A stretch of 64,000 nucleotides of DNA from Bacteroidia bacterium (GCA_044377005.1 JBILJV010000001.1:34999-98998), one strand, 5' to 3'; counted from the first letter of the stretch, positions 1 to 64,000 are shown. Numbers and translations: made by a program. The notes: a model not told the origin generated them from the sequence alone.

Positions 1-20
1 AGACCGGTAAGGTATCGGAT

Positions 21-2228
21 TTGTATATAAATTGGCAAACAACACAAGTTAAACAAGAACTTTTTTCACAGGAAAAATGGAAAGAGGGCGATGGTTTTAA
101 TTCGATGCTTAAGCTTAATCTAAAGGGTGAAGTAATTAGTTATAAGTCCAATTTTAACATAACCTTTGATCAATTATTTAAAGATGGTCTTTCCAGAAAG
201 CAATTTTTGGAATGGTGTCATGCCATTGCTAGTCAAAGTTTTACAGATGACTTGGTGTTGCCCTATCGCAATGATAATTATGCATACATTGGTTTTTCAC
301 TAATATACAAATCTGTCGAAGATGAGATTTTATATGTGAGGGTTTTTAATAAGAAGTATGATTTAAATGATGTTGATTTGGTAACCAATCAAAATTTCAG
401 TAGAATTTTTGACAATATTCCGATGGATGTTATTATGTGGAATAATAATCAGGAATATATTTACATCAACAAAAATGCCATTAAAAGCGATGAAATTAGA
501 AACTGGTTGATAGGGAAAACAGATTTAGATTATTGCATATACCGAAATAAACCTTTGGATATTGCTTATAACAGAAGAAATGCATTCAATGAAGCTTTGT
601 TTACTAAGAAAAGGCAAATCGTTGAAGAAAAATTCGAAGTTGAAGGGAGTTATAAAATACATGTTAGAATTATCGATCCTATATTATCCAAAGAAAACGA
701 AATTCTAAATATCATAGGATACGGGATTGATATATCGGCATTGCGTAATTCTCAGGATTCTATAAGTCATTTAAATTATACTTTGAATGAGGCGAGAGAA
801 GGTGTTGCACTCTTAAATCCAAAAGGAGAATATTACTATTTGAACCATTCCCATATCTCAATGTTTGGTTTTGAAAGTCAAGATGAGTTATTAGGGAAAA
901 CTTGGCATATATTGTACGAGCAAGATGAAATAGACCGTTTAAATAATGAGATTTTTCCTGTTTTGGCCAAAGAGAAGATTTGGATTGGAGAAACAAGAGC
1001 CAAAAACAAACAAGGCGAATATGTTTATCAAGAAGTGACACTTACCATTGCACCCAATAATGACATGGTTTGTTTTTGTAGAGATATTAATCAAAGAAAA
1101 AGAGAGCAAATTGAGCTTGAAAAATTAGCAACAGTAGCTAAAAACACCTCAAACTTGGTATTAATCTGTGACAAAAATTACAAAATCGAATTTGTAAACA
1201 AATCATTTGAAGACATCACTGGTTTTAAGTTGTTAGAATGTAAAGGGAAGGATTTTTATTTCAACTTTAATTTCAATGAAGACAATGGCCAAATTATAGG
1301 AGATGTTGGAAGTATCGACCAAAACAGTGAATCAAGTTTGAACTTCCAAGTGCTACAAAGTACGAAATATTCTCAAACATTTTGGAGCGAAATTAGTGTA
1401 AATCCTATTGTTGGGTATGATGGAGAAATGTCACATTTAATCTTTGTGGAACGTGATATTACACCTCAAAAACAAGTAGAAAACTCAATTAAAGAATCAT
1501 TGGCAAAGGAAAAAGAGTTGAGTGAAATGAAGTCGCAATTCGTGAATTTGGCATCACATGAAATAAGAACACCTTTGGCTAGTATTTCATCAAGTGCTGA
1601 AATGATAAAATTGTATTTTGAAAATAAAAATGTAGATTCAGTAAAAGTGCACAATCACTTGAATAAAATCTCGATTCAAATTACTCGTTTGTCTGAGTTG
1701 CTGTCTAATCTTCTGTTTGTTGGTAAAATGGATGCTGCAAGTTTGGATTTGAATTTAAAATTAATAGATATTAAATCGTTTATTACAGAATTAGTCGACG
1801 ATTATAATGTGAGTATTGATGAAAAAAAACAAAGGTATTTGGAATTTAAAATGGTTTCAACTCTAGCAGAGCCTGTGTTTTTAAATATTGATAAGGTGCT
1901 AATCACTCATGCTATTATAAATATCATTAATAATGCATTTAAGTATTCCGAAGGAAAGCAAAATCCACTCTTGGTTTTAAAAATAAGTTCCTCAGAAGTA
2001 GAGGTTTGTGTTACTGATTATGGAATAGGAATCCCAATTAAAGAGCAGAAAAATTTATTCAAATCATTTTGGAGGGCGAGTAATACTATTAATATTCCTG
2101 GAATAGGACTGGGATTGGTGTTTGTTAAAAAAATAATTGAAGTATCTGGAGGTTATGTGTCTATTGACAGTGAAGTAAATAAATATACTTCCATCAAAGT
2201 TTGTTTGCCTGTTAAAAACATACAATAG
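21..2228 (+). CDS. Cytoplasmic multi-PAS sensor histidine kinase (TTG start)
   Basis: HisKA H-box SHEIRTPLASI; C-terminal HATPase_c with N, G1 (DYGIGI) and G2 (GIGLGL) motifs; several PAS-like blocks; no TM segment; in-frame stop at 9-11 places the start inside the window. Confidence 0.8.
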   Translation: MYINWQTTQVKQELFSQEKWKEGDGFNSMLKLNLKGEVISYKSNFNITFDQLFKDGLSRKQFLEWCHAIASQSFTDDLVLPYRNDNYAYIGFSLIYKSVEDEILYVRVFNKKYDLNDVDLVTNQNFSRIFDNIPMDVIMWNNNQEYIYINKNAIKSDEIRNWLIGKTDLDYCIYRNKPLDIAYNRRNAFNEALFTKKRQIVEEKFEVEGSYKIHVRIIDPILSKENEILNIIGYGIDISALRNSQDSISHLNYTLNEAREGVALLNPKGEYYYLNHSHISMFGFESQDELLGKTWHILYEQDEIDRLNNEIFPVLAKEKIWIGETRAKNKQGEYVYQEVTLTIAPNNDMVCFCRDINQRKREQIELEKLATVAKNTSNLVLICDKNYKIEFVNKSFEDITGFKLLECKGKDFYFNFNFNEDNGQIIGDVGSIDQNSESSLNFQVLQSTKYSQTFWSEISVNPIVGYDGEMSHLIFVERDITPQKQVENSIKESLAKEKELSEMKSQFVNLASHEIRTPLASISSSAEMIKLYFENKNVDSVKVHNHLNKISIQITRLSELLSNLLFVGKMDAASLDLNLKLIDIKSFITELVDDYNVSIDEKKQRYLEFKMVSTLAEPVFLNIDKVLITHAIINIINNAFKYSEGKQNPLLVLKISSSEVEVCVTDYGIGIPIKEQKNLFKSFWRASNTINIPGIGLGLVFVKKIIEVSGGYVSIDSEVNKYTSIKVCLPVKNIQ

Positions 2229-2315
2229 TCATACTCAATAATATTATTTTAATAATTGATGTTAAAAAATTTGCATTAAATTAATTTAATGATTTTCTTT
2301 GTAAAAAAAAATAAT

Positions 2316-2981
2316 ATGCAAACCAAATCTGTTTTACTTGTAGAAGACGAAAAAATCCTGAGAGAAAATATCGCTGAATTTTTAGAAGTCAAAGGATATG
2401 AAGTCGTTCAATGTCAAAATGGTAACGAAGCTTTGGGGCAATTATTAGAACATGATTTTGATATTATTGTTTCTGATATTGTTATGTCTGATTTAACTGG
2501 CACTCAGTTGTTAGAAAAAATCAGAACAATGAAGGTGAATAAAGAAGCGCCATTTATCTTTATTTCAGCTAAAACAGATCCTAAAGACATTAGAGAATCT
2601 ATGAATATTGGAGCAGATGATTATTTGCCTAAGCCTTTTTTATTCCACGACTTAGAACGTTCAATCCAAAAACGTTTAGAGCGTTTTGCAGAGGTAAAAT
2701 CATCCTCTCAAAGTGAAGATGGAATGTATAATAAAGTAAATGAACTTTCACCTGCAGAAGTCAATGCTCTTTCATTGTTAAATACGTTAACTAAGACTCA
2801 AAAAATAGTATTTGAAAAAATATCTAAAGGGATTTCTTCAAATGAAATTGCAGAACAATTGGATATTTCAGTTAGAACCGTTTTGAATCACAGGCACAAT
2901 ATTGCAAAGAAATTACAATTACAAGGTACATACTCAACCATGCGTTTAGGTCTTAAATTGAAGTCTAATACAATCTCTTAG
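2316..2981 (+). CDS. Response regulator, REC domain plus LuxR/GerE-type HTH
   Basis: N-terminal receiver (LLVEDE...IVSDIVMSDLTG...FISAKTD); C-terminal HTH resembling the LuxR family (LTKTQKIVFEKISKGISSNEIAEQLDISVRTVLNHRHNIAKKL); adjacent to the kinase; start taken at the internal ATG (MQTKS) rather than the track start 2289. Confidence 0.8.
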   Translation: MQTKSVLLVEDEKILRENIAEFLEVKGYEVVQCQNGNEALGQLLEHDFDIIVSDIVMSDLTGTQLLEKIRTMKVNKEAPFIFISAKTDPKDIRESMNIGADDYLPKPFLFHDLERSIQKRLERFAEVKSSSQSEDGMYNKVNELSPAEVNALSLLNTLTKTQKIVFEKISKGISSNEIAEQLDISVRTVLNHRHNIAKKLQLQGTYSTMRLGLKLKSNTIS

Positions 2982-2983
2982 TA

Positions 2984-3595
2984 TTAAAACAAAAGTGTAA
3001 CATAACAAGTTGCAAAACCAGTTCCATAGCCAACGTATAGTTGAGAAGGAGTGTGTGCATTAAGCTTTAAGCGGGCCCATCCAGTTGCACCACTTACTAA
3101 TAATAAACTAACTAGAAACATCGTAAAAACATTGAGGTGGCTGTTCATTGTTAAATAAAAATACAAAGCAATCAATCCACCACAACCAATGGCATGGGAA
3201 CTTATGGTCCATTTATAATTAATAAGGATATTGATTGCAATACACAGAATAGTGCCAATTAAAAAGCGAACAGGAAGACCTGAAAAGTCATTTTGATATA
3301 ATTGGTAGGCTGTATAAGTTAAAAGCAGCATTATCACTGAATAAGGAACCATTCGCTGTTTGGCATTAGACAAAATGTAGTTGGAAATAAGGTTAAATCG
3401 TTTTAATAAATACATACTTAACAATGGCATTAGCAATGTGTTAATAGCAATGTAAATGGAAAGTGTATAAAATTGTTCTTCGTAAAATTTACTGAAGTAA
3501 TAAGGGTGAAATTTCAGAATACTGAATAACCCCAAATTTAGTAAAATTAAAGGATGGGTAACAACTGAAACAAACTTAGCTGTATTTCTTAACAT
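2984..3595 (-). CDS. Polytopic membrane protein, possibly PAP2-like phosphatase fold
   Basis: About 6 predicted TM helices; weak PAP2-like motifs (SSHAIGCGG; ARLKLNAHTPSQ...GYGTG); family uncertain. Confidence 0.4.
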   Translation of the reverse strand: MLRNTAKFVSVVTHPLILLNLGLFSILKFHPYYFSKFYEEQFYTLSIYIAINTLLMPLLSMYLLKRFNLISNYILSNAKQRMVPYSVIMLLLTYTAYQLYQNDFSGLPVRFLIGTILCIAINILINYKWTISSHAIGCGGLIALYFYLTMNSHLNVFTMFLVSLLLVSGATGWARLKLNAHTPSQLYVGYGTGFATCYVTLLF

Positions 3596-3601
3596 GGATG
3601 T

Positions 3602-4618
3602 TTATTTTAGTTGTAATTCAGGGACTTGTCGTGGGGAATATTTCGCTGCAACTGTTGCAATTTCTTTGATATGCTCAGGGGTTGTACCGCAGCAACCACC
3701 TATCACATTAACCCACCCTTCTTTCATAAATTGCTCAACCACCTTGGCCATCGCTTGGGGAGATTCATCATACTCGCCAAATTCATTCGGTAATCCTGCA
3801 TTAGGATAAGCAGTTGTATATATCCAAGAAACTTTACTTATCTCACTAATGTGTGGCATCATGTCTTTGGCTCCCAAAGCACAATTTAAGCCGATACTTA
3901 ATAAATTAGCATGAGAAAGTGAATTCCAAAAAGCCTCAGGCGTTTGTCCACTCAGTGTTCTGCCACTGGCATCTGTTATGGTCCCAGAAACCATAACAGG
4001 AATATCCAATTGTCGTTCTTCTTTTATGGTATTTATGGCAAATAAAGCAGCCTTAGCATTCAATGTATCAAAGATTGTTTCAACTAATAATAAGTCAACC
4101 CCACCATCTATTAAAGCGATAATTTGTTCACTGTAAGCTTCACACAAATCGGAGAAAGTAACAGCCCTATAACCAGGTTGGTTTACATCAGGGCTAAGTG
4201 AAGCAGTTCTGTTGGTTGGTCCAATGGCTCCTGCCACGAATCTTGGTTTTTCAGGGTTACTTAATGTGTATTCATTGGCGATTTTTTTAGCAATTTTAGC
4301 CGCTTCTAAATTGATTTCCCGCACCAATTCAGTCATGTTGTAATCTGCCATTGAGATAGATTGCGCATTGAATGTATTGGTTTCAATGATATCTGCACCA
4401 GCCTCTAAAAATTGACCATGAATTTCGGAGATAATATGTGCTTGGGTTAAAACAAGCAAATCATTGTTACCTTTTACCAATTGTTCAATGTTTTTGAAAC
4501 GTTCACCACGGTACTGTTCTTCGCTCAAATTATATTTTTGAATCATAGTACCCATAGCACCATCAATAATCATGATGCGTTTACTTAAAATATCTTTAAT
4601 CGTTGTTTCTGTGCTCAT
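3602..4618 (-). CDS. Homocysteine S-methyltransferase domain protein (stand-alone MetH N-terminal Hcy-binding module)
   Basis: MIIDGAMGTMIQ start; Zn-binding Cys pattern including the C-terminal GGCCGTTPEHI motif typical of the Hcy-binding TIM barrel; 338 aa, with no pterin or B12 domains. Confidence 0.75.
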   Translation of the reverse strand: MSTETTIKDILSKRIMIIDGAMGTMIQKYNLSEEQYRGERFKNIEQLVKGNNDLLVLTQAHIISEIHGQFLEAGADIIETNTFNAQSISMADYNMTELVREINLEAAKIAKKIANEYTLSNPEKPRFVAGAIGPTNRTASLSPDVNQPGYRAVTFSDLCEAYSEQIIALIDGGVDLLLVETIFDTLNAKAALFAINTIKEERQLDIPVMVSGTITDASGRTLSGQTPEAFWNSLSHANLLSIGLNCALGAKDMMPHISEISKVSWIYTTAYPNAGLPNEFGEYDESPQAMAKVVEQFMKEGWVNVIGGCCGTTPEHIKEIATVAAKYSPRQVPELQLK

Positions 4619-4629
4619 TGTATTTATTT

Positions 4630-4668
4630 GTTTGTAAAAACCCCTCTTTCTGTGAATTAAATTAACAA
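4630..4668 (-). terminator. Rho-independent terminator downstream of lpd
   Basis: CCCCTCTTT...AAAGAGGGG stem (9 bp) followed by a T-run on the minus strand. Confidence 0.55.
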
Positions 4669-4718
4669 AAAGAGGGGTTTTCGAAAAAGTATTTAACTCA
4701 ATTGAATGAGTTAATGTT

Positions 4719-6104
4719 TTATAAGTGAATACATTCGTTGTAAGCTTGCGCTACAGCTTCCATGATAGCTTCACTCATCGTTGGATGAGGATGGATAGAT
4801 TTAATGATTTCATGTCCTGTAGTTTCTAAGTTACGAGCTACTACTGCTTCTGCAATCATGTCAGTAACACCTTCGCCTACCATGTGACAACCCAACCATT
4901 CGCCATATTTAGCATCAAAAATAACTTTAACAAATCCGTCTTTGTGTCCACTAGCACTTGCTTTACCACTAGCAGAGAATGGGAATTTACCCACTTTAAT
5001 GTCATAACCTTTTTCTTTGGCTTGTGCTTCGGTATATCCTACTGATGCTACTTCAGGATGGGTGTAAGTGCAACCTGGAATATTATTATAATTGATAGCA
5101 TGTGGGTGTAAACCAGCAATGGCTTCAACACAAGTAATGCCTTCAGCACTTGCTACGTGAGCTAATGCAGGGCCATGAACAATGTCGCCAATAGCATAAA
5201 CACCTGCAATATTTGTTTTATAGAAATCATCAACTAAAACTTTGCCTTTGTCTGTTTTTACTCCAGCTGCTTCTAATCCTAAGTTTTCTAAGTTTGTAAC
5301 AATACCAGCTGCACTTAATACAATATCACACTCAATAGTTTTCATGCCTTCAGGGGTTTTAATACTTACTTTGCAACCTTTTCCAGCCGTATCAACAGAT
5401 TCAACTGAACTGTTTACTAAAATGTCAACACCATTCTTTTTGTATGTTTTTTCCATCGCTTTACTTACCTCTTCGTCTTCAACAGGTAATATGCGTGGCA
5501 TAAATTCAACCACAGTTACATTGGTTCCCATAGTATTGTAGAAGTAAGCAAACTCCATTCCGATAGCACCTGAACCTATAACGACCATTGTTTTTGGTTG
5601 CACTGGTAGAACCATTGCTTCTCTGTATCCAATCACTTTTTTACCATCTTGTTTAATGTTTGGTAATTCTCTACTTCTAGCACCAGTTGCTAAAATAATA
5701 TGGTCTGCTTCGTGTATTTCTTTTTTACCATCTAAATCAACTTCCACTTTTTTAGCACCTGCTAATTTGCCATAACCTTTAATGACAGTGATTTTGTTTT
5801 TCTTCATTAAAAACTCAATCCCTTTGCTCATGTTGTTAGCAACACCACGGCTTCTTTTTACCACTGCTTCAAAATCATGGTTGAATTCTTTTACAGTAAT
5901 ACCGTAATCTGCACTGTGTTTTAAATATTCATATACTTGAGCTGATTTTAATAATGCTTTAGTAGGAATACAACCCCAATTCAAGCAAACGCCTCCTAAT
6001 TCAGCTTTTTCAACTACAGCAACTGTTTTGCCTAATTGTGATGCGCGAATGGCAGCAACATAACCACCTGGTCCGCTACCTATAACAATGATGTCAAATT
6101 TCAT
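4719..6104 (-). CDS. lpdA: Dihydrolipoyl dehydrogenase (E3)
   Basis: FAD-binding GSGPGGYVAA; redox disulfide GGVCLNWGCIPTK; NAD-binding GSGAIGMEFA; C-terminal HPT interface motif. Confidence 0.92.
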   Translation of the reverse strand: MKFDIIVIGSGPGGYVAAIRASQLGKTVAVVEKAELGGVCLNWGCIPTKALLKSAQVYEYLKHSADYGITVKEFNHDFEAVVKRSRGVANNMSKGIEFLMKKNKITVIKGYGKLAGAKKVEVDLDGKKEIHEADHIILATGARSRELPNIKQDGKKVIGYREAMVLPVQPKTMVVIGSGAIGMEFAYFYNTMGTNVTVVEFMPRILPVEDEEVSKAMEKTYKKNGVDILVNSSVESVDTAGKGCKVSIKTPEGMKTIECDIVLSAAGIVTNLENLGLEAAGVKTDKGKVLVDDFYKTNIAGVYAIGDIVHGPALAHVASAEGITCVEAIAGLHPHAINYNNIPGCTYTHPEVASVGYTEAQAKEKGYDIKVGKFPFSASGKASASGHKDGFVKVIFDAKYGEWLGCHMVGEGVTDMIAEAVVARNLETTGHEIIKSIHPHPTMSEAIMEAVAQAYNECIHL

Positions 6105-6257
6105 GATGTTAAAAATTTATTTGGTGCGAAAATACATCAAACCCTTGGTTTTTTAAAATCCAATTTTTAATAGATTAATTATTCTCTTTTTTGTTATTTA
6201 AAATCATTGCTAATAAAAGTCATTTTCTTAATTCAAATCAATTCTTAAATTCGTGCC

Positions 6258-7100
6258 ATGCATTTATATACCATTGATACTGGATTTTTTAAATTAGATG
6301 GAGGTGCCATGTTTGGCGTGGTTCCTAAAACTATTTGGAATAAACTGAATCCTGCTGATGAGAAAAATTTATGTAATTGGGCCATGCGTTGCTTGTTGAT
6401 TGAAGATGGAAACCAATTGATATTAATTGATAATGGAATTGGCAATAAACAATCTGAAAAGTTTTTTGGCTATTACGATTTAAACGGAACAGCCTCTCTA
6501 TATTCTTCTTTGAGTCAACTAGGATTTCACAGCGATGATATTACTGATGTGGTGCTTTCTCATCTGCATTTCGACCATTGTGGTGGAAGTATTGAATGGA
6601 ATAACGATAGAACCAAATATCTAACGGCTTTTAAAAATGCCACCTATTGGAGTAATGAAGAACATTGGCAACACGCCTTAGACAGCAACCCAAGAGAAAA
6701 ACCAAGTTTTTTAACAGAAAATATTCTCCCAATTCAAGAAAGTGGACAGTTAAAGTTTGTGGAAATAGGTAACGAAGTGGCCGAATTTATGAAATTGCCA
6801 AAAGTATATGGGCATACTGAAGCCATGATGTTGCCTCATATTCAATACAATGGGAACACTGTTGTATTTTGTGCTGATTTAATTCCATCAATTGGACATT
6901 TGCCTGTCAATTACGTAATGGCTTATGACATTAAACCTTTAGAAAGTATGCGCGACAGACAATTGTTTTTGGAACAAGCGGTCAAAAATGACCACATCTT
7001 GTTTTTTGAACACGACCCTATTAACGAGTGTTGCACCGTAACTAAAAATGAGAGAGGACAATTTGTGCCTGATAGGATTTTTAAATTAGCCGATTTGTAA
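6258..7100 (+). CDS. MBL-fold metallo-hydrolase
   Basis: HLHFDHCGG metal-binding motif (HxHxDH); 280 aa. Confidence 0.75.
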   Translation: MHLYTIDTGFFKLDGGAMFGVVPKTIWNKLNPADEKNLCNWAMRCLLIEDGNQLILIDNGIGNKQSEKFFGYYDLNGTASLYSSLSQLGFHSDDITDVVLSHLHFDHCGGSIEWNNDRTKYLTAFKNATYWSNEEHWQHALDSNPREKPSFLTENILPIQESGQLKFVEIGNEVAEFMKLPKVYGHTEAMMLPHIQYNGNTVVFCADLIPSIGHLPVNYVMAYDIKPLESMRDRQLFLEQAVKNDHILFFEHDPINECCTVTKNERGQFVPDRIFKLADL

Positions 7101-7120
7101 GATTGCTAAAATCAATTAGG

Positions 7121-7756
7121 TTACATTTTAACTTTATTCTTTATCCATTTTTCTTTATCTAAATCGTAATTATGGTCAAACTTTAGAGATATAATGTCGA
7201 TAGTTTCAGTCTTATTGGTCCCTAATTTGGTGTTAATGATTTTTACCAAATCTTTCTTTGTGTTAAACACGTATGTTCTGGTAAAGGCTGAATCTTTTAC
7301 TGTTAATTGATTAATTTGAAGTAAGATATTTTTCTCTTTTTGACGTTTAATAATGGTTTTGTCTTCAATTAAAAAATGCAATAATTTATAATCAATGAAA
7401 TCCATATTTATTAAGTCTTGATCATTTAATTTATCAATTGGGTAATACTTCGGGTAAGCTGTTAGAGTGGTTTGTTTGCCTTTCGCTGTAATAATGTAAT
7501 TTTCACATACAATTGAATCATCAAAAGTTTGTTTAATATAATAGTTTAAATTTTGATTTTCTTTCAATCCAATACATTCTGCATCATAACTAAATTTTAT
7601 GCCATTATTATCTTCAGTATAGCGGTATTTAGCTTCTAAAGTTTTGGCTTGAGCCACCTTCTCTATGAAACTTGCAAAATCGTCTTTTGTGGTTTTTAAT
7701 TCGTTTTTACATGCAAACAAAAGTATAATTGGAATTAAAGTAATGAATCTATTCAT
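7121..7756 (-). CDS. Hypothetical lipoprotein
   Basis: Signal peptide with lipobox LLFAC; no recognisable domain. Confidence 0.5.
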   Translation of the reverse strand: MNRFITLIPIILLFACKNELKTTKDDFASFIEKVAQAKTLEAKYRYTEDNNGIKFSYDAECIGLKENQNLNYYIKQTFDDSIVCENYIITAKGKQTTLTAYPKYYPIDKLNDQDLINMDFIDYKLLHFLIEDKTIIKRQKEKNILLQINQLTVKDSAFTRTYVFNTKKDLVKIINTKLGTNKTETIDIISLKFDHNYDLDKEKWIKNKVKM

Positions 7757-7800
7757 TTTTATTGTTTAAAAACTAACAAAAAAAATAAATTTACCAAAAC

Positions 7801-8403
7801 TTAATGAATTCTATCACCTCTCAACTCCATTGATTTCATAATATCAGCTTCTGCAATCAAATACTCGTTCCAGCGGTTCATTACATAGTCAGATGGCAAA
7901 ATGTTTTTAGCTAAATTTAAAAAAGTGTGGTAATGCCCGGCTTCACTTTCCATAAATTCTCTGTAAAACACTTTGAGTTCTTCATCCTGAATATGCAAAC
8001 TTAGCAATCTAAAACGTTCGCAACTTCTGGCTTCTATCATCGCACTAATTAAAAGTTTTTCTACCGCTACTTGATCTGGTTTTAAACCGCGTTTTTCAAT
8101 GGCAAATAATTTGTTGACATAATCGTCTTTGCGAGGCATTTCAAAGGGTAGATTCCTTTTTTTGAGCTCTTTTAAGACTCGTCTAAAATGTCCCCATTCT
8201 TCAGCAACTATGGGTGTAACTTCCTCAACGATTTGAGGATAATGGGCGTATTTTACAATCAAAGAAATACCAGTAGTTGCCGCTTTTTGTTCACACCAAG
8301 CGTGGTCACTGAGTATAAATCCAATATTCATTTCGGCGATATTGACCCATCGTGGGTCAGTTGCCATAATAAGTCCTAACTTAGTTTTTTGATGTTCTTG
8401 CAT
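7801..8403 (-). CDS. miaE: tRNA-(ms2io6A)-hydroxylase, MiaE-like ferritin-fold diiron protein
   Basis: About 200 aa; ExxH diiron motifs (EQKAATTG...EEWGHF; MIEARSCERF; ESEAGHYHTF); overall similarity to the MiaE family. Confidence 0.7.
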   Translation of the reverse strand: MQEHQKTKLGLIMATDPRWVNIAEMNIGFILSDHAWCEQKAATTGISLIVKYAHYPQIVEEVTPIVAEEWGHFRRVLKELKKRNLPFEMPRKDDYVNKLFAIEKRGLKPDQVAVEKLLISAMIEARSCERFRLLSLHIQDEELKVFYREFMESEAGHYHTFLNLAKNILPSDYVMNRWNEYLIAEADIMKSMELRGDRIH

Positions 8404-8478
8404 TTTTTTAAATGGTGTGGTATTGGTAATTCAAGTCTTTAAAAATAAAACAAAATAATAACTGTTTATCGAACTTTT

Positions 8479-9699
8479 TTAATCAATTTCATGATAATTG
8501 AGGTCTTTACTAAATGTTTCTTTCATTAGATACAATGAAAGAAGTGCTATAAGCATACAAACACTACCTACTATGATTGCTGCGTTTTGAGCGCCCATAC
8601 TTTCGCTTAAAATTTTGAATGAAACAGTAATGGGAACAACGCTAAACCTTACGAAATTAGGGACAGTGTTGGTAACGGTGCTTCTTATATTAGTGCCAAA
8701 ATTCTCGGAGGCCACTTGAACAAACAATGCCCAATAACCTGTGCCAATACCTAGTAATAAACAACTTAATTTGAACTGATTAAAACTTTGAACAGGTGAA
8801 TTTAAATAATAAAGTATAAGCACAATTGATAAAAACAGATAAATGTAAATAACCTTTTTTCTACTTTTTAATAATTGACTTAACAGGCCACTTAGAACAT
8901 CTCCTACGCTTAATCCTATGTATGTGAACATGACAGCTGCTCCCAGCATTTCTTTTGTATTAATGCCGGCTATGCTTATAAATCTAGGCGATAAATTAAT
9001 TAAGACACCAATCATAAACCAAATTGGAACACCAATGGCGATTGATTTAAGATATAAAAATGCACGTTCTTTGGTTTTAAATAGCATAAAGAAATTGCCT
9101 CTCGAAATGGATTTGTCGGTCTTCAATTGGCTATACATGCCTGATTCAAAGGCGCCAGCTCTTAAAAGTAACAATGCCAAACCTAGTCCTCCACCCAAAA
9201 AATAAGCAGTTTGCCATTCTACTATTTTGCCAACAAAGGCCGCAAAAACAGCTCCAAGTGCCCCAAACGAAACAATAATCATTGTGCCAATTCCTCTTTT
9301 TTCTTTGGTCATAGTTTCACTAACCAATGTAATGCCGGCCCCTAATTCACCAGCCAAACCTATCCCTGCAATAAATCTGCAAAGAGTATATTGTTCAATA
9401 TTAGTCACTAATCCATTCGCTATATTAGCCAAAGAGTACATTAAAATGGATCCAAATAAAACAGAAATTCTACCTTTTTTATCTCCCAAGACTCCCCACA
9501 ATAAACCGCCCAATAGCATTCCAAACATTTGCCAATTGAATAAGGAAATCTCATATGCTTTGTATGAATCGCCACTGATGCCTATAGCTGCCAAACTGGT
9601 TTCTTTTACTACATTGAATAAAATAAGGTCATAGATGTCTACAAAGTAACCAAGTGCAGCAATAATGACAATTAAATAGGTTTTATTATTGCTTTTCAT
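8479..9699 (-). CDS. MFS transporter
   Basis: About 12 TM helices; MFS signature GxLxDKKGR between TM2 and TM3. Confidence 0.75.
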   Translation of the reverse strand: MKSNNKTYLIVIIAALGYFVDIYDLILFNVVKETSLAAIGISGDSYKAYEISLFNWQMFGMLLGGLLWGVLGDKKGRISVLFGSILMYSLANIANGLVTNIEQYTLCRFIAGIGLAGELGAGITLVSETMTKEKRGIGTMIIVSFGALGAVFAAFVGKIVEWQTAYFLGGGLGLALLLLRAGAFESGMYSQLKTDKSISRGNFFMLFKTKERAFLYLKSIAIGVPIWFMIGVLINLSPRFISIAGINTKEMLGAAVMFTYIGLSVGDVLSGLLSQLLKSRKKVIYIYLFLSIVLILYYLNSPVQSFNQFKLSCLLLGIGTGYWALFVQVASENFGTNIRSTVTNTVPNFVRFSVVPITVSFKILSESMGAQNAAIIVGSVCMLIALLSLYLMKETFSKDLNYHEID

Positions 9700-9703
9700 C
9701 TTT

Positions 9704-11368
9704 TTAAAAACTAGTGCTCAATGTTAATCTTGCGCCACTAAAAGCTGGTTCTACACGACAAATACCTCCGGTGCAATTTACACCTTCCACTTGTTTAATG
9801 TACGCCAATGTTACCACTGTTGGTCCATCTGTGTATCCAACAAAACCACTATAATAATGAATGATTTCTGAAGGTATTATACTTGAGGGCGAACGGTATG
9901 GAACTGTATTTACCATGTCACCAATGCTGAAACTCCAATGTGGGGCATGGTTTATCTCGATTATAGCATTGGCAAAACTACCTAAATCTTGTTTGGTGTC
10001 TAAATATTGTGCTTCTATACGTAATGAAGTTTTGGGTGAAATTTTGTAAGTATATTCTACAAAAGGGGTTATGGTTTGAACATCTTTATATGAGGTGTCT
10101 TTTTGTTCATAACGCTGTTGGTCATAATAAATGGATTGTACTCCAAATTTTACTTTAGATTTTTTGTTTATTTTGTGTTGTACTTCAGCATAACGTTCAC
10201 TAAATAAATGTTTAGGATTGCCATTTGCATCACCATTAGTTTTTAAACTATTAACTCTAGATAAATTGAATGAAAATGTTGTGCCTCGTTTAGGTGTAAA
10301 AACTAAATCAGCTTGGTAGGCTTCTTCACCCAAAAACTGCGTAACAGCATTGTACCTGGCAAGTAATCGGTAGGTATTTTGTTTGGTAATAGATGGTAAA
10401 TATGCAATTAGACCATTATTAAGTGTTTCAAATGGAGAAGTCCTAAAAGAGAAGTTTTCTATTCTTTTATACTGAAGGTTAGCCCCAAATGACATTCTTT
10501 TTTTGGAACCTAAACCTGCTTTAGAATAACTTAATGTATTGTAGATGATATTGCCATCCCGATTCAAAAGTAAACTAGCATCTTGGTTGAAGATAGCTTC
10601 TTTGGTTTTGAATAAATATTCGGAATAAAATTTAAAATCTTTGTAGCCGATGTCTGCATAACCATTAAATGCATAAGTGTTGTATTTAGGGATAAATCGG
10701 GTTTCTAATGATTGTGAGTTGATAAAAGTAGCTACATTATTCATTGAGTTTTGGTCGAGGGTTCTGTTGACTATTGAAGAACCTAAGTTTAAACGAACAT
10801 TTTTGATTTTTATGTTGTACTCAGCATTAAATCCTTTGACAGCCTCGGGTGCCACACCAAAACGATCGCCTGAAAAAATATTTCCTTTTTGTTGGCCAGC
10901 AAAACCTTTTAATGAAAGGTTTTTGTAGTTGTATTTAACGCGTAAACCTTGAACCGCATAGTCGATACCAATTAAACGATCTTCATATGCGCGGAAAATC
11001 ATGCCTGTACCAAATTGGTCGTAAAAATGCCCGACTGTAATGTTTAAATTTTTTATTGATTTGGAAGCTTGCCAAAAACCAACGCCTTGTTTGTTGTAAA
11101 CGCTTATTGGGTTTAGCAATGGCGAGTTATTAAACATGTCATATCTTAATGAAAAGCTATAACCTTTCAAATCGTAGTTTAGGAAAAGCCAAGCATCTGC
11201 GCTCGACTTGTATTTATTATAAACCTCTGTAGTTGCACCAATTTTTTTATCACGGTCATAAGCTTGAACATTACTCATGAAGTTGCCTGAAAACTTACCC
11301 TTTTCATCTTTTTGTGCAAAAGTGGAAGAAAAACAGATTATAAAACTAAAAACAATTAGATATCTCAT
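9704..11368 (-). CDS. Outer-membrane beta-barrel protein (putative porin)
   Basis: Signal peptide; alternating amphipathic beta pattern throughout; C-terminal aromatic residue F. Confidence 0.55.
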   Translation of the reverse strand: MRYLIVFSFIICFSSTFAQKDEKGKFSGNFMSNVQAYDRDKKIGATTEVYNKYKSSADAWLFLNYDLKGYSFSLRYDMFNNSPLLNPISVYNKQGVGFWQASKSIKNLNITVGHFYDQFGTGMIFRAYEDRLIGIDYAVQGLRVKYNYKNLSLKGFAGQQKGNIFSGDRFGVAPEAVKGFNAEYNIKIKNVRLNLGSSIVNRTLDQNSMNNVATFINSQSLETRFIPKYNTYAFNGYADIGYKDFKFYSEYLFKTKEAIFNQDASLLLNRDGNIIYNTLSYSKAGLGSKKRMSFGANLQYKRIENFSFRTSPFETLNNGLIAYLPSITKQNTYRLLARYNAVTQFLGEEAYQADLVFTPKRGTTFSFNLSRVNSLKTNGDANGNPKHLFSERYAEVQHKINKKSKVKFGVQSIYYDQQRYEQKDTSYKDVQTITPFVEYTYKISPKTSLRIEAQYLDTKQDLGSFANAIIEINHAPHWSFSIGDMVNTVPYRSPSSIIPSEIIHYYSGFVGYTDGPTVVTLAYIKQVEGVNCTGGICRVEPAFSGARLTLSTSF

Positions 11369-11452
11369 TGAAGGTTCGAAAATAAGACAAATTCAATTAT
11401 TACGAAAATTTGTTTAATAATTGCTATTAATAGTTGATATATTTGCATTTCA

Positions 11453-12124
11453 ATGAAAAAGTGGTCTTTGTTAATTCTGTTTGGATGCGGTGTATTGTGT
11501 GCTCAGGAAAGTAAAGCCAAGTGGGGTTTAATGCTTTCGCCAGAATTAAAGTATAGACTTTTAGGTTCTGTTCCCTCCAAAGGTTTCAGATCTAATGAAA
11601 AATTAGGATTAGGATATTCTTTTGGATTGGTTAGTATAAAAAATATTTTACCCAAAACTGAGTTTGAATATGGTGTTCTTTTAGTTAATAAAGGATACAG
11701 GTCACAATTTGAAGCCATATTTGGAGACCAAATAGACCCTATAAATGGTGTTATTGGCATACCACAAAAGGTAACTCTAAAATACAATTACAACTATCTA
11801 ACATTGCCAGTTAAATTAAATTGCTATGTTGATGAAGATTATTTTATTTCATTTGGATTGCAGCCAGAAGTTTTATTGAGTGCAAATAGAGAAATAGTTT
11901 TCACTGATTCGAAAAATAGAACCAAAATTGAAAATATTAAGCCTGTTAATACTTCTTTTTTACTAAGTGCAGGTAAAGTTTTTCATTTAAATAATATTTC
12001 ATTTAGAATTGAACCGACATTGCAATTTGGATTAATAAACATTCACAAAAGGAGAATATTGGTTGGTAAAGAAAGGGAGTATTTGTTTAATGTTGGATTG
12101 GTAACCAAATGGTTTATAAATTAG
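11453..12124 (+). CDS. Small outer-membrane beta-barrel protein (OmpA-like barrel / PorT-like family)
   Basis: Signal peptide; 223 aa; alternating hydrophobic strands; typical size for an 8-10 strand barrel. Confidence 0.55.
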   Translation: MKKWSLLILFGCGVLCAQESKAKWGLMLSPELKYRLLGSVPSKGFRSNEKLGLGYSFGLVSIKNILPKTEFEYGVLLVNKGYRSQFEAIFGDQIDPINGVIGIPQKVTLKYNYNYLTLPVKLNCYVDEDYFISFGLQPEVLLSANREIVFTDSKNRTKIENIKPVNTSFLLSAGKVFHLNNISFRIEPTLQFGLINIHKRRILVGKEREYLFNVGLVTKWFIN

Positions 12125-12318
12125 ATATTTTAGTTACAATAGTAGAGCTTCATTAAAGTAATTAAAAATTAACTCATCAAGTTTTTTAAATATAAAATCT
12201 TTCATCAATAAGATGAAAAATTAATTACTTTTTTGTGATTAAAATTACAAAAATCTAAAATCACAAAATCAAAAATTTAAATTGTCCACATTGCTTTTAT
12301 ATCGTTTCGAAATAAAGT

Positions 12319-12326
12319 AATTTTGC
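12319..12326 (+). promoter_or_regulatory. Candidate Bacteroidetes sigma-A -7 element (TAnnTTTG) for carB
   Basis: TAATTTTG lies ~20 nt upstream of the carB ATG; consensus match only. Confidence 0.3.
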
Positions 12327-12345
12327 CAAATTTTAATCATCTAAT

Positions 12346-15162
12346 ATGCCAAAAGACAATTCCATAAAGTCAGTTTTAATAATCGGTAGCGGTCCCATCA
12401 TCATCGGTCAAGCATGTGAGTTTGACTATTCGGGGAGTCAGGCTGCTCGTTCACTCAGAGAAGAGGGAATTGAGGTGTCGCTTATCAATAGCAATCCAGC
12501 AACGATTATGACTGACAAAGTAACTGCAGACCATGTTTATTTGTGGCCATTAACTTGTCAAAGTATCGAAAAAATACTACAAGAGCGTCAAATAGATGCT
12601 GTATTGCCAACTATGGGTGGTCAAACGGCATTGAATTTATGTATCGAAGCAGAAGATTTAGGGATTTGGGAAAAATACAATGTAAGAATAATAGGAGTAG
12701 ATACAGCTGCTATTCAAAAAACAGAGAATAGAGAGTTGTTCAGACGATTAATGATAGATATTGGTGTGGGTGTAGCTACTTCAGAAACAGCAAATTCATA
12801 CCTTGAAGGTAAAGAAATTGCCCAACGCATTGGATATCCTTTGGTAATTCGTCCATCTTTTACACTAGGTGGTACAGGCGGTGGATTTGTCAACAACAAA
12901 AGCGAATTAGATGAAAAATTAAGAATCGGATTAGAAGCCTCTCCTACACACGAAGTGCTTGTTGAACAAGCCGTTTTAGGTTGGAAAGAATATGAATTAG
13001 AGTTATTGAGAGATAATAAAAATGACATCGCGGTAATCTGTACCATTGAAAATTTAGACCCTATGGGAATTCACACTGGAGACAGCATAACTATTGCTCC
13101 TGCTATGACTTTGAGCGATACATGTTACCAAAACATGCGTAATATGGCATTTAAAATGATGCGTAGTATTGGCAATTTTGCGGGTGGTTGTAACGTGCAA
13201 TTTGCTGTTAATCCAGAGAATGAAGATATTATTGCAATAGAGATTAACCCAAGGGTGTCGCGTTCATCAGCCTTGGCTAGTAAAGCCACAGGTTACCCAA
13301 TTGCAAAAATTGCTGCCAAATTGGCCATAGGCTACAATTTAGATGAGTTAAAAAATCCAGTAACCAAAACAACTTCTGCATTTTTCGAACCAGCAATCGA
13401 CTATGTCATTATAAAAATACCAAGATGGAATTTTGATAAATTTAAAGGTGCTGACAAATCTTTAGGACTGCAAATGAAATCAGTAGGTGAGGTAATGGCA
13501 ATAGGAAGAAGTTTTCAGGAAGCCTTACAAAAAGCTTGTCAATCTTTAGAGATTAGAAAGCATGGTTTGGGTGCTGATGGCACTGGTTCTAGAAATTTAG
13601 AAGAAATTGTTCATAGTTTGGAGTTTCCAAGTTGGGACCGTTTATTCCATTTAAAAGACGCTTTAGAAATGGGGGTGCCTATTTCTTCGGTTCAAAAATT
13701 AACGAGAATAGACCGATGGTATTTGGAGCAAATTGCTGATTTGGTAAAAACTGAAAAAGAAATCAGAAAGTTTACTTTAGACACCTTGCCAGAATCATTA
13801 ATAAAAACTGCTAAACAAAAAGGATACAGTGATTATCAAATTGCTTTTTTACTTAAAAATTGCAATGAAGATGAGGTTTATGAAAAACGTAAAGCAATGG
13901 GTATTCGCAGAACCTATAAAATGGTAGATACTTGTGCAGCTGAATTTCCCTCACCAACCAATTATTTTTACTCTTGTTTCGAGACAGAGAATGAAAGTGT
14001 GAGATCAGACAAAAAGAAAATAGTTGTATTAGGAAGTGGACCTAACCGTATAGGTCAGGGGATAGAATTTGACTACAGTTGTGTTCACGGCTTATTGGCT
14101 GCCAAAGAAACAGGTTTCGAAGCTATTATGGTTAATTGCAATCCAGAAACGGTTTCTACCGATTTTGACATGGCGAACAAATTGTATTTTGAACCAGTTT
14201 ATTGGGAACATTTGTGGGAAATAATCGAACACGAACAGCCTGAAGGTGTTATAGTGCAATTAGGTGGACAAACGGCGCTAAAATTAGCAGAAAAGTTACA
14301 CGAAAGAGGTATAAAAATTATTGGCACTTCTTTCCCTGATATGGACATGAGTGAAGATCGTGGATTGTTCAGTGACTTACTTAAAGAATTAAATATTCCT
14401 TACCCAAAATATGGTGTTTCAGAAACCGCAGATGAGGCTGTAAAAATAGCACAAGAGGTTGGTTATCCAGTTTTGGTTCGTCCAAGTTATGTATTGGGTG
14501 GGCAGGGTATGAAAATTGTTATAAATGATGAAGAGTTAGAAGCTGCAGTTATTGGGTTATTAGGTGACTTGCCTGGTAATAGAGTGTTAATTGATCATTT
14601 TTTAGACAGAGCTGAAGAGGCGGAATGTGATGTCATTTGTGATGGTGAAGATTACCATGTTATTGGCATGATGGAACACATAGAGCCGGCGGGCATTCAC
14701 AGTGGAGACAGTAGTGCCGTATTACCTCCGTTTAGTTTGAGCGAAAATGTAAAACAAAAAATGGAAGAGTATAGTAAAAAACTAGCTTTTTCAATGAATA
14801 TCAGAGGATTGTTAAACATCCAATTCGCAATTAAAAATGAAGAGGTTTATGTTATTGAAGCTAATCCAAGAGCAAGTAGAACGGTGCCATTTATTTGTAA
14901 AGCATACGATGTTCCTTATATAAATATTGCAACTAAAATAATGTTGGGGACTCATAAATTAAAAGATTTTAACATTCAACCAAAACAAGAAGGGTATGCT
15001 ATTAAATTACCTGTATTTTCATTCAATAAATTCCCTAACGTTAATAGAGAATTAGGGCCTGAAATGAAAAGTACGGGAGAAGCTATATTGTTTGTAAAGG
15101 ACACTAAAGATCCTGAATTTAGAGAAATCTACAGCAAGAAAAGTATGTACTTGAGTAGATAG
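12346..15162 (+). CDS. carB: Carbamoyl-phosphate synthase large subunit
   Basis: Two ATP-grasp halves with near-identical start motifs (VLIIGSGPIIIGQACEFDYSGSQA and VVLGSGPNRIGQGIEFDYSCVH); oligomerisation domain between them. Confidence 0.93.
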   Translation: MPKDNSIKSVLIIGSGPIIIGQACEFDYSGSQAARSLREEGIEVSLINSNPATIMTDKVTADHVYLWPLTCQSIEKILQERQIDAVLPTMGGQTALNLCIEAEDLGIWEKYNVRIIGVDTAAIQKTENRELFRRLMIDIGVGVATSETANSYLEGKEIAQRIGYPLVIRPSFTLGGTGGGFVNNKSELDEKLRIGLEASPTHEVLVEQAVLGWKEYELELLRDNKNDIAVICTIENLDPMGIHTGDSITIAPAMTLSDTCYQNMRNMAFKMMRSIGNFAGGCNVQFAVNPENEDIIAIEINPRVSRSSALASKATGYPIAKIAAKLAIGYNLDELKNPVTKTTSAFFEPAIDYVIIKIPRWNFDKFKGADKSLGLQMKSVGEVMAIGRSFQEALQKACQSLEIRKHGLGADGTGSRNLEEIVHSLEFPSWDRLFHLKDALEMGVPISSVQKLTRIDRWYLEQIADLVKTEKEIRKFTLDTLPESLIKTAKQKGYSDYQIAFLLKNCNEDEVYEKRKAMGIRRTYKMVDTCAAEFPSPTNYFYSCFETENESVRSDKKKIVVLGSGPNRIGQGIEFDYSCVHGLLAAKETGFEAIMVNCNPETVSTDFDMANKLYFEPVYWEHLWEIIEHEQPEGVIVQLGGQTALKLAEKLHERGIKIIGTSFPDMDMSEDRGLFSDLLKELNIPYPKYGVSETADEAVKIAQEVGYPVLVRPSYVLGGQGMKIVINDEELEAAVIGLLGDLPGNRVLIDHFLDRAEEAECDVICDGEDYHVIGMMEHIEPAGIHSGDSSAVLPPFSLSENVKQKMEEYSKKLAFSMNIRGLLNIQFAIKNEEVYVIEANPRASRTVPFICKAYDVPYINIATKIMLGTHKLKDFNIQPKQEGYAIKLPVFSFNKFPNVNRELGPEMKSTGEAILFVKDTKDPEFREIYSKKSMYLSR

Positions 15163-15428
15163 TAAGAAGGGGGTCCTTAATTTTTATTTGTAAAGAGGTG
15201 TCAACTTAAATACATTTACACCTATGGAACATGCGCCTTGCAAGCTTAAACTATAATTGCAACCCTCAAAGATTTTTTCGCCACACAGCGTTAGGAGAAT
15301 TTTGATTTGAGCTAAAGAAAAGTTAGCTATTATTTAAAATTTCAACTTTGGAATAAGATTTCTTTTTTTATTATAATAAAATTTAATTAACAATTTTTTA
15401 GAAAAATTCAATTATTATTGTAGGAATT

Positions 15429-17123
15429 ATGAGACATGTATTTTTCTTTGTAAGTCTTTTGTCATTAACTTCAGTTTTTGCACAACCAATTGAACTCGTT
15501 AGAAAATCTGAAATTAAATTTACACCCGGTTTGGATTTGATAATTGTACTGCCTGGTCAGGGGATTTTACAATTTAATAAATTAGACAAGAATTTGTATA
15601 ATTCTGTTATTTACGATTTTGAACTCAATAAAAAGTCGGAAAAGAAAAGTGAAGTTAACTTAACAAAAAGAATGTCATACTTAAACACTGTTTTGAGAGA
15701 CGATGGAATCCATATGTACTTTTCCAAGCAAAGTTATATCGGTTTTTTTCCTAAAACAAAAGTAGATGAAATTCTAATAGACAATAAAAACAAATTGGAA
15801 TTGTATCATTACAAAATGAAGAACTTTGTTAAAATTATGAACATTAATAAAATTGATGGACAAAATGTTTTTTCTGGATTTGAAATGTACAAACCATGGG
15901 GATTAAAAAGGGTGTCAAAGTTTGCTTTTGCTTGGTTACTTTATCCAATTGTAATTCCAGCCAGACCTAATACGAGACCATTTTTAGCCACATTAGAAGA
16001 GGGTAAACTTGAGTATATTAATAGAAAAGAATTTAAGTCATCTAAATATAGAAATATGGGAATCCATGATGTTAAAATTGATAAAGATGATGTGTATTTA
16101 GGTGTTACAAGTGGTGTAATAAGAAGCAAAACACCAATTAAAATAGTAAGAACTAATACTAGTTTTAGTGATATGGAGCATTTTTCGTACAGAACAGAAA
16201 AATTAACCCGTATCAACACCTTTCAATTTAATAACTCAAAACCAGATTCAGTTGGTTTTGATGCAACGACAGGGTTAAGATTGTTTTACGATTTTACAGG
16301 AGCAGCAGTTACTAAATTCCCTGAAAAGAAAAAGTTAAAGTATAAAGAAAACTTTGTAGGAAATTATTTCAATGATAAAGTGTCTTTAAAAACTAACAAA
16401 AATCAATTGGGCGATAAATCTTCTAATGAAGTTTATTCAAGCACATCTAATGTGAATTTCAGTAATTCAAAAATTAGAAAAACAATTAATAACCAAGATA
16501 TTGAAGTTGTTGTTTCAGAGAAAGTGACACCAATTTATGAAATTGAGGTTTATTATTCTGTAGACTCTAAAGGAAGAACAACAAGACAAACTAGAACCGT
16601 ATTGGTGGGATATACCTACACTAACTTGCAAGTCAATTTGATTAATCATACCAAAAATATTTCTAAAACCTATAGCGTTGACCCTGTGTTTGAACTAACA
16701 AATAAGAAAGAAATGAAAGAAAAATCAGGTGTTCCGTTAAAGTTTTATCATTATTTAGCTCCATCAGAAGGGTTTAATACAATTAAACACTCAGTTATTA
16801 GTTATGCAAGTGATGGTCAGTTTTATTTAAGTTATTTACATGGTTTGCATAATACACTCACCGTTATTTCAGTTGATTTTGATGGTTTTGGTGAAGAGTT
16901 TGTTAGTGAAATTGATGAGTCCTTTAATGATAGTAAAACTAAAAAGAGAATTGACGCTACTTTTGGTGGCGGTCCTGTAAAGATTTTTTCTAAAATTAAT
17001 CTTCAAACCATCTCAGAAAAAGAGTATTTATTAATTAAAGTATTATCCAAACAAAGTGGAACTGGTAAAAAGAAAACGAGTACTGGATACTTTAAAGAAC
17101 TAAGCATTTACAAAATGCTTTAA
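15429..17123 (+). CDS. Hypothetical secreted protein
   Basis: N-terminal signal peptide (SVFAQ); 564 aa; no recognisable domain. Confidence 0.5.
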   Translation: MRHVFFFVSLLSLTSVFAQPIELVRKSEIKFTPGLDLIIVLPGQGILQFNKLDKNLYNSVIYDFELNKKSEKKSEVNLTKRMSYLNTVLRDDGIHMYFSKQSYIGFFPKTKVDEILIDNKNKLELYHYKMKNFVKIMNINKIDGQNVFSGFEMYKPWGLKRVSKFAFAWLLYPIVIPARPNTRPFLATLEEGKLEYINRKEFKSSKYRNMGIHDVKIDKDDVYLGVTSGVIRSKTPIKIVRTNTSFSDMEHFSYRTEKLTRINTFQFNNSKPDSVGFDATTGLRLFYDFTGAAVTKFPEKKKLKYKENFVGNYFNDKVSLKTNKNQLGDKSSNEVYSSTSNVNFSNSKIRKTINNQDIEVVVSEKVTPIYEIEVYYSVDSKGRTTRQTRTVLVGYTYTNLQVNLINHTKNISKTYSVDPVFELTNKKEMKEKSGVPLKFYHYLAPSEGFNTIKHSVISYASDGQFYLSYLHGLHNTLTVISVDFDGFGEEFVSEIDESFNDSKTKKRIDATFGGGPVKIFSKINLQTISEKEYLLIKVLSKQSGTGKKKTSTGYFKELSIYKML

Positions 17124-17269
17124 GAGTGTTCTTGAATCAAATAATCAGATAATTAATGTTGTATTTCAATTGGTAATGATTAACATAATTAAAGTTTTTC
17201 AGGGCATTTGAATTCTATTTTTTAATTAAGAGGAAAAAGATTATAGACTCTCAAAAGTATAGAACCACT

Positions 17270-17300
17270 AAAAAAGCCTCACATTGTGAGGCTTTTTTAG
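17270..17300. terminator. Bidirectional rho-independent terminator between convergent genes
   Basis: AAAAAGCCTCACA-TTGT-GAGGCTTTTTT; stem flanked by an A-run and a T-run. Confidence 0.65.
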
Positions 17301-17326
17301 TGCAATATTATAAATGTAAAATTGAA

Positions 17327-17644
17327 TTACATTTGGTTGTCTAGTTTTTGAGCTAACATTGTTTTAGGTACTGCGCCTACAATTTTGTCAACTACTTCAC
17401 CACCTTTGAATACCAATAAAGTTGGGATACTACGGATGCCGTATTTAGAAGCAACGCCCGGATTTTCGTCAACGTTCAATTTGCCTATTACCGCTTTGCC
17501 ATCATATTCTTTTGCTAATTCTTCAACCAATGGTCCAATCATTCGGCATGGTCCACACCACTCTGCCCAAAAATCTACTAATACTGGTTTGTCTGAACTT
17601 AATACGTCTTGTTCCCAATTGGAATCTGTGAATTGTTTTGCCAT
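17327..17644 (-). CDS. trxA: Thioredoxin
   Basis: WCGPC active site; 105 aa; canonical fold motifs. Confidence 0.93.
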
Positions 17645-17783
17645 TTTGTTTATTTATTATTTACTTATATGCTTGTTAATTGTTATTCAAAAAAAGAGAA
17701 TTAAAAATGAATACTGCAAAGATAAAATCCACATTCCATTTCAAAGTATCAATTTTTATAATTCTACTATAGTTTTTGCTTGT

Positions 17784-19589
17784 TTATAATTTTTCCATTT
17801 CAGCCTGAATATAGGCTGTTAGTTTTTCGCCTTTTAATAACCCTTTAGATAACATCGCTAGGTTTAAAGCTTTTTGTGCTATTGAAACCGCTTCGTTTTC
17901 TTCATTTTCTATTAATATTTTGGCTTTAGGATGGTTAATGTTTAATACAGTTTGGTAGCTCAAAGGCATGTTGCCAAACATATTAAATCCATTCATTTTG
18001 CTCATTTCTCTCATTCTTCTGTCGTATTCACTTTCGGTAATAACAATTAATGATTCTTGAGGAGACAAGGCTTCTGCACTAAATTTGATGTCCGTTTGTT
18101 GATTGGCTTTCTCAAATATAGAAACTAATTTTTTGCTTTCATCTTCGTTCAGTAAAGCAATCGTTGTTGTTTCCACAGCTATTAATCGGTCAAGTGCATC
18201 GGCATCTACTCTTTTACACTGTACTTTTTCATTTTTTTGTTCTAAGTAGCCTGTAAAATGATTGTCTAATGGACCTTCAAATTTTAAAACTTTATAGTCT
18301 CTACTATTGGCAGCACTTACATAACTGTGTTGTGTTTCGGTATGGTTGGTGTACAACATAATGGTATTGCCGTCTTTGTCTGTTTGGTTTGGTTTTATTG
18401 CTTCTATAAAATCATTTATAGTGTAATATTGCCCTTCGGTAGTTTCCAACAAACAAAAGTCTTTGCCTTTTTCCGCAAATTTTTCGTCACTCAACATGCC
18501 ATATTTTACAAATAAATCAATGTTTTGCCATTTTGCTTCGTAATCAGTTCTGTTTTGTTTGAAAAGTTCAGTCAATTTATCTGCTACTTTTCTAGTGATG
18601 TGAGAAGTTATTTTCTTAACATTCCCATCGCTTTGTAAACTGCTTCTTGATACATTCAATGGAATGTCAGGTGAGTCTATAACGCCATGTAATAGCATCA
18701 AGAATTCTGGTAAAATATCTTTTACATTGTCAGTGACAAACACTTGGTTGCTGTATAACTGTACTTTGTGTTTTTCTGCTTCTATTGCACTGTCCACTTT
18801 AGGGAAATATAGTATTCCTGTTAAGTTGAAAGGGAAATCAACGTTCAAATGAATCCAGAACAAAGGTGCTTCTGCAAACGGATACAAGGTTTGGTAAAAC
18901 TTAACATAATCCTCATCTTTTAAGTCAGCAGGTTTGCTCAACCACAATGGCTTTTCTTCATTGATGATTTTGCCGTCAAACTCAATAGCTACAGGAAGGA
19001 ATTTACAATATTTGGTTAACAGTTGTGATATTTTGTAGTTTTCTAGAAAGTCCAAACTGTCTTCAGCAATGTGTAAGATAATATCGGTTCCTCTTTCGGT
19101 TCTGCTGCCTGATGTTATTGAAAACTGAGTGCTACCATCACATTCCCACAAGGCAGTTTGTGCACCCTCTTTGAAAGATAATGTGTTTATTTGAACCTTG
19201 CTCGCCACCATAAAGGCAGAATAAAATCCAAGTCCAAAATGGCCGATAACATTTGCATCTGCTTTGTCTTTGTATTTTTGAACAAACTCTTCAGCACCCG
19301 AAAAGGCCAATTGGTTGATGTATTTTTCAATTTCTTCTTCAGTCATACCCAATCCATTGTCGCTAATGGTTAAGGTTTTGTTTTCTTTGTCAATGGTAAC
19401 CTTAATTTTAAATTCGCCGGTATCCCCTTTAAATTCACCTATACTCGACAATGTTTTTAGTTTATTGCATGCGTCGGTGGCATTGGAAACGAGTTCTCTT
19501 AAAAATATTTCGTGATCACTGTAAAGGAATTTTTTAATGATTGGGAAAATGTTTTCGGTGTTTACGGATATTGAACCTGTTTTACTCAT
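17784..19589 (-). CDS. htpG: Molecular chaperone Hsp90 family
   Basis: N-terminal GHKL ATPase (ELVSNATDA; NGLGMT; HFGLGFYSAFMVA); about 600 aa. Confidence 0.92.
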   Translation of the reverse strand: MSKTGSISVNTENIFPIIKKFLYSDHEIFLRELVSNATDACNKLKTLSSIGEFKGDTGEFKIKVTIDKENKTLTISDNGLGMTEEEIEKYINQLAFSGAEEFVQKYKDKADANVIGHFGLGFYSAFMVASKVQINTLSFKEGAQTALWECDGSTQFSITSGSRTERGTDIILHIAEDSLDFLENYKISQLLTKYCKFLPVAIEFDGKIINEEKPLWLSKPADLKDEDYVKFYQTLYPFAEAPLFWIHLNVDFPFNLTGILYFPKVDSAIEAEKHKVQLYSNQVFVTDNVKDILPEFLMLLHGVIDSPDIPLNVSRSSLQSDGNVKKITSHITRKVADKLTELFKQNRTDYEAKWQNIDLFVKYGMLSDEKFAEKGKDFCLLETTEGQYYTINDFIEAIKPNQTDKDGNTIMLYTNHTETQHSYVSAANSRDYKVLKFEGPLDNHFTGYLEQKNEKVQCKRVDADALDRLIAVETTTIALLNEDESKKLVSIFEKANQQTDIKFSAEALSPQESLIVITESEYDRRMREMSKMNGFNMFGNMPLSYQTVLNINHPKAKILIENEENEAVSIAQKALNLAMLSKGLLKGEKLTAYIQAEMEKL

Positions 19590-19681
19590 ACTTTTATTTA
19601 TGCTTTATCTTGTAAACTTAAGTTTCAAAAATAGTACCTCCTTGTTTTCTAATGTAATTTTGTCATATTTGCAGACAAATA

Positions 19682-20431
19682 ATGTTTTTCTATCTGTCAA
19701 AACTGTTGCTTTTTGTCATTAAACCCATGGTTTGGGTTTTGCTGTTTTTATTCTCGGCATGGTTTACCAAAGAGGATGCAAAACGGAAAAGAAGATTAAT
19801 AAAGGGCTTACTTATTTTATTCGTTTTTTCAAACGGGGTAATCGTTAATGAATTGGTGTTGTTGTATGAAAGTGAGGGAACCAAAGATTTTAAACCGCGT
19901 TACGACTATGCCATTGTTTTGGGAGGTTTTAGTAAAATGGATTCTAGTTTAAACAGACCCGTTTTTTATGAAGCAAATGATAGATTGATGCAGGCTCTTA
20001 GTTTGTATTATCAAGGTAAAGTAGGTAAACTAATCATAAGTAGTGGAAGTGGCAGTTTGCTTAAGCAAGATGAAAAAGAAGCCGATGCTATTGCCATGTA
20101 TCTTAAAAGTATTAACATTCCCGATTCGGCGATTATTGTTGAAAATAAAAGCAGAAATACGTCAGAAAACATAAAGTACAGTAGCGAAATATTGGATTCA
20201 CTCAAAGTTAACAGTACTGTTTTGATTATTTCAAGTGCATGGCATTTGCCAAGGGTACAATTGTGCGAAGAAAATAGAAGCTTTGATTATTTCGCTACCA
20301 ATTACATAGCTGACAGAAAAAGAGATTATAGCATAGATGCCTATATCGTTCCTTCTGTTAAGGCAATGATGATTATGGAGTTAATGATAAAAGAATGGGT
20401 AGGTTATGTAACGTATGCTATAAAACATTAA
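19682..20431 (+). CDS. YdcF/ElyC-like DUF218 family membrane-anchored protein
   Basis: N-terminal TM; DUF218-like core (IVLGG ... SSAWHLPR). Confidence 0.6.
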   Translation: MFFYLSKLLLFVIKPMVWVLLFLFSAWFTKEDAKRKRRLIKGLLILFVFSNGVIVNELVLLYESEGTKDFKPRYDYAIVLGGFSKMDSSLNRPVFYEANDRLMQALSLYYQGKVGKLIISSGSGSLLKQDEKEADAIAMYLKSINIPDSAIIVENKSRNTSENIKYSSEILDSLKVNSTVLIISSAWHLPRVQLCEENRSFDYFATNYIADRKRDYSIDAYIVPSVKAMMIMELMIKEWVGYVTYAIKH

Positions 20432-20434
20432 AAA

Positions 20435-20908
20435 ATGAAAGTTGAGTCGAGTCATATCATAAAAAAGCAATTATTGAACATGGAACCGGTGGCACTTACC
20501 GAGTTGTGTCTTCGACTAATGAAATATAAAAAAGAGAACAAAGAATTGGTTTCATATTACTTGTTCAACAAAGGCGACGAGGCTGAATATGTGGAAATGG
20601 TGAATAATGAATTAACAGAACTGTTTGAAATGATTCCTAGAAATGGGAAATACAAAGAAGTAAAGCAAATTAGGAAAATACTAAGAATAGCGAACAAACA
20701 AATCAAGTATTCGGGATTGGCCACCACACAAGTGGAAGTTTTAATGCATTTTACCAAATTACTTAAACCCAAAGTAAAGTCATTGCAAATTTTGTCATTG
20801 GATAATATGTACATGCAACAACTTAAAAAAATAAACATAGCCATGGGCAAGTTGCACGAGGATTTGCAGTATGACTATTTAAAACAGTTGAGTGAATTGG
20901 AGGGGTAG
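20435..20908 (+). CDS. Hypothetical cytoplasmic protein
   Basis: Three-nucleotide gap after the upstream gene (operon); no recognisable motif. Confidence 0.45.
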   Translation: MKVESSHIIKKQLLNMEPVALTELCLRLMKYKKENKELVSYYLFNKGDEAEYVEMVNNELTELFEMIPRNGKYKEVKQIRKILRIANKQIKYSGLATTQVEVLMHFTKLLKPKVKSLQILSLDNMYMQQLKKINIAMGKLHEDLQYDYLKQLSELEG

Positions 20909-21027
20909 TGGGGGTTTTATTGAACTACGGAAACCTAATTAAAGGAATTTATTTTATCAAAACCTAATCCGATGATCAGCTTAAGTTTGTAATACAACAA
21001 ATTTTAACGCCTAAATTTCAATCAAAC

Positions 21028-21115
21028 ACCTTACTACCCACTCTTATCATATTGCTGCCACAATGTATAGCTAGCAAGTAATCACTAACTCATGCTCATG
21101 GAAACGATTTGGAAG
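21028..21115. repeat. Left direct repeat: decayed duplicate of the yggS 3' end (att-like)
   Basis: About 90% identical over ~88 bp to 23096..23183, with 8 mismatches and 1 indel; includes the stop-codon position; out of frame, so non-coding. Confidence 0.8.
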
Positions 21116-21226
21116 TTGTTTTTAAAAATTAAAGCCAAAGTCAGCAAACACAGGGAAGCTTGATATTTCTGGAGCGTTGATGGGGTTATAAACTTAAATC
21201 TACTTTTTTTAATAAGATTAATTAAG

Positions 21227-21257
21227 AAACAATGCAAGTTATTTACTTGCATTGTTT
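21227..21257. terminator. Perfect palindromic hairpin (13-bp stem), terminator-like
   Basis: AAACAATGCAAGT-tattt-ACTTGCATTGTTT followed by TTCTT; downstream of the minus-strand small ORF. Confidence 0.4.
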
Positions 21258-21302
21258 TCTTGATTGGATGATATTTACTTTTATCAAAATTATTATATAT
21301 AA

Positions 21303-21593
21303 TTAGGAAAATATTATAGCTCTCAATATAATAATAACAAATATTAACATTGAATTTAAAACAAATGTTCTCCTTTGCTTTTTATTTAAATTCCCCTTTA
21401 ACCTATTTCTATTAAACAAAACATAGAGAAACAATAGCAAAACAAGATAAATCCATAAATTGGGGACTCCCAGATAATTATTAAATATTGGCATTAATAC
21501 TACTATATCTAAAATGATTACTCTAATAATAAATTCATTTTTAGAAACTTCTTCAATAATTGGGTTATTCTCTTTTTCGTTTGATCTATTCAT
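21303..21593 (-). CDS. Small multi-TM membrane protein (immunity-protein-like)
   Basis: 96 aa; 2-3 hydrophobic helices; basic inter-helix loop (NRNRLKGNLNKKQRR); lies directly downstream of the Cys-rich lipoprotein gene. Confidence 0.45.
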   Translation of the reverse strand: MNRSNEKENNPIIEEVSKNEFIIRVIILDIVVLMPIFNNYLGVPNLWIYLVLLLFLYVLFNRNRLKGNLNKKQRRTFVLNSMLIFVIIILRAIIFS

Positions 21594-21638
21594 TTGTGTG
21601 GTAATTTTAATTAGAAATTTAAAAAAAAATATTCAAAC

Positions 21639-22349
21639 TCAATTACAAAAAGTATTTATACCACTTGAAGTTAGAAATTCATTTCTTGTTGGATTTAGCA
21701 ATATACTTCTAAAAGCACTAGGACAATTACCATAATGAGTATCAAGTGCATCATTATAACAAACTCCATGTGCAGCAACACATAATCCAATGCCGATAAA
21801 ACCACCCCCTAATGTAAAACCGGCTGTTATAGCAGCACCAACAATACAAACAGCATAATATCTATCACAAGATTTAATTGCATTTCCTGCGGCTTTACAT
21901 GCTTGGGAAACATTAGCTTTGGAAACGTCAGATCTTCCTAAAAGTCCACTAAGATGATTGCCAATAATAATATAATCTTCATCAGTTAAACTTCCAATAC
22001 TCATGTTTTGCAAATTTTGAATACTTGAAGTATACGACGAGATAAATTCATCAAATTCTGGGTTTGATTGAAGTGTAGCATATATTTCATTTGAAGTTAA
22101 CCCACTTGATAACATATTTCTCAATTGACAAAATTGTTCATTACTTAAATTATCAAAAGCAATTGATATACTTTTAACATTTAATGCAATATTATAATGT
22201 AAATTTTGCTCAACCAACAAAGATTCATTAAATAAGTTATTTCCCTTTTGAGAAACCTCCACGATTTTATCATTTTTTGTGGTTTTTTCTTTATTACATG
22301 CATTAAACATAAGAATAGTAAATACCATTAAAACCAATTTTATTAACAT
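21639..22349 (-). CDS. Lipoprotein with C-terminal Cys-rich glycine-zipper hydrophobic domain (bacteriocin/toxin-like)
   Basis: Lipobox ILMFNAC; C-terminus GAAITAGFTLGGGFIGIGLCVAAHGVCY with 7-8 Cys; start could alternatively be the upstream ATG at 22412. Confidence 0.45.
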   Translation of the reverse strand: MLIKLVLMVFTILMFNACNKEKTTKNDKIVEVSQKGNNLFNESLLVEQNLHYNIALNVKSISIAFDNLSNEQFCQLRNMLSSGLTSNEIYATLQSNPEFDEFISSYTSSIQNLQNMSIGSLTDEDYIIIGNHLSGLLGRSDVSKANVSQACKAAGNAIKSCDRYYAVCIVGAAITAGFTLGGGFIGIGLCVAAHGVCYNDALDTHYGNCPSAFRSILLNPTRNEFLTSSGINTFCN

Positions 22350-22654
22350 AGTTTTATGGTTTATTAGACTTAATAGGACTCTTAAATGATTTTTTAAAAT
22401 GAATTTTTTCATGATTTTTTATATTTATATTTTTTGCTTACTCTTGCCTTTTTCAGCATTCAGGGTATCGGGGTCGGGTGAGAGGCCGTCTCTTTTGTTA
22501 TTCAACATTACAAATGAATATCTATTTTTTTTGATTTAAAAGGAATAAATTATTCCATTTTTACTCCATTTTTGGAATAAAGTGGAATAATAATGTCACA
22601 ATAATGCTATATTTTTTAATTCAACTTGTAATTATAATTTTCTGAAATTGAATA

Positions 22655-23024
22655 ATGAAAACGATTGGATTCAACCTGATATAAATAAATATTAAAGAAA
22701 GGCAAACCAAAATTGAACATATTGCTAAATCAATAGGCGTATCAAATGGTGAGTTATCAAAAATATTAAATGGAGAAAGGCTTAATTACTACAAACACAT
22801 TCTTGCTATAGCCGATTATTTCAACCTTTCTTTTTTGGAATTAGTAAAAAATGACCTTCCCAATTATTTAAAAAACTTCTCCATCCGAAAACGCTGAGGT
22901 GTTTTTACTCAACAAATACATTGCTCAATGTAATGAAACGATTAGTTCAAAAGATGCCACTTTAAACACCCTTGACAACTTGGTTAAATCTGAACGTGAA
23001 GCCAAAGAAAGCTACAAACGCTAA
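22655..23024 (+). pseudogene. Decayed XRE-family HTH regulator (in-frame TAA at codon 10 plus a downstream frameshift)
   Basis: MKTIGFNLI*INIKERQTKIEHIAKSIGVSNGELSKILNGER matches the Cro/C1 HTH signature but is interrupted by a stop at 22682-22684; the C-terminal tail continues in another frame. Confidence 0.45.
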
Positions 23025-23095
23025 TACGAAAACTGTAAAGAAAAATTAAAACTGGCAGAAGGTAAAAGAATTTGATTCTATCTGTCTTAATCCCC

Positions 23096-23183
23096 TCACT
23101 CAAACACCTTACTGCCCACTCTTATCATATTGCTGCCACATTGTATGGCTAGCAAGTAATCACCACTCATGCCCATGGAAATG
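23096..23183. repeat. Right direct repeat: the authentic yggS 3' end
   Basis: Partner of 21028..21115; contiguous with the intact yggS reading frame. Confidence 0.8.
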
Positions 23184-23743
23184 GTTTGGAAGTCGGGGAA
23201 CAGATTTAATGCTTTTATGTTGTCGAAATAGTGGCGAAGTTGTTTGAATTCCTTTTCGACTTGCGCTTTATTGTCGGTGTTGCTTGCCATACCCATCAGT
23301 CCCATGATGTTGATGTTTTTAAATTCACTTAATTGAGGGTGTTTGATGAGTGTCATTAATTCTTCTTCTGATAAGCCAAATTTGGTTTCTTCTGAGGCAA
23401 TATAAACTTGTAATAAGCAATTGATGACCCTGTTATTTTTGAGTCCTTGTTTGTTTATTTCTTCCAATAGTTTAAAACTGTCCACACTTTGAATCAAATG
23501 AATAAACGGCGCAATGTATTTAACCTTGTTGGTTTGTAAATGACCTATTAAATGCCATTTGATATTATCGGGTAAGGCTTCTTTTCTTTCCAACAAAGCT
23601 TGAACTCTGTTTTCAGCAAGGTGTAACATGCCCGCCTCATACACTTGTTTAATTTCTTCGATTGTTCTGTATTTGGAAACAACAACCAAATCAACATTTT
23701 GGCCTATTTCTTGTTTAATTCTTAATATGTTTTCAGCAACCAT
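23096..23743 (-). CDS. yggS: YggS-family PLP-binding protein (PLP homeostasis)
   Basis: N-terminal LVVVSKYRTIEEI with the PLP-lysine context; about 215 aa, a single alanine-racemase-N-like barrel. Confidence 0.85.
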   Translation of the reverse strand: MVAENILRIKQEIGQNVDLVVVSKYRTIEEIKQVYEAGMLHLAENRVQALLERKEALPDNIKWHLIGHLQTNKVKYIAPFIHLIQSVDSFKLLEEINKQGLKNNRVINCLLQVYIASEETKFGLSEEELMTLIKHPQLSEFKNINIMGLMGMASNTDNKAQVEKEFKQLRHYFDNIKALNLFPDFQTISMGMSGDYLLAIQCGSNMIRVGSKVFE

Positions 23744-23759
23744 TATATTTGCAAAATTA

Positions 23760-24116
23760 ATGAAACCTTACGTGTATTTTTTCTTTTTGATTTTTGTGTT
23801 TTCTTCATGCCAATCGGGAGACAAACTCGAGGTGGTAGATTCTAAACCAGATTGGGTAATTGAAGAGAATAAAATGATTGATATCATTATGGATTTAAGG
23901 GTAGTAGAAGCCGCAGTGTATATCAATTCCAATCAAGCGCCAAGAAACAAAACCAAAGATTGGGAGTTTGTTATGAAAAAACACCAAGTCGTTGACAGTG
24001 TTTTTATAAAAAGTCACGAGTATTATGCTGGATATCCTCAAGTTCTCTCTGGAATGTACGAGAGAGTGATTGATAGATTAAGCGAAATGCAAGCCGAAAA
24101 TTACGAAAATCAATAA
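23760..24116 (+). CDS. Small lipoprotein (start refined to the internal ATG)
   Basis: MKPYVYFFFLIFVFSSCQ lipoprotein signal; the track ORF start at 23628 would overlap the yggS 5' end. Confidence 0.55.
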   Translation: MKPYVYFFFLIFVFSSCQSGDKLEVVDSKPDWVIEENKMIDIIMDLRVVEAAVYINSNQAPRNKTKDWEFVMKKHQVVDSVFIKSHEYYAGYPQVLSGMYERVIDRLSEMQAENYENQ

Positions 24117-24126
24117 GTAAATCTGA

Positions 24127-26520
24127 GTGAATTATCCCGTTTCTATAGAAGAAAAGTTAGGTTTTGACAAAATCAGAGAGCTTTTAAAAAAAGAAACCTC
24201 AACCGATATCGGTAAAGAGGCTATTGATAAAATAACCTTTTCCAATCAATACAATAAAATTCAAGAATCCTTACAATTAATTAGTGAGCTTGAGTTATTG
24301 TCACAAACAGGTCAGTTTTCGCATACTTTTTTCGAATTTCTCGAAGATGTATTGTCTTTTTTAAACCCAATCGAAAAAGAAGGTGCCATTATTTATGAAG
24401 AGGAGTGGCAAGTAATAAGTAGTGCATTGTCTTGTTTCAATCAAATGTATTTAGAGGTTAACAAACAACAACATTTGTTGCCTTTAATGACTCAAAAGCA
24501 ATCGCGTTTGGTGGATTTAACCCCTTGCCTTCGTTTGATTAATGAAGTGATAGATGTAGCAGGAAAAATGAAGCCTGATGCTTCACCTGCCTTGAAAACA
24601 ATATCGAATTCTATCAATGAAAAAGAAAGAGAAATACGCAAAATATTATTGTCTAAATTTGAACTGGCTAAAAAGAACGATTGGGCAGGTGATACTGAAA
24701 TAACCATTAGAAATGAGCGTTTGGTTATTCCTATTATAGCAGAACATAAACGTAAAATCAATGGCTTTGTTCATGATGACAGTCAGAGTGGTAAGTTCTT
24801 ATACATTGAACCCATAGAATGTTTTGAAGGGAATAATCAATTGAAAGAATTGGTGCTTGAGCGCAAAAAAGAAGTTGAACGTATTTTAAAACAGCTCACC
24901 AAGGATGTTTCTGTGTATAAACAAGCTATTTTACACCATGTACAATGGCATGCCTTTATGGATGTGGTTGTTGCCAAACAAAGGTTAAGCAGCAAGCTCA
25001 AAGCTATAGCCCCAGACATTGTAAAAGAACAATCTCAGGTTCATTTAATAAATGCCAAACATCCTTTATTATATTTACAGTTTGACAAGGACAATAAAAA
25101 AATAGAACCATTAAATTTTCAAACCAATAAAAATGTTCATTTAATATTAATTTCTGGTCCTAATGCAGGTGGAAAAAGTATAGCCTTAAAAACCATTGGA
25201 TTGCTGCAATACATGTTGCAATGTGGTTTGAAAGTGCCTGTTTCGGTAGGCAGTAGTATGAAAATTTACGATGGCATTTTTATAGATATAGGAGACAATC
25301 AATCGATAGAAAACAATTTGAGTTCATACAGCAGTCATTTGTGGAGTATGAAAACATTTATGTCTGAAATTTCATCTAAGTCACTTTATTTAATAGATGA
25401 AATAGGAAATGGAACAGACCCTTCTATTGGAAGCAGTATAGCGCAAGCCATATTAGAACAATTTTTGAAAGCCGAGGCCTTTGGGGTTGTAACCACGCAT
25501 TTTGGCGAACTTAAAGCATGGGCAAGCGAAACAAAAGGGGTTATCAATGCAAGGATGTTGTATGATTTGCAGCATTTAGAGCCTTTGTTTAAGTTGGAAT
25601 TGGGCAAGCCGGGTAGTTCATTTGCGCTCGAGGTTGCGTCTAAAGTCGGATTAAAATCGCAAGTAATTGAAAGGGTAAGAGAAGTCAATAAATGGAAAAA
25701 TCAAATTGATTTAGATGAGCTTATTGCTGAAAACGAAAAAAACAAACAAGAGTTAGTCGAAAATAACAAGAGAATACAAGAGAAGGAAAAGGTGCTAGAC
25801 CGTCTTTTGAATGATTATCAACAACTGAAGGAAGAATTAATGTCGAGTAAGCAAGCGATATTAAAAACGGCCAAACAAAAGGCAGAGGAGATTATTGATG
25901 AAAGCAATAAGAAGGTTGAGCAAACCATCAAAGAAATAAAGGTTGCGAATGCCGAAAAAGAGAAAACCAAAAAGATTAGGGCAGATTTGGAAAAACACAA
26001 AAAACAAATTGAGCCTAAATTAGATGAAGAGATTAAACAGGTTCAAAAAACAAAGCCTGTAGAAGTTTTGAAGCTAAAGGTTGGTGATTGGGTTGTTAGG
26101 AATGGACAAACGACTTCAGGGGAGGTTTTAACACTAAAAAGCACAAAGGCAGAAGTCTTGTTTGGGCAAATAAAAATGTGGTTGAATCTATCTGATTTAA
26201 GCCGTTCCCAAGCCATGTCCAAAAAATCGATGAAAAATCAACAAGTGAATATTCATTTGTTTGAGAAACAAAGTCAGTTTTATCCCAATATCGATGTACG
26301 AGGAGTGAGAGGCGAGGAGGCAGTTCAAAAAATTAGTTCATTTTTGGAAGATGCTCATTTAATTGGTGCTAAGGATTTAAAAGTGATTCATGGCAGAGGT
26401 CATGGCATATTAAGAACCTTGATTAAAGAGCATTTAAAACAAAACAAATGGGTCAAGAAGTTTGAATTTGAGACCGAACAATTGGGTGGTGACGGGGTAA
26501 CGTTGATTACCTTGAAATAG
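24127..26520 (+). CDS. mutS2: Endonuclease MutS2 (MutS ATPase plus C-terminal Smr domain)
   Basis: Walker A GPNAGGKS; coiled-coil linker; C-terminal Smr (VRGVRGEEA...IHGRGHGILR); GTG start. Confidence 0.88.
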   Translation: MNYPVSIEEKLGFDKIRELLKKETSTDIGKEAIDKITFSNQYNKIQESLQLISELELLSQTGQFSHTFFEFLEDVLSFLNPIEKEGAIIYEEEWQVISSALSCFNQMYLEVNKQQHLLPLMTQKQSRLVDLTPCLRLINEVIDVAGKMKPDASPALKTISNSINEKEREIRKILLSKFELAKKNDWAGDTEITIRNERLVIPIIAEHKRKINGFVHDDSQSGKFLYIEPIECFEGNNQLKELVLERKKEVERILKQLTKDVSVYKQAILHHVQWHAFMDVVVAKQRLSSKLKAIAPDIVKEQSQVHLINAKHPLLYLQFDKDNKKIEPLNFQTNKNVHLILISGPNAGGKSIALKTIGLLQYMLQCGLKVPVSVGSSMKIYDGIFIDIGDNQSIENNLSSYSSHLWSMKTFMSEISSKSLYLIDEIGNGTDPSIGSSIAQAILEQFLKAEAFGVVTTHFGELKAWASETKGVINARMLYDLQHLEPLFKLELGKPGSSFALEVASKVGLKSQVIERVREVNKWKNQIDLDELIAENEKNKQELVENNKRIQEKEKVLDRLLNDYQQLKEELMSSKQAILKTAKQKAEEIIDESNKKVEQTIKEIKVANAEKEKTKKIRADLEKHKKQIEPKLDEEIKQVQKTKPVEVLKLKVGDWVVRNGQTTSGEVLTLKSTKAEVLFGQIKMWLNLSDLSRSQAMSKKSMKNQQVNIHLFEKQSQFYPNIDVRGVRGEEAVQKISSFLEDAHLIGAKDLKVIHGRGHGILRTLIKEHLKQNKWVKKFEFETEQLGGDGVTLITLK

Positions 26521-27457
26521 ATTTTTTAAATTTTCGGTATCTGTAAATTAAGCCTGCCACGATTGCGCTTAAGAAAATCCATATTGCCGTATACCACGGT
26601 TGTGAGGTTTGGGCCATTGTAACAATAGGTTTGTTTTTAACAAATGTTTTAATCGAATCCTCGGTTAGTGAATCAATATGAGCATAATTCCCCATAATAA
26701 AAGTTTCACTGAATGTGTCTAGTTTTATGTTTATTTGAGGGAATTCAAATGGAGGATATTCAATTTGTGGAATGCCCATCATCATTGGTATTTCAAACTT
26801 TGTGGTAATTGGAAAAAGGACTGAATAGCTCCATTTTTCGTTAAAGTTAAATGTAATCGTTCCTGGGCGAAAAAAATTGGGATAGGAGAGTTGTGTTTTG
26901 GGGATTGTAAAGTGGGTGGATACGGATAAAGAGTCTGTTAACTCAATACTTAAGCTGTCCCAAGTCAATTGCTTTGGAATGTGAATTTGGAGTGATTCGT
27001 TATAGATTAATTGGGTGTCTAAAGTAAATTCGGAAGCAGAGATTTTGATTTTATGGATTGGTGAAGTATTGCTAGGAGGGGTATTAACGAGTATATTAAG
27101 AATATTAATGTATTGAAAATTAGTCGTATTGATCTTAAAGCTTGTATTAACAACGGGGTTGTATAAAGTATCTTGAGATAAAAGAGGGTTTGCTGATATT
27201 GCTAATAATATCAATCCACATGCATATTTGAGTTGAGATTGCGAAGTTGTATAAGGATTTTTGTATTTACTGATTTGATGTTTGTAAAATCTGCCACAAG
27301 CATTGGGGTTTTTAATGAGGAATTGGTCAATCTCATCTGGTTCAAAATTGGTAAAATCAATAACATTTTTAGTGCATGATTGGCAATGCTTTCCATTTTT
27401 GGTAGGAGTCATTTGCTCCCAATTTTCGTGACATGGTTTAGGTATGCTTACGAGCAT
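26507..27457 (-). CDS. Hypothetical protein with N-terminal Cys/His-rich motif and C-terminal TM anchor
   Basis: CHENW...HCQSCTKN metal-binding-like N-terminus; terminal TM helix; 14-nt convergent overlap with mutS2. Confidence 0.45.
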   Translation of the reverse strand: MLVSIPKPCHENWEQMTPTKNGKHCQSCTKNVIDFTNFEPDEIDQFLIKNPNACGRFYKHQISKYKNPYTTSQSQLKYACGLILLAISANPLLSQDTLYNPVVNTSFKINTTNFQYINILNILVNTPPSNTSPIHKIKISASEFTLDTQLIYNESLQIHIPKQLTWDSLSIELTDSLSVSTHFTIPKTQLSYPNFFRPGTITFNFNEKWSYSVLFPITTKFEIPMMMGIPQIEYPPFEFPQINIKLDTFSETFIMGNYAHIDSLTEDSIKTFVKNKPIVTMAQTSQPWYTAIWIFLSAIVAGLIYRYRKFKKSISR

Positions 27458-27584
27458 AATTTATAAACGATAATTAAGTCAAGGATATTGTAAAAATAAT
27501 TAACTTGACAAAAAGATGACAAAAGAAAAAGGAGAGGATTGTTATGTAATAAAATTTAAATTATTTCGAGATAATAAAAAAACC

Positions 27585-28565
27585 TTAAGCTAAAATCCAA
27601 TTAAATTTGTATTCCGTTTTAGGAACCACTATTCTATCTGCAATTTTGGTCATTCTCTTAGGTAAAGCCATTACGTAGTCTCTTGCTTTCTCGGCTTCTT
27701 CATTAAATCCTGTCATGGTTTCTATTTTCCATTCGTCAATTAAGGATTGCATAATATCGATATAATCGTGCGCCGTGTAAACGCCAATTCTTTGAGCGGC
27801 ATCACTGAAGTTGGAAAATATGCCTGTTTCTGATCCTAATTGTTTTAAACATTGAGATGGCATTAATATTTTACTTCGCATCATTGTTTCAAATGCAATC
27901 ATCATTTCACTCGGGTCTAGTTCGAAAATTTTGCTTACAAATAATTTATAGGCTTTAGCATGACGTGCTTCATCCGCTGCAACCAAACCGCAAAGTTTAG
28001 AAAGCATGTTGTTGCCTTCTTGCTTAGCTATAGATGCTACTCTTCTGTGTGAAATGTTAGTTGCCAATTCTTGAAAACTGGTATAAACGAAATTTTTATA
28101 AGGGTCGGTAGCGGCTAAATTATCAAAGCCATCTGCGATTAAAAATTGGGTTGATGCTTCAAACTGCCTCATGTCTATTCTGCCACATAAATACAAATAT
28201 CGGTTTAAAACATCGCCATGTCTGTTTTCTTCAGCGGTCCACCTTCTAAGCCACTTCATCCAACCGTTGTTCTCATATTGATTTACCCCCTTAATGCCAG
28301 ACAACCAAGTTTCGTAAGTTGGTAAAGCCTCTTCGGTAATAGTGTCTGCAACCAAAACCGCCAAAAAATCGTAAGACAAGTTTTGAGCTTGTTCTTGAAT
28401 GGTTTTTAAGTCGCTAATAAAGCTTGTATCAGAAGTTAATGGCAATAGTTCAGAGGCTTGCCAATTGGTTTCAATAGGTTTTAAATAGTCGTCGCTTATT
28501 GAATCTATAGTGGTCCCAATATGTAACATAACTTCGGAACGCTGATCACTGATTTCTGGGGTCAT
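27585..28565 (-). CDS. Acyl-ACP desaturase (soluble diiron fatty-acid desaturase family)
   Basis: Two EExxH diiron motifs (TAEENRHG and AADEARHA); about 326 aa. Confidence 0.7.
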   Translation of the reverse strand: MTPEISDQRSEVMLHIGTTIDSISDDYLKPIETNWQASELLPLTSDTSFISDLKTIQEQAQNLSYDFLAVLVADTITEEALPTYETWLSGIKGVNQYENNGWMKWLRRWTAEENRHGDVLNRYLYLCGRIDMRQFEASTQFLIADGFDNLAATDPYKNFVYTSFQELATNISHRRVASIAKQEGNNMLSKLCGLVAADEARHAKAYKLFVSKIFELDPSEMMIAFETMMRSKILMPSQCLKQLGSETGIFSNFSDAAQRIGVYTAHDYIDIMQSLIDEWKIETMTGFNEEAEKARDYVMALPKRMTKIADRIVVPKTEYKFNWILA

Positions 28566-28735
28566 TAAATGGTATTAAGTCTGTAAAGGTAATAATTTGT
28601 ATTAATTATTATGAAAATTATTATTCAGTGTAAATCAAAGTGTTCGATTTTATATTGAATTTTAACAAATTAAACATTATTTTAAAATTAATAGAAAATA
28701 GTTTTAATGTTATTAATGGATTGTTAATTAAATAA

Positions 28736-29572
28736 CTAGGCATTTAAATAAATGCCATCTTCTTTGATAATAATTAATTTCTGCTTGTAAAGTAAGCCAA
28801 TTGTTTTTTTAAAATTTTTTTTACTCATTCCCAGAATGGCTTTAATTTCATCGGGATGACTATTGTCAGTTAAATTTAAAACGCCCCCTTTTTTCTTTAT
28901 TTTCTCTAAAATCAATTGTGAACTAGGTTCAATAATATTTTTATATCCTATTGGTCTAAGAGTGACATCAATTTTGTGGTCGTCGCGAATCTTTTTAATG
29001 TAGCCTTTTATTTTATCACCAGTTGTGATGTCTATATAAATATCATCAAAATAAACCAAACCAAGGTGTTTTTCATTGATAACTACATTGAATCCCAAAT
29101 CAGTTTTGTTGGCAATAATTAATCTAACATCTTGACCTTCTTCTATTGTTAATTCCTCGTTTTTTAAAAAACGATTGATTCTTTCTGTGGCTGCAAGTCT
29201 TCCTGAACTTTTGTCTAAATACATGTAAACCAAATAAGACTGACCGACTCGCATTTTACTCACTTGCTCTTGGAAAGGTACAAATAAATCTTTCTCTAAT
29301 CCCCAATACATGAATGCACCGCCTCTGTTAATGTCCACAACCTCCAAACAAGCAAAACGATGCATTGTAATATAAGGCTTTAGAGTTGTAGCAACCCATC
29401 TTTCTTCATAATCCAAATAAACAAAAACCTCTATTTTATCATCCACTTTAATGTTTTTAGGGACATATTTATTGGGTAAAAGAACCTCATCTCCCTCTGC
29501 ATTTCCCAAAAAAGCACCCGGAGCGGTTAACCTCAAAACTTTCAGTGTATTGTAATTGCCTATTTCTATCAT
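28736..29572 (-). CDS. CvfB/YitL-family S1-like RNA-binding protein
   Basis: 278 aa; tandem S1-like OB folds plus a C-terminal winged-helix-like tail; N-terminus matches the CvfB family pattern. Confidence 0.65.
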   Translation of the reverse strand: MIEIGNYNTLKVLRLTAPGAFLGNAEGDEVLLPNKYVPKNIKVDDKIEVFVYLDYEERWVATTLKPYITMHRFACLEVVDINRGGAFMYWGLEKDLFVPFQEQVSKMRVGQSYLVYMYLDKSSGRLAATERINRFLKNEELTIEEGQDVRLIIANKTDLGFNVVINEKHLGLVYFDDIYIDITTGDKIKGYIKKIRDDHKIDVTLRPIGYKNIIEPSSQLILEKIKKKGGVLNLTDNSHPDEIKAILGMSKKNFKKTIGLLYKQKLIIIKEDGIYLNA

Positions 29573-29705
29573 CCAACGGCAAAGATAATGTTTTAGTTTG
29601 ATAAGCTTGGTTTGTGATAAATTTAGCTAATCGTTGATGCTAAACTTAAAAGGGAGTTAAATTTATTTTGAAAAAAACACTTATTATTTCAATAAAGCGT
29701 TGATA

Positions 29706-31076
29706 TTAAAGTTGCTTCAACTTTGAATCAAGTTTTTGTCCTAAAAATTGATTAAACCAATGAGCGCTTTCTTTCAAAGTTCTTTTTTTAGTCACAAAGT
29801 CCACGTGTATCAGTCCAAATCGAGGTTCATAGCCTTCAGCCCATTCAAAATTATCAATTAGGGACCATGTAAAATAGCCTTTGATATCTACACCTTCATC
29901 TTTAGCATTTAAAACTTCTTGAAGGTGCGATTGGTAAAATATTATTCGTTGGTAATCTTGTATGCTATTGTTTTCTATTATGTCATTAAGGGCTATGCCA
30001 TTTTCGGTAATGTATAAAGGCGTATTTAATTGGTATTGATTCAGCTTTATTAATGTATGATAAATACTAGGAGGGTGTATTTCCCAATTCATCATGGTTA
30101 ATTCTTTGGTTCTTTTTACCGCCGGTATATGTTTAATGGGGAGTAATGGGTTTAGATAATTGTACTTAAACAATTCTCTTGTATAGTTTTGCACTCCAAT
30201 AAAATCAAGTGGTGTCTTTAGTAAGTGTTCGTCTTTTTTAAGGTAGTTTTTCTGAGATTTGGTAAATAATTTGATGTTTTCAATCGGATAACCTTTGCCA
30301 ATAATTGGCTCAAAAAACAATCTGTTAATCAATATATCTGCAAGATTAGCTGCTTTTTTATTTTGAGGCTTTGAATCTATACTTTCAATGTGAGTAAAAG
30401 AAAATGAAGATCCAATCTGAAGTTCGGGATTTATTTTTTTTAAAGTATAATAGGTTATGTTAATACATAAGTTGGCGTGATGTAATGCCTTAATAAAGGG
30501 CTTTACTCCTCTTCTACCAGGGGCATGTATTCCAAAAAAATAACCTGCACCAACAAACACTGAAGGCTCATTCAATAATATCCAGTGTTTAACATTAGGT
30601 AATTGCTGAATACAAACAGTAGCATATTGCTTAAACCATTGCACGATTTCAGGATTAGTCCATCCGCCTTTTTTCTCAAGAGCCTGTGGTAAGTCCCAAT
30701 GATATAGGGTTATCCAAGGAGTGATTCCTTTTTCTAAACAATAAGCGACTATCGATTGGTAAAACTCAAATCCTTCATTGTTGATATTTTCGCCGTCGGG
30801 CATTACACGAGCCCAAGCAATGCTAAATCTAAAATGCTTGAACCCTATTGATTTTAAATGGTCAATATCTGTTTTGTAGTGTGTATAAAAATCAGCAGAG
30901 TTTTTTAAGTGTTCCCTGTTTTTAATGGGGTGTTTTTTGAAAAATCGGGTTGGGGGATTGCAAAATTCATCCCAAATAGAAGGCCCTTTCCCTCCTATGT
31001 CCGTAGCAGATTCTGTTTGTGCAGCAGAAATAGAAGCGCCCCAAATAAATGATTCACCAAAATGATTTATCGTCAA
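29706..31076 (-). CDS. GH1 beta-glucosidase
   Basis: GH1 signatures FIWGASISAAQTE, TLYHWDLPQ, acid/base LNEP, nucleophile ITENG. Confidence 0.88.
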   Translation of the reverse strand: MTINHFGESFIWGASISAAQTESATDIGGKGPSIWDEFCNPPTRFFKKHPIKNREHLKNSADFYTHYKTDIDHLKSIGFKHFRFSIAWARVMPDGENINNEGFEFYQSIVAYCLEKGITPWITLYHWDLPQALEKKGGWTNPEIVQWFKQYATVCIQQLPNVKHWILLNEPSVFVGAGYFFGIHAPGRRGVKPFIKALHHANLCINITYYTLKKINPELQIGSSFSFTHIESIDSKPQNKKAANLADILINRLFFEPIIGKGYPIENIKLFTKSQKNYLKKDEHLLKTPLDFIGVQNYTRELFKYNYLNPLLPIKHIPAVKRTKELTMMNWEIHPPSIYHTLIKLNQYQLNTPLYITENGIALNDIIENNSIQDYQRIIFYQSHLQEVLNAKDEGVDIKGYFTWSLIDNFEWAEGYEPRFGLIHVDFVTKKRTLKESAHWFNQFLGQKLDSKLKQL

Positions 31077-31894
31077 GCTGTGTGAATGTTAAATTCTTTT
31101 AGTAATTCATTAATCCCAATCTCTTCATCTTCCTCTGCCACACTTGTGTCTGTAGTCTCTTGGTAAGTATACAATTCCCACTTATTATTGTTGTATTCCA
31201 ATGCAGTAAGGTTCTCAACCCAATCGCCACTGTTAAGATAAAGAATGGATTTATTGTTTGTATGAATGGTTTTAATTACTGGTTGGTGAATGTGGCCACA
31301 AACCACAGTTTGACAATCTTCGGAAAGGCCATAATTAATACAAACTTCCTCAAAATCATTGATAAATTTAACTGCTTTTTTAACGCTATTTTTAATTGCT
31401 TTTGATAGAGAAACACGTTTGCGACCTATTTTGTCTAAGCAATAATTGACAAATGTGTTGAGGATGATTAAAAAGTCATAACATTTGCCACCAAATTTGG
31501 CAAGCCACTTAGCATGTTGAACACTAAAATCAAAGACATCTCCGTGGAAAAATAAGGTTTTGTTATTGTTTATGTTTAATACAAGTTTGTTTATGAGCTT
31601 TATTTGACCAAAGTTCATGTCAGCAAACTTTCTTAGTAACTCATCATGGTTGCCAGTAATGTAGTAAATATCAACGCCTTTGTTCGAAAGTTTGAGTAAG
31701 TGGCGAATTATTTTCATATGACTTTTAGGGAAATACTTTTTAGAAAATTGCCAAATGTCAATAATGTCACCATTTAAAATGAGGGTTCGGGGTTTGATGC
31801 TTTTTAGGTAAGATAAAAGCTCTTTAGCCCTACAACCATATGTGCCTAAATGAACGTCAGAGATCACTACTATATCTACGTTTCTTGCTTCCAT
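31073..31894 (-). CDS. Calcineurin-like metallophosphoesterase
   Basis: DxH...GDxxD...GNHD motif series; 4-nt overlap (ATGA) with the GH1 gene, indicating co-transcription. Confidence 0.65.
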   Translation of the reverse strand: MEARNVDIVVISDVHLGTYGCRAKELLSYLKSIKPRTLILNGDIIDIWQFSKKYFPKSHMKIIRHLLKLSNKGVDIYYITGNHDELLRKFADMNFGQIKLINKLVLNINNNKTLFFHGDVFDFSVQHAKWLAKFGGKCYDFLIILNTFVNYCLDKIGRKRVSLSKAIKNSVKKAVKFINDFEEVCINYGLSEDCQTVVCGHIHQPVIKTIHTNNKSILYLNSGDWVENLTALEYNNNKWELYTYQETTDTSVAEEDEEIGINELLKEFNIHTA

Positions 31895-32118
31895 TATTTT
31901 TTCAAACAGTTACGGATTGAAATAAAGAATAAGTCAAAAAAGAGAGATTGAATAAAGTCTAAAATTCGGTTTAACATGATACAAAATTCGCAGTTGAATA
32001 TAAAAAGAACATGAATTGTGTGTTAACAAAAAAAGACAATTAACATGTGTATAATTTTTTAGAAGTTAGAGTTAAAAAAATAACAATCACGCTATAAGGT
32101 ATGAAATAATTCAATGAA

Positions 32119-34047
32119 TTAATAATCTCCGCCCACTTTCCTGTCGTTTAACTTTGTGTTGTTGATTTTTGGTAATTTAGAAGGTTTAGTTGTTAAGTTG
32201 GCACTATCAGTCAAGCTTTCCATAAAAGCTATGATTTGTTTGATCTCTTTTTTGCTCAACTCCAGTTTGTCGGTCCCTAAAGTTTGATAGTCTAATTGGA
32301 TACCAACTCCTGCACCACCGCCATTGTTGTAAAATGTCATCACCTCATCTAAGGACTGATAGGCACCATTGTGCATATATGGTTTTGAAATGGCAATGTT
32401 TCTGACCGTAGGTGTTTTAAAAGAATATTCATAAAAAGGCACTTGTTCTTTAAGCAATGCACCCCCTCTGCCTTTGTCTTTGCCTAATACTTGCTTTTTT
32501 TGATGTGGGTTTTCTGATACACCCAAAACTTCCGACTCTGATTCTGAATAAAAAGGAGGTACGCTCCCATTAAAAATAGGGGCAAAATGACAAGTGCCAC
32601 AAGCGGCTTTGCCCATAAATAAATTAAACCCTTCCACGATGTTGTTTTCAGCTTGACTCAATTTGTTGGGAGGATTCAGCATCAATTGGTCAAATTTTGA
32701 ATTGAGTCCAATAATGGAACTTACATACACACTCATGGCAAATTGGGTGTTTTGAATGGAAATGGCTTGATTGGTATCCAAATGAAAGGCTTTGCTATAC
32801 AGCGTTTTATAATCGGAACTTTGGTTTAATTTGTCTAATATGTCGTTCCAATTGGTATTAAACTCCGAGCCATTTGTAATCACATGTTCCATTTGGTCTG
32901 TTAGGTCATGCGCTCTTAAGTCATGAAAATAGCGGTCACTATAGATGCAATTAATAAGGGTAGGGGAATTTCTGTTTAAATGACCATCAAAATTATAAGC
33001 CAAACTTTTAGCCAATTGATCGGTAAAACCTTTTTCGGGATTGTGGCAACTGGCACATGAGCGTTGGTTATTTGCAGACAAAATAGGGTCAAAGAATAAC
33101 AATTGACCCAATGTTTTGGCATCATCATTAATGAATTTTTTGGGTACATTGATATAATAATCTGAATTTAAAAAATCAGAGGCAAATAAATTATTAGATA
33201 AATAATTAAATGCTTGCGGTTTGTTGTTGATTTCTGAGGGTAGTTCTAATTCTGATGCTAAATGAGCTTTAAGCAGTTGGTCATATAGCGGATTAATCAC
33301 TTGGGTTAAAAACGCATAGCGATTGAATGTTTCAAAGTTATTGTTTTGTTTTAAATAGTCTATGCCTTTATTAAGGGTTTCAAAAATAGAATCACTCAAT
33401 AGTTTATTTTTAAGCTCTATTTCAGGTTGGAATATTGTTAAATCGGATTGCATGGTTTCAAATACACTTAAGGCATCTTGAATGCCATTACCAGAACCGG
33501 GCGTGTCAAAACCTGTTAAACCCAAAGTAGCTATTCTGACTAATTCAATTCTTGCGGCAATGAAAATGTCTCTTGAGTAAATTTCAGGTAAAGTCAATTG
33601 GTTCAACTGTTTAGTCATGTAATCCAATTGGATATGCATTTCTTTTGTCAAGTGTTCAGCAGAATCATCGAAGAGTAATTCGTCTAAAACTTGTAGGCCT
33701 TTAGGTTCTAGTACATTAGCTCCAAAGCTGTTTTGTTCCAACTTAGGCAAAGGAGCGCCATTGATATTTTCTTTAATAAATGTAGCATTATAGTGTTCAG
33801 CTAAATATTCCCATGATTTATAAGATTTTCTCAAACTTAAGTAACTCGATTTTAACGCTTCAAAACTCAATGTTTTTTGTTCAAACTTGGATACGTTCCA
33901 ATTGAATTCATTAACACTTGTTTTGAAATTCTCAAATCTTTTCATATCATTTTTTTTAATGATTTCAATGGGTGAATCACTGTTTTTGAAAGCAGAAATA
34001 CATAGAATGATGATAAAAAGTGAAGTTATAGTATATAATTTATTCAT
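32119..34047 (-). CDS. Di-heme cytochrome c peroxidase/MauG-family protein with ~300-aa N-terminal extension
   Basis: Two CxxCH motifs (CASCH, CGTCH) in the C-terminal half; signal peptide. Confidence 0.75.
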   Translation of the reverse strand: MNKLYTITSLFIIILCISAFKNSDSPIEIIKKNDMKRFENFKTSVNEFNWNVSKFEQKTLSFEALKSSYLSLRKSYKSWEYLAEHYNATFIKENINGAPLPKLEQNSFGANVLEPKGLQVLDELLFDDSAEHLTKEMHIQLDYMTKQLNQLTLPEIYSRDIFIAARIELVRIATLGLTGFDTPGSGNGIQDALSVFETMQSDLTIFQPEIELKNKLLSDSIFETLNKGIDYLKQNNNFETFNRYAFLTQVINPLYDQLLKAHLASELELPSEINNKPQAFNYLSNNLFASDFLNSDYYINVPKKFINDDAKTLGQLLFFDPILSANNQRSCASCHNPEKGFTDQLAKSLAYNFDGHLNRNSPTLINCIYSDRYFHDLRAHDLTDQMEHVITNGSEFNTNWNDILDKLNQSSDYKTLYSKAFHLDTNQAISIQNTQFAMSVYVSSIIGLNSKFDQLMLNPPNKLSQAENNIVEGFNLFMGKAACGTCHFAPIFNGSVPPFYSESESEVLGVSENPHQKKQVLGKDKGRGGALLKEQVPFYEYSFKTPTVRNIAISKPYMHNGAYQSLDEVMTFYNNGGGAGVGIQLDYQTLGTDKLELSKKEIKQIIAFMESLTDSANLTTKPSKLPKINNTKLNDRKVGGDY

Positions 34048-34074
34048 AATACATTGGGCTTATTGAATGAAAAA

Positions 34075-34103
34075 GAACCGATACTTTCGTATCGGTTCTT
34101 TTA
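34075..34103 (-). terminator. Rho-independent terminator (bidirectional-capable)
   Basis: GAACCGATAC-tttc-GTATCGGTTC flanked by an A-run and a T-run; downstream of the 34130..36013 gene. Confidence 0.65.
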
Positions 34104-34129
34104 ATGATTGTTTATGTTTTGAGATAAGG

Positions 34130-36013
34130 TTATTCAACAATGAATTTTTGAGTCATTCCTTCAGCATTTCTGATGAAATAAACACCAGATGCTAATTCTT
34201 CAATGTTAATTAAATTAACACCTCTTGCTACTATTACTCTTTGTCCTTGAGCATTGTAGATGGCAATATCAGTGGTTTGGTTAAAGTTTAATTCTCTAGA
34301 AGCAGGGTTTGGATAAACTGTAAAAACATTGCTTTCTTCTTTTAAAGTATTAATAATAGAAGTTTTATTTACTTTAAAACCAGAGATAGCATAGGTTAAT
34401 GAGTTGTTATATGGGAAAGTATTCGAAGTACTTGGATGTTGAGCATTAAATAACATAGTATTTTCGTCAATTGCAACTCCACCAGTTATTTCAGCACCTG
34501 GAGAACAAGCAGTAATTCTAATCAAATTATTGAAAGTAGGGTTAGGAATACTTAAATCTAATAAATATGTTTCACATACAATTGTAACATTTGAAGGCAT
34601 TCTGTTCCAGTTTGTACCATTTAAATCTTCTTGAATTATTAAGTATTCTTTTCCATCAATGTTGATGTTATGAATACCATCTGGGTTTGAAAAATGGATA
34701 GGAGGGTAAGCATATCTGTTTTGAGAATTAATAGCAGGTGCTAAAGGTCCACCTTCAATGTATGAACGTATTAAATTAGTCGCTGGGTCGAATTCTAAAA
34801 CTCTACCATAATAGTCATTAAATTTACCAGCTCTTACTGAGTCAGCAGCTTGAGCATCAGTTCCAGTAAAGTTTGAACCTTTCAATACTCTGAATCTAGC
34901 TTTATAACCATCAATTAAACCTTGGCTAATAACACCATAACGCGCATTACCGGTATTGTATGTAAAAGCATCTCTACCTGTTTCTGTAATATAAATTTTG
35001 CCATTAGCTACAGTTCCCCATTCTAATCTGTTAAACATAGATGCACCTCTTCTTACTGCAACGGTATTTAACTGTAACAATGTATCTAGGTTGTTTTCGA
35101 TTGAAATCCATTTAGTAGGGGCATCTTGTTTGTATACATACAATTGGCCTGTAGTAAAATCACCTGCATTTGTAGCAACAAATTTTGCTAATATACCTGG
35201 AGATCCATCTTCGAATAAATAAACGGTTTTGTTATCGTTCATTACAACACCACCTTCCCAACCAGCTCTTCCCCAGTTGTATTGTTTTCTTACAGCTTTT
35301 GCATTATTTGGATCTATTTCTACCATCCAATTTAAGTTTTCGAATTTTTTCAAAACTTTGCCATTAAAACCTGGAAAACCAGCAGGTGTAGTTGTTCCAA
35401 TAATGAAGTTAGCTGTATCTTTAATACCGCTACCATTACTAAATATACCACGATTGCTTGATTGCATCCACTCTTCAGCAGTCCAGATTCTACCACTTGG
35501 TGCATTAATACCACCGCAATTCATTCCTGTTTCACCAACAGTATTAACGAAATCTACGTTAAAGAATTTGCCTTTTCTACCATCAGTTAAGGTTTGGTCA
35601 ACAACTTCTAATTGGTCGTTAGCACCTCTTTTAAGTTTGAACATAGTCATACCACCACCATCACCAATTTTAGCATCGCTTGTTACCATTTCATGATTAA
35701 CAATGACGTTGCCTAAAATACCGTTAGAGTTAGCTGGCGCTTTAGAAAAACCGATAAAATCGTGCCATTGTTTAGCAACAGACTTACCAGCAGCATTGCC
35801 ATAAGTTGCTGTAGTTTGAACCGTGTCAACTCCACCAACAAACAATACTTGTTGTTTAAGTGGGGATCTTGGCATCCAGATGGTTTTTACAGACCATGCA
35901 GTGTCAATGTTCATTGGAAACGGTGTTTGTGCATTTGCTGCAAATGCAGACAAACCCAAAGCGATAAAAGTAAAAATTTTCTTTTTCATTTTAATTAAAT
36001 ATTGTTGATGCAA
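34130..36013 (-). CDS. Secreted beta-propeller-like protein with T9SS C-terminal sorting domain (possibly PhoX-like)
   Basis: Signal peptide; C-terminal ~80-aa Por-secretion CTD (TVYPNPASRELNF...); central region with PhoX-like PDG...QED pattern; function uncertain. Confidence 0.55.
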   Translation of the reverse strand: MHQQYLIKMKKKIFTFIALGLSAFAANAQTPFPMNIDTAWSVKTIWMPRSPLKQQVLFVGGVDTVQTTATYGNAAGKSVAKQWHDFIGFSKAPANSNGILGNVIVNHEMVTSDAKIGDGGGMTMFKLKRGANDQLEVVDQTLTDGRKGKFFNVDFVNTVGETGMNCGGINAPSGRIWTAEEWMQSSNRGIFSNGSGIKDTANFIIGTTTPAGFPGFNGKVLKKFENLNWMVEIDPNNAKAVRKQYNWGRAGWEGGVVMNDNKTVYLFEDGSPGILAKFVATNAGDFTTGQLYVYKQDAPTKWISIENNLDTLLQLNTVAVRRGASMFNRLEWGTVANGKIYITETGRDAFTYNTGNARYGVISQGLIDGYKARFRVLKGSNFTGTDAQAADSVRAGKFNDYYGRVLEFDPATNLIRSYIEGGPLAPAINSQNRYAYPPIHFSNPDGIHNINIDGKEYLIIQEDLNGTNWNRMPSNVTIVCETYLLDLSIPNPTFNNLIRITACSPGAEITGGVAIDENTMLFNAQHPSTSNTFPYNNSLTYAISGFKVNKTSIINTLKEESNVFTVYPNPASRELNFNQTTDIAIYNAQGQRVIVARGVNLINIEELASGVYFIRNAEGMTQKFIVE

Positions 36014-36222
36014 AACTGCATCGACTATATTACCATTAGTTTGTTTTCAAATGAAAAGATTAGAAAGTTTGTGTTAAAATTACAAAGCTTTAATGTGTTT
36101 TTTAAATTAAAACAGAAGCATGTGCATATGAAGTTTGTAGGATTTGGGGATTTAAATGTTTGTCAACTAACAAAATAGTTAAAGGTAGTATTGAATGAGC
36201 TATATTAACAAAAAGATGGTGT

Positions 36223-37839
36223 TTACTCTTTTGCAATTTTTATTCTCTCAATATTATTCCCTATAGTAAAACTCAAAGTGTAAATGCCGGATTTAAGCAT
36301 ATCGATATTGTTAATTAATATCGCATTATTTTCAATGTTATAATAGTTCGATAATACTAGTTTACCATCTGAAGAATACATTTTAATTAAACTAGAGGTT
36401 TCTTCTGAATTTGCTAATAGGATATTAATATGGTCTTTGCACGGATTGGGAAAGGCAATATTGTTTTTATTTTTTTCAATTGATGTGATAGCCGTAGTTT
36501 TATCTTGGTATATTCTTATGTAATCAATTTCCAAATTACTTTGAGTAAATGATTGACTAATATTAGGAAGTATGGCAATATTTATTAGTAGATATTGTTC
36601 CAAATCAAAGGGCCAAGTACTATTGTTTTTTATTTCAGGTTCATATGTATAATGAACGACTGAATCAACGCTGAACTCGATTTTATTTGGAGTCCATTCC
36701 ATAGAATATAAATGAAACGAATTAGATGCATTTGGAATTGTTTGTCCTCCAAAATTGATGGTATTGCCAAAACTAGAAGTGGTGTGAATAGCACTTTGAA
36801 CAAAATTTTGATTTTGTCCCCAATGTTCTAGAATATCTATTTCGCCGCATGCTGGCCAAGACATGTTTCCAAAACCTAAGTTGTGCCAATAAGCCCCTCT
36901 TTCATCAATGTTTTTTCCTAACATCCATACAGCAGGCCATGTTCCTACGCCAGAAGGGAGTTTTGCGCTAAACTCAACCCTGCCATATTTAAAGGCAAAT
37001 TTTGAATTAAGTCTAGCAGATGTGTATTGTTTGGTATGGCCCTGGTCAGTAAAATTTTCTCTTTTAGCAATCACTTTCAATAGGCCATTCTCAACAAAAG
37101 AATTACTAGGTCTGTTAGTATAATGTTGGATTTCGCCGTTATGCCAACTGTTAGATGTGGGGAGCTGAGTTTGATGATGCCATTTGTTATCGTTGATAGC
37201 GCCGTTGGTGTCAAATTCATCAGACCATACCAGTTTTGTGTATAGAGATTTAGTTGGAGGTGTTGCCAAGTATTCAAAGTCATCAATATAGGCAAGTACG
37301 CTGTCTCTGTTATTTTCTCCATTAATTTGAATTACAACTCTATTGAAATCTTTTCTTTGGATCGGAGGCAATGACCCTGTATTTAAATTTCTATAAGCGT
37401 CTTTGGCAAAATCAAATGTTATTGTTTGCCACTCGTCTGTAAGTATAGGTTTAATTATTTCCGATTGGGTCGACCAAGGTTCGTTAATGTTGCCATCTTG
37501 AAGTTTTAAAGAAATTTGGTTGATTTGAATACCAGAGAGTCTTTTAGAAGGGACATATACTTTTAATGAAAAGACACTTCCTTTGGATAGGTCAAAATTT
37601 CTATCATTGTCAAATCTGACATTGGCATATAAGCCACCTTTGTCTAAGTATTCCAAGACCTTTGAAGAGTTGTTTTGTGGAGTATTAATTGGATTTGGAA
37701 TTCCAAGTTTAATGAAGCAATCATCGCCTTTCCATGAATTGATATTCCCATTCCCTTCAAAATCGTCTTTTAAGATTTGTGAATTGGCGATAAAAGGATA
37801 AGTTATTCCAACTATAAAGAAGACGATTTTTTTAAACAT
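36223..37839 (-). CDS. GH16 beta-glucanase (laminarinase-like) with N-terminal CBM-like domain and T9SS CTD
   Basis: LVWSDEFD and catalytic EIDILE (ExDxxE) motifs; C-terminal AFPNPCKDHINI... sorting domain; signal peptide. Confidence 0.8.
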   Translation of the reverse strand: MFKKIVFFIVGITYPFIANSQILKDDFEGNGNINSWKGDDCFIKLGIPNPINTPQNNSSKVLEYLDKGGLYANVRFDNDRNFDLSKGSVFSLKVYVPSKRLSGIQINQISLKLQDGNINEPWSTQSEIIKPILTDEWQTITFDFAKDAYRNLNTGSLPPIQRKDFNRVVIQINGENNRDSVLAYIDDFEYLATPPTKSLYTKLVWSDEFDTNGAINDNKWHHQTQLPTSNSWHNGEIQHYTNRPSNSFVENGLLKVIAKRENFTDQGHTKQYTSARLNSKFAFKYGRVEFSAKLPSGVGTWPAVWMLGKNIDERGAYWHNLGFGNMSWPACGEIDILEHWGQNQNFVQSAIHTTSSFGNTINFGGQTIPNASNSFHLYSMEWTPNKIEFSVDSVVHYTYEPEIKNNSTWPFDLEQYLLINIAILPNISQSFTQSNLEIDYIRIYQDKTTAITSIEKNKNNIAFPNPCKDHINILLANSEETSSLIKMYSSDGKLVLSNYYNIENNAILINNIDMLKSGIYTLSFTIGNNIERIKIAKE

Positions 37840-38171
37840 ATTTGATTATTTTAAAATAAGTACTAGTTTGGCAAATGTAATTCTTTTTTAAATATATCAT
37901 TATAATGTATTTGTAAAAAAAGTTAAAAACCTATTAGATTATTTATTTTTCTCATAATAATTAACGAAATAATAAGTAAAAAATAATGAAGTTTTATGAA
38001 TTATTAAAAAAGTTGATAATGTAAATATAAATATTATTAGTATTGGGATGTTTGTAATTATTTAATATGTAGTGGATTAAATATTGTAGTAGTAGTGATG
38101 TAGTGTCTTTATTTGTTAATTCAATGTTAAAAAATTTAATTTGTTTTCGGATTTAATTAAAAATACATAAA

Positions 38172-40052
38172 ATGAAAAAAAATTACAAATTTAAAATGTC
38201 TAAAGTCAGTTTGATGTCTCAAATTGCTTTATTAACCCTATTATTTTCAAGCATTGGTTTACATGCTCAAAAATCTCCAATAGATTTTGAAACAGGAGGT
38301 AATGGTGCAACATGGACGTGGACAGTTTTTGAAAATAGCTCAAACCCAGCTATTGAAATCATTACAAATCCAGACCAGTCAGGTATTAATACTTCTTCTA
38401 AAGTTATGAAATTTACAGTTTTACAAGCTGGAAATCCTTGGGCAGGTTGTGAATCAAAACGTGGTTCAACAGATTTAGACACATTTTCTTGGAATTCAAA
38501 AAATAGAATCATAAAGATAATGGTTTGGAAGCCAATAATAAGTGATGTAGGGATAAAATTTGCTACAGATTCAGGATGGGCAGAAGTTGAAGTGAAGGTG
38601 GCTAATACCAAAATTAATGAATGGGAAGAGTTAACTTTTGATTTTACAGGTAAAATTAATCCACCATCACTAAAAGGTAATTTAAATCAAATTATTATTT
38701 TCCCAGATTTTCAAGCAAGAACTAGTGATAATATCTGTTACATAGACAATATTACATTTAATACTGGTACAGCATCTGAACCAACTACGGCTGCTCCAAC
38801 TCCTACACAAGCATCTGCAGATGTAATCTCAATGTTTAGTAATGCTTACACTAATAAATCTGTAAATTCATGGAGAACTGATTGGTCTAAAGCTACTCTT
38901 ACTGATATTCAAATAGCTGGAAATGATACCAAAAAATACACTTCTTTGGATTATGTAGGAATTGAAACTTTAGGAGCTAATTTGCTAGATGTTAGAAATA
39001 TGTTGTATTTTCATTTTGATGTATGGACTCCCAATGCTAATACAGTAAGTGTAAAATTAGTTGATGTTGGAGCTAATGGAACTTTTGGAGGAGGGGATGA
39101 TAAAGAACATCAAGTTACTTTAACACCTACAAAAAACGGTTGGAATAGTTTTGATGTGCCTATGTCTGACTTCACAGGATTAACCTCTAGAGAACATATT
39201 GCTCAGTTGATATTTAATTCTACACCATCAGGTCAAGGAACCTTATACATAGACAATATTTTCTATCACAAAACGCCGATTATCGACCCTAATACGCCAC
39301 AAGAAGCTGCTCCAACTCCAGTTTTTGTAGGAACAGATGTTATTTCTTTGTTTAGTAATTCATACACCAACAAAACGGTTAATACCTGGCGCACAGAATG
39401 GTCCGATAAATCTAATTTAACAGATTTACAAATTAAAGGAAATGATACAAAAAGATATACATCATTAAATTTTGTAGGTATTGAAACTCTTGATACTAAT
39501 GTAATTGATGCTTCTAAAATGGATAGATTTTATTTTAATGCATGGACGCCTAATTTAACTTCACTTAAAGTAAAATTAGTTGACTTTGGTGCTAATGGTG
39601 CTGTAGGTGGTGGTGATGATAAAGAACATGAACTAACATTGACTACTCCTACTTTAAATGCTTGGAATACTTATGACTTGCCTTTATCTAGTTTTACTGG
39701 TTTAACAACTAAATCACACATTGCTCAATACATATTAGTGGGAACTCCATCAGGTTCAGGTACTTTGTTTATTGACAATGTTTTATTTAGAAAAGAAGCA
39801 CTTTCTGTTTCTAGTACTACTTTAAATACTATCAGTGTTTATCCAAACCCAGCGACTGAACAAGTTACATTATCTTCAGTTACTACTATTACTTCAGTTG
39901 AATTGTTCAATAGCTTAGGTCAAAAAGTATTAAGCTTAAATTCTGATTCTAATATTGTAACAATCGATATTACTAATCTTAATAAAGGTGTTTATACTAT
40001 AAAAACAAATACTTATAATGGACAATCTGTTTCTAAAGTGATTGTAGAATAG
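38172..40052 (+). CDS. Secreted triple CBM-like-domain protein with T9SS CTD (putative beta-glucan-binding protein)
   Basis: Three ~170-aa homologous domains ending in IDNI(T/F)F-like strands; domains 2 and 3 form a 172-codon tandem repeat; C-terminal SVYPNPATEQVTL CTD. Confidence 0.7.
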   Translation: MKKNYKFKMSKVSLMSQIALLTLLFSSIGLHAQKSPIDFETGGNGATWTWTVFENSSNPAIEIITNPDQSGINTSSKVMKFTVLQAGNPWAGCESKRGSTDLDTFSWNSKNRIIKIMVWKPIISDVGIKFATDSGWAEVEVKVANTKINEWEELTFDFTGKINPPSLKGNLNQIIIFPDFQARTSDNICYIDNITFNTGTASEPTTAAPTPTQASADVISMFSNAYTNKSVNSWRTDWSKATLTDIQIAGNDTKKYTSLDYVGIETLGANLLDVRNMLYFHFDVWTPNANTVSVKLVDVGANGTFGGGDDKEHQVTLTPTKNGWNSFDVPMSDFTGLTSREHIAQLIFNSTPSGQGTLYIDNIFYHKTPIIDPNTPQEAAPTPVFVGTDVISLFSNSYTNKTVNTWRTEWSDKSNLTDLQIKGNDTKRYTSLNFVGIETLDTNVIDASKMDRFYFNAWTPNLTSLKVKLVDFGANGAVGGGDDKEHELTLTTPTLNAWNTYDLPLSSFTGLTTKSHIAQYILVGTPSGSGTLFIDNVLFRKEALSVSSTTLNTISVYPNPATEQVTLSSVTTITSVELFNSLGQKVLSLNSDSNIVTIDITNLNKGVYTIKTNTYNGQSVSKVIVE

Positions 40053-40071
40053 CCTTTTTATAAATTGTTGT

Positions 40072-40112
40072 TAAAAGCTAGATGTGGATTTAATTTGCAT
40101 CTAGCTTTTTTT
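40072..40112 (+). terminator. Rho-independent terminator
   Basis: AAAGCTAGATG-13 nt loop-CATCTAGCTTT followed by TTTTTT. Confidence 0.7.
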
Positions 40113-40169
40113 ATGCCCATGTTAAATTGAATAGGGTATTAAGTTGCTAATTTAAAATGAATTAGATGT

Positions 40170-43100
40170 TTACTCTTTGTTATTGTTGCTTTGGAAATTG
40201 ATTAAGAATTCAAATAAATCCTGATGAGTCTCTAATTTTAATTTTTTCCTTAAACGGTATCTGCTTATTTCTACCCCTCTAACAGATATGCTAAATAGTT
40301 GGGCCATTTCTTTGCTCGATAAATTCATTCTTAAGTATGCACAAAGTTTTAATTCTTTGGAATTTAAATCAGGATATGCCTTTTTTAAATTATTTAAAAA
40401 ATCACTTTGTACATTTTTAACATGATCTGTAAATTTATCCCATTCCTCATCTAGTTTTTCATCTGATTTTATTTGACGTAATATTTTTCTAATTTCATTT
40501 GTCTCAACTTGGTCTTTGTTCTGAATAACTAAATTGTTTAAATGACTTGTTAACTTACCTAAAAAAGCTTTTTTCTGAAGCAAATTCATCGCAGTACTTG
40601 CCAAGTCTTCACTTTTGTGCTTTATCTCCGCTTGAAGATTGTCATTAGTCAATTGCATTATCGCTTTTTCATTCTTTTCAAGCTCAAGTTGATGTTTATA
40701 GTTGATTTGACGTTGATCTTCCTCAAATTTAAGTTTAGCCTCAAGCATCCTAATTTGTGCTTTTTTCTGTAGTTTTTTCTTTTGTAGTTTAAGCAATAAA
40801 TAAAACACAGATAATATGATTAATAGATAAAGAAAATAAGCCCAAATATTTCTATACCAAGGGGCTTTGATTTCAAAATTGTATGAGAATTGCTTAAACT
40901 CGTTTAATGGTCCATGTCTTGATTTTAAAATAAAAGTGTACTTACCTTCTTTGAGATTTGTGTATTCTTTTTCAGAAGTTGAACTCCAATTACTCCATTT
41001 TTTATCATGACCTTCCAGTAAGTAACTAAATTCAATGTTTGATTTATGCCTCAAAAATGAACTTGCAAATGAAAACCGGATTGAGTTTGATTTGTAAGGG
41101 ATTGATGTTATTAAATTGTTGTTTTTGAGGAGATTGTTGAATCCTCCATAAATAATTGAATCGCCACTTCCCAAGGTTTTTACTGAACTTATGTAAGTTT
41201 TATAAGGGAATATTTGCTTAGAATACTTATTATAATTGATTTTATAAAAGCCAATGTCTGATCCTATTATTGTGTTTTCGGAATCGTAGCAGTAAATATT
41301 TTCAAAACCACTTAGTACTTGATTAAATAGTTCAGGAATATATTTAACAACTGGTTGAGAATCTTTAAAGTCCACTATGCCTAACATTTTGTCTTGAACA
41401 AACCAAATATTGCCATTTAAGTCTTCTTTTAAATACCTTATTGGGATATTGCCCAATATGTTTTTATAAAGTATGGAAGGAATTAACTTATCTCTTTTTT
41501 GGTCTATTTCATAAATGCCTTTAATTGTAGCTATTACAATTTTGTTTTTTATTTTAAAAACATGATTATCTAATTCAGAAGGTAATCCATCTTTAGCAGC
41601 GTATTTTTTAATCCTGTTATCTGTTATGTTGATTTTATATAATCCATGATAAGGGTGTGATACCCAAATGGAATTATTTTCTACCTCCAAATAACGGCTT
41701 GATTCAATAAAGTTTCTGATAGAACCATCGTTTTTGAGTTCCTTATTCTCTTTGCGAAAAAGTTGAATGCCAAAATAATTTCCGCATACTATTTTAGGAG
41801 GAATACTAACGTTTATTGGTTTAAATGTCCAAAAGCCTAAAGATTTAAAAATAGGGCTTACTTTGTCGTTATCGACTTTCCATAATCCATCATCTCTACT
41901 CACAATTAGTTGGTTTTCATAAGTATTAACATTCCAAGTTAGGCCATTCATTATAATTTTGGGTTTCAATGAAAGTGAACCTAATTCGTTTTTTTGTTTA
42001 ATATCTATAGATTGTAATCCTGTAGACAATGCAAAATATAAATCTCCATTTAATCTAATAGCACCATGCCCACTGCCGTTGTTAAATGAGTTGGGATTTA
42101 TATGGTAAATGGAATTTCCCCAATCAATAAGTGCGATACTGTTATCCATTCCTATCCAAGTACATCCATCAAACCCACTGTAAAGGCAGCGCATTGTATT
42201 GCTTACTAATCCTTGTTTTGTAGAAATATTTCCCAGTATATTTCCTTTTTTGTCTATTTTGTAAAGTCCTGAATTATATGAACCTAATAAAAAATGATTG
42301 GCGTTAATGACCTCAATAGTTGTAAAGTGATTTTCTTTTATTAAGGCATTAATTTTAAATGGGAGTAACTGATTTTTGGTTAATAAGAATAACCCATTTC
42401 CTGTGGTACTCAATAAACTCGTATCGATTCCAAATGGCTTTATATCAGTGATTTGAAATCCATTAGGCAACAAACTTTGATTGATTAGGGATTCCCATCG
42501 GCCTTTGTTGTACAGCAGTATACCGCTTTTCTTGTCTTGAGCAATTAGTTTATTGTGGTGTTTTTTTAATGAAGTCCATGTTGTTTTCGGTTTAAAATAG
42601 GAGATACAGTTGTTCGAATATCTAAAAATAAACTGAGGTGTCATAAAAAAAACGTCTTGGTCAATTATTTCGATATTCCAGATATCGGCTAATGAACTAA
42701 CAAATGGTGGGAGTTGTTTTTTTAAAGATGTAAATATGAATTTTCCTGATTTGTCAGCTTTGAAATAGCCAAATTCGTCTTGTGCACCCACATATAATCG
42801 ACCATCATTGCTCATTGCAATAGATCTTACAATAGTTTTATTTGGAACAGGATATAATTCCCATTTTACACCATTGTATATCAAAAGGCCTTCGTTATTT
42901 GCAATAAACAATCTGCCCATATTATCCCTTTCAATATCCCAGTTTTGTGTGCCTGCAGAATATTCGGATTTTGAAAAAATAGAAACCTTTGCATTGTCAA
43001 TTTCCTCTTGTCCAAAGCAGTTGATAATGAAAAGAAGAAGATACAAGCCCAAAAATAACCCTTTTTTAGAGGTGCATTTTTCTTTGGTTTTGTTTCGGTA

Positions 43101-43187
43101 TTTTATTGATTTTCGGATGTTAATAATGCAAAAATAACCAAATTTTTCAGTTTGATGTAGTAAAGTAGTAGTTTTTATTGGTTGCAA
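40170..43187 (-). CDS. Transmembrane one-component regulator: periplasmic Reg_prop beta-propeller plus Y_Y_Y sensor, TM helix, coiled coil, LuxR-type HTH
   Basis: Reg_prop-like repeats (e.g. DGCTWIGMDNSIAL); Y_Y_Y block (FSYLLEGHDKKWSNW...YTFILKSR); TM IWAYFLYLLIILSVFYLLL; C-terminal HTH KLCAYLRMNLSSKEMAQLFSISVRGVEISRYRLRKKL; no HK or REC domain; true start uncertain (long pre-signal leader). Confidence 0.75.
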   Translation of the reverse strand: MQPIKTTTLLHQTEKFGYFCIINIRKSIKYRNKTKEKCTSKKGLFLGLYLLLFIINCFGQEEIDNAKVSIFSKSEYSAGTQNWDIERDNMGRLFIANNEGLLIYNGVKWELYPVPNKTIVRSIAMSNDGRLYVGAQDEFGYFKADKSGKFIFTSLKKQLPPFVSSLADIWNIEIIDQDVFFMTPQFIFRYSNNCISYFKPKTTWTSLKKHHNKLIAQDKKSGILLYNKGRWESLINQSLLPNGFQITDIKPFGIDTSLLSTTGNGLFLLTKNQLLPFKINALIKENHFTTIEVINANHFLLGSYNSGLYKIDKKGNILGNISTKQGLVSNTMRCLYSGFDGCTWIGMDNSIALIDWGNSIYHINPNSFNNGSGHGAIRLNGDLYFALSTGLQSIDIKQKNELGSLSLKPKIIMNGLTWNVNTYENQLIVSRDDGLWKVDNDKVSPIFKSLGFWTFKPINVSIPPKIVCGNYFGIQLFRKENKELKNDGSIRNFIESSRYLEVENNSIWVSHPYHGLYKINITDNRIKKYAAKDGLPSELDNHVFKIKNKIVIATIKGIYEIDQKRDKLIPSILYKNILGNIPIRYLKEDLNGNIWFVQDKMLGIVDFKDSQPVVKYIPELFNQVLSGFENIYCYDSENTIIGSDIGFYKINYNKYSKQIFPYKTYISSVKTLGSGDSIIYGGFNNLLKNNNLITSIPYKSNSIRFSFASSFLRHKSNIEFSYLLEGHDKKWSNWSSTSEKEYTNLKEGKYTFILKSRHGPLNEFKQFSYNFEIKAPWYRNIWAYFLYLLIILSVFYLLLKLQKKKLQKKAQIRMLEAKLKFEEDQRQINYKHQLELEKNEKAIMQLTNDNLQAEIKHKSEDLASTAMNLLQKKAFLGKLTSHLNNLVIQNKDQVETNEIRKILRQIKSDEKLDEEWDKFTDHVKNVQSDFLNNLKKAYPDLNSKELKLCAYLRMNLSSKEMAQLFSISVRGVEISRYRLRKKLKLETHQDLFEFLINFQSNNNKE

Positions 43188-43274
43188 TGTAATTCAAAAG
43201 ACTATTTTTGTCAAAAATTAGTTGTTATTTGTATCAATATAAAATTAATTTTATCAGTAGTAAATAAAAAGTAT

Positions 43275-46200
43275 ATGCCCAAAAAGAATATCGAAATGAT
43301 TAAAAAAATGCTAATCCAATTTTTTTTGTTATTAGCTCCATTGTTAGTATTTGCACAAAGTGAAAAAGTGGAAGTAATTAAGTCGGAAAATGGATTTAAA
43401 CTTTCAGTCAATGGAAAAGACCTGTTTATAAATGGAATGAATTGGGATTATTTTCCAGTGGGAACAAATTACAATTACAGTTTGTGGAATCAGTCGGATG
43501 ATTTGATAAAAGCTGCTTTGGACAATGAAATGTCCTATCTAAAAAATATGGGAGTTAATGCCATTCGACAATATTCGGGTGTCCCTGCCAAATGGGTAAC
43601 ATATATCTATAATAACTACGGAATTTACACCATGCTCAATCATTCTTTTGGTCGTTATGGATTAAATATCAATGGTAAATGGGAAGCCAATACAGACTAT
43701 TCTAATCCAGCAGTTAGGGAAGTTTTGCTAAAAGAAACTAAGGAAATGGTGTCTCAATATAAAGAAACGCCAGGAATTTTGTTGTTTTTGTTAGGAAATG
43801 AAAATAATTATGGTCTCTTTTGGAGAGGCGCTGAAACAGAAAGTATCCCATTTGCGGATAGAAAATCGACTAAAGATGCTTACTTTATGTATAAGCTTTT
43901 TAATGATGCTGTTAAAGAATTAAAAACAATTGACAAAAATCATCCAATAGCCATTTGTAATGGTGATTTATTGTTTTCTGACATTATTGCAAAAGAGTGT
44001 GCTGATGTTGATATTTTAGGAGTAAATTGCTATAGAGGTCTTACTTTTACTGACCTGTATGAGCGAGTAAAAAAGGAGTTAAATATCCCTATTCTTCTTA
44101 CTGAGTTTGGATCTGATGCTTACAATACTCGTTCAAATATTGAAGACCAAGAGTTTCAAGCACAAGTATTATTGAGTAATTGGAAGGAAATATACAGCAA
44201 TGCTGCTGGAATGGGAAAAAATAATAATAGTTTGGGTGGTTTTACTTTCCAATTCAGTGATGGATGGTGGAAAACAGGTCAAACAATCAATTTGGATGAA
44301 CACGATGTTACAGCTTCTTGGTCTAACGGTGGGTATGGTAACGATTATGTTCAGGGTGAAAATAATATGAATGAAGAGTGGTTTGGAATTTGTGCAAAAG
44401 GTAAAACAAATGAACGTGGTTTATATGAGTTATATCCAAGGGCGGCTTATTATGCGCTTCAGAATATACACAATTTCAACCCATATTTAAGTAATTCTAA
44501 TCTAATAAATACTTATTTTAATTCCATATCAATTTTAGATGCAGCCTTAAAGGCAAGAGGAGATAAATCTGTTTTGGAATCCAAAGACAAAGGGAAATTG
44601 TATTTAAGCAATTTACAAGCCAATTTTAACACCTATCAAACAGGAGGAAGTTTAATAACAACACCGTCCACTTCCAATCCCTTAAATTCAAATTCATATC
44701 CCAATGTTCAAGGCTTTGACCATATGCAATCTTTTAACTTTGGAATTACCGCAAGGCCTGCTCCTAATATGAAAGCAAATGTTCAATTTAATGTATTAGG
44801 GAATGTTGCTACTAATCCAATAGATGAAATATTCTATGAAAATAGAGGAAGACCAATAACCATTCAAACGCCATCTGGACCACAACAAATTAACTCAAAT
44901 AATAGAGTACAATTGTATAAAGCCAATTACAGTTGGGATGCTAAGGATTTTAAACTAACAGGATTTTATAGAACAGGTCATTACCATTGGGGTTATGAAG
45001 GTGACTTTTTTGGATTATATCCTGAAGCCAATTATGGTCCTAATATTGATATATACAACGGCAATGCACCTTTTGGTTTTGAAATAGAAGGTAAAAAAAA
45101 TATTAAAGGTTTAAAGCTGGCTTTTGGTCCTGAATTATGGTGGGGAGCCAATCCAGCTTTTTTGTTAAAATACAATCGAAAAATAGCAGGGTTAGATGTT
45201 ACAGGGATTTTTCATGAGGATATTACTCAAAGAAATAATCTACAAAGTTCATTTGCAGTTCCTATGCCTAAAACTAGAAGATTAACCGTAGCAATAGGTA
45301 AGAAAATGAATCATTTTACCTTCGATTTGGGAGGGATTTGGGGCGGACAACCACTCAATGGAAGAACATTTCAAATGGTTTATGAAAATGTAGTCTACGA
45401 AGATAAAATTCAAAGTACAGATAATTTTGGGGGTAAAGCAAAACTCACCTATTCAAAAGGAGCTTTTCGTTGGTATGGTCTTGCTTCATATATGGGTTTA
45501 GTAGCTAATGGAGGGGTAGACCAAACCAAAACATTTACCGGTTGGGTTCTTAAGGATATAGGAAGCGGAAATATGTATAATGCACTTACAGGTCTGACAT
45601 ACAATATTGGTAAAATTCAAATAGCACCCAATTTTTTATTTCAAAAACCCTTAGTGGGTCCCATTGGCCCTAATTATTTAGCACCCGCTCGCCCAAGAAA
45701 CATTTTAGACGATCCTTTTTCTGTGAGAGGAAATAGAGAAACAGTGGGTGGAGAAATGTTGATTACATATGATCCAACACCTGCAACTTGGATGTATGAG
45801 TGGGATAATGACAGAATGGAAGATGCCAAATTTGCTTTTAGTTCAGGATTTGTTTACAGACATTTACCCACGGTTCAAGATGCCTCTATAGGTATTTTAG
45901 GAAATGGTCGTACCACTTTTGTCTTTCCGGGTTCTGCACCCGCGCAGGATCTTTGGGAACTAAACGCTAGAGTTGTTTCTAAAATTAATCCCGAATTCGG
46001 AATTATTGGGAATTTGTATTTTGGAAATGGTCAAGCCAATGGAAACGATACTAGAACAATCAATAGATATGGAATGGATATTAGAACTATTTATAAAAAA
46101 ATGAAACTAATTACCATTGTTAAAATAGATGATTGGGGTCCATTTGACTATCACCGAGATTTTAACCAAACTTTCCCACTTCAATTGATAGGTGATTGGT

Positions 46201-46418
46201 CAATAGAAGTTGGAAAGCCTGATTGGTTTATGCTCCCAGGAACGAAACTTGGATTCAGAACAACATATAGGACTTTAAATAAATACTCCAACAGATATTC
46301 ACCAATTACAACTTTAAATAATTTAGGTCAATTTGTCCCTGACCCCAATGCACTTGGTTTTCCGAATGGTAACGAATGGGAGCTAAGAACCTACATTCAA
46401 ATCAATATCAATAATTAA
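43275..46418 (+). CDS. Fusion protein: clan GH-A-like glycosidase TIM barrel (NE and TEFG motifs) plus ~600-aa beta-rich porin-like C-terminal domain
   Basis: Signal peptide LLVFAQS; N-terminal domain with LGNENNYG (acid/base-like) and ILLTEFGSDAYN (nucleophile-like); C-terminal half rich in Gly/aromatic residues with alternating strands; start refined from 43182 to the ATG at 43275. Confidence 0.5.
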   Translation: MPKKNIEMIKKMLIQFFLLLAPLLVFAQSEKVEVIKSENGFKLSVNGKDLFINGMNWDYFPVGTNYNYSLWNQSDDLIKAALDNEMSYLKNMGVNAIRQYSGVPAKWVTYIYNNYGIYTMLNHSFGRYGLNINGKWEANTDYSNPAVREVLLKETKEMVSQYKETPGILLFLLGNENNYGLFWRGAETESIPFADRKSTKDAYFMYKLFNDAVKELKTIDKNHPIAICNGDLLFSDIIAKECADVDILGVNCYRGLTFTDLYERVKKELNIPILLTEFGSDAYNTRSNIEDQEFQAQVLLSNWKEIYSNAAGMGKNNNSLGGFTFQFSDGWWKTGQTINLDEHDVTASWSNGGYGNDYVQGENNMNEEWFGICAKGKTNERGLYELYPRAAYYALQNIHNFNPYLSNSNLINTYFNSISILDAALKARGDKSVLESKDKGKLYLSNLQANFNTYQTGGSLITTPSTSNPLNSNSYPNVQGFDHMQSFNFGITARPAPNMKANVQFNVLGNVATNPIDEIFYENRGRPITIQTPSGPQQINSNNRVQLYKANYSWDAKDFKLTGFYRTGHYHWGYEGDFFGLYPEANYGPNIDIYNGNAPFGFEIEGKKNIKGLKLAFGPELWWGANPAFLLKYNRKIAGLDVTGIFHEDITQRNNLQSSFAVPMPKTRRLTVAIGKKMNHFTFDLGGIWGGQPLNGRTFQMVYENVVYEDKIQSTDNFGGKAKLTYSKGAFRWYGLASYMGLVANGGVDQTKTFTGWVLKDIGSGNMYNALTGLTYNIGKIQIAPNFLFQKPLVGPIGPNYLAPARPRNILDDPFSVRGNRETVGGEMLITYDPTPATWMYEWDNDRMEDAKFAFSSGFVYRHLPTVQDASIGILGNGRTTFVFPGSAPAQDLWELNARVVSKINPEFGIIGNLYFGNGQANGNDTRTINRYGMDIRTIYKKMKLITIVKIDDWGPFDYHRDFNQTFPLQLIGDWSIEVGKPDWFMLPGTKLGFRTTYRTLNKYSNRYSPITTLNNLGQFVPDPNALGFPNGNEWELRTYIQININN

Positions 46419-46451
46419 TGAAATTTCAACTCTTGCTAATATAAAAATAAT

Positions 46452-47858
46452 ATGAAAATGATAAATAAGTTAAGTGTTCAAATAGGTTTTATCGCCCTAT
46501 TTTTAATGGTTCAATTAGGGTGTAAACGCGAATTATCAGAGGATGCTGTATTGCCTCAATTTAGCAAAAATCCATATGTTTTTACCGATAACTTTATAGG
46601 ATTAGGTTCTGATTTTTATTTCCCTTTTGCAGATGCTAAGCCAGATGTTTTTTCAGTTGACTTAAAAGAGGGTTTCGAAAGCAATGCTTCAGTTAGAATT
46701 GATGTGCCCAATGAGACTGATCCAGGAGGAGCTTATGCTGGGGCAATTTTTAGAATAGATGGTGCTGGTAGAAATTTAAGTAATTATGATGCAATAACTT
46801 TTTATGTTAAAGCCTCTACTGGAACAAAATTAGGTGATGTTGGATTTGGGATTGATTACATTCAAGACAAAAATAAAGTGTCTATTCAAAATGTAAATGT
46901 TGGAACCAATTGGACCAAAGTTATTATTCCTATTCCCGATCCTACTCAATTGGTTAATGAAAGAGGTGTTTTTTGGTTTGCAGCTGGTACACAAGAGACT
47001 AATGGGGCAGGATATGTACTTTGGTTTGATGAAATTAAATTTGAGAAATTAGGGACTGTGGGAAAGCCAACTTCAAGGATTTTAAATGGCGAAGTTAGCA
47101 CGGTAAAGTCCTTTGTTGGAGCCTCAATAACGGTTACAGGTTTGAATCATATTTTTAATCTAACAAATGGTCAAGATGTTATTGTGAATTCTACTTCTGC
47201 ATATTATAACTTTTCAAGTTCAAATACTTCTGTGGCATCAGTTAATGACTCAGGAATTGTGAAAATATTAGCTATAGGTACAGCAGAAATAACGGCTAGA
47301 GTCAATGGGATATTAGCGAAAGGTAAGTTGATTATTGAGTCAAAAGGTAATTTACCTGGCGCACCTATCCCAACTAGGTCAGCAATCGATGTTAAATCTA
47401 TTTTTAGTGATGCTTATGTCAATGCAACTGAAAGTAATTTTACACCAGGTTTTGGCGGCTCTACTACAGTTTTTGACCAATTGACAACCAGTAGCGGTAA
47501 GATAATACAATATAATAATAATAATTATACAGGAATAATCTTTGGGAATACAGTCGATGCATCTTCTCTTGGTTTTTTACATATTGATGCATACGTAGAA
47601 AATGCATCATCTGTAATTGGAATTCAAATTAGAGATATTGGGGCAAATAAAACAATTGAGACTGACGTGTTTACAGGGAATCCAATAGGAGATGATAAGG
47701 ATAAAAGAATGAATTTGTCTGGATTTGAAGCAGGAGTATGGAAGTCTTTTGATATTCCTTTAAATGCAGGCATTCTGAATCAAAAAAATAATTTAGGTGC
47801 AATTATTTTAACCGGAGGTCCAAATTTTATGATAGACAATATCTATTTTTATAAATAA
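46452..47858 (+). CDS. Surface lipoprotein with CBM-like domain, Big_2 Ig-like domain and CBM-like domain (SGBP-like)
   Basis: Lipobox VQLGC; central Big_2 signature (SVASVNDSGIVKILAIGTAEITARV); C-terminal domain homologous to the repeats of the 38172 protein (AIDVKSIFSDAYVN...IDNIYFY). Confidence 0.65.
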   Translation: MKMINKLSVQIGFIALFLMVQLGCKRELSEDAVLPQFSKNPYVFTDNFIGLGSDFYFPFADAKPDVFSVDLKEGFESNASVRIDVPNETDPGGAYAGAIFRIDGAGRNLSNYDAITFYVKASTGTKLGDVGFGIDYIQDKNKVSIQNVNVGTNWTKVIIPIPDPTQLVNERGVFWFAAGTQETNGAGYVLWFDEIKFEKLGTVGKPTSRILNGEVSTVKSFVGASITVTGLNHIFNLTNGQDVIVNSTSAYYNFSSSNTSVASVNDSGIVKILAIGTAEITARVNGILAKGKLIIESKGNLPGAPIPTRSAIDVKSIFSDAYVNATESNFTPGFGGSTTVFDQLTTSSGKIIQYNNNNYTGIIFGNTVDASSLGFLHIDAYVENASSVIGIQIRDIGANKTIETDVFTGNPIGDDKDKRMNLSGFEAGVWKSFDIPLNAGILNQKNNLGAIILTGGPNFMIDNIYFYK

Positions 47859-47865
47859 AGGCAAT

Positions 47866-48708
47866 TTGAAGAGAATTTTAAATAAACAATTAATGAATAA
47901 ATCGAATAAATTAACACTATTGACAATTTTAGCAATTTCTATGGGAGGATGTAAGGTAGAACCCATTCAGAACTTACCGGAAAAAAAATATGAATTGGTT
48001 TGGAGTGATGAGTTTGTAGGTGATTCTGGCGTTAATCCTAATGCTTTAAATTGGACTTACGATATTGGCACTGGACAAAATGGTTGGGGAAATAATGAAC
48101 TTCAATCCTATACCAACAATCCCCAAAATGTATCTTTGGATGGTTCTGGGAATTTGGTTATTTCTGCTTTGAAAAGTACTACAGTTAACTACACTTCGGC
48201 AAGAATAAAAACAGAAGGTCTTTTTGCTCATCAGTTTGGAAGAGTTGAAGCACGTATAAAAACACCAACAGGTTCAGGAATTTGGCCTGCATTTTGGATG
48301 TTAGGAGCAGATTTTAAGGATGTTGGCTGGCCTAAGTGTGGTGAAATTGATATTATGGAACAAAAAGGCAAATTTTCAAACATAACTTATGGTTCAATTC
48401 ACGGACCAGGATATGCTGGTGGTCAAGCTATTACTACGCCATACGGATTAAAAGATAATAGGTTTGATGCTGATTTTAATGTTTACGCGGTTGAATGGGG
48501 CCAAAATTATATTGATTTTTTTGTCAATAATTATTTTTACAAAAGAGTAACCCCCAACGATGTTAAGGGTGAATGGGTATTTAATAAACCTTTTTTTATT
48601 ATCCTGAATATTGCTGTTGGTGGAAATTTTGTTGGTCCTCCCAATATCAATACCCCTTTCCCAAGTTATATGTATGTTGATTATGTTAGAGTTTACAAAG
48701 AAATATAA
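47866..48708 (+). CDS. GH16 laminarinase-like lipoprotein
   Basis: Lipobox MGGC; LVWSDEF; catalytic EIDIME; 280 aa single catalytic domain. Confidence 0.82.
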   Translation: MKRILNKQLMNKSNKLTLLTILAISMGGCKVEPIQNLPEKKYELVWSDEFVGDSGVNPNALNWTYDIGTGQNGWGNNELQSYTNNPQNVSLDGSGNLVISALKSTTVNYTSARIKTEGLFAHQFGRVEARIKTPTGSGIWPAFWMLGADFKDVGWPKCGEIDIMEQKGKFSNITYGSIHGPGYAGGQAITTPYGLKDNRFDADFNVYAVEWGQNYIDFFVNNYFYKRVTPNDVKGEWVFNKPFFIILNIAVGGNFVGPPNINTPFPSYMYVDYVRVYKEI

Positions 48709-48854
48709 CAAATAAAAAATGGAATTTAATTCAATATGTATTTAAATTCTTATTTAAATTTTTATTATATATTAAAAATTTACTATCTCATCTAAAATAT
48801 ATCCAATAGTCGGTTATTCATTTACCTTAAAAACGAAGCAATAGTTACCATATT

Positions 48855-51800
48855 ATGTCAGGTCAAAAACAAAATAAAAAAGCTACTTTGGTAGAGATAA
48901 AAAGATTGAAAATAGAAGGAGAAAACTTCTTTTGTATTTCAAATTATGATGAAATGCGTCCCTTTTTTATGAGTGTGGTTAGCGATTCGCACCATTGGAT
49001 GTTTATATCTAGCAATGGGGGAATTTCTGCTGGTCGCAAGAATGCCGAATATGCTTTGTTCCCCTATTATACTGCGGATAAAATTACGGAATCCTATGAT
49101 ATAACAGGCTCTAAATCTATTTTTCAAATTATTCAAAATGAAAAAATTCATGTTTGGGAACCCTTTTCAGAAAGGAATAATAGCTTGTTCAACGTTTCTA
49201 GAAATTTGTATAAAAATGCAATTGGGAATAAAATTATTTTCGAAGAAATAAATCACACTTTTGAACTTACATTCAGGTACGAATGGAACTCAAGTGATCA
49301 ATACGGTTTTGTTCGTAAATCTTCTCTAGCAAACAATGGCAATCAAGCCTTAACCGTTGCTATATTAGATGGAATACAAAATATTATGCCTGATGGTGTC
49401 GGTGCTGATTTGCAAAACTCAACGAGTATTTTGGTAGATGCTTATAAACGCAATGAACTTGAGATAGAATCAGGTATGGGTATCTATGCACTCAGTGCAA
49501 TAATAGTTGACAAGGCTGAACCAAGTGAAGCTCTAAAAGCAAATATTGCTTGGTCTATAGGTTTTGATAAACCCAAATTCTTGCTTTCTTCCCTTCAACT
49601 TAATGCCTTCAGAAACGGAGAGGATGTTGTTCAAGAAGAGGATATTAAGGCAGAAAAAGGGGCTTATTTTATTAATCAAAAAATAACCTTAGCCAGTGGC
49701 GAAAAGAAATCTTGGTTAATTGTAGCTGATGTTAACCAAAGTCAAGCAAATGTAGTCGAACTGACCAATGAAATTATTTCAAATAATGAACTAAAAAAGC
49801 AAATTGAAAATGATATAGAATTAGGCTCTAAGCGCTTAAAGGAACTGAATGCTTCCTCTGATGGAATTCAATTGTCAGATGATGTTTACAGAGATACTCG
49901 ACATTTTTCTAATACTCTTTTTAATATAATGAGAGGGGGTATTTTTGATTTTAACTATCAAATTGAAAAAAAAGACCTCGTCAGTTATCTTGAAAATGCC
50001 AATAAAGATGTTTATGAAATTCACAAGGACTTGTTGCATAGCTTGGATGAAGTTTTTAACGTTTTTCAATTGCAAGAAATATACAGCACAATTAATGACA
50101 ATAATTTTAAACGACTTTGTATAGAGTATTTGCCACTTAAGTTTAGCCGAAGACATGGAGACCCAAGTAGACCATGGAATAAATTTTCTATCAATACACG
50201 TAATGCGGATGATCATTCTAAGGTGTTGGATTATGAGGGGAATTGGAGAGATATTTTTCAGAATTGGGAAGCTTTGTCCATCTCTTATCCTGCATTTACC
50301 AAAGGGATGATTCATAAGTTTTTGAATGCAACAACATTCGAAGGCTATAATCCTTATAGGGTTACAAAGAGTGGATTTGATTGGGAAACCGTAGAGCCGG
50401 ATAATCCTTGGTCGTATATCGGTTATTGGGGTGATCATCAAATTGTTTATTTGCTCAAATTGTTGGAAATAAATGAGAAATACTATCCAGGCCAACTGAG
50501 TAGTCAATTCAGTGAAAACCTATTTGTGTATGCCAATGTTCCTTATAAAATTAAAAATTATCAGGCGATTTTAAAAAATGCGAAAGACACTATTCAATTT
50601 GATAAAAAGTTAGATGAAGAAATTAGAGAAAAACGAGTTTTAATTGGTTCAGATGCTGCATTGCTTTTTGCGCAAAATGATAAAATTTACAATGTCAATT
50701 TTATTGAAAAAATATTGGCCACAATTTTATCTAAACTTTCAAATTTTATTCCCGAAGGTGGTATTTGGATGAATACCCAAAGACCTGAATGGAACGATGC
50801 TAATAATGCTTTGGTTGGAAATGGAGTTTCTATGGTTACATTATATTACCTCAGAAGGTTCCTTGAATTCTTCGAAAAACTAATTGAACCAATAGATGAA
50901 GAGCGCGTAGAATTGTCGAATGAGTTAATCATTTTCTTTAAAAAAATTCATGCTACATTCGATGACAACTTAGCTTTGTTAGATTCAGGGATAAATGACA
51001 GTCAACGAAAAGCAATTCTTGATAGCTTAGGACAAGCAGGAAGCGATTACCGTGAACATATTTATAAACATGCTTTTTGGGGCGAAAAAAGAACTATATC
51101 ATACCGAAGACTTAAAAGCTTTGTTAAAGTAAGTCTTCAGTTTATTGAACATACCATTAAGGCTAATAAGCGTCATGATAATATGTATCATTCATACAAT
51201 TTAATGACACTGAATAGCAAAAACGAAATTTCAATCAACTATTTAAGTGAAATGCTTGAAGGTCAAGTTGCCGTTTTAAGCTCCGGATATTTGTCTCCTG
51301 AAAGTGCCCTTAAATTATTGGATAGTATGAAAAGTAGTGCCCTTTTTAGAGAAGATCAACAAAGCTATTTACTCTATCCTAATAAGCATCTTCCTAAGTT
51401 TTTAGATAAAAATAGAATTCCTATTGAATTAATCAAACAATCGCATCTTCTTTCACTTATGTTTAATGATGGAAATAAATCAATTATAGAGCAAGATTTA
51501 AAAGGGGAATTTCGATTCAATGGGAATTTTAAAAATTCAAATGACTTGAGTAATGCTATTGATTTATTAAGCCATTCTAAATATGCATCATTTCTTAAAA
51601 GTGAAAAGAAACAACTCTTAGAAATTTTCGAATCTGTATTTAATCACAAGTCATTTACTGGTCGCTCAGGCACTTTTTATGGATATGAAGGTTTAGGTTC
51701 TATTTATTGGCACATGGTTTCTAAACTGCAATTAGCAGTCCAAGAAATGTGTATTCAAGCAATAGAGTTACATGAAAGTACTGAACTTGTTGCAGGCTTG

Positions 51801-52307
51801 TTGAAGCATTATTACGAAATAAATGAAGGTGTTGGTGTGCATAAATCACCCACCATTTATGGGGCATTCCCAACCGATCCATACTCGCATACGCCAAGTA
51901 ACAAAGGAGCACAACAGCCTGGAATGACTGGTCAAGTAAAAGAGGATATTCTGAGTCGATTTGGTGAATTAGGTGTTTTTGTCTCGAAAGGTTGTTTGTT
52001 TTTTAACCCTTGCTTGTTGAGAAAAAATGAATTTATATCTCAAAATCGACAGTTTCATTATGTAACTCTTGACATGGAACACAAATCATTAATGCCTGAA
52101 ATTGGTTCCTTGTGTTTTACCTATTGCCAAATTCCTATTGTATATAGATTGTCAAATGATAATTATCTTGAAATTGAAAAAAGTGACGGCACTGTTTTAA
52201 GGAATAATTCATTGTATTTAAATGAAGAATTAAGTCAACAAATATTTAAAAGAACGGGTGCTATATCTATAATTACAGTTTATATCAATGAATCTATTTT
52301 GAAATAA
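48855..52307 (+). CDS. Large cytoplasmic protein, candidate glycoside phosphorylase/hydrolase (GH94-clan, e.g. GH149/GH161-like)
   Basis: 1150 aa with no signal peptide, embedded in a glycoside-hydrolase operon next to an MFS importer; family assignment is inferential and no motif was verified. Confidence 0.35.
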   Translation: MSGQKQNKKATLVEIKRLKIEGENFFCISNYDEMRPFFMSVVSDSHHWMFISSNGGISAGRKNAEYALFPYYTADKITESYDITGSKSIFQIIQNEKIHVWEPFSERNNSLFNVSRNLYKNAIGNKIIFEEINHTFELTFRYEWNSSDQYGFVRKSSLANNGNQALTVAILDGIQNIMPDGVGADLQNSTSILVDAYKRNELEIESGMGIYALSAIIVDKAEPSEALKANIAWSIGFDKPKFLLSSLQLNAFRNGEDVVQEEDIKAEKGAYFINQKITLASGEKKSWLIVADVNQSQANVVELTNEIISNNELKKQIENDIELGSKRLKELNASSDGIQLSDDVYRDTRHFSNTLFNIMRGGIFDFNYQIEKKDLVSYLENANKDVYEIHKDLLHSLDEVFNVFQLQEIYSTINDNNFKRLCIEYLPLKFSRRHGDPSRPWNKFSINTRNADDHSKVLDYEGNWRDIFQNWEALSISYPAFTKGMIHKFLNATTFEGYNPYRVTKSGFDWETVEPDNPWSYIGYWGDHQIVYLLKLLEINEKYYPGQLSSQFSENLFVYANVPYKIKNYQAILKNAKDTIQFDKKLDEEIREKRVLIGSDAALLFAQNDKIYNVNFIEKILATILSKLSNFIPEGGIWMNTQRPEWNDANNALVGNGVSMVTLYYLRRFLEFFEKLIEPIDEERVELSNELIIFFKKIHATFDDNLALLDSGINDSQRKAILDSLGQAGSDYREHIYKHAFWGEKRTISYRRLKSFVKVSLQFIEHTIKANKRHDNMYHSYNLMTLNSKNEISINYLSEMLEGQVAVLSSGYLSPESALKLLDSMKSSALFREDQQSYLLYPNKHLPKFLDKNRIPIELIKQSHLLSLMFNDGNKSIIEQDLKGEFRFNGNFKNSNDLSNAIDLLSHSKYASFLKSEKKQLLEIFESVFNHKSFTGRSGTFYGYEGLGSIYWHMVSKLQLAVQEMCIQAIELHESTELVAGLLKHYYEINEGVGVHKSPTIYGAFPTDPYSHTPSNKGAQQPGMTGQVKEDILSRFGELGVFVSKGCLFFNPCLLRKNEFISQNRQFHYVTLDMEHKSLMPEIGSLCFTYCQIPIVYRLSNDNYLEIEKSDGTVLRNNSLYLNEELSQQIFKRTGAISIITVYINESILK

Positions 52308-52311
52308 TAGA

Positions 52312-53595
52312 ATGTGTAAGATCCGTCTGTTATATCGTCTTTTGTGCATACTTTCGGTTATTCTAATTGCTTGCAATAATCACAATTCTGTAAAAAGGAA
52401 TAAAGGTGAAAAGCCCTTTAGCAAAAAAGCTTTTCAAATATTAGGGGATACGAATTACCAAGCAATTTGCTATGGAGGGTATAGGAAAAATACTCGAGAT
52501 TCACAGCCTACTTTATCTCAAATAACAGAAGATATGCGGATTTTGAATGCAATGGGGATTAAACTGTTACGAACCTATAACACTCATTACAATGAAATAG
52601 AAACTTTATTGCAGGCAATCACACATTTACGTTCTGAAAATTCGAATTTTGAAATGTATGTAATGCTAGGAGTTTGGATAGAATGTGAAAATGCATGGAC
52701 AGAAAAAGAGCCTAGCCATGACAAGGAAAATGAGAAAGCAAATGCGGCAGAGATAAAAAAAGCGGTTGAATTGGTCAATCAATATCCTGAAATAATTAAA
52801 ATGATAGCCGTTGGAAATGAAGCAATGGTAAAGTGGGCTACTAATTATTATGTTCAACCTAATGTAATTTATAAATGGGTTAATTATCTTCAGTTGTTGA
52901 AGAAAAAAAATCAGTTAGACAGGGATTTATGGATTACCTCTTCAGATAATTTCGCATCATGGGGTGGAGGCGATACTTCATATCATGTCGATGATTTAAA
53001 AAAACTTTATCAGGCCGTTGATTTTGTTTCTATTCATACTTATCCAATGCATGATACCTATTATAATCCTAGTTTCTGGGGAACATTGCCAATAGAAAAT
53101 CAATTGTCAAATGAAACTCAAATAGACTCTATTATGAATAGAACATTGGATTATGCAAAAATGCAATATCTTGGAGTTTATAATTATATGAAATCTATTG
53201 GCGTTAATAAGCCAATTCACATAGGAGAAACAGGTTGGTCAACGAATTCTAATGATTTGTATGGGAGTAAAGGAACAAGCGCTTGTGATGAATATAAATC
53301 GGCTAGATATTATCAACTCATTCGCGAATGGACCAATAAAGAAAAAATGACCTGTTTTTATTTTGAAGCCTTTGATGAAAATTGGAAAGATGCCAATAAT
53401 ATTGGTGGTTCTGAAAATCATTTTGGTTTATTTAAAATCAATGGAAATGCCAAATATGCACTTTGGAATAAAGTGGATAAAGGCGTTTTTAAGGGATTAA
53501 CTAGGGATGGGAACATCATTGAAAAAACATACAAAGGGAATAAAAAAAAATTGATGAAAACTGTAGAATTGCCTTTTAAATTAAAACAAAAATAA
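52312..53595 (+). CDS. GH17-like beta-1,3-glucanase/transglycosylase lipoprotein
   Basis: Lipobox LIAC; acid/base AVGNEAMV and nucleophile IGETGWST match GH17 motifs (xGNE / ETGWPS). Confidence 0.6.
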   Translation: MCKIRLLYRLLCILSVILIACNNHNSVKRNKGEKPFSKKAFQILGDTNYQAICYGGYRKNTRDSQPTLSQITEDMRILNAMGIKLLRTYNTHYNEIETLLQAITHLRSENSNFEMYVMLGVWIECENAWTEKEPSHDKENEKANAAEIKKAVELVNQYPEIIKMIAVGNEAMVKWATNYYVQPNVIYKWVNYLQLLKKKNQLDRDLWITSSDNFASWGGGDTSYHVDDLKKLYQAVDFVSIHTYPMHDTYYNPSFWGTLPIENQLSNETQIDSIMNRTLDYAKMQYLGVYNYMKSIGVNKPIHIGETGWSTNSNDLYGSKGTSACDEYKSARYYQLIREWTNKEKMTCFYFEAFDENWKDANNIGGSENHFGLFKINGNAKYALWNKVDKGVFKGLTRDGNIIEKTYKGNKKKLMKTVELPFKLKQK

Positions 53596-55104
53596 ATGAA
53601 TATTTTGCCAAACATATCATTCTTTAACAAGTTTTTGCTTGTCGTTACTTGTATGGCTTTAGTTCAATGCACAAATGATAATATGAAAATTGAAGTTTAT
53701 GAAACCTCCAAAAGCGGAAATGCCTTAACTCTTGTTTCTGATTTTAAAACAGCTGAAAAGATAGTAAATATGTCAATTGACCCAGAGGTAACCTATCAAA
53801 CTATTGTTGGTTTTGGAGGTTCATTTACAGAAGCTTCAGCCTCTTTGCTCAACCAATTAAGTAAAGAGAAAAAAGAAGAAATACTGCAAGCCTATTTTGG
53901 TGATAATGGAGCTAAATATTCTTTAAGTAGAACACACATGGCATCTTGCGATTTTTCAAATACTAATTACACGTATGCCAAGCTTGAAAATGATTTGGAT
54001 TTGAAAGGCTTTACAATTGAAAATGATATTGATGATTTAATCCCAATGATATTAGAGGCTAAAAAAATATCGAAAGAAGGTTTTAAAATGATTGCTTCGC
54101 CATGGACTGCACCACCTTGGATGAAAGACAATAATCATTATGTGGGAGGGAAATTATTGCCTCAATATTACGATGTTTTTGCCTTGTATTTTTCTAAATA
54201 TTTGGATGCTTATAAAGATAAAGGAATTGATGTTTGGGGACTTACTCCCATTAATGAACCTCATGGGAATGGGAATAATTGGGAAAGTACCCATTTTACT
54301 CCTAAAGAAATGACAGATTTTGTTGAAAATCATTTGGGTCCTAAACTTGAAAAAGATGGGTGGAACGATATTAAAATTTTAGGTTATGACCAAAATAGAG
54401 CTGGAATAATAGAATGGGTGGATGAGATGTTCAGAAGTGATAAATCTTCCAAATATTTTGCAGGAACAGCTTTTCATTGGTATGAGAGTACCTATGAGGT
54501 TTTTCCGGAAGCATTGTCTTATGCACATCATAAAGCCCCCAATAAATTACTTATCGAAACAGAAGGTTGTGTGGACTCAGAAGTGCCCAAATGGCGAAAT
54601 GACCAATGGTATTGGGAAATGGAGGCAACGGATTGGGGTTGGGATTGGGCGAGTGAAAAAGACAAATACTTGCATCCTAAATATTCACCTGTCAACAGGT
54701 ATGCCATAGATATTATTGGGTGTTTAAATAATTATGTAAATGGTTGGGTGGATTGGAATATGGTATTAAATAAACAAGGTGGTCCTAATTGGTTCAAAAA
54801 TTGGTGCATTGCGCCGGTTATTGTTGATGCCGAAAATGATGAAGTTTATTACACTCCATTGTATTATGTAATGACACATTTTAGTAGATTTATGAGGCCC
54901 AGCGCTATGAAAATTAAATGTGAAATAGATCAAAAGTATCTTCATGCAACTGCTGTAAAAAATCCAGATGGAACTATTGCTGTTGCTGTGTTTAATCCAA
55001 TCAATGAAACAGTTGCTATAAAATTAAAACTAAATAACCAATTCCAAACATGGACCATAAACCCCCATGCCATTCAAACAATACTCATCAACAATTATAA
55101 ATAG
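53596..55104 (+). CDS. GH30 family glycosidase lipoprotein (probable beta-1,6-glucanase)
   Basis: Lipobox VQC; GFGGSFTEASA N-terminal signature; acid/base INEP; LLIETEG nucleophile region. Confidence 0.65.
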   Translation: MNILPNISFFNKFLLVVTCMALVQCTNDNMKIEVYETSKSGNALTLVSDFKTAEKIVNMSIDPEVTYQTIVGFGGSFTEASASLLNQLSKEKKEEILQAYFGDNGAKYSLSRTHMASCDFSNTNYTYAKLENDLDLKGFTIENDIDDLIPMILEAKKISKEGFKMIASPWTAPPWMKDNNHYVGGKLLPQYYDVFALYFSKYLDAYKDKGIDVWGLTPINEPHGNGNNWESTHFTPKEMTDFVENHLGPKLEKDGWNDIKILGYDQNRAGIIEWVDEMFRSDKSSKYFAGTAFHWYESTYEVFPEALSYAHHKAPNKLLIETEGCVDSEVPKWRNDQWYWEMEATDWGWDWASEKDKYLHPKYSPVNRYAIDIIGCLNNYVNGWVDWNMVLNKQGGPNWFKNWCIAPVIVDAENDEVYYTPLYYVMTHFSRFMRPSAMKIKCEIDQKYLHATAVKNPDGTIAVAVFNPINETVAIKLKLNNQFQTWTINPHAIQTILINNYK

Positions 55105-55125
55105 TCTTATATTAAACCATCAATC

Positions 55126-56688
55126 ATGTCAGTTTTATCTTCAAATAGCAGAGAAAAAGTTCCCTTTATTCAAAAAATTTCATTTGGTTCGGGTCACTTA
55201 GTCCTCAATTTATTGCCTGGAGCACTAGGAGTATTTAGCTTTTTTCTTTTTACAACCTTTGGTATGGATCCAGTTCTTGCAGGTTTGTTAGGTGGTTTGC
55301 CAAGGATTTATGATGCATTAACCGACCCAATTATGGGTTTTATATCAGATAATACAAAGTCTAAATGGGGAAGAAGGAGGCCATATATTTTTATTGGCGC
55401 TATCCTTAGTGGTATTTTCTATATTTTATTGTGGCAACTAAGTCCTGAAAATTCTCAAATGTATAACTTTTGGTATTTTTTGATTTTTTCAATTGTTTTT
55501 TTTACCGGAAATACCATTTATGCAACCCCTCTTGTTGGTCTTGGTTATGAAATGACATCAGATTATAATGAAAGAACAAAATTAATGGCCTTCTCCCAAA
55601 CGATTGGTCAGTTTGCTTGGATGATAGTCCCTTGGTTTTGGGTGGTCATTGCGGATCCTAAAATATTTGCAACCCAGGCAGAAGGGGTAAGTCAATTATC
55701 GTTTTATGTAGGTGCAGCATGTATCGTTTTTGGTATATTGCCTGCATTTTTTTGTAAAGGGATAGACTCTCAAAACATGGGAAATAGAAAGGAAATTAGT
55801 TTAAAAACAGTAGGGTCTAACATGAAAGACTTATTTGTTTCAATGAAGCAAGTCTCCAAAAACAAGCCATTTATGAAATTGTGTGGTGCTACTTTCTTGA
55901 TATTTAATGGGTTTCAAATTGTAGCGGCATTTAGTGTATTTATTATAGTGTTTTATATGTACAACGGGAGCTATGCCGCAGCAGGAACTTGGCCTGCATG
56001 GTTTTCAACTATTTCTGCTCTTTTAACAGCTTTTTTGGTTATCCCTATTATTACATGGATGTCAAAAAAATGGGGTAAAAGAAATGCATTTATTATTTCA
56101 ACGATTATTTCAATTGTTGGTTATATTCTAAAATGGTTTGGGTTTAATACTGAATTAAATTCGCAATTCAATCAAACAGTTTTATCTCATAAAATGACCA
56201 ATGCGGTAGGCTCATTTTTTGAATTGATAAATCCAATGCTCGCCGATTTGAATATGTCTTGGTTTTCAATCAATACCTCAAATGAAATGCCTTGGTTAAT
56301 ATTTTTACCCATCCCATTTATTGCATTTGGCTTAGGGGGACTATTTACGTTAATGATGAGTATGACAGCAGATGTTTGTGATTTGGATGAACTTGAAAAT
56401 GGTATGCCTAGAAAAGAAGGAACCTTTGGTGCTATTTATTGGTGGATGGTCAAGTTAGGTCAAGCGCTAGCTTTAGTTCTAAGTGGATTAGTGTTAAAAT
56501 TAATTGGTTTTGATGGTGGTGCAGCTTCACAATCTACTGAAACTATGTACTATTTAAGAATTGCAGATATTATTATTCCTTCGGTAACAGCAGCTATTGC
56601 AATAGTTATTATGTGGAAATATAATTTAGATGAAGAAAAGTCTAAAAAAATTAAAGAAGATTTAATTGCAAGAAGAGGCGAAATATAA
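55126..56688 (+). CDS. MFS glycoside-pentoside-hexuronide (GPH) family sugar:cation symporter
   Basis: 12 TM helices; GPH-family motif DxxTDPIMGFISD in loop 2-3; conserved RRRPYI motif. Confidence 0.75.
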   Translation: MSVLSSNSREKVPFIQKISFGSGHLVLNLLPGALGVFSFFLFTTFGMDPVLAGLLGGLPRIYDALTDPIMGFISDNTKSKWGRRRPYIFIGAILSGIFYILLWQLSPENSQMYNFWYFLIFSIVFFTGNTIYATPLVGLGYEMTSDYNERTKLMAFSQTIGQFAWMIVPWFWVVIADPKIFATQAEGVSQLSFYVGAACIVFGILPAFFCKGIDSQNMGNRKEISLKTVGSNMKDLFVSMKQVSKNKPFMKLCGATFLIFNGFQIVAAFSVFIIVFYMYNGSYAAAGTWPAWFSTISALLTAFLVIPIITWMSKKWGKRNAFIISTIISIVGYILKWFGFNTELNSQFNQTVLSHKMTNAVGSFFELINPMLADLNMSWFSINTSNEMPWLIFLPIPFIAFGLGGLFTLMMSMTADVCDLDELENGMPRKEGTFGAIYWWMVKLGQALALVLSGLVLKLIGFDGGAASQSTETMYYLRIADIIIPSVTAAIAIVIMWKYNLDEEKSKKIKEDLIARRGEI

Positions 56689-56722
56689 GTTTTACTTTTT
56701 AAGTAATTTGTATTTTAAGAGT

Positions 56723-58258
56723 TTACTTTAGTTTATTCTCCAAAATCAAAAAGGGAATTCCCTCTTTTATCCATTGTTCTTCTATGCCTATTTTTGGCAC
56801 AACTTCCATAATCAATGACCCCAAGCAAATGTCCATGTCGCCGTCATTATCAAAGTCGCCACAATCCATTAATATCCATCTTCCTTTGTTTACTTTATCT
56901 ATGGAATAGGCCTTGTAGTTATTGGCTTTGTAAAAATTGCCACCTAAGTTTTTATAAAACACAAATCCTTGTTCCAATTGATGTTGCCAATCAGGGAAAA
57001 ATGAGATAGCGGCAATGTCCTTGTGACCGTCATTGTCAAAGTCGTGAACAAATGCCGAGTATGCGCCATTTAAGGGAAGAAATAAACTGTTTTTGAAGAT
57101 ATTTTTCCCTTCGTTTTCATAAAAATAAATGCCGTGATATGGTTTTAATATGGGTAAAAAGTCAGCATTGTCGCCAGCTGTATAGATTATGTCTTTTTTG
57201 CCATCGTTATTCAAGTCTTGAATTTGTAGGGACGACGAACCATAAGAAGGGGGGAATTGCAAAACTCTTTCTCTCTGAAACTGACCATTTCCTTGATTGT
57301 AATATATATCAATACCCTCGTCGGCTTGCGCAAATAGGGCAACAATGTCTTGTTTGCCATCATTGTTCATGTCTTCAATATAAGCCTTAGTTGCGCCTGG
57401 TTTGTCCAATAATATATGTTTCTTGTAATCGCCATTGCCTAAGTTTTTAAACCACGACAAGCATCCTGTAAATTTACCAAATTCGCAAACCACTAGGTCT
57501 TTCAAACCATCGCCATCAATGTCTGATACGCTTGTATGAACAGGTCTTCTTAGCTGGTCAATAAGTATTGTAGCTCCTTCAATTCCATTTTTTGGAAGCG
57601 ACATTATCATACCTTTAGGGTTATCAGTAGGCGCAAACTGTCCCATAAAAGTAACGTATTGTTGGGTTTCTGTCTCATTAACACAAACCGCACCTTCTTC
57701 AACCTCTATAGCACGTTTAATGCTAAAATCGGGGTTTAATTCAATAAATTGTTGTTTGTTGGCGTCACCAAAGTAAAGTCCTCCATTTTTTTTGAATTTA
57801 AGTAAAGTAGTGGAAGGTGGCGAAAAAACGTTAGGTGGAATGAAGGCTTTAAAAAAAGGGTTGTTTTTTTCTAAAGCCATAGGCGTGGTTTTTAATTCTT
57901 CAGGAGCATTTTCAATAAAATATTTTTTTATTTTTTGCCAATCTTCATTGCTGATTACAGGTTTTGATGGGTAAATATTTTTTTGAATTAAGAAGGAGTC
58001 CCCCTCATTGTTTTCAAACAAAGAAAGTCTTTCTACTTCCGATTTGTAAATACCTAAAAAGTGACCCATTTTAGGTAAAACATGTTGTTCCCACATTGCT
58101 TTACTTAAGTGTCCAGGTTGTGGAAGTTGATGACATCCTTGGCAATATCTTTCAGCTAAAGCATACCCTTCATCATTGTTATTGGAAGTTGTATTGCACG
58201 ACCAAATCAGTAAGTGTAACGTAATGAATAGGATAAAATAGAGTAAAAGTCTGAACAT
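56723..58258 (-). CDS. Lipoprotein with N-terminal c-type heme motif (CxxCH) and FG-GAP beta-propeller repeats
   Basis: CQGCHQLP with a downstream Met (PKMGHF); five or more DxDxDGxxD calcium-binding FG-GAP repeats (DIDGDGLKD, DMNNDGKQD, DLNNDGKKD, DFDNDGHKD, DFDNDGDMD). Confidence 0.65.
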   Translation of the reverse strand: MFRLLLYFILFITLHLLIWSCNTTSNNNDEGYALAERYCQGCHQLPQPGHLSKAMWEQHVLPKMGHFLGIYKSEVERLSLFENNEGDSFLIQKNIYPSKPVISNEDWQKIKKYFIENAPEELKTTPMALEKNNPFFKAFIPPNVFSPPSTTLLKFKKNGGLYFGDANKQQFIELNPDFSIKRAIEVEEGAVCVNETETQQYVTFMGQFAPTDNPKGMIMSLPKNGIEGATILIDQLRRPVHTSVSDIDGDGLKDLVVCEFGKFTGCLSWFKNLGNGDYKKHILLDKPGATKAYIEDMNNDGKQDIVALFAQADEGIDIYYNQGNGQFQRERVLQFPPSYGSSSLQIQDLNNDGKKDIIYTAGDNADFLPILKPYHGIYFYENEGKNIFKNSLFLPLNGAYSAFVHDFDNDGHKDIAAISFFPDWQHQLEQGFVFYKNLGGNFYKANNYKAYSIDKVNKGRWILMDCGDFDNDGDMDICLGSLIMEVVPKIGIEEQWIKEGIPFLILENKLK

Positions 58259-58349
58259 ACTGCAAAAAAGATTTTACGCAATTTTCATATTTTAACATCA
58301 ACTTAAAGGTAACTTGATGTTAAGTTTTAGTAAAACATGAGGTGTTATT

Positions 58350-59474
58350 TTACTTCGATACCTGTATCAAACCATTGCAAATGTTTTCCCAAGAGAAAAC
58401 GGCTTTGTGTGCTTCGGCATTTTTCGAGAATTCATCCTCACGTTGGTGTTCGTAAAAGTCTATTAATGCAGCAGCAATGTCTTCTTCTTTTTTACTTGTG
58501 ACATAACCTACCACTCCGTTCGGAACCGTTTCTGCTAAACCTCCCACATCAGTCACCAACATTGGTTTGTTAAAGTGATAGGCAATTTGCGTAACCCCAC
58601 TTTGGGTCGCTGAATGATAGGTTTGTACCACCATGTCTGAAGCGCAAAAATACTTGGATACTTCGGAGTTGGGGATAAATTCGTGATGCTTTACAATAGC
58701 TTCTTCTATGTTTAATGTTTTCATTAAATCGAAATAAGGCTGGCTATCTTCATAGAACTCTCCTGCCACAATTAACTTTACATTTTTGTCTTTCAGTCCG
58801 CTTTTGGCAAAGGATTTTAAAAGTAAATCGAGGCCTTTGTAGGCTCTAATAAATCCAAAAAATAACAAATAATGAATATTTGGGTCAAGGTTTAAAGCTA
58901 ATTTTGCCTCTCTTTTATCAATCATTTCACCAAAGTTATCGTACATTGGGTGTGGGATAAATTGAGATGGTTTCTCAGGTATTAATACTTTCAAATCGTT
59001 CAATACAGATTGACTCATAGTGATAAATCCATCCATGCTTTTTACGAAATAGTTAGTAAAAACTTTGTCGTAAAAATGTTTTTCGTGTGGGTGAATATTG
59101 TCTGCAATAGCTACTATTCTGCTTGTTTTGTTCGACTTTATAATACGTGCGACTGTTCCCAAAACAGGCGCCATAAAAGGCATCCAGTAACGGAAAACAA
59201 CCAAGTCGGGAGCCGATTTTTTGTATTTTAATCCTACATTAATCCAATTCAATGGATTGATGGAATTCATAGCGCTGTTTATCTTAGTGTTTTCAGGAGC
59301 TAGGTCACTTGAGTACTGTGTTTTGCCTGGGAATAATATCGAAGGATATTGTAATTTGAAACTCAATATTTCACATTCATGCCCTTGGTCTATAAATGCT
59401 TTGCAAAGCCTTTCGTTGTAAGTGCTAAGTCCACCTCTAAGTGGCCAACCTGGACCTGCAATAACAATTCTCAT
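58350..59474 (-). CDS. GT4-family glycosyltransferase
   Basis: GT-B C-terminal EX7E-like region (EFIPNSEVSKYF...DMVVQTY...VTDVGGLAETV). Confidence 0.7.
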   Translation of the reverse strand: MRIVIAGPGWPLRGGLSTYNERLCKAFIDQGHECEILSFKLQYPSILFPGKTQYSSDLAPENTKINSAMNSINPLNWINVGLKYKKSAPDLVVFRYWMPFMAPVLGTVARIIKSNKTSRIVAIADNIHPHEKHFYDKVFTNYFVKSMDGFITMSQSVLNDLKVLIPEKPSQFIPHPMYDNFGEMIDKREAKLALNLDPNIHYLLFFGFIRAYKGLDLLLKSFAKSGLKDKNVKLIVAGEFYEDSQPYFDLMKTLNIEEAIVKHHEFIPNSEVSKYFCASDMVVQTYHSATQSGVTQIAYHFNKPMLVTDVGGLAETVPNGVVGYVTSKKEEDIAAALIDFYEHQREDEFSKNAEAHKAVFSWENICNGLIQVSK

Positions 59475-59477
59475 GAC

Positions 59478-60434
59478 TTATAAATTGGTTTTTTCTGAGA
59501 TAGAATACTTGTTTCTGTCTCCACTATTTCTACTAACTAATTCGCCTAAAAAGCCTGCTAAAAATAACTGTGTGCCCAAAACCATAAACATTAATCCAAT
59601 GTAAAACAAAGGGGAGCTCGTCACTAAAGCAGCTCTTTCATTAATAATAATGTGAATCAGTTTGTTGACCAATAAATAAAAAGCGATTAAAAAACCTACT
59701 ATAAAACTTAATAAACCATACAATCCAAAAAAGTGCATCGGTTTTTTTCCGAATTTACCCATAAAGAAGATACTCAATAAGTCGAGCAATCCATTTACAA
59801 ATCGGTTCAAACCAAATTTAGTAGTGCCATATTTTCTAGCTCTGTGTTCTACTACTTTTTCGCCAATTTTTTCAAATCCTTCAGATTTGGCTATAACAGG
59901 AATATAACGGTGCATTTCACCATATACTTCTATGTTTTTAACTACCAAATGGCTATATGCCTTTAATCCGCAGTTGAAATCATTCAAATGAATACCACTC
60001 ATTTTTCTAGTTGCCCAATTAAAAAGTTTGGTTGGAATGGTTTTTGTAATAGGGTCGTAACGCTTTTTTTTCCAACCAGATATTAAGTCATATCCTTCGG
60101 TTTTAATTAAGTTGTACAACTCTGGGATTTCATCGGGACTATCTTGTAAATCTGCATCCATTGTAATGATAACCTCACCATTCGAGGCTTCAAAACCACT
60201 GTTTAGTGCGGCTGATTTCCCAAAATTGCGTCTGAAGCGGATGCCTTTTACTGCCATATTTTCACTGCTTAACTGTTGGATAATTTCCCAACTGTTGTCA
60301 GTGCTTCCATCATCAATAAAAATGACTTCATAGGTCAATTGATGGTGGTCAACTACTTTCTTTATCCATTGATACAACTCAGGTAAAGACTCTGCTTCGT
60401 TGAGCAAAGGAATAATAATAGACAAATTAGTCAT
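59478..60434 (-). CDS. GT2 polyprenyl-phosphate glycosyltransferase (GtrB/DPM1-like) with C-terminal TM helices
   Basis: SIIIPLLNE...IFIDDGSTD...DADLQ DXD motif; two C-terminal TM helices. Confidence 0.75.
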   Translation of the reverse strand: MTNLSIIIPLLNEAESLPELYQWIKKVVDHHQLTYEVIFIDDGSTDNSWEIIQQLSSENMAVKGIRFRRNFGKSAALNSGFEASNGEVIITMDADLQDSPDEIPELYNLIKTEGYDLISGWKKKRYDPITKTIPTKLFNWATRKMSGIHLNDFNCGLKAYSHLVVKNIEVYGEMHRYIPVIAKSEGFEKIGEKVVEHRARKYGTTKFGLNRFVNGLLDLLSIFFMGKFGKKPMHFFGLYGLLSFIVGFLIAFYLLVNKLIHIIINERAALVTSSPLFYIGLMFMVLGTQLFLAGFLGELVSRNSGDRNKYSISEKTNL

Positions 60435-61008
60435 GCTTGATTTCTTTTTTAAGGATGGCTGAAATAACCAAGTTTATAATGGTGTGAATAATAATATTAG
60501 AAATTAAACCTATAATTATAACACTTGTAGGGGTCATAAATTTTTTACTTATTTCAATGGTTTGAGTAATTTGTTCATCGCTCATTTTTTGTTTTTTTAA
60601 ATCGGCAATAATTTTGTCCATTTGTTCAGAAATAACTACATCATAATCAATGATAAAGTTGATGTAAATAGCCGAAAATAAAGTAATAAAAATGGTAATA
60701 ATAAGGGTATATTTAAATCCTAATTTAAAACTTTGCTTAAAACTCATCCAACCATCTAAAAATTGTTCTCTATAACTTTTAAGTAAGAAATGTAGTAACA
60801 TAGTAGAGAAAGCAATGGATAAAACACCCACTACTAAACTTATTATTTTACTGTTTTCTATCTCAGAATCATTGATAAACTGATTGACAACCGTAATGAT
60901 AATGTGTAAAAATAGTCCAATTAATGCAAACTTAATAATATGGTTATTAAGTGCGGTTTTGTTGGTTTTGTTCTGTTTAGTGCTGTCTACTATTGTTGTG
61001 TTTTCCAT
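60427..61008 (-). CDS. Membrane protein, DUF4199-like
   Basis: Four TM helices; 8-nt overlap with the upstream GT2 gene. Confidence 0.45.
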   Translation of the reverse strand: MENTTIVDSTKQNKTNKTALNNHIIKFALIGLFLHIIITVVNQFINDSEIENSKIISLVVGVLSIAFSTMLLHFLLKSYREQFLDGWMSFKQSFKLGFKYTLIITIFITLFSAIYINFIIDYDVVISEQMDKIIADLKKQKMSDEQITQTIEISKKFMTPTSVIIIGLISNIIIHTIINLVISAILKKEIKHD

Positions 61009-61010
61009 TA

Positions 61011-62294
61011 TTATTTGTTAAAGTATATTTGATTTTTAATGCAGGTCCCTTCTATGAAGTATGAAAGTGGCTTGTTTAAATAGTAGCTGTTCCATGACAA
61101 AGATTGATTGTTTTTTCGGTCAATGATGGTTTGCTTGTGTGGGTTTATAATAACAAATGAAGCCTCTTGTTTTACATCTATACAAGGTAATTCAATGTTT
61201 AATAAGTTGCTAGGATTGTAGTTTAGTTTTTCAAAGAGTTGTTCATCATTCATTTGAGGGAAAAATCTGTTTCTGCCTTCTATCGCAATACCTAAAGCCA
61301 TTTGTAAGGTAATAGCACCAAAAGAAGCATATTCAAACTCAAGTGCTTTTTTCTCTATTTCTAATGGATAGTGGTCGGTGCATATTGCATTTATAGTGCC
61401 GTCATAAAGTCCTTCCCATAATGCTCTAACATCATTCGCATGTCTTAGTGGTGGGGTCAATTTTAAGTTGCTGTCAAAGTCTGAAATGGCTTCATCAGTT
61501 AAGGCTAAATTCATAACTGCCACATCACAAGTTACTTTTATTCCTTGTAATTTTGCTTGACGGATTAGTTCAACAGAACGTTCTGTTGATATTTTTGAAA
61601 TATGAACGCAGTGTTGATGGTAGTCGGCAAGTTCTATTTCTCTTTGAACCATTAAATATTCAGCATGTTGAGGAATGCCTTTTAGTCCTAAACTTAATGC
61701 AATAGTGCCTTCTGAAACATAAGCCCCTTTTGACAATTGTTTTGATACACAAAAACTGTAAATTAATCCATTAAAGTTTTTGCTGTATAAAATAGCCTTA
61801 CTCATGGTTCCACTGTTTTCAATCGGATTATTGCTGTTTGAAAAGGCTATGGCACCACTTTTTTTCATGTCAAACATTTCTGATAAATCATCCGATTGCA
61901 TATTATGGGTAATAGTGCCTAATGGTAAAAAACGAACAGGGAATTTGTTGGCTTGGTTCATTACAAATTCAATGTCAGCCTTGGCGTTTCTTGGTGGGTT
62001 TGAATTGGGTAATAAACATAGATGCGAAAATCCACCGGCTAAAGCGGTTTTATTTAGAGACTCAAATGTGTCGCGATGTTCATAGCCGGGTTCAGAACTG
62101 TTGCATCTTAAATCAACAAATGAAGAGGTGATTAAACATTCCGAAAAATCATAAACTTTTTCAAATTGTTGATCATCAATAGCCTGTCCGAAATCACTAA
62201 TTATGCCATCAATGATAGCTAAGTCGCCCGTCTGTCCGTTGAAAGGAGAGTGTATATCGGCAACTGTAATATTTTTAAGCAGATAGCTTTGCAT
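61011..62294 (-). CDS. Dihydroorotase-like amidohydrolase lacking the N-terminal HxH metal ligands (probable non-catalytic PyrC-like)
   Basis: Collinear with type I DHOase, but the canonical DLHVHxREPG is replaced by DLRCNSSEPG; the DH of the ATDHAPH-equivalent is retained (CTDHYP). Confidence 0.6.
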   Translation of the reverse strand: MQSYLLKNITVADIHSPFNGQTGDLAIIDGIISDFGQAIDDQQFEKVYDFSECLITSSFVDLRCNSSEPGYEHRDTFESLNKTALAGGFSHLCLLPNSNPPRNAKADIEFVMNQANKFPVRFLPLGTITHNMQSDDLSEMFDMKKSGAIAFSNSNNPIENSGTMSKAILYSKNFNGLIYSFCVSKQLSKGAYVSEGTIALSLGLKGIPQHAEYLMVQREIELADYHQHCVHISKISTERSVELIRQAKLQGIKVTCDVAVMNLALTDEAISDFDSNLKLTPPLRHANDVRALWEGLYDGTINAICTDHYPLEIEKKALEFEYASFGAITLQMALGIAIEGRNRFFPQMNDEQLFEKLNYNPSNLLNIELPCIDVKQEASFVIINPHKQTIIDRKNNQSLSWNSYYLNKPLSYFIEGTCIKNQIYFNK

Positions 62295-63984
62295 GTGGTT
62301 TAAAAAAACGAATCAAAAGTATTTCAATTAATAAAAATAACAAAACAAAAGTAATACACCATTTCCATAGTTGTTGTCCCTTTTTAATATTTTTAAAATT
62401 GGAGTTGAATGATTCTACAGTTTGGTCGATATATTCGATGTTGTTGTTTTTGCAAAAAGTTTCCATGTCATCAGATTCAATGGTTCTGGTGTCGCTCTCA
62501 CTTCGGTCGTAATTAAAGGATAAATAAGCGCGAATGCTATCACTGTTTTTGTTCTTTAGTTGGTAATGGCCTGCTTGAGTTAGTTCATATAGGTCGGTTA
62601 AATAGAGCTCATTGTCCTTGTTTAAAATCCCCGGAACAATTTGCTCTTTAGGATTTACCAATACTATATCTTTGTCTGACTGATAAGGCAAAGCTGTTGA
62701 GATAGGCTCTATTTGCCCAATTTGATAATAAAGACTCGATTTTAACTGATTTAACAATCCCATTTTTATTATCAAAGGTACAAACAATGCATGGTTTTGT
62801 AAATTTGAATAGGCCGCATTCAGAGGAACGGGAAACATAAATAAATGACCTTTTTTTACAGGAATATCTTGAAGGAAAATGGAGCCGTCTTCCAAAGAAG
62901 CTATGGTAATGCCTTGTTGTATCTGTAAGGGGTATTTCTTCTGTATGATAGGATAATCGGGCAGTTTGTTTTTTTTCTCAAATATGTCTTTGATGACAGG
63001 ATGCAGCTCATCTAATTGTTTCATTTTTAAAGGTGCTTCTATAGCTTTTTCGCCAATTTTAACTCCATAAGTTGAGAGCGTGTTTTTTAAGCCTCCAAAG
63101 GGTTCTGAAACATTTGGAAAAATAACCACATTCCCTCCATTTTTTAAATATTGGTCTAACTCGCTAAGCAAGCCTGACATTAGCTCTTTGGGTTCATTTA
63201 TAACGATGAGTGAACTGTTTTTGAAGTTGCTGTAGTTGATGTTGCCATAGTTGCTGTGCTGAATTGTAAACCCTGGATTGTCCTGAAAAATAGCGTCAAT
63301 AAATGGATTGATAATTTCAGAAATACATACTATTTGATGCTGTTCTTTGATGTAAAAATTAAAATACAGTTGGTCGTCTGTAGGAATTAAATCACCCCCA
63401 AGTTTCAATTCGCAAGTATGTAAACCACTGTTTTCAAGTGTAAATTGAATGGTTGTAGTGTTTTTGTCAAATGAAGAAATGTTAAAGTTAGAAATTCCCT
63501 TTGGTTGCCCATTAATCATTAATTCTAAGTTTAAATCTTCATAATCATTGTCAGAGTAATTGCTAATTTGAACGTTCAATAAAATAGTTTCATTTTTTTG
63601 AATAACAGGGGAGCTTAACCAACATGTGTCAATAGATAAATTGTCAACAATTGGTCCATTTACTTTGATGAATTGACAAACAATACTGCTGTCCAAATAC
63701 TTTTCTGTAATATGATTTTTACTTTTTTGGAAGTCAGAAATTACATAACTCCTTTTGTCACCATTTTCTTGATTTAAAAGTCTATTTTGAAGTTTGAGTA
63801 AATCGCTTAGAGGAAAACTTTGCGACTGTGGACTTATTTTATCAAGTGCTTCTAAAGCATCTTCCTTGTTTACAAAATGCAACAGGGAAGGGTCTTGATT
63901 ACTTGTAATAAATTGTATTCTATCAAGTTTATTGCTTTGCTCTATTATGATTCGTGCCCTGTTTTTTGCTGCTTCAAACATCAA
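62275..63984 (-). CDS. Hypothetical protein with C-terminal TM anchor (N-terminus may extend beyond the window)
   Basis: C-terminal WKWCITFVLLFLLIEILLIRFF helix; the frame is open to the window edge. Confidence 0.4.
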   Translation of the reverse strand: MMFEAAKNRARIIIEQSNKLDRIQFITSNQDPSLLHFVNKEDALEALDKISPQSQSFPLSDLLKLQNRLLNQENGDKRSYVISDFQKSKNHITEKYLDSSIVCQFIKVNGPIVDNLSIDTCWLSSPVIQKNETILLNVQISNYSDNDYEDLNLELMINGQPKGISNFNISSFDKNTTTIQFTLENSGLHTCELKLGGDLIPTDDQLYFNFYIKEQHQIVCISEIINPFIDAIFQDNPGFTIQHSNYGNINYSNFKNSSLIVINEPKELMSGLLSELDQYLKNGGNVVIFPNVSEPFGGLKNTLSTYGVKIGEKAIEAPLKMKQLDELHPVIKDIFEKKNKLPDYPIIQKKYPLQIQQGITIASLEDGSIFLQDIPVKKGHLFMFPVPLNAAYSNLQNHALFVPLIIKMGLLNQLKSSLYYQIGQIEPISTALPYQSDKDIVLVNPKEQIVPGILNKDNELYLTDLYELTQAGHYQLKNKNSDSIRAYLSFNYDRSESDTRTIESDDMETFCKNNNIEYIDQTVESFNSNFKNIKKGQQLWKWCITFVLLFLLIEILLIRFFKPHAKLSA

Positions 63985-64000
63985 ACCTTCAGAACCAGTT

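Follow-up and report, generated by a model that had tools for sequence, protein, structure and literature searches.

The locus and its conserved gene order

The window, a stretch of 64,000 nucleotides from Bacteroidia bacterium (GCA_044377005.1), holds at positions 43275-46418 (+) an ORF of 1047 aa with zero internal stops. Its product is a secreted protein with an SPI-type signal peptide in which the translation shows no lipobox Cys. The gene is real: homologues of this protein form more than 5000 clusters at 90% identity, the best 120 of which are full-length and 73-96% identical to it. The protein joins an N-terminal glycosidase domain to a predicted C-terminal outer-membrane β-barrel (Table 1), and we refer to it as the fusion. 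Its database name is merely "GH2 glycosidase." We found no paper describing a glycosidase-barrel architecture, which appears to be undescribed, as a first, sequence-only reading of this DNA had supposed.

Table 1. Features of the locus, with positions counted from the first nucleotide of the window
Feature	Position	Strand	Basis
T9SS-secreted protein	34130-36013	-	Por_Secre_tail
T9SS-secreted protein, CBM4_9 + GH16	36223-37839	-	Por_Secre_tail, GH16, CBM_4_9 matches
T9SS-secreted protein, CBM11-like repeats	38172-40052	+	Por_Secre_tail, CBM_11 matches
BguR-type one-component regulator, divergent from fusion gene	40170..43187	-	Pfam Y_Y_Y + Reg_prop; LuxR-type HTH at residues 932-997
Fusion gene, 1047 aa	43275-46418	+	Translation
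Signal peptide, residues 1-27, SPI-type, cleavage ..LLVFA/QSE	43275..43355	+	Translation; N-terminal helix in AF2 model
Clan GH-A (β/α)8 glycosidase domain, residues ~30-400	43362..44474	+	Pfam, PDB phmmer, Foldseek
N175-E176, predicted catalytic acid/base, NE motif after strand β4	43797..43802	+	Alignment to GH158
E277, predicted catalytic nucleophile, TEFG after strand β7	44103..44105	+	Alignment to TEFG of GH158(Pro)
Linker with α-helices (408-416, 420-438), residues 401-447	44475..44615	+	DSSP on AF2 models
Predicted outer-membrane β-barrel, residues 448-1047; proposed laminari-oligosaccharide channel	44616..46418	+	28 DSSP strands
468-aa lipoprotein, lipobox ..QLGC, Ig-like (Big_2) segment + C-terminal CBM11-like module	46452..47858	+	N-terminus; weak Big_2 match, Ig-like repeats
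GH16 lipoprotein, predicted endo-β-1,3(4)-glucanase	47866..48708	+	Pfam GH16 E 2e-20; lipobox GGC
GH149 β-1,3-glucan phosphorylase	48855..52307	+	NCBIfam NF058639, 1757 bits vs. cut-off 1150
GH17 lipoprotein, predicted periplasmic β-1,3-glucanase	52312..53595	+	Pfam GH17; lipobox IAC
GH30 lipoprotein, predicted β-1,6-glucosidase removing laminarin branches	53596..55104	+	Pfam GH30 + GH30C E 6.5e-74; lipobox VQC
MFS_2 (GPH-type) inner-membrane sugar importer	55126..56688	+	Pfam MFS_2, E 4e-60

The divergent regulator combines a β-propeller and Y_Y_Y sensor with a C-terminal LuxR-type HTH beside a β-glucan locus, gave no HisKA, HATPase, or REC matches, and agrees with the architecture that defines BguR (bioRxiv 10.64898/2026.01.10.698779). 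Directly behind the fusion gene lies the 468-aa lipoprotein, which over residues 303-468 shares homology (E 1e-18) with the CBM11-like repeats encoded at 38172-40052; it is probably a glycan-binding partner and stands where SusD or an SGBP would be expected. The sequence-only reading had named the GH16, GH17, GH30, phosphorylase, and MFS genes, all of which we recovered (the phosphorylase as GH149), and had overlooked this lipoprotein. The GH149 enzyme, which has no signal peptide, is presumed to be cytoplasmic, and the three T9SS-secreted proteins (34130..40052) are probably laminarin-binding or laminarin-cleaving accessories. No SusC-like, SusD-like, or other TonB-dependent receptor gene was found in the entire 64-kb window, as the same reading had held for the operon.

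Conservation of the fusion in related genomes, proposed at that stage as a check, extends to two phyla: at least 593 Bacteroidota species encode it, and Gammaproteobacteria have a second subfamily. The gene is nearly always first in a β-1,3-glucan operon with the order barrel, CBM lipoprotein, GH16, GH149, GH17, GH30, and MFS. Of 83 loci sampled from Bacteroidota genomes and metagenome contigs, 71-72 kept the order fusion, lipoprotein, GH16, with a lipoprotein of the 468-aa type directly 3′ of the fusion in 71 and GH16 in 72. GH149, GH17, GH30, and MFS genes accompanied the fusion in 39-54 loci (about half to two-thirds) and a BguR-type regulator adjoined it in 38. Only 2 of the 83 had a TBDT-like ORF within 10 kb; the remaining 81 share the absence of SusC/SusD. 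Gammaproteobacterial fused members were found in GH16/GH17/GH3/GH149/MFS loci, also with no TBDT nearby. Relatives that consist of the barrel only adjoin SBP_bac_5 ABC importers (4/4 loci), LacI (3/4), and GH16 (3/4), and at one locus the barrel gene is directly first in the ABC operon. Their place beside ABC sugar importers indicates that the barrel has a role of its own.

Synteny and size point to FORMB_24670, called "GH2" in PUL 2 of Formosa sp. Hel1_33_131, as a probable orthologue. This 117-kDa protein is positive in SignalP, negative in LipoP, and has a positive BOMP score; laminarin induces it 196-fold, and its abundance is highest in the membrane fraction, where 1.19 %riBAQ is 2.6 times the value of either laminarin TBDR, with a membrane vs. 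extracellular split resembling that of TBDRs (PMC6246565 Table S3). Two SusCD-containing laminarin PULs of the strain were induced together with its locus (PMC6246565 Table S3), and the fusion need therefore not be the sole import route. The sequence-only reading had held that a coregulated SusC/SusD pair elsewhere would count against it, and this is partly the case in one organism, Formosa.

These data also bear on polysaccharide export, in which a periplasmic glycosidase and an outer-membrane porin would secrete β-glucan in the manner of BcsZ/BcsC, PelA/PelB, or AlgL/AlgE. We judge this extremely improbable: the operon has no synthase or glycosyltransferase, its partners are all catabolic (GH16, GH17, GH30, GH149, and the MFS importer), its regulator is of the β-glucan utilization type, and FORMB_24670 is induced by laminarin as food.

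The glycosidase domain

As first read from the sequence, the N-terminal domain is a TIM-barrel glycosidase of clan GH-A, and its catalytic residues are intact. GH2_C, a TIM-barrel family with a cut-off of 21 bits, is the sole Pfam match of the fusion (residues 79-287, 26.4 bits, E 4.6e-6), and strands and helices alternate in a TIM fold over residues 96-324 of the AF2 model. The best Foldseek matches were GH158 (9p26 and 6pal, E ~1e-13) and GH157 (9g4n), ranking above GH2 glucuronidases; the Foldseek probability was 1.0 against the TIM barrels of all three families, and identity in the structural alignments to GH158 and GH157 was 13-15%. A PDB phmmer search likewise returned a GH158 enzyme first (9oro_A, E 1.8e-5), in an alignment of ~150 residues that pairs the NE and TEFG motifs. 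The GH158 family profile gave E 1.4e-4 and did not improve on this single-sequence match.

The motifs singled out by the sequence-only reading lie at residues 173-180 (LGNENNYG) and 276-279 (TEFG). N175-E176 and E277 do not vary among 53 Bacteroidota sequences, and the NE and E residues remain at least 90% conserved once gammaproteobacterial sequences are included. In BuGH158, N136/E137 are essential and the nucleophile is E220 (PMC7157763). Across 75 other species, the median identity of the glycosidase domain to the window sequence is 67%, whereas the 468-aa lipoprotein reaches 39% and GH16 53%. We predict a GH158/GH157-like retaining endo-β-1,3-glucanase; the activity is suggested by the nearest folds together with the β-1,3-glucan operon context.

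Membership in GH2 was considered and rejected. GH2 enzymes carry a sugar-binding jelly-roll and an Ig-like sandwich N-terminal to the TIM barrel. In the fusion only the TIM domain matches, weakly (26 bits), and only ~25 residues precede the TIM barrel; Glyco_hydro_2_N and Glyco_hydro_2 gave no Pfam match in the fusion, and LacZ-type NCBIfam models scored 20-30 bits against cut-offs of 999-1284. The model shows no Ig-like sandwich after the TIM barrel: loops and helices occupy residues 328-438, and the membrane barrel follows.

The predicted outer-membrane barrel and the position of the enzyme

The linker is the least conserved stretch of the mature protein (column conservation 0.57 vs. 0.79 in the GH domain and 0.74 in the barrel). 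Beyond it, the C-terminal half is predicted to be a very large transmembrane outer-membrane β-barrel with 24-28 membrane-spanning strands. AF2 modeled this half as 28 antiparallel strands (pLDDT 73.9, pTM 0.70) and the full-length protein with pLDDT 64 and pTM 0.44; barrel closure, strand number, loop packing, and enzyme position are read from the DSSP strings and fold-search scores of these moderate-confidence models. The composition is 10.5% Gly and 14% aromatic with zero Cys, and hydrophobic and polar residues alternate in most predicted strands. Connections in the model measure 2, 2, 3, 6, 2, 3, 2, 2, 2, 20, 2, 2, and 12 aa from even to odd strands and 19, 18, 4, 34, 7, 18, 5, 6, 26, 31, 26, 7, 17, and 30 aa from odd to even strands. 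This alternation of short and long connections, the even number of strands (28), and the signal peptide are general traits of outer-membrane barrels. Column conservation reaches 0.88-0.99 in the long loops vs. 0.70 in the strands.

A C-terminal Phe is the classical outer-membrane insertion signal. It ends 114 of 119 fused gammaproteobacterial homologues and 71 of 83 proteins of >500 aa from a barrel-only search, whose output contains fused as well as barrel-only members. The fusion and all 120 of its Bacteroidota relatives have non-aromatic ends (QININN, QINIGK, or similar), a counterpoint to reading these members as channels.

The top structural matches of the barrel were all membrane barrels, but no solved barrel, TBDTs included, gave a TM-score above 0.44. 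The barrel has no Pfam match; at E up to 10, the search returned no CBM, Ig, or other soluble domain, and Plug, TonB_dep_Rec, and CarboxypepD_reg had no match in the fusion in Pfam or NCBIfam (the barrel again at E up to 10). It is very unlikely that the C-terminal half is instead a soluble β-sandwich/CBM array and the barrel prediction an artefact. Moderate pLDDT values (64 full-length, 74 C-terminal), the occurrence of hydrophobic alternation in β-sandwiches too, and the Bacteroidota C-termini could be explained in that way, but the exclusive matching to membrane barrels, the empty soluble-domain search, the terminal Phe of proteobacterial members, and the membrane peak and TBDR-like fraction split of FORMB_24670 argue against it, and no tandem-sandwich repeat periodicity is visible in the strand pattern of the C-terminal model. 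The AF2 model and fold matches thus favor a membrane barrel, as originally read, over soluble domains; the label "porin-like" cannot be kept in the family sense, given ~24-28 strands, the low TM-scores, and the empty Pfam result.

We also consider it unlikely that the barrel is a mere membrane anchor or scaffold, with oligosaccharides entering by SusCD or TonB-dependent transporters encoded elsewhere. The coinduced SusCD PULs of Formosa and the 2 of 83 loci with a TBDT-like ORF fit such an arrangement, and the absence of SusCD covers 64 kb of genome, so that a distant pair is possible. However, enzyme-free barrels are conserved beside ABC sugar importers, in TBDT-free β-glucan loci, the gammaproteobacterial fused members likewise have none nearby, and a 600-residue barrel with loops >90% conserved far exceeds the needs of an anchor. 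Bacteroidota anchor their enzymes by lipid.

By strand and loop parity, both barrel termini lie on the short-turn side, which places the attachment point of the enzyme on the normally periplasmic face. The hydrolase-barrel fusion of the sequence-only reading is upheld; the cell-surface cleavage suggested with it is less likely by standard barrel topology. In large barrels such as LptD, ushers, BamA, TBDTs, and BcsC, the N-terminal domain is periplasmic or serves as a plug. Surface exposure would require linker segment 408-438 to run inside the barrel lumen, in the manner of type Va autotransporters. The protein would then be a fused "utilisome" in which the barrel is the import channel, the glucanase cuts laminarin at the channel mouth, and the products are captured at once. 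We regard this as possible but doubtful. It has in its favor the order of signal peptide, globular enzyme, α-helix, and β-barrel, which is that of autotransporters such as EstA; one fusion variant with a polysaccharide-binding CBM_4_9 N-terminal to the enzyme; and the chief length difference between fused and barrel-only proteins, which is found in loop 650-667 on the long-loop side (18 vs. 7 aa, 11 residues shorter in the barrel-only relatives). In gut Bacteroides, the known GH158 enzymes are predicted to be lipoproteins at the cell surface (PMC7157763). Tight coupling would moreover be most useful outside the cell, where products diffuse away, and this would explain the stability of the fusion across two phyla. 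Against it, beyond the position of the termini, the known barrels of autotransporters are built from 12-16 strands, and the fusion matches no autotransporter domain in Pfam. Within the operon, moreover, conservation is highest in the GH domain (67%) and much lower in the presumed surface lipoproteins (39% for the 468-aa protein and 53% for GH16). Surface display in Bacteroidota normally relies on lipoprotein export or T9SS, and both routes already serve other proteins of the locus.

Proposed mechanism and comparison with known systems

The reading that we prefer, with roughly even confidence, is a TonB-independent laminari-oligosaccharide channel with an endo-glucanase tethered at its periplasmic face and passive transport. 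It builds on results for the domain folds, the conserved catalytic residues, the conserved synteny, and the lack of a TBDT, to which we add channel function, substrate, mode of transport, and enzyme placement as inferred parts. The long, conserved, aromatic- and acid-rich loops would fold into the lumen and make the channel specific for β-1,3-gluco-oligosaccharides. Transport would be passive because the barrel has no plug domain or TonB box, and the ~45-residue helical linker would join the glucanase to the first barrel strand, on the periplasmic face by standard topology. At the surface, laminarin, an algal β-glucan, would be captured and nicked by the CBM lipoprotein together with the GH16 enzymes, both T9SS-secreted and lipoprotein, and the chains would pass the barrel by diffusion or threading. 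The tethered glucanase would cut the chains as they emerge, acting as a cleavage ratchet that blocks back-diffusion and so maintains an inward gradient. Periplasmic fragments would be trimmed by GH17 and GH30, short oligosaccharides imported via the MFS carrier, and phosphorolysis by GH149 would follow in the cytoplasm. A periplasmic endo-glucanase would be partly redundant with GH17, a counterpoint to this placement. The barrel appears to replace the usual SusC/SusD import machinery and, if the proposal is true, would be its counterpart in canonical laminarin PULs.

SusC/SusD systems and "utilisomes" are the TonB-dependent glycan importers of Bacteroidota. The fusion stands at their position within the locus, right after a BguR-type regulator and before a glycan-binding lipoprotein and GH16, and is presumed also to move laminarin fragments across the outer membrane. 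It differs in having no plug, TonB box, or CarboxypepD_reg, TonB_dep_Rec, or SusD match, in a barrel of >22 strands, and in the attached enzyme. In the laminarin clusters of Formosa (FORMB_24670) and Muricauda lutaonensis, a "GH2" gene is likewise first in the series "GH2," 49-kDa protein, GH16, GH149, GH17, GH30, and MFS; the papers on these genes describe the product as hypothetical or as a GH2 β-glycosidase, with no mention of a barrel or of a role in transport.

The enzyme half resembles GH158 (BuGH158 6PAL; GH158(Pro) 9ORO/9P26) and GH157 (LaGH157 9G4N) in its clan GH-A TIM barrel with aligned NE and E residues, and these enzymes are also encoded in β-1,3-glucan utilization loci. Identity to GH158 is, however, 13-15%, with a sequence match over only ~150 residues, and GH158 enzymes are lipoproteins, whereas the fusion has an SPI signal peptide. 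In BuGH158, a C-terminal eight-stranded Ig-like domain packs on the TIM barrel and shapes the cleft (PMC7157763); the fusion has the helical linker and the 600-residue barrel in its place.

Among barrels, a classical sugar porin (LamB, ScrY, OprB, ChiP/OprD) was rejected, since the strand number is not 16-18 and there is no LamB, OprB, or OprD Pfam membership. LamB/malEFGK, ScrY, ChiP, and CymA have 14-18 strands, are in many cases trimers, carry no fused enzyme, and show no detectable sequence similarity to the fusion. Type Va autotransporters (EstA) share the order of signal peptide, globular enzyme, α-helical linker, and C-terminal β-barrel, but this is the only likeness: PF03797 is not matched, the fusion barrel is about twice the size, and their own 12-strand barrel is filled by the linker rather than forming a channel, whereas the fusion barrel also exists alone. 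Large single-chain barrels with a partner are known in LptD/LptE and MtrB/MtrA (26 strands) and in PapC ushers (24). These have no sequence relation to the fusion, and their cargo is lipopolysaccharide, electrons, or pilus subunits; that a partner protein might play a structural role for the fusion barrel, as in LptD/LptE or MtrB/MtrA, is pure conjecture.

The MFS-GH17 fusion (FbGH17B), found in related loci such as L001, differs in being an inner-membrane α-helical carrier with a C-terminal enzyme of another family. It nevertheless offers a parallel within the same pathway: a transport protein carrying a covalently attached β-1,3-glucan hydrolase, for which a coupling of uptake to cleavage is proposed and in which, as we place the glucanase here, the enzyme lies where the substrate leaves the transporter.

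Enzyme domain of the fusion

Translation of the fusion gene gave a genuine open reading frame of 1047 uninterrupted codons, with an SPI-type signal peptide (cleavage between LLVFA and QSE) and no lipobox cysteine. In the N-terminal half, Pfam matched the GH2_C TIM-barrel domain alone and weakly (residues 79–287, 26 bits), and the LacZ-type NCBIfam models, whose cut-offs lie near 1000, scored 20–30 bits. Neither the Pfam nor the NCBIfam scan found the additional domains by which GH2 is defined, so the “GH2” label given in databases and papers is unjustified, and we rejected a GH2 identity on these scores. The N-terminal stretch EKVEVIKS was likewise rejected as a TonB box: it makes up the first β-strand on the way into the TIM barrel and was matched by alignment to LacZ residues 303–334.

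Among solved structures, the best sequence match was a GH158 enzyme (9oro_A, E = 1.8e-5), with whose acid/base and nucleophile residues the NE and TEFG motifs of the fusion align. A Foldseek search with the AlphaFold model placed GH158 (9p26, 9oro, and 6pal; E about 1e-13) and GH157 (9g4n) at the top, above GH2 glucuronidases. Both are endo-β-1,3-glucanase families. In 53 Bacteroidota homologs, residues N175, E176, and E277 never vary, and they remain at least 90% conserved once gammaproteobacterial homologs are added; their equivalents in BuGH158 (N136, E137, and E220) are essential (PMC7157763). The fold matches and these three residues bear out the clan GH-A glycosidase proposed in the sequence-only reading, whose two quoted motifs we located at residues 173–180 (LGNENNYG) and 276–279 (TEFG). 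We call the domain GH158-like, within clan GH-A, because its identity to GH158 is just 13–15%, the family profile matched GH158 no better than the single sequence did, and it lacks the Ig-like domain that GH158 has. It very probably acts as a retaining β-1,3-glucanase.

Predicted barrel and its conserved loops

The C-terminal half gave no match to Pfam (24,736 models) or NCBIfam (June 2026) even at E values up to 10, nor to PDB sequences, among which single-sequence and family-profile searches found the GH domain only. Its 600 residues are 10.5% glycine and 14% aromatic, with no cysteine. AlphaFold2 was run on the full-length fusion with a shallow alignment (pLDDT 64, pTM 0.44) and on residues 400–1047 with an alignment that included the ∼30%-identical gammaproteobacterial subfamily (pLDDT 74, pTM 0.70). 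Strand connections in the barrel model alternate strictly between short and long, with even-to-odd connections of 2, 2, 3, 6, 2, 3, 2, 2, 2, 20, 2, 2, and 12 residues and odd-to-even connections of 19, 18, 4, 34, 7, 18, 5, 6, 26, 31, 26, 7, 17, and 30 residues. The model in this way shows the layout classically seen in outer-membrane barrels, in which turns on the periplasmic side are short and loops on the outside are long; both termini of the barrel lie on the short-turn side. We give the strand count as 24–28, because the hairpins at 528–539 and 698–711 might be parts of loops. Hydrophobic and polar positions alternate in most of the strands, which supports a barrel independently of the model; a soluble β-sandwich is an unlikely reading of the C-terminal half.

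A terminal phenylalanine is the proteobacterial signal for outer-membrane insertion. It is present in 114 of 119 fused gammaproteobacterial homologs (P0271–P0389) and in 71 of the 83 proteins longer than 500 aa recovered with a barrel-only query (P0180), some of them barrel-only and some fused. The Bacteroidota members (P0001–P0120) end in QININN or QINIGK without a terminal aromatic residue, which may reflect a lineage-specific difference in the C-terminal barrel-insertion signal. Of the porin-like outer-membrane barrel originally proposed, the barrel stands as a prediction on the model, the strand alternation, and the gammaproteobacterial phenylalanine, but membership of the classical porins does not. 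Kinship of the barrel with the DUF6029 protein encoded in the window was rejected (hhalign probability 0.2%).

External loops are usually the most variable parts of outer-membrane proteins; the fusion shows the opposite. Over 76 sequences (the window’s and those of 75 other species), the long loops, which presumably face the exterior, are the most conserved stretches of the protein, with column conservation of 0.88–0.99 compared with 0.70 for the barrel strands and 0.79 for the enzyme domain. The working site is most likely made by these loops folded into the lumen; they total ∼180 residues and have a high content of Trp, Tyr, His, Asp, and Glu.

Features of the fusion, its surroundings, and related loci (positions are those of the window unless a locus is named)
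Feature	Position	Description
Fusion gene	43275–46418 (+)	1047 codons
Loop 510–527	44802–44855	column conservation within 0.88–0.99
Loop 566–599	44970–45071	column conservation within 0.88–0.99
Loop 621–627	45135–45155	column conservation within 0.88–0.99
Loop 741–766	45495–45572	column conservation within 0.88–0.99
Loop 952–968	46128–46178	column conservation within 0.88–0.99
C-terminal end of fusion	46395–46415	no terminal aromatic
Lipoprotein	46452–47858	468 aa
GH16		downstream operon gene; Pfam/NCBIfam
GH149 β-1,3-glucan phosphorylase		downstream operon gene; NCBIfam equivalog, 1757 bits vs. cut-off 1150
GH17		downstream operon gene; Pfam/NCBIfam
GH30		downstream operon gene; Pfam/NCBIfam
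MFS_2 carrier	55126–56688	520 aa; without GH17 domain
Regulator		upstream of fusion, divergent; β-propeller, Y_Y_Y sensor, LuxR-type HTH (Pfam/NCBIfam)
Three T9SS-secreted proteins		farther upstream of regulator; one CBM4_9-GH16, one of CBM11-like repeats
Protein with tandem CBM11-like modules	38172–40052	one of these three T9SS-secreted proteins
GH1 β-glucosidase	29706–31076 (−)	E = 7e-130; 12 kb upstream of locus
564-aa ORF	15429–17123 (+)	no match in Pfam or NCBIfam
DUF6029 protein	9704–11368 (−)	PF19494, E = 7e-118; 554 aa; directly upstream of MFS transporter
MFS sugar-type transporter	8479–9699 (−)	
∼235-aa lipoprotein	L084 13172–13888; L085 13181–13894; L086 13177–13869	gammaproteobacterial fusion loci
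Free-standing 566-aa protein	L085 13993–15693	weak GH2_C match; two genes past fusion
Barrel-only genes	L087–L090 10001–11791	575–598 aa; own signal peptide
MFS–GH17 fusion	L001 21737–23135	782 aa; also in other loci

Operon, distribution, and relatives

The genes 3′ of the fusion are spaced by 0–146 bases. Pfam and NCBIfam matches agree with the GH16, GH17, GH30, phosphorylase (GH149), and MFS carrier genes named in the sequence-only reading, but its list missed the lipoprotein gene that the table places after the fusion. The domain layout of the upstream regulator is the architecture recently named BguR, a one-component β-glucan regulator, and no kinase or receiver domain was matched in it. 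SusC and SusD, said to be absent from the operon, are encoded nowhere in the 64-kb window, nor is any TonB-dependent receptor. The C-terminal 165 residues of the 468-aa lipoprotein are homologous to the two CBM11-like modules that stand in tandem in the T9SS-secreted protein encoded upstream (E = 1e-18), and judged by this homology, one binding module appears to be used in both lipid-anchored and secreted form. The GH1 β-glucosidase could complete the breakdown of imported β-gluco-oligosaccharides; GH1 occurs also in part of the gammaproteobacterial fusion loci.

More than 5000 clusters at 90% identity match the fusion, and the best 120 are all full length (73–96% identity). Conservation in related genomes had been left to be checked: when a single genome of each species was scanned, the fusion turned up in at least 593 species at 60–82% identity, including Chitinophagaceae, Saprospiraceae, Flavobacterium, Chryseobacterium, Algoriphagus, Bacteroidales, and Balneolales, and there is a second, gammaproteobacterial subfamily with an identical layout of enzyme and barrel. 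Across 83 loci (80 species-representative genomes and three metagenome contigs), gene order around the fusion is nearly fixed. The CBM lipoprotein lies directly 3′ of it in 71 loci; GH16 (72), GH149 (54), GH17 (52), GH30 (48), and MFS (39) lie after or near it, and a BguR-like regulator is near it in 38. A TBDT-like ORF occurs within 10 kb in only two of the 83. Median identity to the window is 67% for the GH domain, 62% for the barrel, 61% for GH30, 59% for GH149, 57% for GH17, 53% for GH16, and 39% for the 468-aa lipoprotein. In some loci, the MFS carrier and a GH17 domain form a single protein, as described for Formosa FbGH17B.

Gammaproteobacterial fusion loci carry GH16, GH17, GH3 or GH1, GH30, GH149, and MFS, with LysR, LacI, or GntR regulators and no TBDT nearby. 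A conserved ∼235-aa lipoprotein always follows the fusion; it had no match in Pfam, bears no relation in size to the CBM lipoprotein of Bacteroidota (468 aa), and may partner the barrel structurally, as LptE does LptD. The free-standing 566-aa protein of one such locus may represent the enzyme domain in unfused form. There are two architectural variants (P0125, 1351 aa, and P0256, 1218 aa): one with two tandem GH-A domains ahead of the barrel, and one with CBM_4_9, GH-A, and the barrel.

The third group consists of the barrel alone. In four of four loci examined, its gene adjoins an SBP_bac_5-type ABC importer, and in one of them, it directly heads the importer operon, a layout like that of lamB or chiP with their importers; LacI is present in three of the four and a GH16 laminarinase in three. 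The barrel therefore has its own function in β-glucan uptake loci. An anchor-only role for the barrel is unlikely, and so is one in polysaccharide export. Partners differ between the groups, with SBP_bac_5 ABC importers beside barrel-only genes and MFS plus periplasmic GH17, GH30, or GH3 beside fused ones. A type I secretion system (OEP, ABC, and HlyD) is encoded in three of the four barrel-only loci, in two of them near a very large GH16.

Proposed working, published data, and comparison with known systems

The fusion appears to be a component of outer-membrane glycan uptake. We are fairly confident that laminari-oligosaccharides cross the outer membrane passively through its barrel, a channel specific to them; the barrel and two lipoproteins, the CBM-carrying one and GH16, would make up the surface module of a SusCD-independent β-1,3-glucan utilization system. 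The tethered glucanase would cut chains in the periplasm as they emerge, acting as ratchet and sink. We favor a periplasmic enzyme because by parity its attachment falls on the periplasmic side, because other large barrels carry their N-terminal domains in the periplasm, and because conservation is much higher in the GH domain than in the lipoproteins presumed to lie at the surface. The sequence-only reading had instead suggested that the fusion could couple cleavage at the cell surface to translocation. The order of enzyme, helix, and barrel is that of autotransporters, CBM_4_9 precedes the enzyme in one variant, and barrel-only proteins differ chiefly by a shorter loop at 650–667, on the long-loop side; even so, we regard surface exposure as rather doubtful. 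The periplasmic-enzyme ratchet, taken as a whole, we put at even chances. An outer-membrane channel with a tethered glucanase would echo the MFS–GH17 fusion in the inner membrane of the same pathway.

Published data cover similar loci. The laminarin cluster of Muricauda lutaonensis comprises LuxR, “GH2,” GH16, GH149, GH17A, GH30, MFS, and GH17B (PMC13188888), and PUL 2 of Formosa sp. Hel1_33_131 comprises FORMB_24670, FORMB_24680 (49 kDa), GH16, a PKD protein, GH149, GH17, GH30, MFS, and GH17 (PMC6246565). From gene order, size, and annotation rather than sequence, FORMB_24670 is a probable ortholog of the fusion. It was annotated as “GH2 family” or hypothetical, with a mass of 117 kDa, a signal peptide by SignalP, a negative LipoP result, and a positive BOMP result (PMC6246565). 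Its level in the membrane fraction was 196-fold higher on laminarin than on glucose and 2.6 times that of either laminarin-induced TonB-dependent receptor; %riBAQ peaked in the membrane (1.19), with 0.67 extracellular and 0.18 soluble, and the protein was detected in bloom metaproteomes (PMC6246565). By the table of that paper, it is the most abundant laminarin-induced membrane protein among the Formosa laminarin PUL proteins, and its membrane/extracellular split resembles that of TBDRs, not lipoproteins. The gene has, then, already been seen and quantified, but as a “GH2” or hypothetical protein; a barrel or transport role is mentioned in neither paper. The “porin” of the Formosa paper was rejected as a counterpart, being an unrelated DUF1597 protein. 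Formosa co-induces two SusCD laminarin PULs (PMC6246565), and the fusion is therefore not the sole outer-membrane route in that organism.

Full-text literature searches on fusions between a glycosidase and an outer-membrane barrel, on laminarin porins, and on laminarin uptake without TonB gave no description of the architecture, in keeping with the initial impression that it had not been characterized. Laminarin is among the sea’s largest carbon fluxes, and marine Bacteroidota, by turning it over, contribute substantially to the carbon cycle of the ocean. Polysaccharide utilization in Bacteroidota is defined, and searched for bioinformatically, through SusC/SusD pairs. The SusCD-less locus type usually goes under the name of a mere “CAZyme cluster” with a “GH2,” although at least 593 species have it. 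Should the C-terminal domain be an import channel, pipelines for PUL prediction overlook an entire route of uptake, expression proxies based on SusC/D under-count laminarin use, the “GH2” annotations at these loci are wrong, and a new barrel family, with an outer-membrane enzyme–transporter fusion, is open to structural and mechanistic study. Only tentatively do we propose a new class of outer-membrane glycan translocon, a ∼28-strand barrel without TonB or SusD in which the attached endo-glucanase would drive net uptake as a cleavage ratchet. It is possible, though less likely than not, that such a translocon replaces SusCD in hundreds of Bacteroidota species and TBDTs in some Gammaproteobacteria for laminarin. 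By the tests of membership, the fusion falls outside the TBDTs, the classical porins, the autotransporters, and GH2; in its proposed working, the system would be akin to a sugar porin and to a SusCD importer.

Follow-up and report, generated by a model that had tools for sequence, protein, structure and literature searches.

Our analyses of a 64-kb stretch of DNA from a Bacteroidia bacterium (the window, by which we mean this whole stretch) indicate, with a probability of roughly 0.93, that the gene at 48855..52307 on the plus strand encodes a cytoplasmic GH149 beta-1,3-glucan (laminaridextrin) phosphorylase that would carry out the last step of an operon-encoded laminarin/chrysolaminarin pathway. 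The first-pass annotation had proposed a beta-1,3-glucan phosphorylase of either GH149 or GH161, and this proposal is now supported, specifically for GH149, by a family HMM, by the alignment to PDB 6HQ6 and by a conserved active site. The protein is an ordinary and intact member of a characterized family, and is in that respect already known rather than new.

The most direct evidence of family membership is the match to the NCBIfam equivalog model NF058639.1 (GH149_beta_1_3), which scored 1757.2 bits (cutoff 1150) and aligned residues 13-1145, practically the whole protein, with positions 5-1134 of the 1134-position profile. The structures 6HQ6 and 6HQ8, deposited as "bacterial beta-1,3-oligosaccharide phosphorylase", aligned with it from end to end (E = 0, 1614 bits, query 16-1149 against chain 42-1174). 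The enzyme in those structures, Pro_7066, has 63.1% identity and 79% similarity to the window protein over 1133 residues with only 2 gap openings, and the two are alike in length class, four-domain layout, the inserts Dom1 and Dom2, the WND, RD and His active-site residues, the lack of a targeting peptide, and an origin that for Pro_7066 is probably Flavobacteriia/Bacteroidota (PMC5827456, PMC6771811). Pro_7066 is also the closest relative with activity data, as it breaks down beta-1,3-gluco-oligosaccharides by phosphorolysis, in the case of G3 as far as glucose (PMC5827456, PMC6484121), and the window protein would be expected to have the same activity. The founding member of the family, EgP1 of Euglena gracilis, catalyzes the same reaction and is 45% identical to Pro_7066 (PMC5827456); set against the window protein by description, it differs in being eukaryotic, in having a longer precursor and in preferring short acceptors. 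Pfam returned no match for the protein at E <= 0.01, GH94-type models included; this is due to the lack of a Pfam model of GH149 and does not represent an absence of homology.

The domain limits published for Pro_7066 (PMC6771811) were transferred to the window protein by alignment as predicted limits, and all segments aligned with just one 2-residue and one 1-residue indel. [quoted passage not shown] The active-site residues of Pro_7066 are all retained on that strand: the RD motif for sugar-1-phosphate recognition (R465-D466 at 50247..50252, Pro_7066 R470-D471), the catalytic loop W646-N647-D648 (50790..50798), in which D648 is the counterpart of the predicted catalytic Asp D653, and the phosphate-recognition histidine H953 (51711..51713, Pro_7066 H959). 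These six residues were invariant in 202/202 aligned relatives, which have 57-92% identity to the window protein.

The reading frame has an ATG start, a TAA stop and 1150 codons for amino acids, and it begins at the first ATG/GTG/TTG past the preceding stop, which excludes an N-terminal extension. At the local GC content of ~33%, stops would make up ~7.5% of random codons by our own arithmetic, and the corresponding chance probability of a 1150-codon open frame (~1e-39) means that this is not a chance ORF. No signal peptide or transmembrane segment was found in its hydropathy profile: the maximum Kyte-Doolittle value was 0.79 for 15-residue windows in the first 70 residues and 1.23 for 19-residue windows over the full length. 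The N-termini of five exported neighbors reach 1.6-2.6 and have signal-peptide or lipobox-like sequences. The GH149 protein is therefore probably cytoplasmic. The first-pass annotation had described a signal-less protein of 1150 residues in an operon of glucanases that also has an importer; the frame and its low hydropathy bear out the first part of that description, and same-strand genes for GH158-like, GH16, GH17, GH30 and MFS_2 proteins the second. The argument that it drew from a cytoplasmic enzyme among exported glucanases and an importer is thereby confirmed, and the same argument has already been made for the GH149 family (PMC5827456).

The seven genes of the cluster follow one another on the same strand in the order GH158-like fusion, lipoprotein, GH16, GH149, GH17, GH30 and MFS_2 transporter, with successive intergenic gaps of 33, 34, 146, 4, 0 and 21 bp, and are probably co-transcribed. 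The second gene (46452..47858, plus strand) encodes a 468-residue lipoprotein with an LGC lipobox and weak Big_2 and CBM30-like matches, which is a candidate surface glycan-binding partner. A PDB sequence search with it turned up nothing beyond a short Ig-like match to teneurin-like proteins, which is uninformative on function, and counterparts at >50% coverage were present in 44/80 related loci, always directly after the first gene. The third gene (47893..48708, plus strand) encodes a predicted GH16 endo-beta-1,3-glucanase lipoprotein of 271 residues, counted from the ATG start used in the gene calls of relatives; it was recognized by Pfam GH16, and its PDB matches (best 2HYK, 4e-73) are beta-1,3-glucanases or laminarinases. 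Downstream of the GH149 gene on the plus strand are a predicted GH17 beta-1,3-glucanase lipoprotein (52312..53595) with a lipobox, a Pfam GH17 match and a match at E = 1e-167 to PDB 6FCG, titled "Glycoside hydrolase, GH17 family"; a GH30_1-like lipoprotein (53596..55104; Pfam GH30, 6.5e-74, and PDB matches) whose putative role as a beta-1,6-glucosidase is taken from the literature; and a predicted inner-membrane oligosaccharide importer of the MFS_2 glycoside/cation symporter type (55126..56688; Pfam MFS_2, 4.3e-60). A terminator scan found no terminator-like sites in the gaps between the operon genes, and its total of 9 sites across the operon, against 7.7 ± 2.8 in shuffles, is uninformative. 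So is the sigma-70 scan (81 sites against 68 ± 11), as Bacteroidota promoters lie outside the sigma-70 model. The 146-bp gap upstream of the GH149 gene could hold an internal promoter.

[quoted passage not shown] Pfam matches to its Reg_prop propeller and Y_Y_Y domain were significant, a single transmembrane helix lies at about residue 780, and the GerE/LuxR helix-turn-helix at about residue 945 gave a weak match (E = 0.029) with a recognizable helix-turn-helix sequence, whereas Pfam found no HisKA, HATPase or Response_reg match in the protein. By its domains the regulator is of the BguR type as defined in bioRxiv 10.64898/2026.01.10.698779, that is, a periplasmic propeller with Y_Y_Y, one transmembrane helix, a GerE helix-turn-helix and no kinase or receiver.

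Dozens of Bacteroidota genomes have this gene order. Among 80 species-level genomes, 73 have GH17, 68 the MFS gene, 60 GH16 and 57 GH30, with order and strand conserved, and ENA and JGI metagenome contigs with a relative of the GH149 protein at 92% identity have an identical order. The nearest relatives are from MAGs of uncultured "Bacteroidia bacterium" or "Bacteroidota bacterium", and a MAG labelled Formosa sp. Hel1_33_131 has all seven genes in identical order. Flavobacterium aquatile is another relative that has this locus. This type of locus is described in the literature as a laminarin PUL containing GH149. By gene content the window locus can be classed with the variant 1 laminarin loci, with GH149, GH17, GH30_1, GH16 and MFS on one strand as well as a "GH0"/GH158-like gene and a Y_Y_Y/GerE regulator. 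Variant 1 loci are known from marine Flavobacteriia, including PUL 2 of Formosa sp. Hel1_33_131, Polaribacter and Aurantivirga (PMC6246565, PMC10108472), and have been placed under BguR (bioRxiv 10.64898/2026.01.10.698779). The window locus differs from them in that its GH17 and MFS genes are separate, not fused, and in having no susC/susD, with no Plug, TonB_dep_Rec or SusD match in any large ORF of the 64-kb window. It is not, then, a canonical SusC/SusD-type PUL.

The window protein differs from Pro_7066 in the surface oligosaccharide-binding site (Q836, T976, K984, Y987 and E988 at 51360..51818 on the plus strand), in which three of eight residues are replaced: Y841 by Q836, E982 by T976 and E990 by K984. 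The residues K826, E833, Y987, E988 and R1056 are kept, of which K826, E833 and R1056 lie just outside that interval, so the YE motif is intact and one of two stacking tyrosines is lost. Two of the replacements are rare among the 202 aligned relatives, position 836 being Tyr in 185 and Gln in 2, and position 984 being Glu in 147 and Lys in 5. In Pro_7066 the site binds laminarihexaose, which suggests that Q836 and K984 may alter the affinity of the window protein for longer chains. This opens the alternative of a GH149 enzyme with shifted specificity, either for very short substrates as a result of a degraded surface site or for mixed-linkage or branched ones. There are precedents for such variation, as chain-length kinetics already differ between EgP1 and Pro_7066 at 45% identity (PMC5827456) and some other beta-linked disaccharide acceptors are tolerated by Pro_7066 (PMC6484121). 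However, we regard a shifted specificity as unlikely: the active-site residues of the window protein are unchanged, the surface site is ~30 Å from the active site with its function only a proposal (PMC6771811), and the remaining operon genes are a standard laminarin set. As a separate observation, the surface site is a feature of close bacterial relatives and does not define the family.

For a GH149 phosphorylase of ordinary specificity, the operon suggests the following pathway. GH16, the GH158-like protein, GH17 and GH30 would cut and debranch the glucan at the surface or in the periplasm, and the resulting short oligosaccharides would be carried into the cytoplasm by the MFS transporter. 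There, GH149 would act on beta-1,3-gluco-oligosaccharides with a DP of at least 2, using inorganic phosphate to take off single glucose units at the non-reducing end and producing alpha-D-glucose 1-phosphate and a shortened chain, the final remainder of which would be free glucose. The analogy with GH94 and Pro_7066 suggests that D648, in the WND loop, is the catalytic acid, that R465 and D466 hold the sugar phosphate and that H953 helps in phosphate binding. Phosphorolysis would save one ATP per bond relative to hydrolysis and subsequent phosphorylation by a kinase; no phosphoglucomutase or glucokinase gene was found within the 64-kb window. The whole pathway would be controlled by the BguR-type regulator.

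Since the GH149 reaction is reversible in vitro, its direction in vivo has to be read from context alone. Phosphorolysis is normally favored by cytoplasmic phosphate, and this argues against an enzyme that is mainly synthetic in vivo and builds an intracellular beta-1,3-glucan store from Glc-1-P, which we consider very improbable. Pro_7066 does make chains of up to DP 11 in vitro (PMC5827456), and what GH149 enzymes do physiologically in eukaryotes is not settled in the literature, but the window gene has genes for an oligosaccharide importer and exported beta-glucanases around it, in a type of operon that is laminarin-induced in Formosa, and there are no adjacent genes for glucan synthesis or Glc-1-P formation.

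That the protein instead belongs to GH161 or GH94, neighboring families of clan GH-Q, or that it is a hydrolase, has a negligible probability, because its similarity to the GH161 structures is weak and piecewise (E ~1e-10, 43 bits in three short stretches) compared with 1614 bits from end to end for GH149, the GH149 equivalog cutoff is clearly exceeded, no GH94-type Pfam domain is present and the phosphate-recognition histidine is kept, while the RD and D-A-N motifs in its favor are common to the clan. The PDB sequence search (E <= 10) matched one GH149 structure (6HQ6) and two grouped here as GH161-type, 9QQK and 9H8V, the latter deposited as "cellobiose phosphorylase"; we rejected GH161 membership on the bit scores, and GH94 membership on the absence of any GH94 structure in that search and of any Pfam match at the threshold given above. 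GH161 (PapP; PDB 9QQK/9SR2, 9H8V) shares with the window protein the clan, the RD and catalytic Asp motifs, with an alignable PxWxDAxN context around the latter, and a cytoplasmic role after import, but its members do not cleave laminaribiose, are mostly Gram-positive and are usually paired with ABC transporters (PMC6484121). Judged by its sequence, the protein is clearly orthologous to the GH149 beta-1,3-glucan phosphorylases, with GH161 as a distant clan relative, and at this level a GH161 or GH94 identity is already refuted.

The first gene of the operon (43275..46418, plus strand) is a more interesting lead than the GH149 gene. Its product, of 1047 residues, comprises a signal peptide, a TIM barrel of the GH158-like type with the catalytic residues E176 and E277 present, and a C-terminal domain of ~570 residues. 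Two AF2 models of moderate confidence show residues ~480-1047 as about 27-28 amphipathic strands. When the full-length model was used in a fold search, only the N-terminal TIM barrel was matched, and with the model of the C-terminal half the top 50 PDB matches were all outer-membrane barrels, so that a large outer-membrane beta-barrel is the predicted fold of these ~570 residues. Stand-alone homologues of 570-615 residues also exist. Across 68 related loci, the fusion was found in 44, SusC in 15 and both in 0, a strictly exclusive distribution; SusC/SusD are present in related loci such as L061 and L047. Potentially, the window locus has an outer-membrane route that is independent of SusC/SusD, in which the first gene product would be a surface GH158-like endo-laminarinase covalently fused to a barrel channel for the oligosaccharides that GH149 receives, with help from the 468-residue lipoprotein, a tentative reading to which we give somewhat less than even odds. 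We saw no "glycanase-porin" device of this kind described in the literature searched, and the gene is called "GH0", "GH2" or "hypothetical" there. The fusion could bear on how glycans are taken up without SusC/D.

The GH149 assignment is of value mainly for annotation. In public collections this exact sequence and every named member of its 90% cluster go by "hypothetical protein", and the label "RaiA" has been wrongly given to some relatives; such a protein can now be placed in a characterized enzyme family with high confidence. GH149 phosphorylases are of ecological importance: laminarin is a major pool of carbon in the sea, and in algal blooms variant 1 loci rank with the most highly expressed loci for glycans (PMC10108472). 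These enzymes are important, too, as biocatalysts with which beta-1,3-glucans can be synthesized. The family gains from the window a member that belongs to an uncultured Bacteroidia lineage and has an unusual surface binding site, and the understanding of the family is left unchanged. A 210-residue ORF antisense to the GH149 gene (49875..50507, minus strand) was also considered and was taken to be a chance ORF.

The open reading frame for which a beta-1,3-glucan phosphorylase had been proposed lies exactly where the first-pass annotation placed it (48855..52307, + strand); it opens with ATG, spans 1150 codons and ends at TAA. At the ~33% G+C of the window, stops are expected at ~7.5% of random codons, from which the calculated probability of a 1150-codon open frame by chance is ~1e-39. 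A 210-aa antisense ORF with a TTG start (49875..50507, - strand) lies entirely within the gene and is most likely a chance ORF.

No Pfam model matched the protein, and a GH149 model is still missing from that database. The proposed enzyme class was upheld by family HMM, since the NCBIfam equivalog NF058639 ('GH149_beta_1_3, 1,3-beta-D-glucan phosphorylase') matched at 1757 bits versus a curated cutoff of 1150, over residues 13-1145 and profile positions 5-1134 of 1134. Comparison with a known phosphorylase structure, as a full-length sequence alignment, agreed: a PDB sequence search returned 6HQ6/6HQ8, 'bacterial beta-1,3-oligosaccharide phosphorylase', at E = 0 and 1614 bits (query 16-1149 versus chain 42-1174). 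These structures are of Pro_7066, the founding bacterial GH149 enzyme. BLASTP against its chain, reassembled from the printed alignments, aligned 1133 residues at 63.1% identity and 79% positives and opened two gaps. GH161 structures matched in three short stretches (E ~1e-10, 43 bits), and the protein had no match to any GH94-type model. Based on the NF058639 and 6HQ6/6HQ8 scores, the weak GH161 similarity and the lack of a GH94 match, we assign the protein to GH149 specifically. The initial suggestion of GH149 or GH161 therefore stands for the former and falls for the latter, whose fragmentary 43 bits against 1614 rule it out, as the missing model match does GH94. We put the probability of GH149 identity together with the phosphorolysis reaction at about 0.93. 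It is thus an ordinary orthologue of an enzyme that has already been characterised and crystallised.

The catalytic motifs, which could not be verified by eye at first pass, are all present. Pro_7066 has a WND catalytic loop (W651, N652 and D653, the last being the predicted catalytic residue), an RD motif for sugar 1-phosphate recognition (R470, D471) and H959 for phosphate (PMC6771811; PDB chain numbering is that of the paper + 19). Their equivalents, W646-N647-D648, R465-D466 and H953, were invariant across 202 aligned sequences comprising the window protein, Pro_7066, 120 database clusters and 80 genome loci (57–92% identity to the window protein), in an alignment with 231 of 1150 positions invariant overall. 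Membership in GH161 or GH94, and likewise hydrolase chemistry, was rejected on the scores and the conserved phosphate-site histidine. In addition, the four domains and the GH149-specific inserts Dom1 and Dom2 align to Pro_7066 with indels of two residues and one residue. Judged from the sequence, the gene is intact and its product looks catalytically competent.

The surface oligosaccharide site is less typical. In Pro_7066 laminarihexaose was bound ~30 Å from the active site by K831, E838, Y841, E982, E990, Y993, E994 and R1062 (PMC6771811). The window protein shares K826, E833, Y987, E988 and R1056 (its own numbering), retaining the YE motif, but has Q836 (nt 51360..51362) in place of the stacking tyrosine Y841, in a column with Tyr in 185/202 sequences and Gln in 2/202. 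Similarly, E990 is replaced by K984 (nt 51804..51806; Glu 147/202, Lys 5/202), and E982 by T976 at a position that varies among the relatives in any case. As a less likely rival reading, the altered site may indicate a shifted chain-length or linkage preference. The function of the site is itself only a proposal (PMC6771811), and we treat the alteration as a minor variant.

As far as hydropathy can show, the protein indeed lacks a signal, and a cytoplasmic location is predicted. Its N-terminus (MSGQKQNKKATLVEIKRLKIEGENFF...) is hydrophilic, with a top 15-residue Kyte-Doolittle value of 0.79 in residues 1-70, versus 1.6–2.6 at the N-termini of five neighbouring enzyme and lipoprotein genes up- and downstream, which have lipobox or signal-peptide-like sequences (e.g., ...LFLMVQLGC, ...ISMGGC, ...VILIAC and ...MALVQC). 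Over the full length, 19-residue hydropathy never exceeds 1.23. N-terminal extension is impossible since the ORF already opens at the first start codon past the preceding stop.

The glucanase operon with an oligosaccharide importer described at first pass was also recovered, as seven genes on the + strand. These encode a GH158-like protein of 1047 aa (43275..46418), a 468-aa lipoprotein with an LGC lipobox and weak Big_2 and CBM30-like matches (46452..47858), a GH16 enzyme whose top PDB matches are beta-1,3-glucanases/laminarinases (47893..48708; 4e-73), the GH149 protein, a GH17 enzyme matching PDB 6FCG (52312..53595; 1e-167), which we take to be Formosa FbGH17A, a GH30 enzyme assigned from Pfam and PDB matches (53596..55104) and an MFS_2 transporter assigned from Pfam (55126..56688). 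The intergenic gaps are, in order, 33, 34, 146, 4, 0 and 21 bp, no terminator-like sites were found in any of the six, and the genes are probably co-transcribed. The GH30 enzyme is a candidate member of GH30_1, as human lysosomal glucosylceramidase structures are nearer to it by sequence (E ~2e-72) than 5NGK/5NGL (1e-38), which were deposited as 'glucosylceramidase' and are presumably a marine Formosa GH30.

In the favoured reading, laminarin or chrysolaminarin would be cut and debranched by surface and periplasmic glucanases, each neighbour's compartment being a prediction, and short beta-1,3 oligosaccharides would enter via the MFS symporter. Cytoplasmic GH149 would then phosphorolyse them from the non-reducing end, releasing alpha-Glc-1-P and finally glucose, presumably with a saving of ATP. 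One enzyme should suffice, as Pro_7066 degrades G3 (a beta-1,3-gluco-oligosaccharide) fully to glucose, unlike GH161, which halts at G2 (PMC6484121). The step after Glc-1-P is untraceable here because the 64-kb window contains no phosphoglucomutase gene. A biosynthetic role in vivo is conceivable given that the GH149 reaction is reversible, but the surrounding genes are degradative and argue against it.

The operon is a published locus type. Bacteroidetes GH149 genes were reported in the founding GH149 paper to occur in PULs and susCD-less CAZyme clusters with GH16/GH17 and GH3/GH30_1 (PMC5827456), Formosa laminarin PULs include a GH149 member (PMC6246565), and the 'variant 1' laminarin PUL, GH149-GH0-GH30_1-GH17-GH16_3, was highly expressed in bloom metatranscriptomics (PMC10108472). 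When one genome was scanned for each species, at least 598 genomes encoded a relative. Among the 80 best loci, conserved neighbours (counted if the order was kept and the match spanned over half of the neighbouring protein) were GH17 in 73, MFS in 68, GH16 in 60, GH30 in 57, and the first gene and the lipoprotein in 44 each. All seven genes also occur in Flavobacterium aquatile and in a MAG that carries the label Formosa sp. Hel1_33_131; Polaribacter sp. Hel1_85 has GH16, GH149, GH17, GH30 and MFS.

In the NCBI and JGI/IMG collections the exact protein, encoded on a 109-kb contig, is named 'hypothetical protein', as are 14/14 named members of its 90% cluster. The representative of that cluster (92% identity) comes from metagenome contigs in ENA and JGI that have the identical gene order. 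The nearest named relatives are from uncultured 'Bacteroidia/Bacteroidota bacterium' MAGs; entries for the protein and its relatives are P0121, P0001, P0024 and P0049. Two relatives (75–76% identity) carry the label 'ribosome-associated translation inhibitor RaiA', evidently an annotation error. The gains of the analysis are a firm annotation for a 'hypothetical' protein, an atypical surface site and a lead in the first gene.

The first-gene product has a signal peptide and an N-terminal TIM barrel whose best structural matches were GH158 endo-beta-1,3-glucanases (9P26/9ORO, E ~1e-13, TM 0.51 on target; BuGH158 6PAL, 8.6e-10), with 9ORO also matched by sequence (E = 1.7e-5). Both clan GH-A catalytic glutamates, E176 (GNEN) and E277 (TEFG), are present and invariant. 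The C-terminal ~570 residues had no Pfam match. AF2 models of the full length (pLDDT 59.7, pTM 0.42) and of the C-terminal half alone (pLDDT 61.2, pTM 0.56) both placed in that half ~27–28 strands of 10–13 residues, as hairpins whose tight turns alternate with long low-confidence loops; the strands are amphipathic and the domain Gly-rich without Cys. All of the top 50 Foldseek matches were outer-membrane beta-barrels (LptD, TonB-dependent transporters, MOMP, ScrY and AlgE; E 1e-6 to 2e-4), with TM-scores of just 0.19–0.39 that support the fold class and nothing finer. Together, the fold matches and the two models, which are of moderate confidence, suggest a large outer-membrane beta-barrel.

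The domain family has 470 representative clusters, including stand-alone proteins of 570–615 aa and fusions behind other N-terminal modules such as CBM_4_9, and the first-gene product is 73–96% identical across its top 120 clusters. Of the 68 GH149 loci whose upstream sequence extends for 8 kb or more, the domain is present in 44, all without SusC, and SusC in 15, all without the domain, the two being mutually exclusive (0/68 with both). In 44/44 the domain is encoded immediately 3' of the TIM barrel and in the same orientation, as expected for a fusion, whereas SusC-type loci have a stand-alone 434-aa GH158-like enzyme and PKD/CBM proteins instead. No SusC/SusD genes occur anywhere in the 64-kb window. 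Possibly, although we hold this tentatively and at somewhat less than even odds, the fusion is an outer-membrane laminarinase-channel that substitutes for SusC in this locus version. Databases list the gene as 'glycosidase' or 'hypothetical', and the papers searched name it merely 'GH0', 'GH2', 'glycosidase' or 'hypothetical', although it may be described elsewhere. The lipoprotein may be a glycan-binding partner with a SusD/SGBP-like role. It always directly follows the fusion gene in related loci, with an equal count (44/80).

Upstream and divergent lies a regulator (40170..43187, - strand) that combines a Reg_prop propeller and a Y_Y_Y domain with a single TM helix and a GerE-type HTH; kinase and receiver domains are absent. 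This architecture matches that of BguR, a recently described one-component regulator of marine laminarin loci (bioRxiv 10.64898/2026.01.10.698779). The divergent region, where a putative BguR operator would lie, measures ~87 bp. As listed, the regulator ORF begins at a TTG and overlaps the first operon gene when that gene is also called mechanically from a TTG, so the regulator's start is provisional. Further upstream, a beta-glucan region (29706..40052) encodes a GH1 beta-glucosidase (29706..31076, - strand), a T9SS-tailed protein (34130..36013, - strand), a T9SS-tailed GH16 (36223..37839, - strand) and another T9SS-tailed protein, which has a CBM11-like domain (38172..40052, + strand). These genes suggest that, besides the lipoprotein enzymes, there are glucanases that are secreted or attached to the cell surface.
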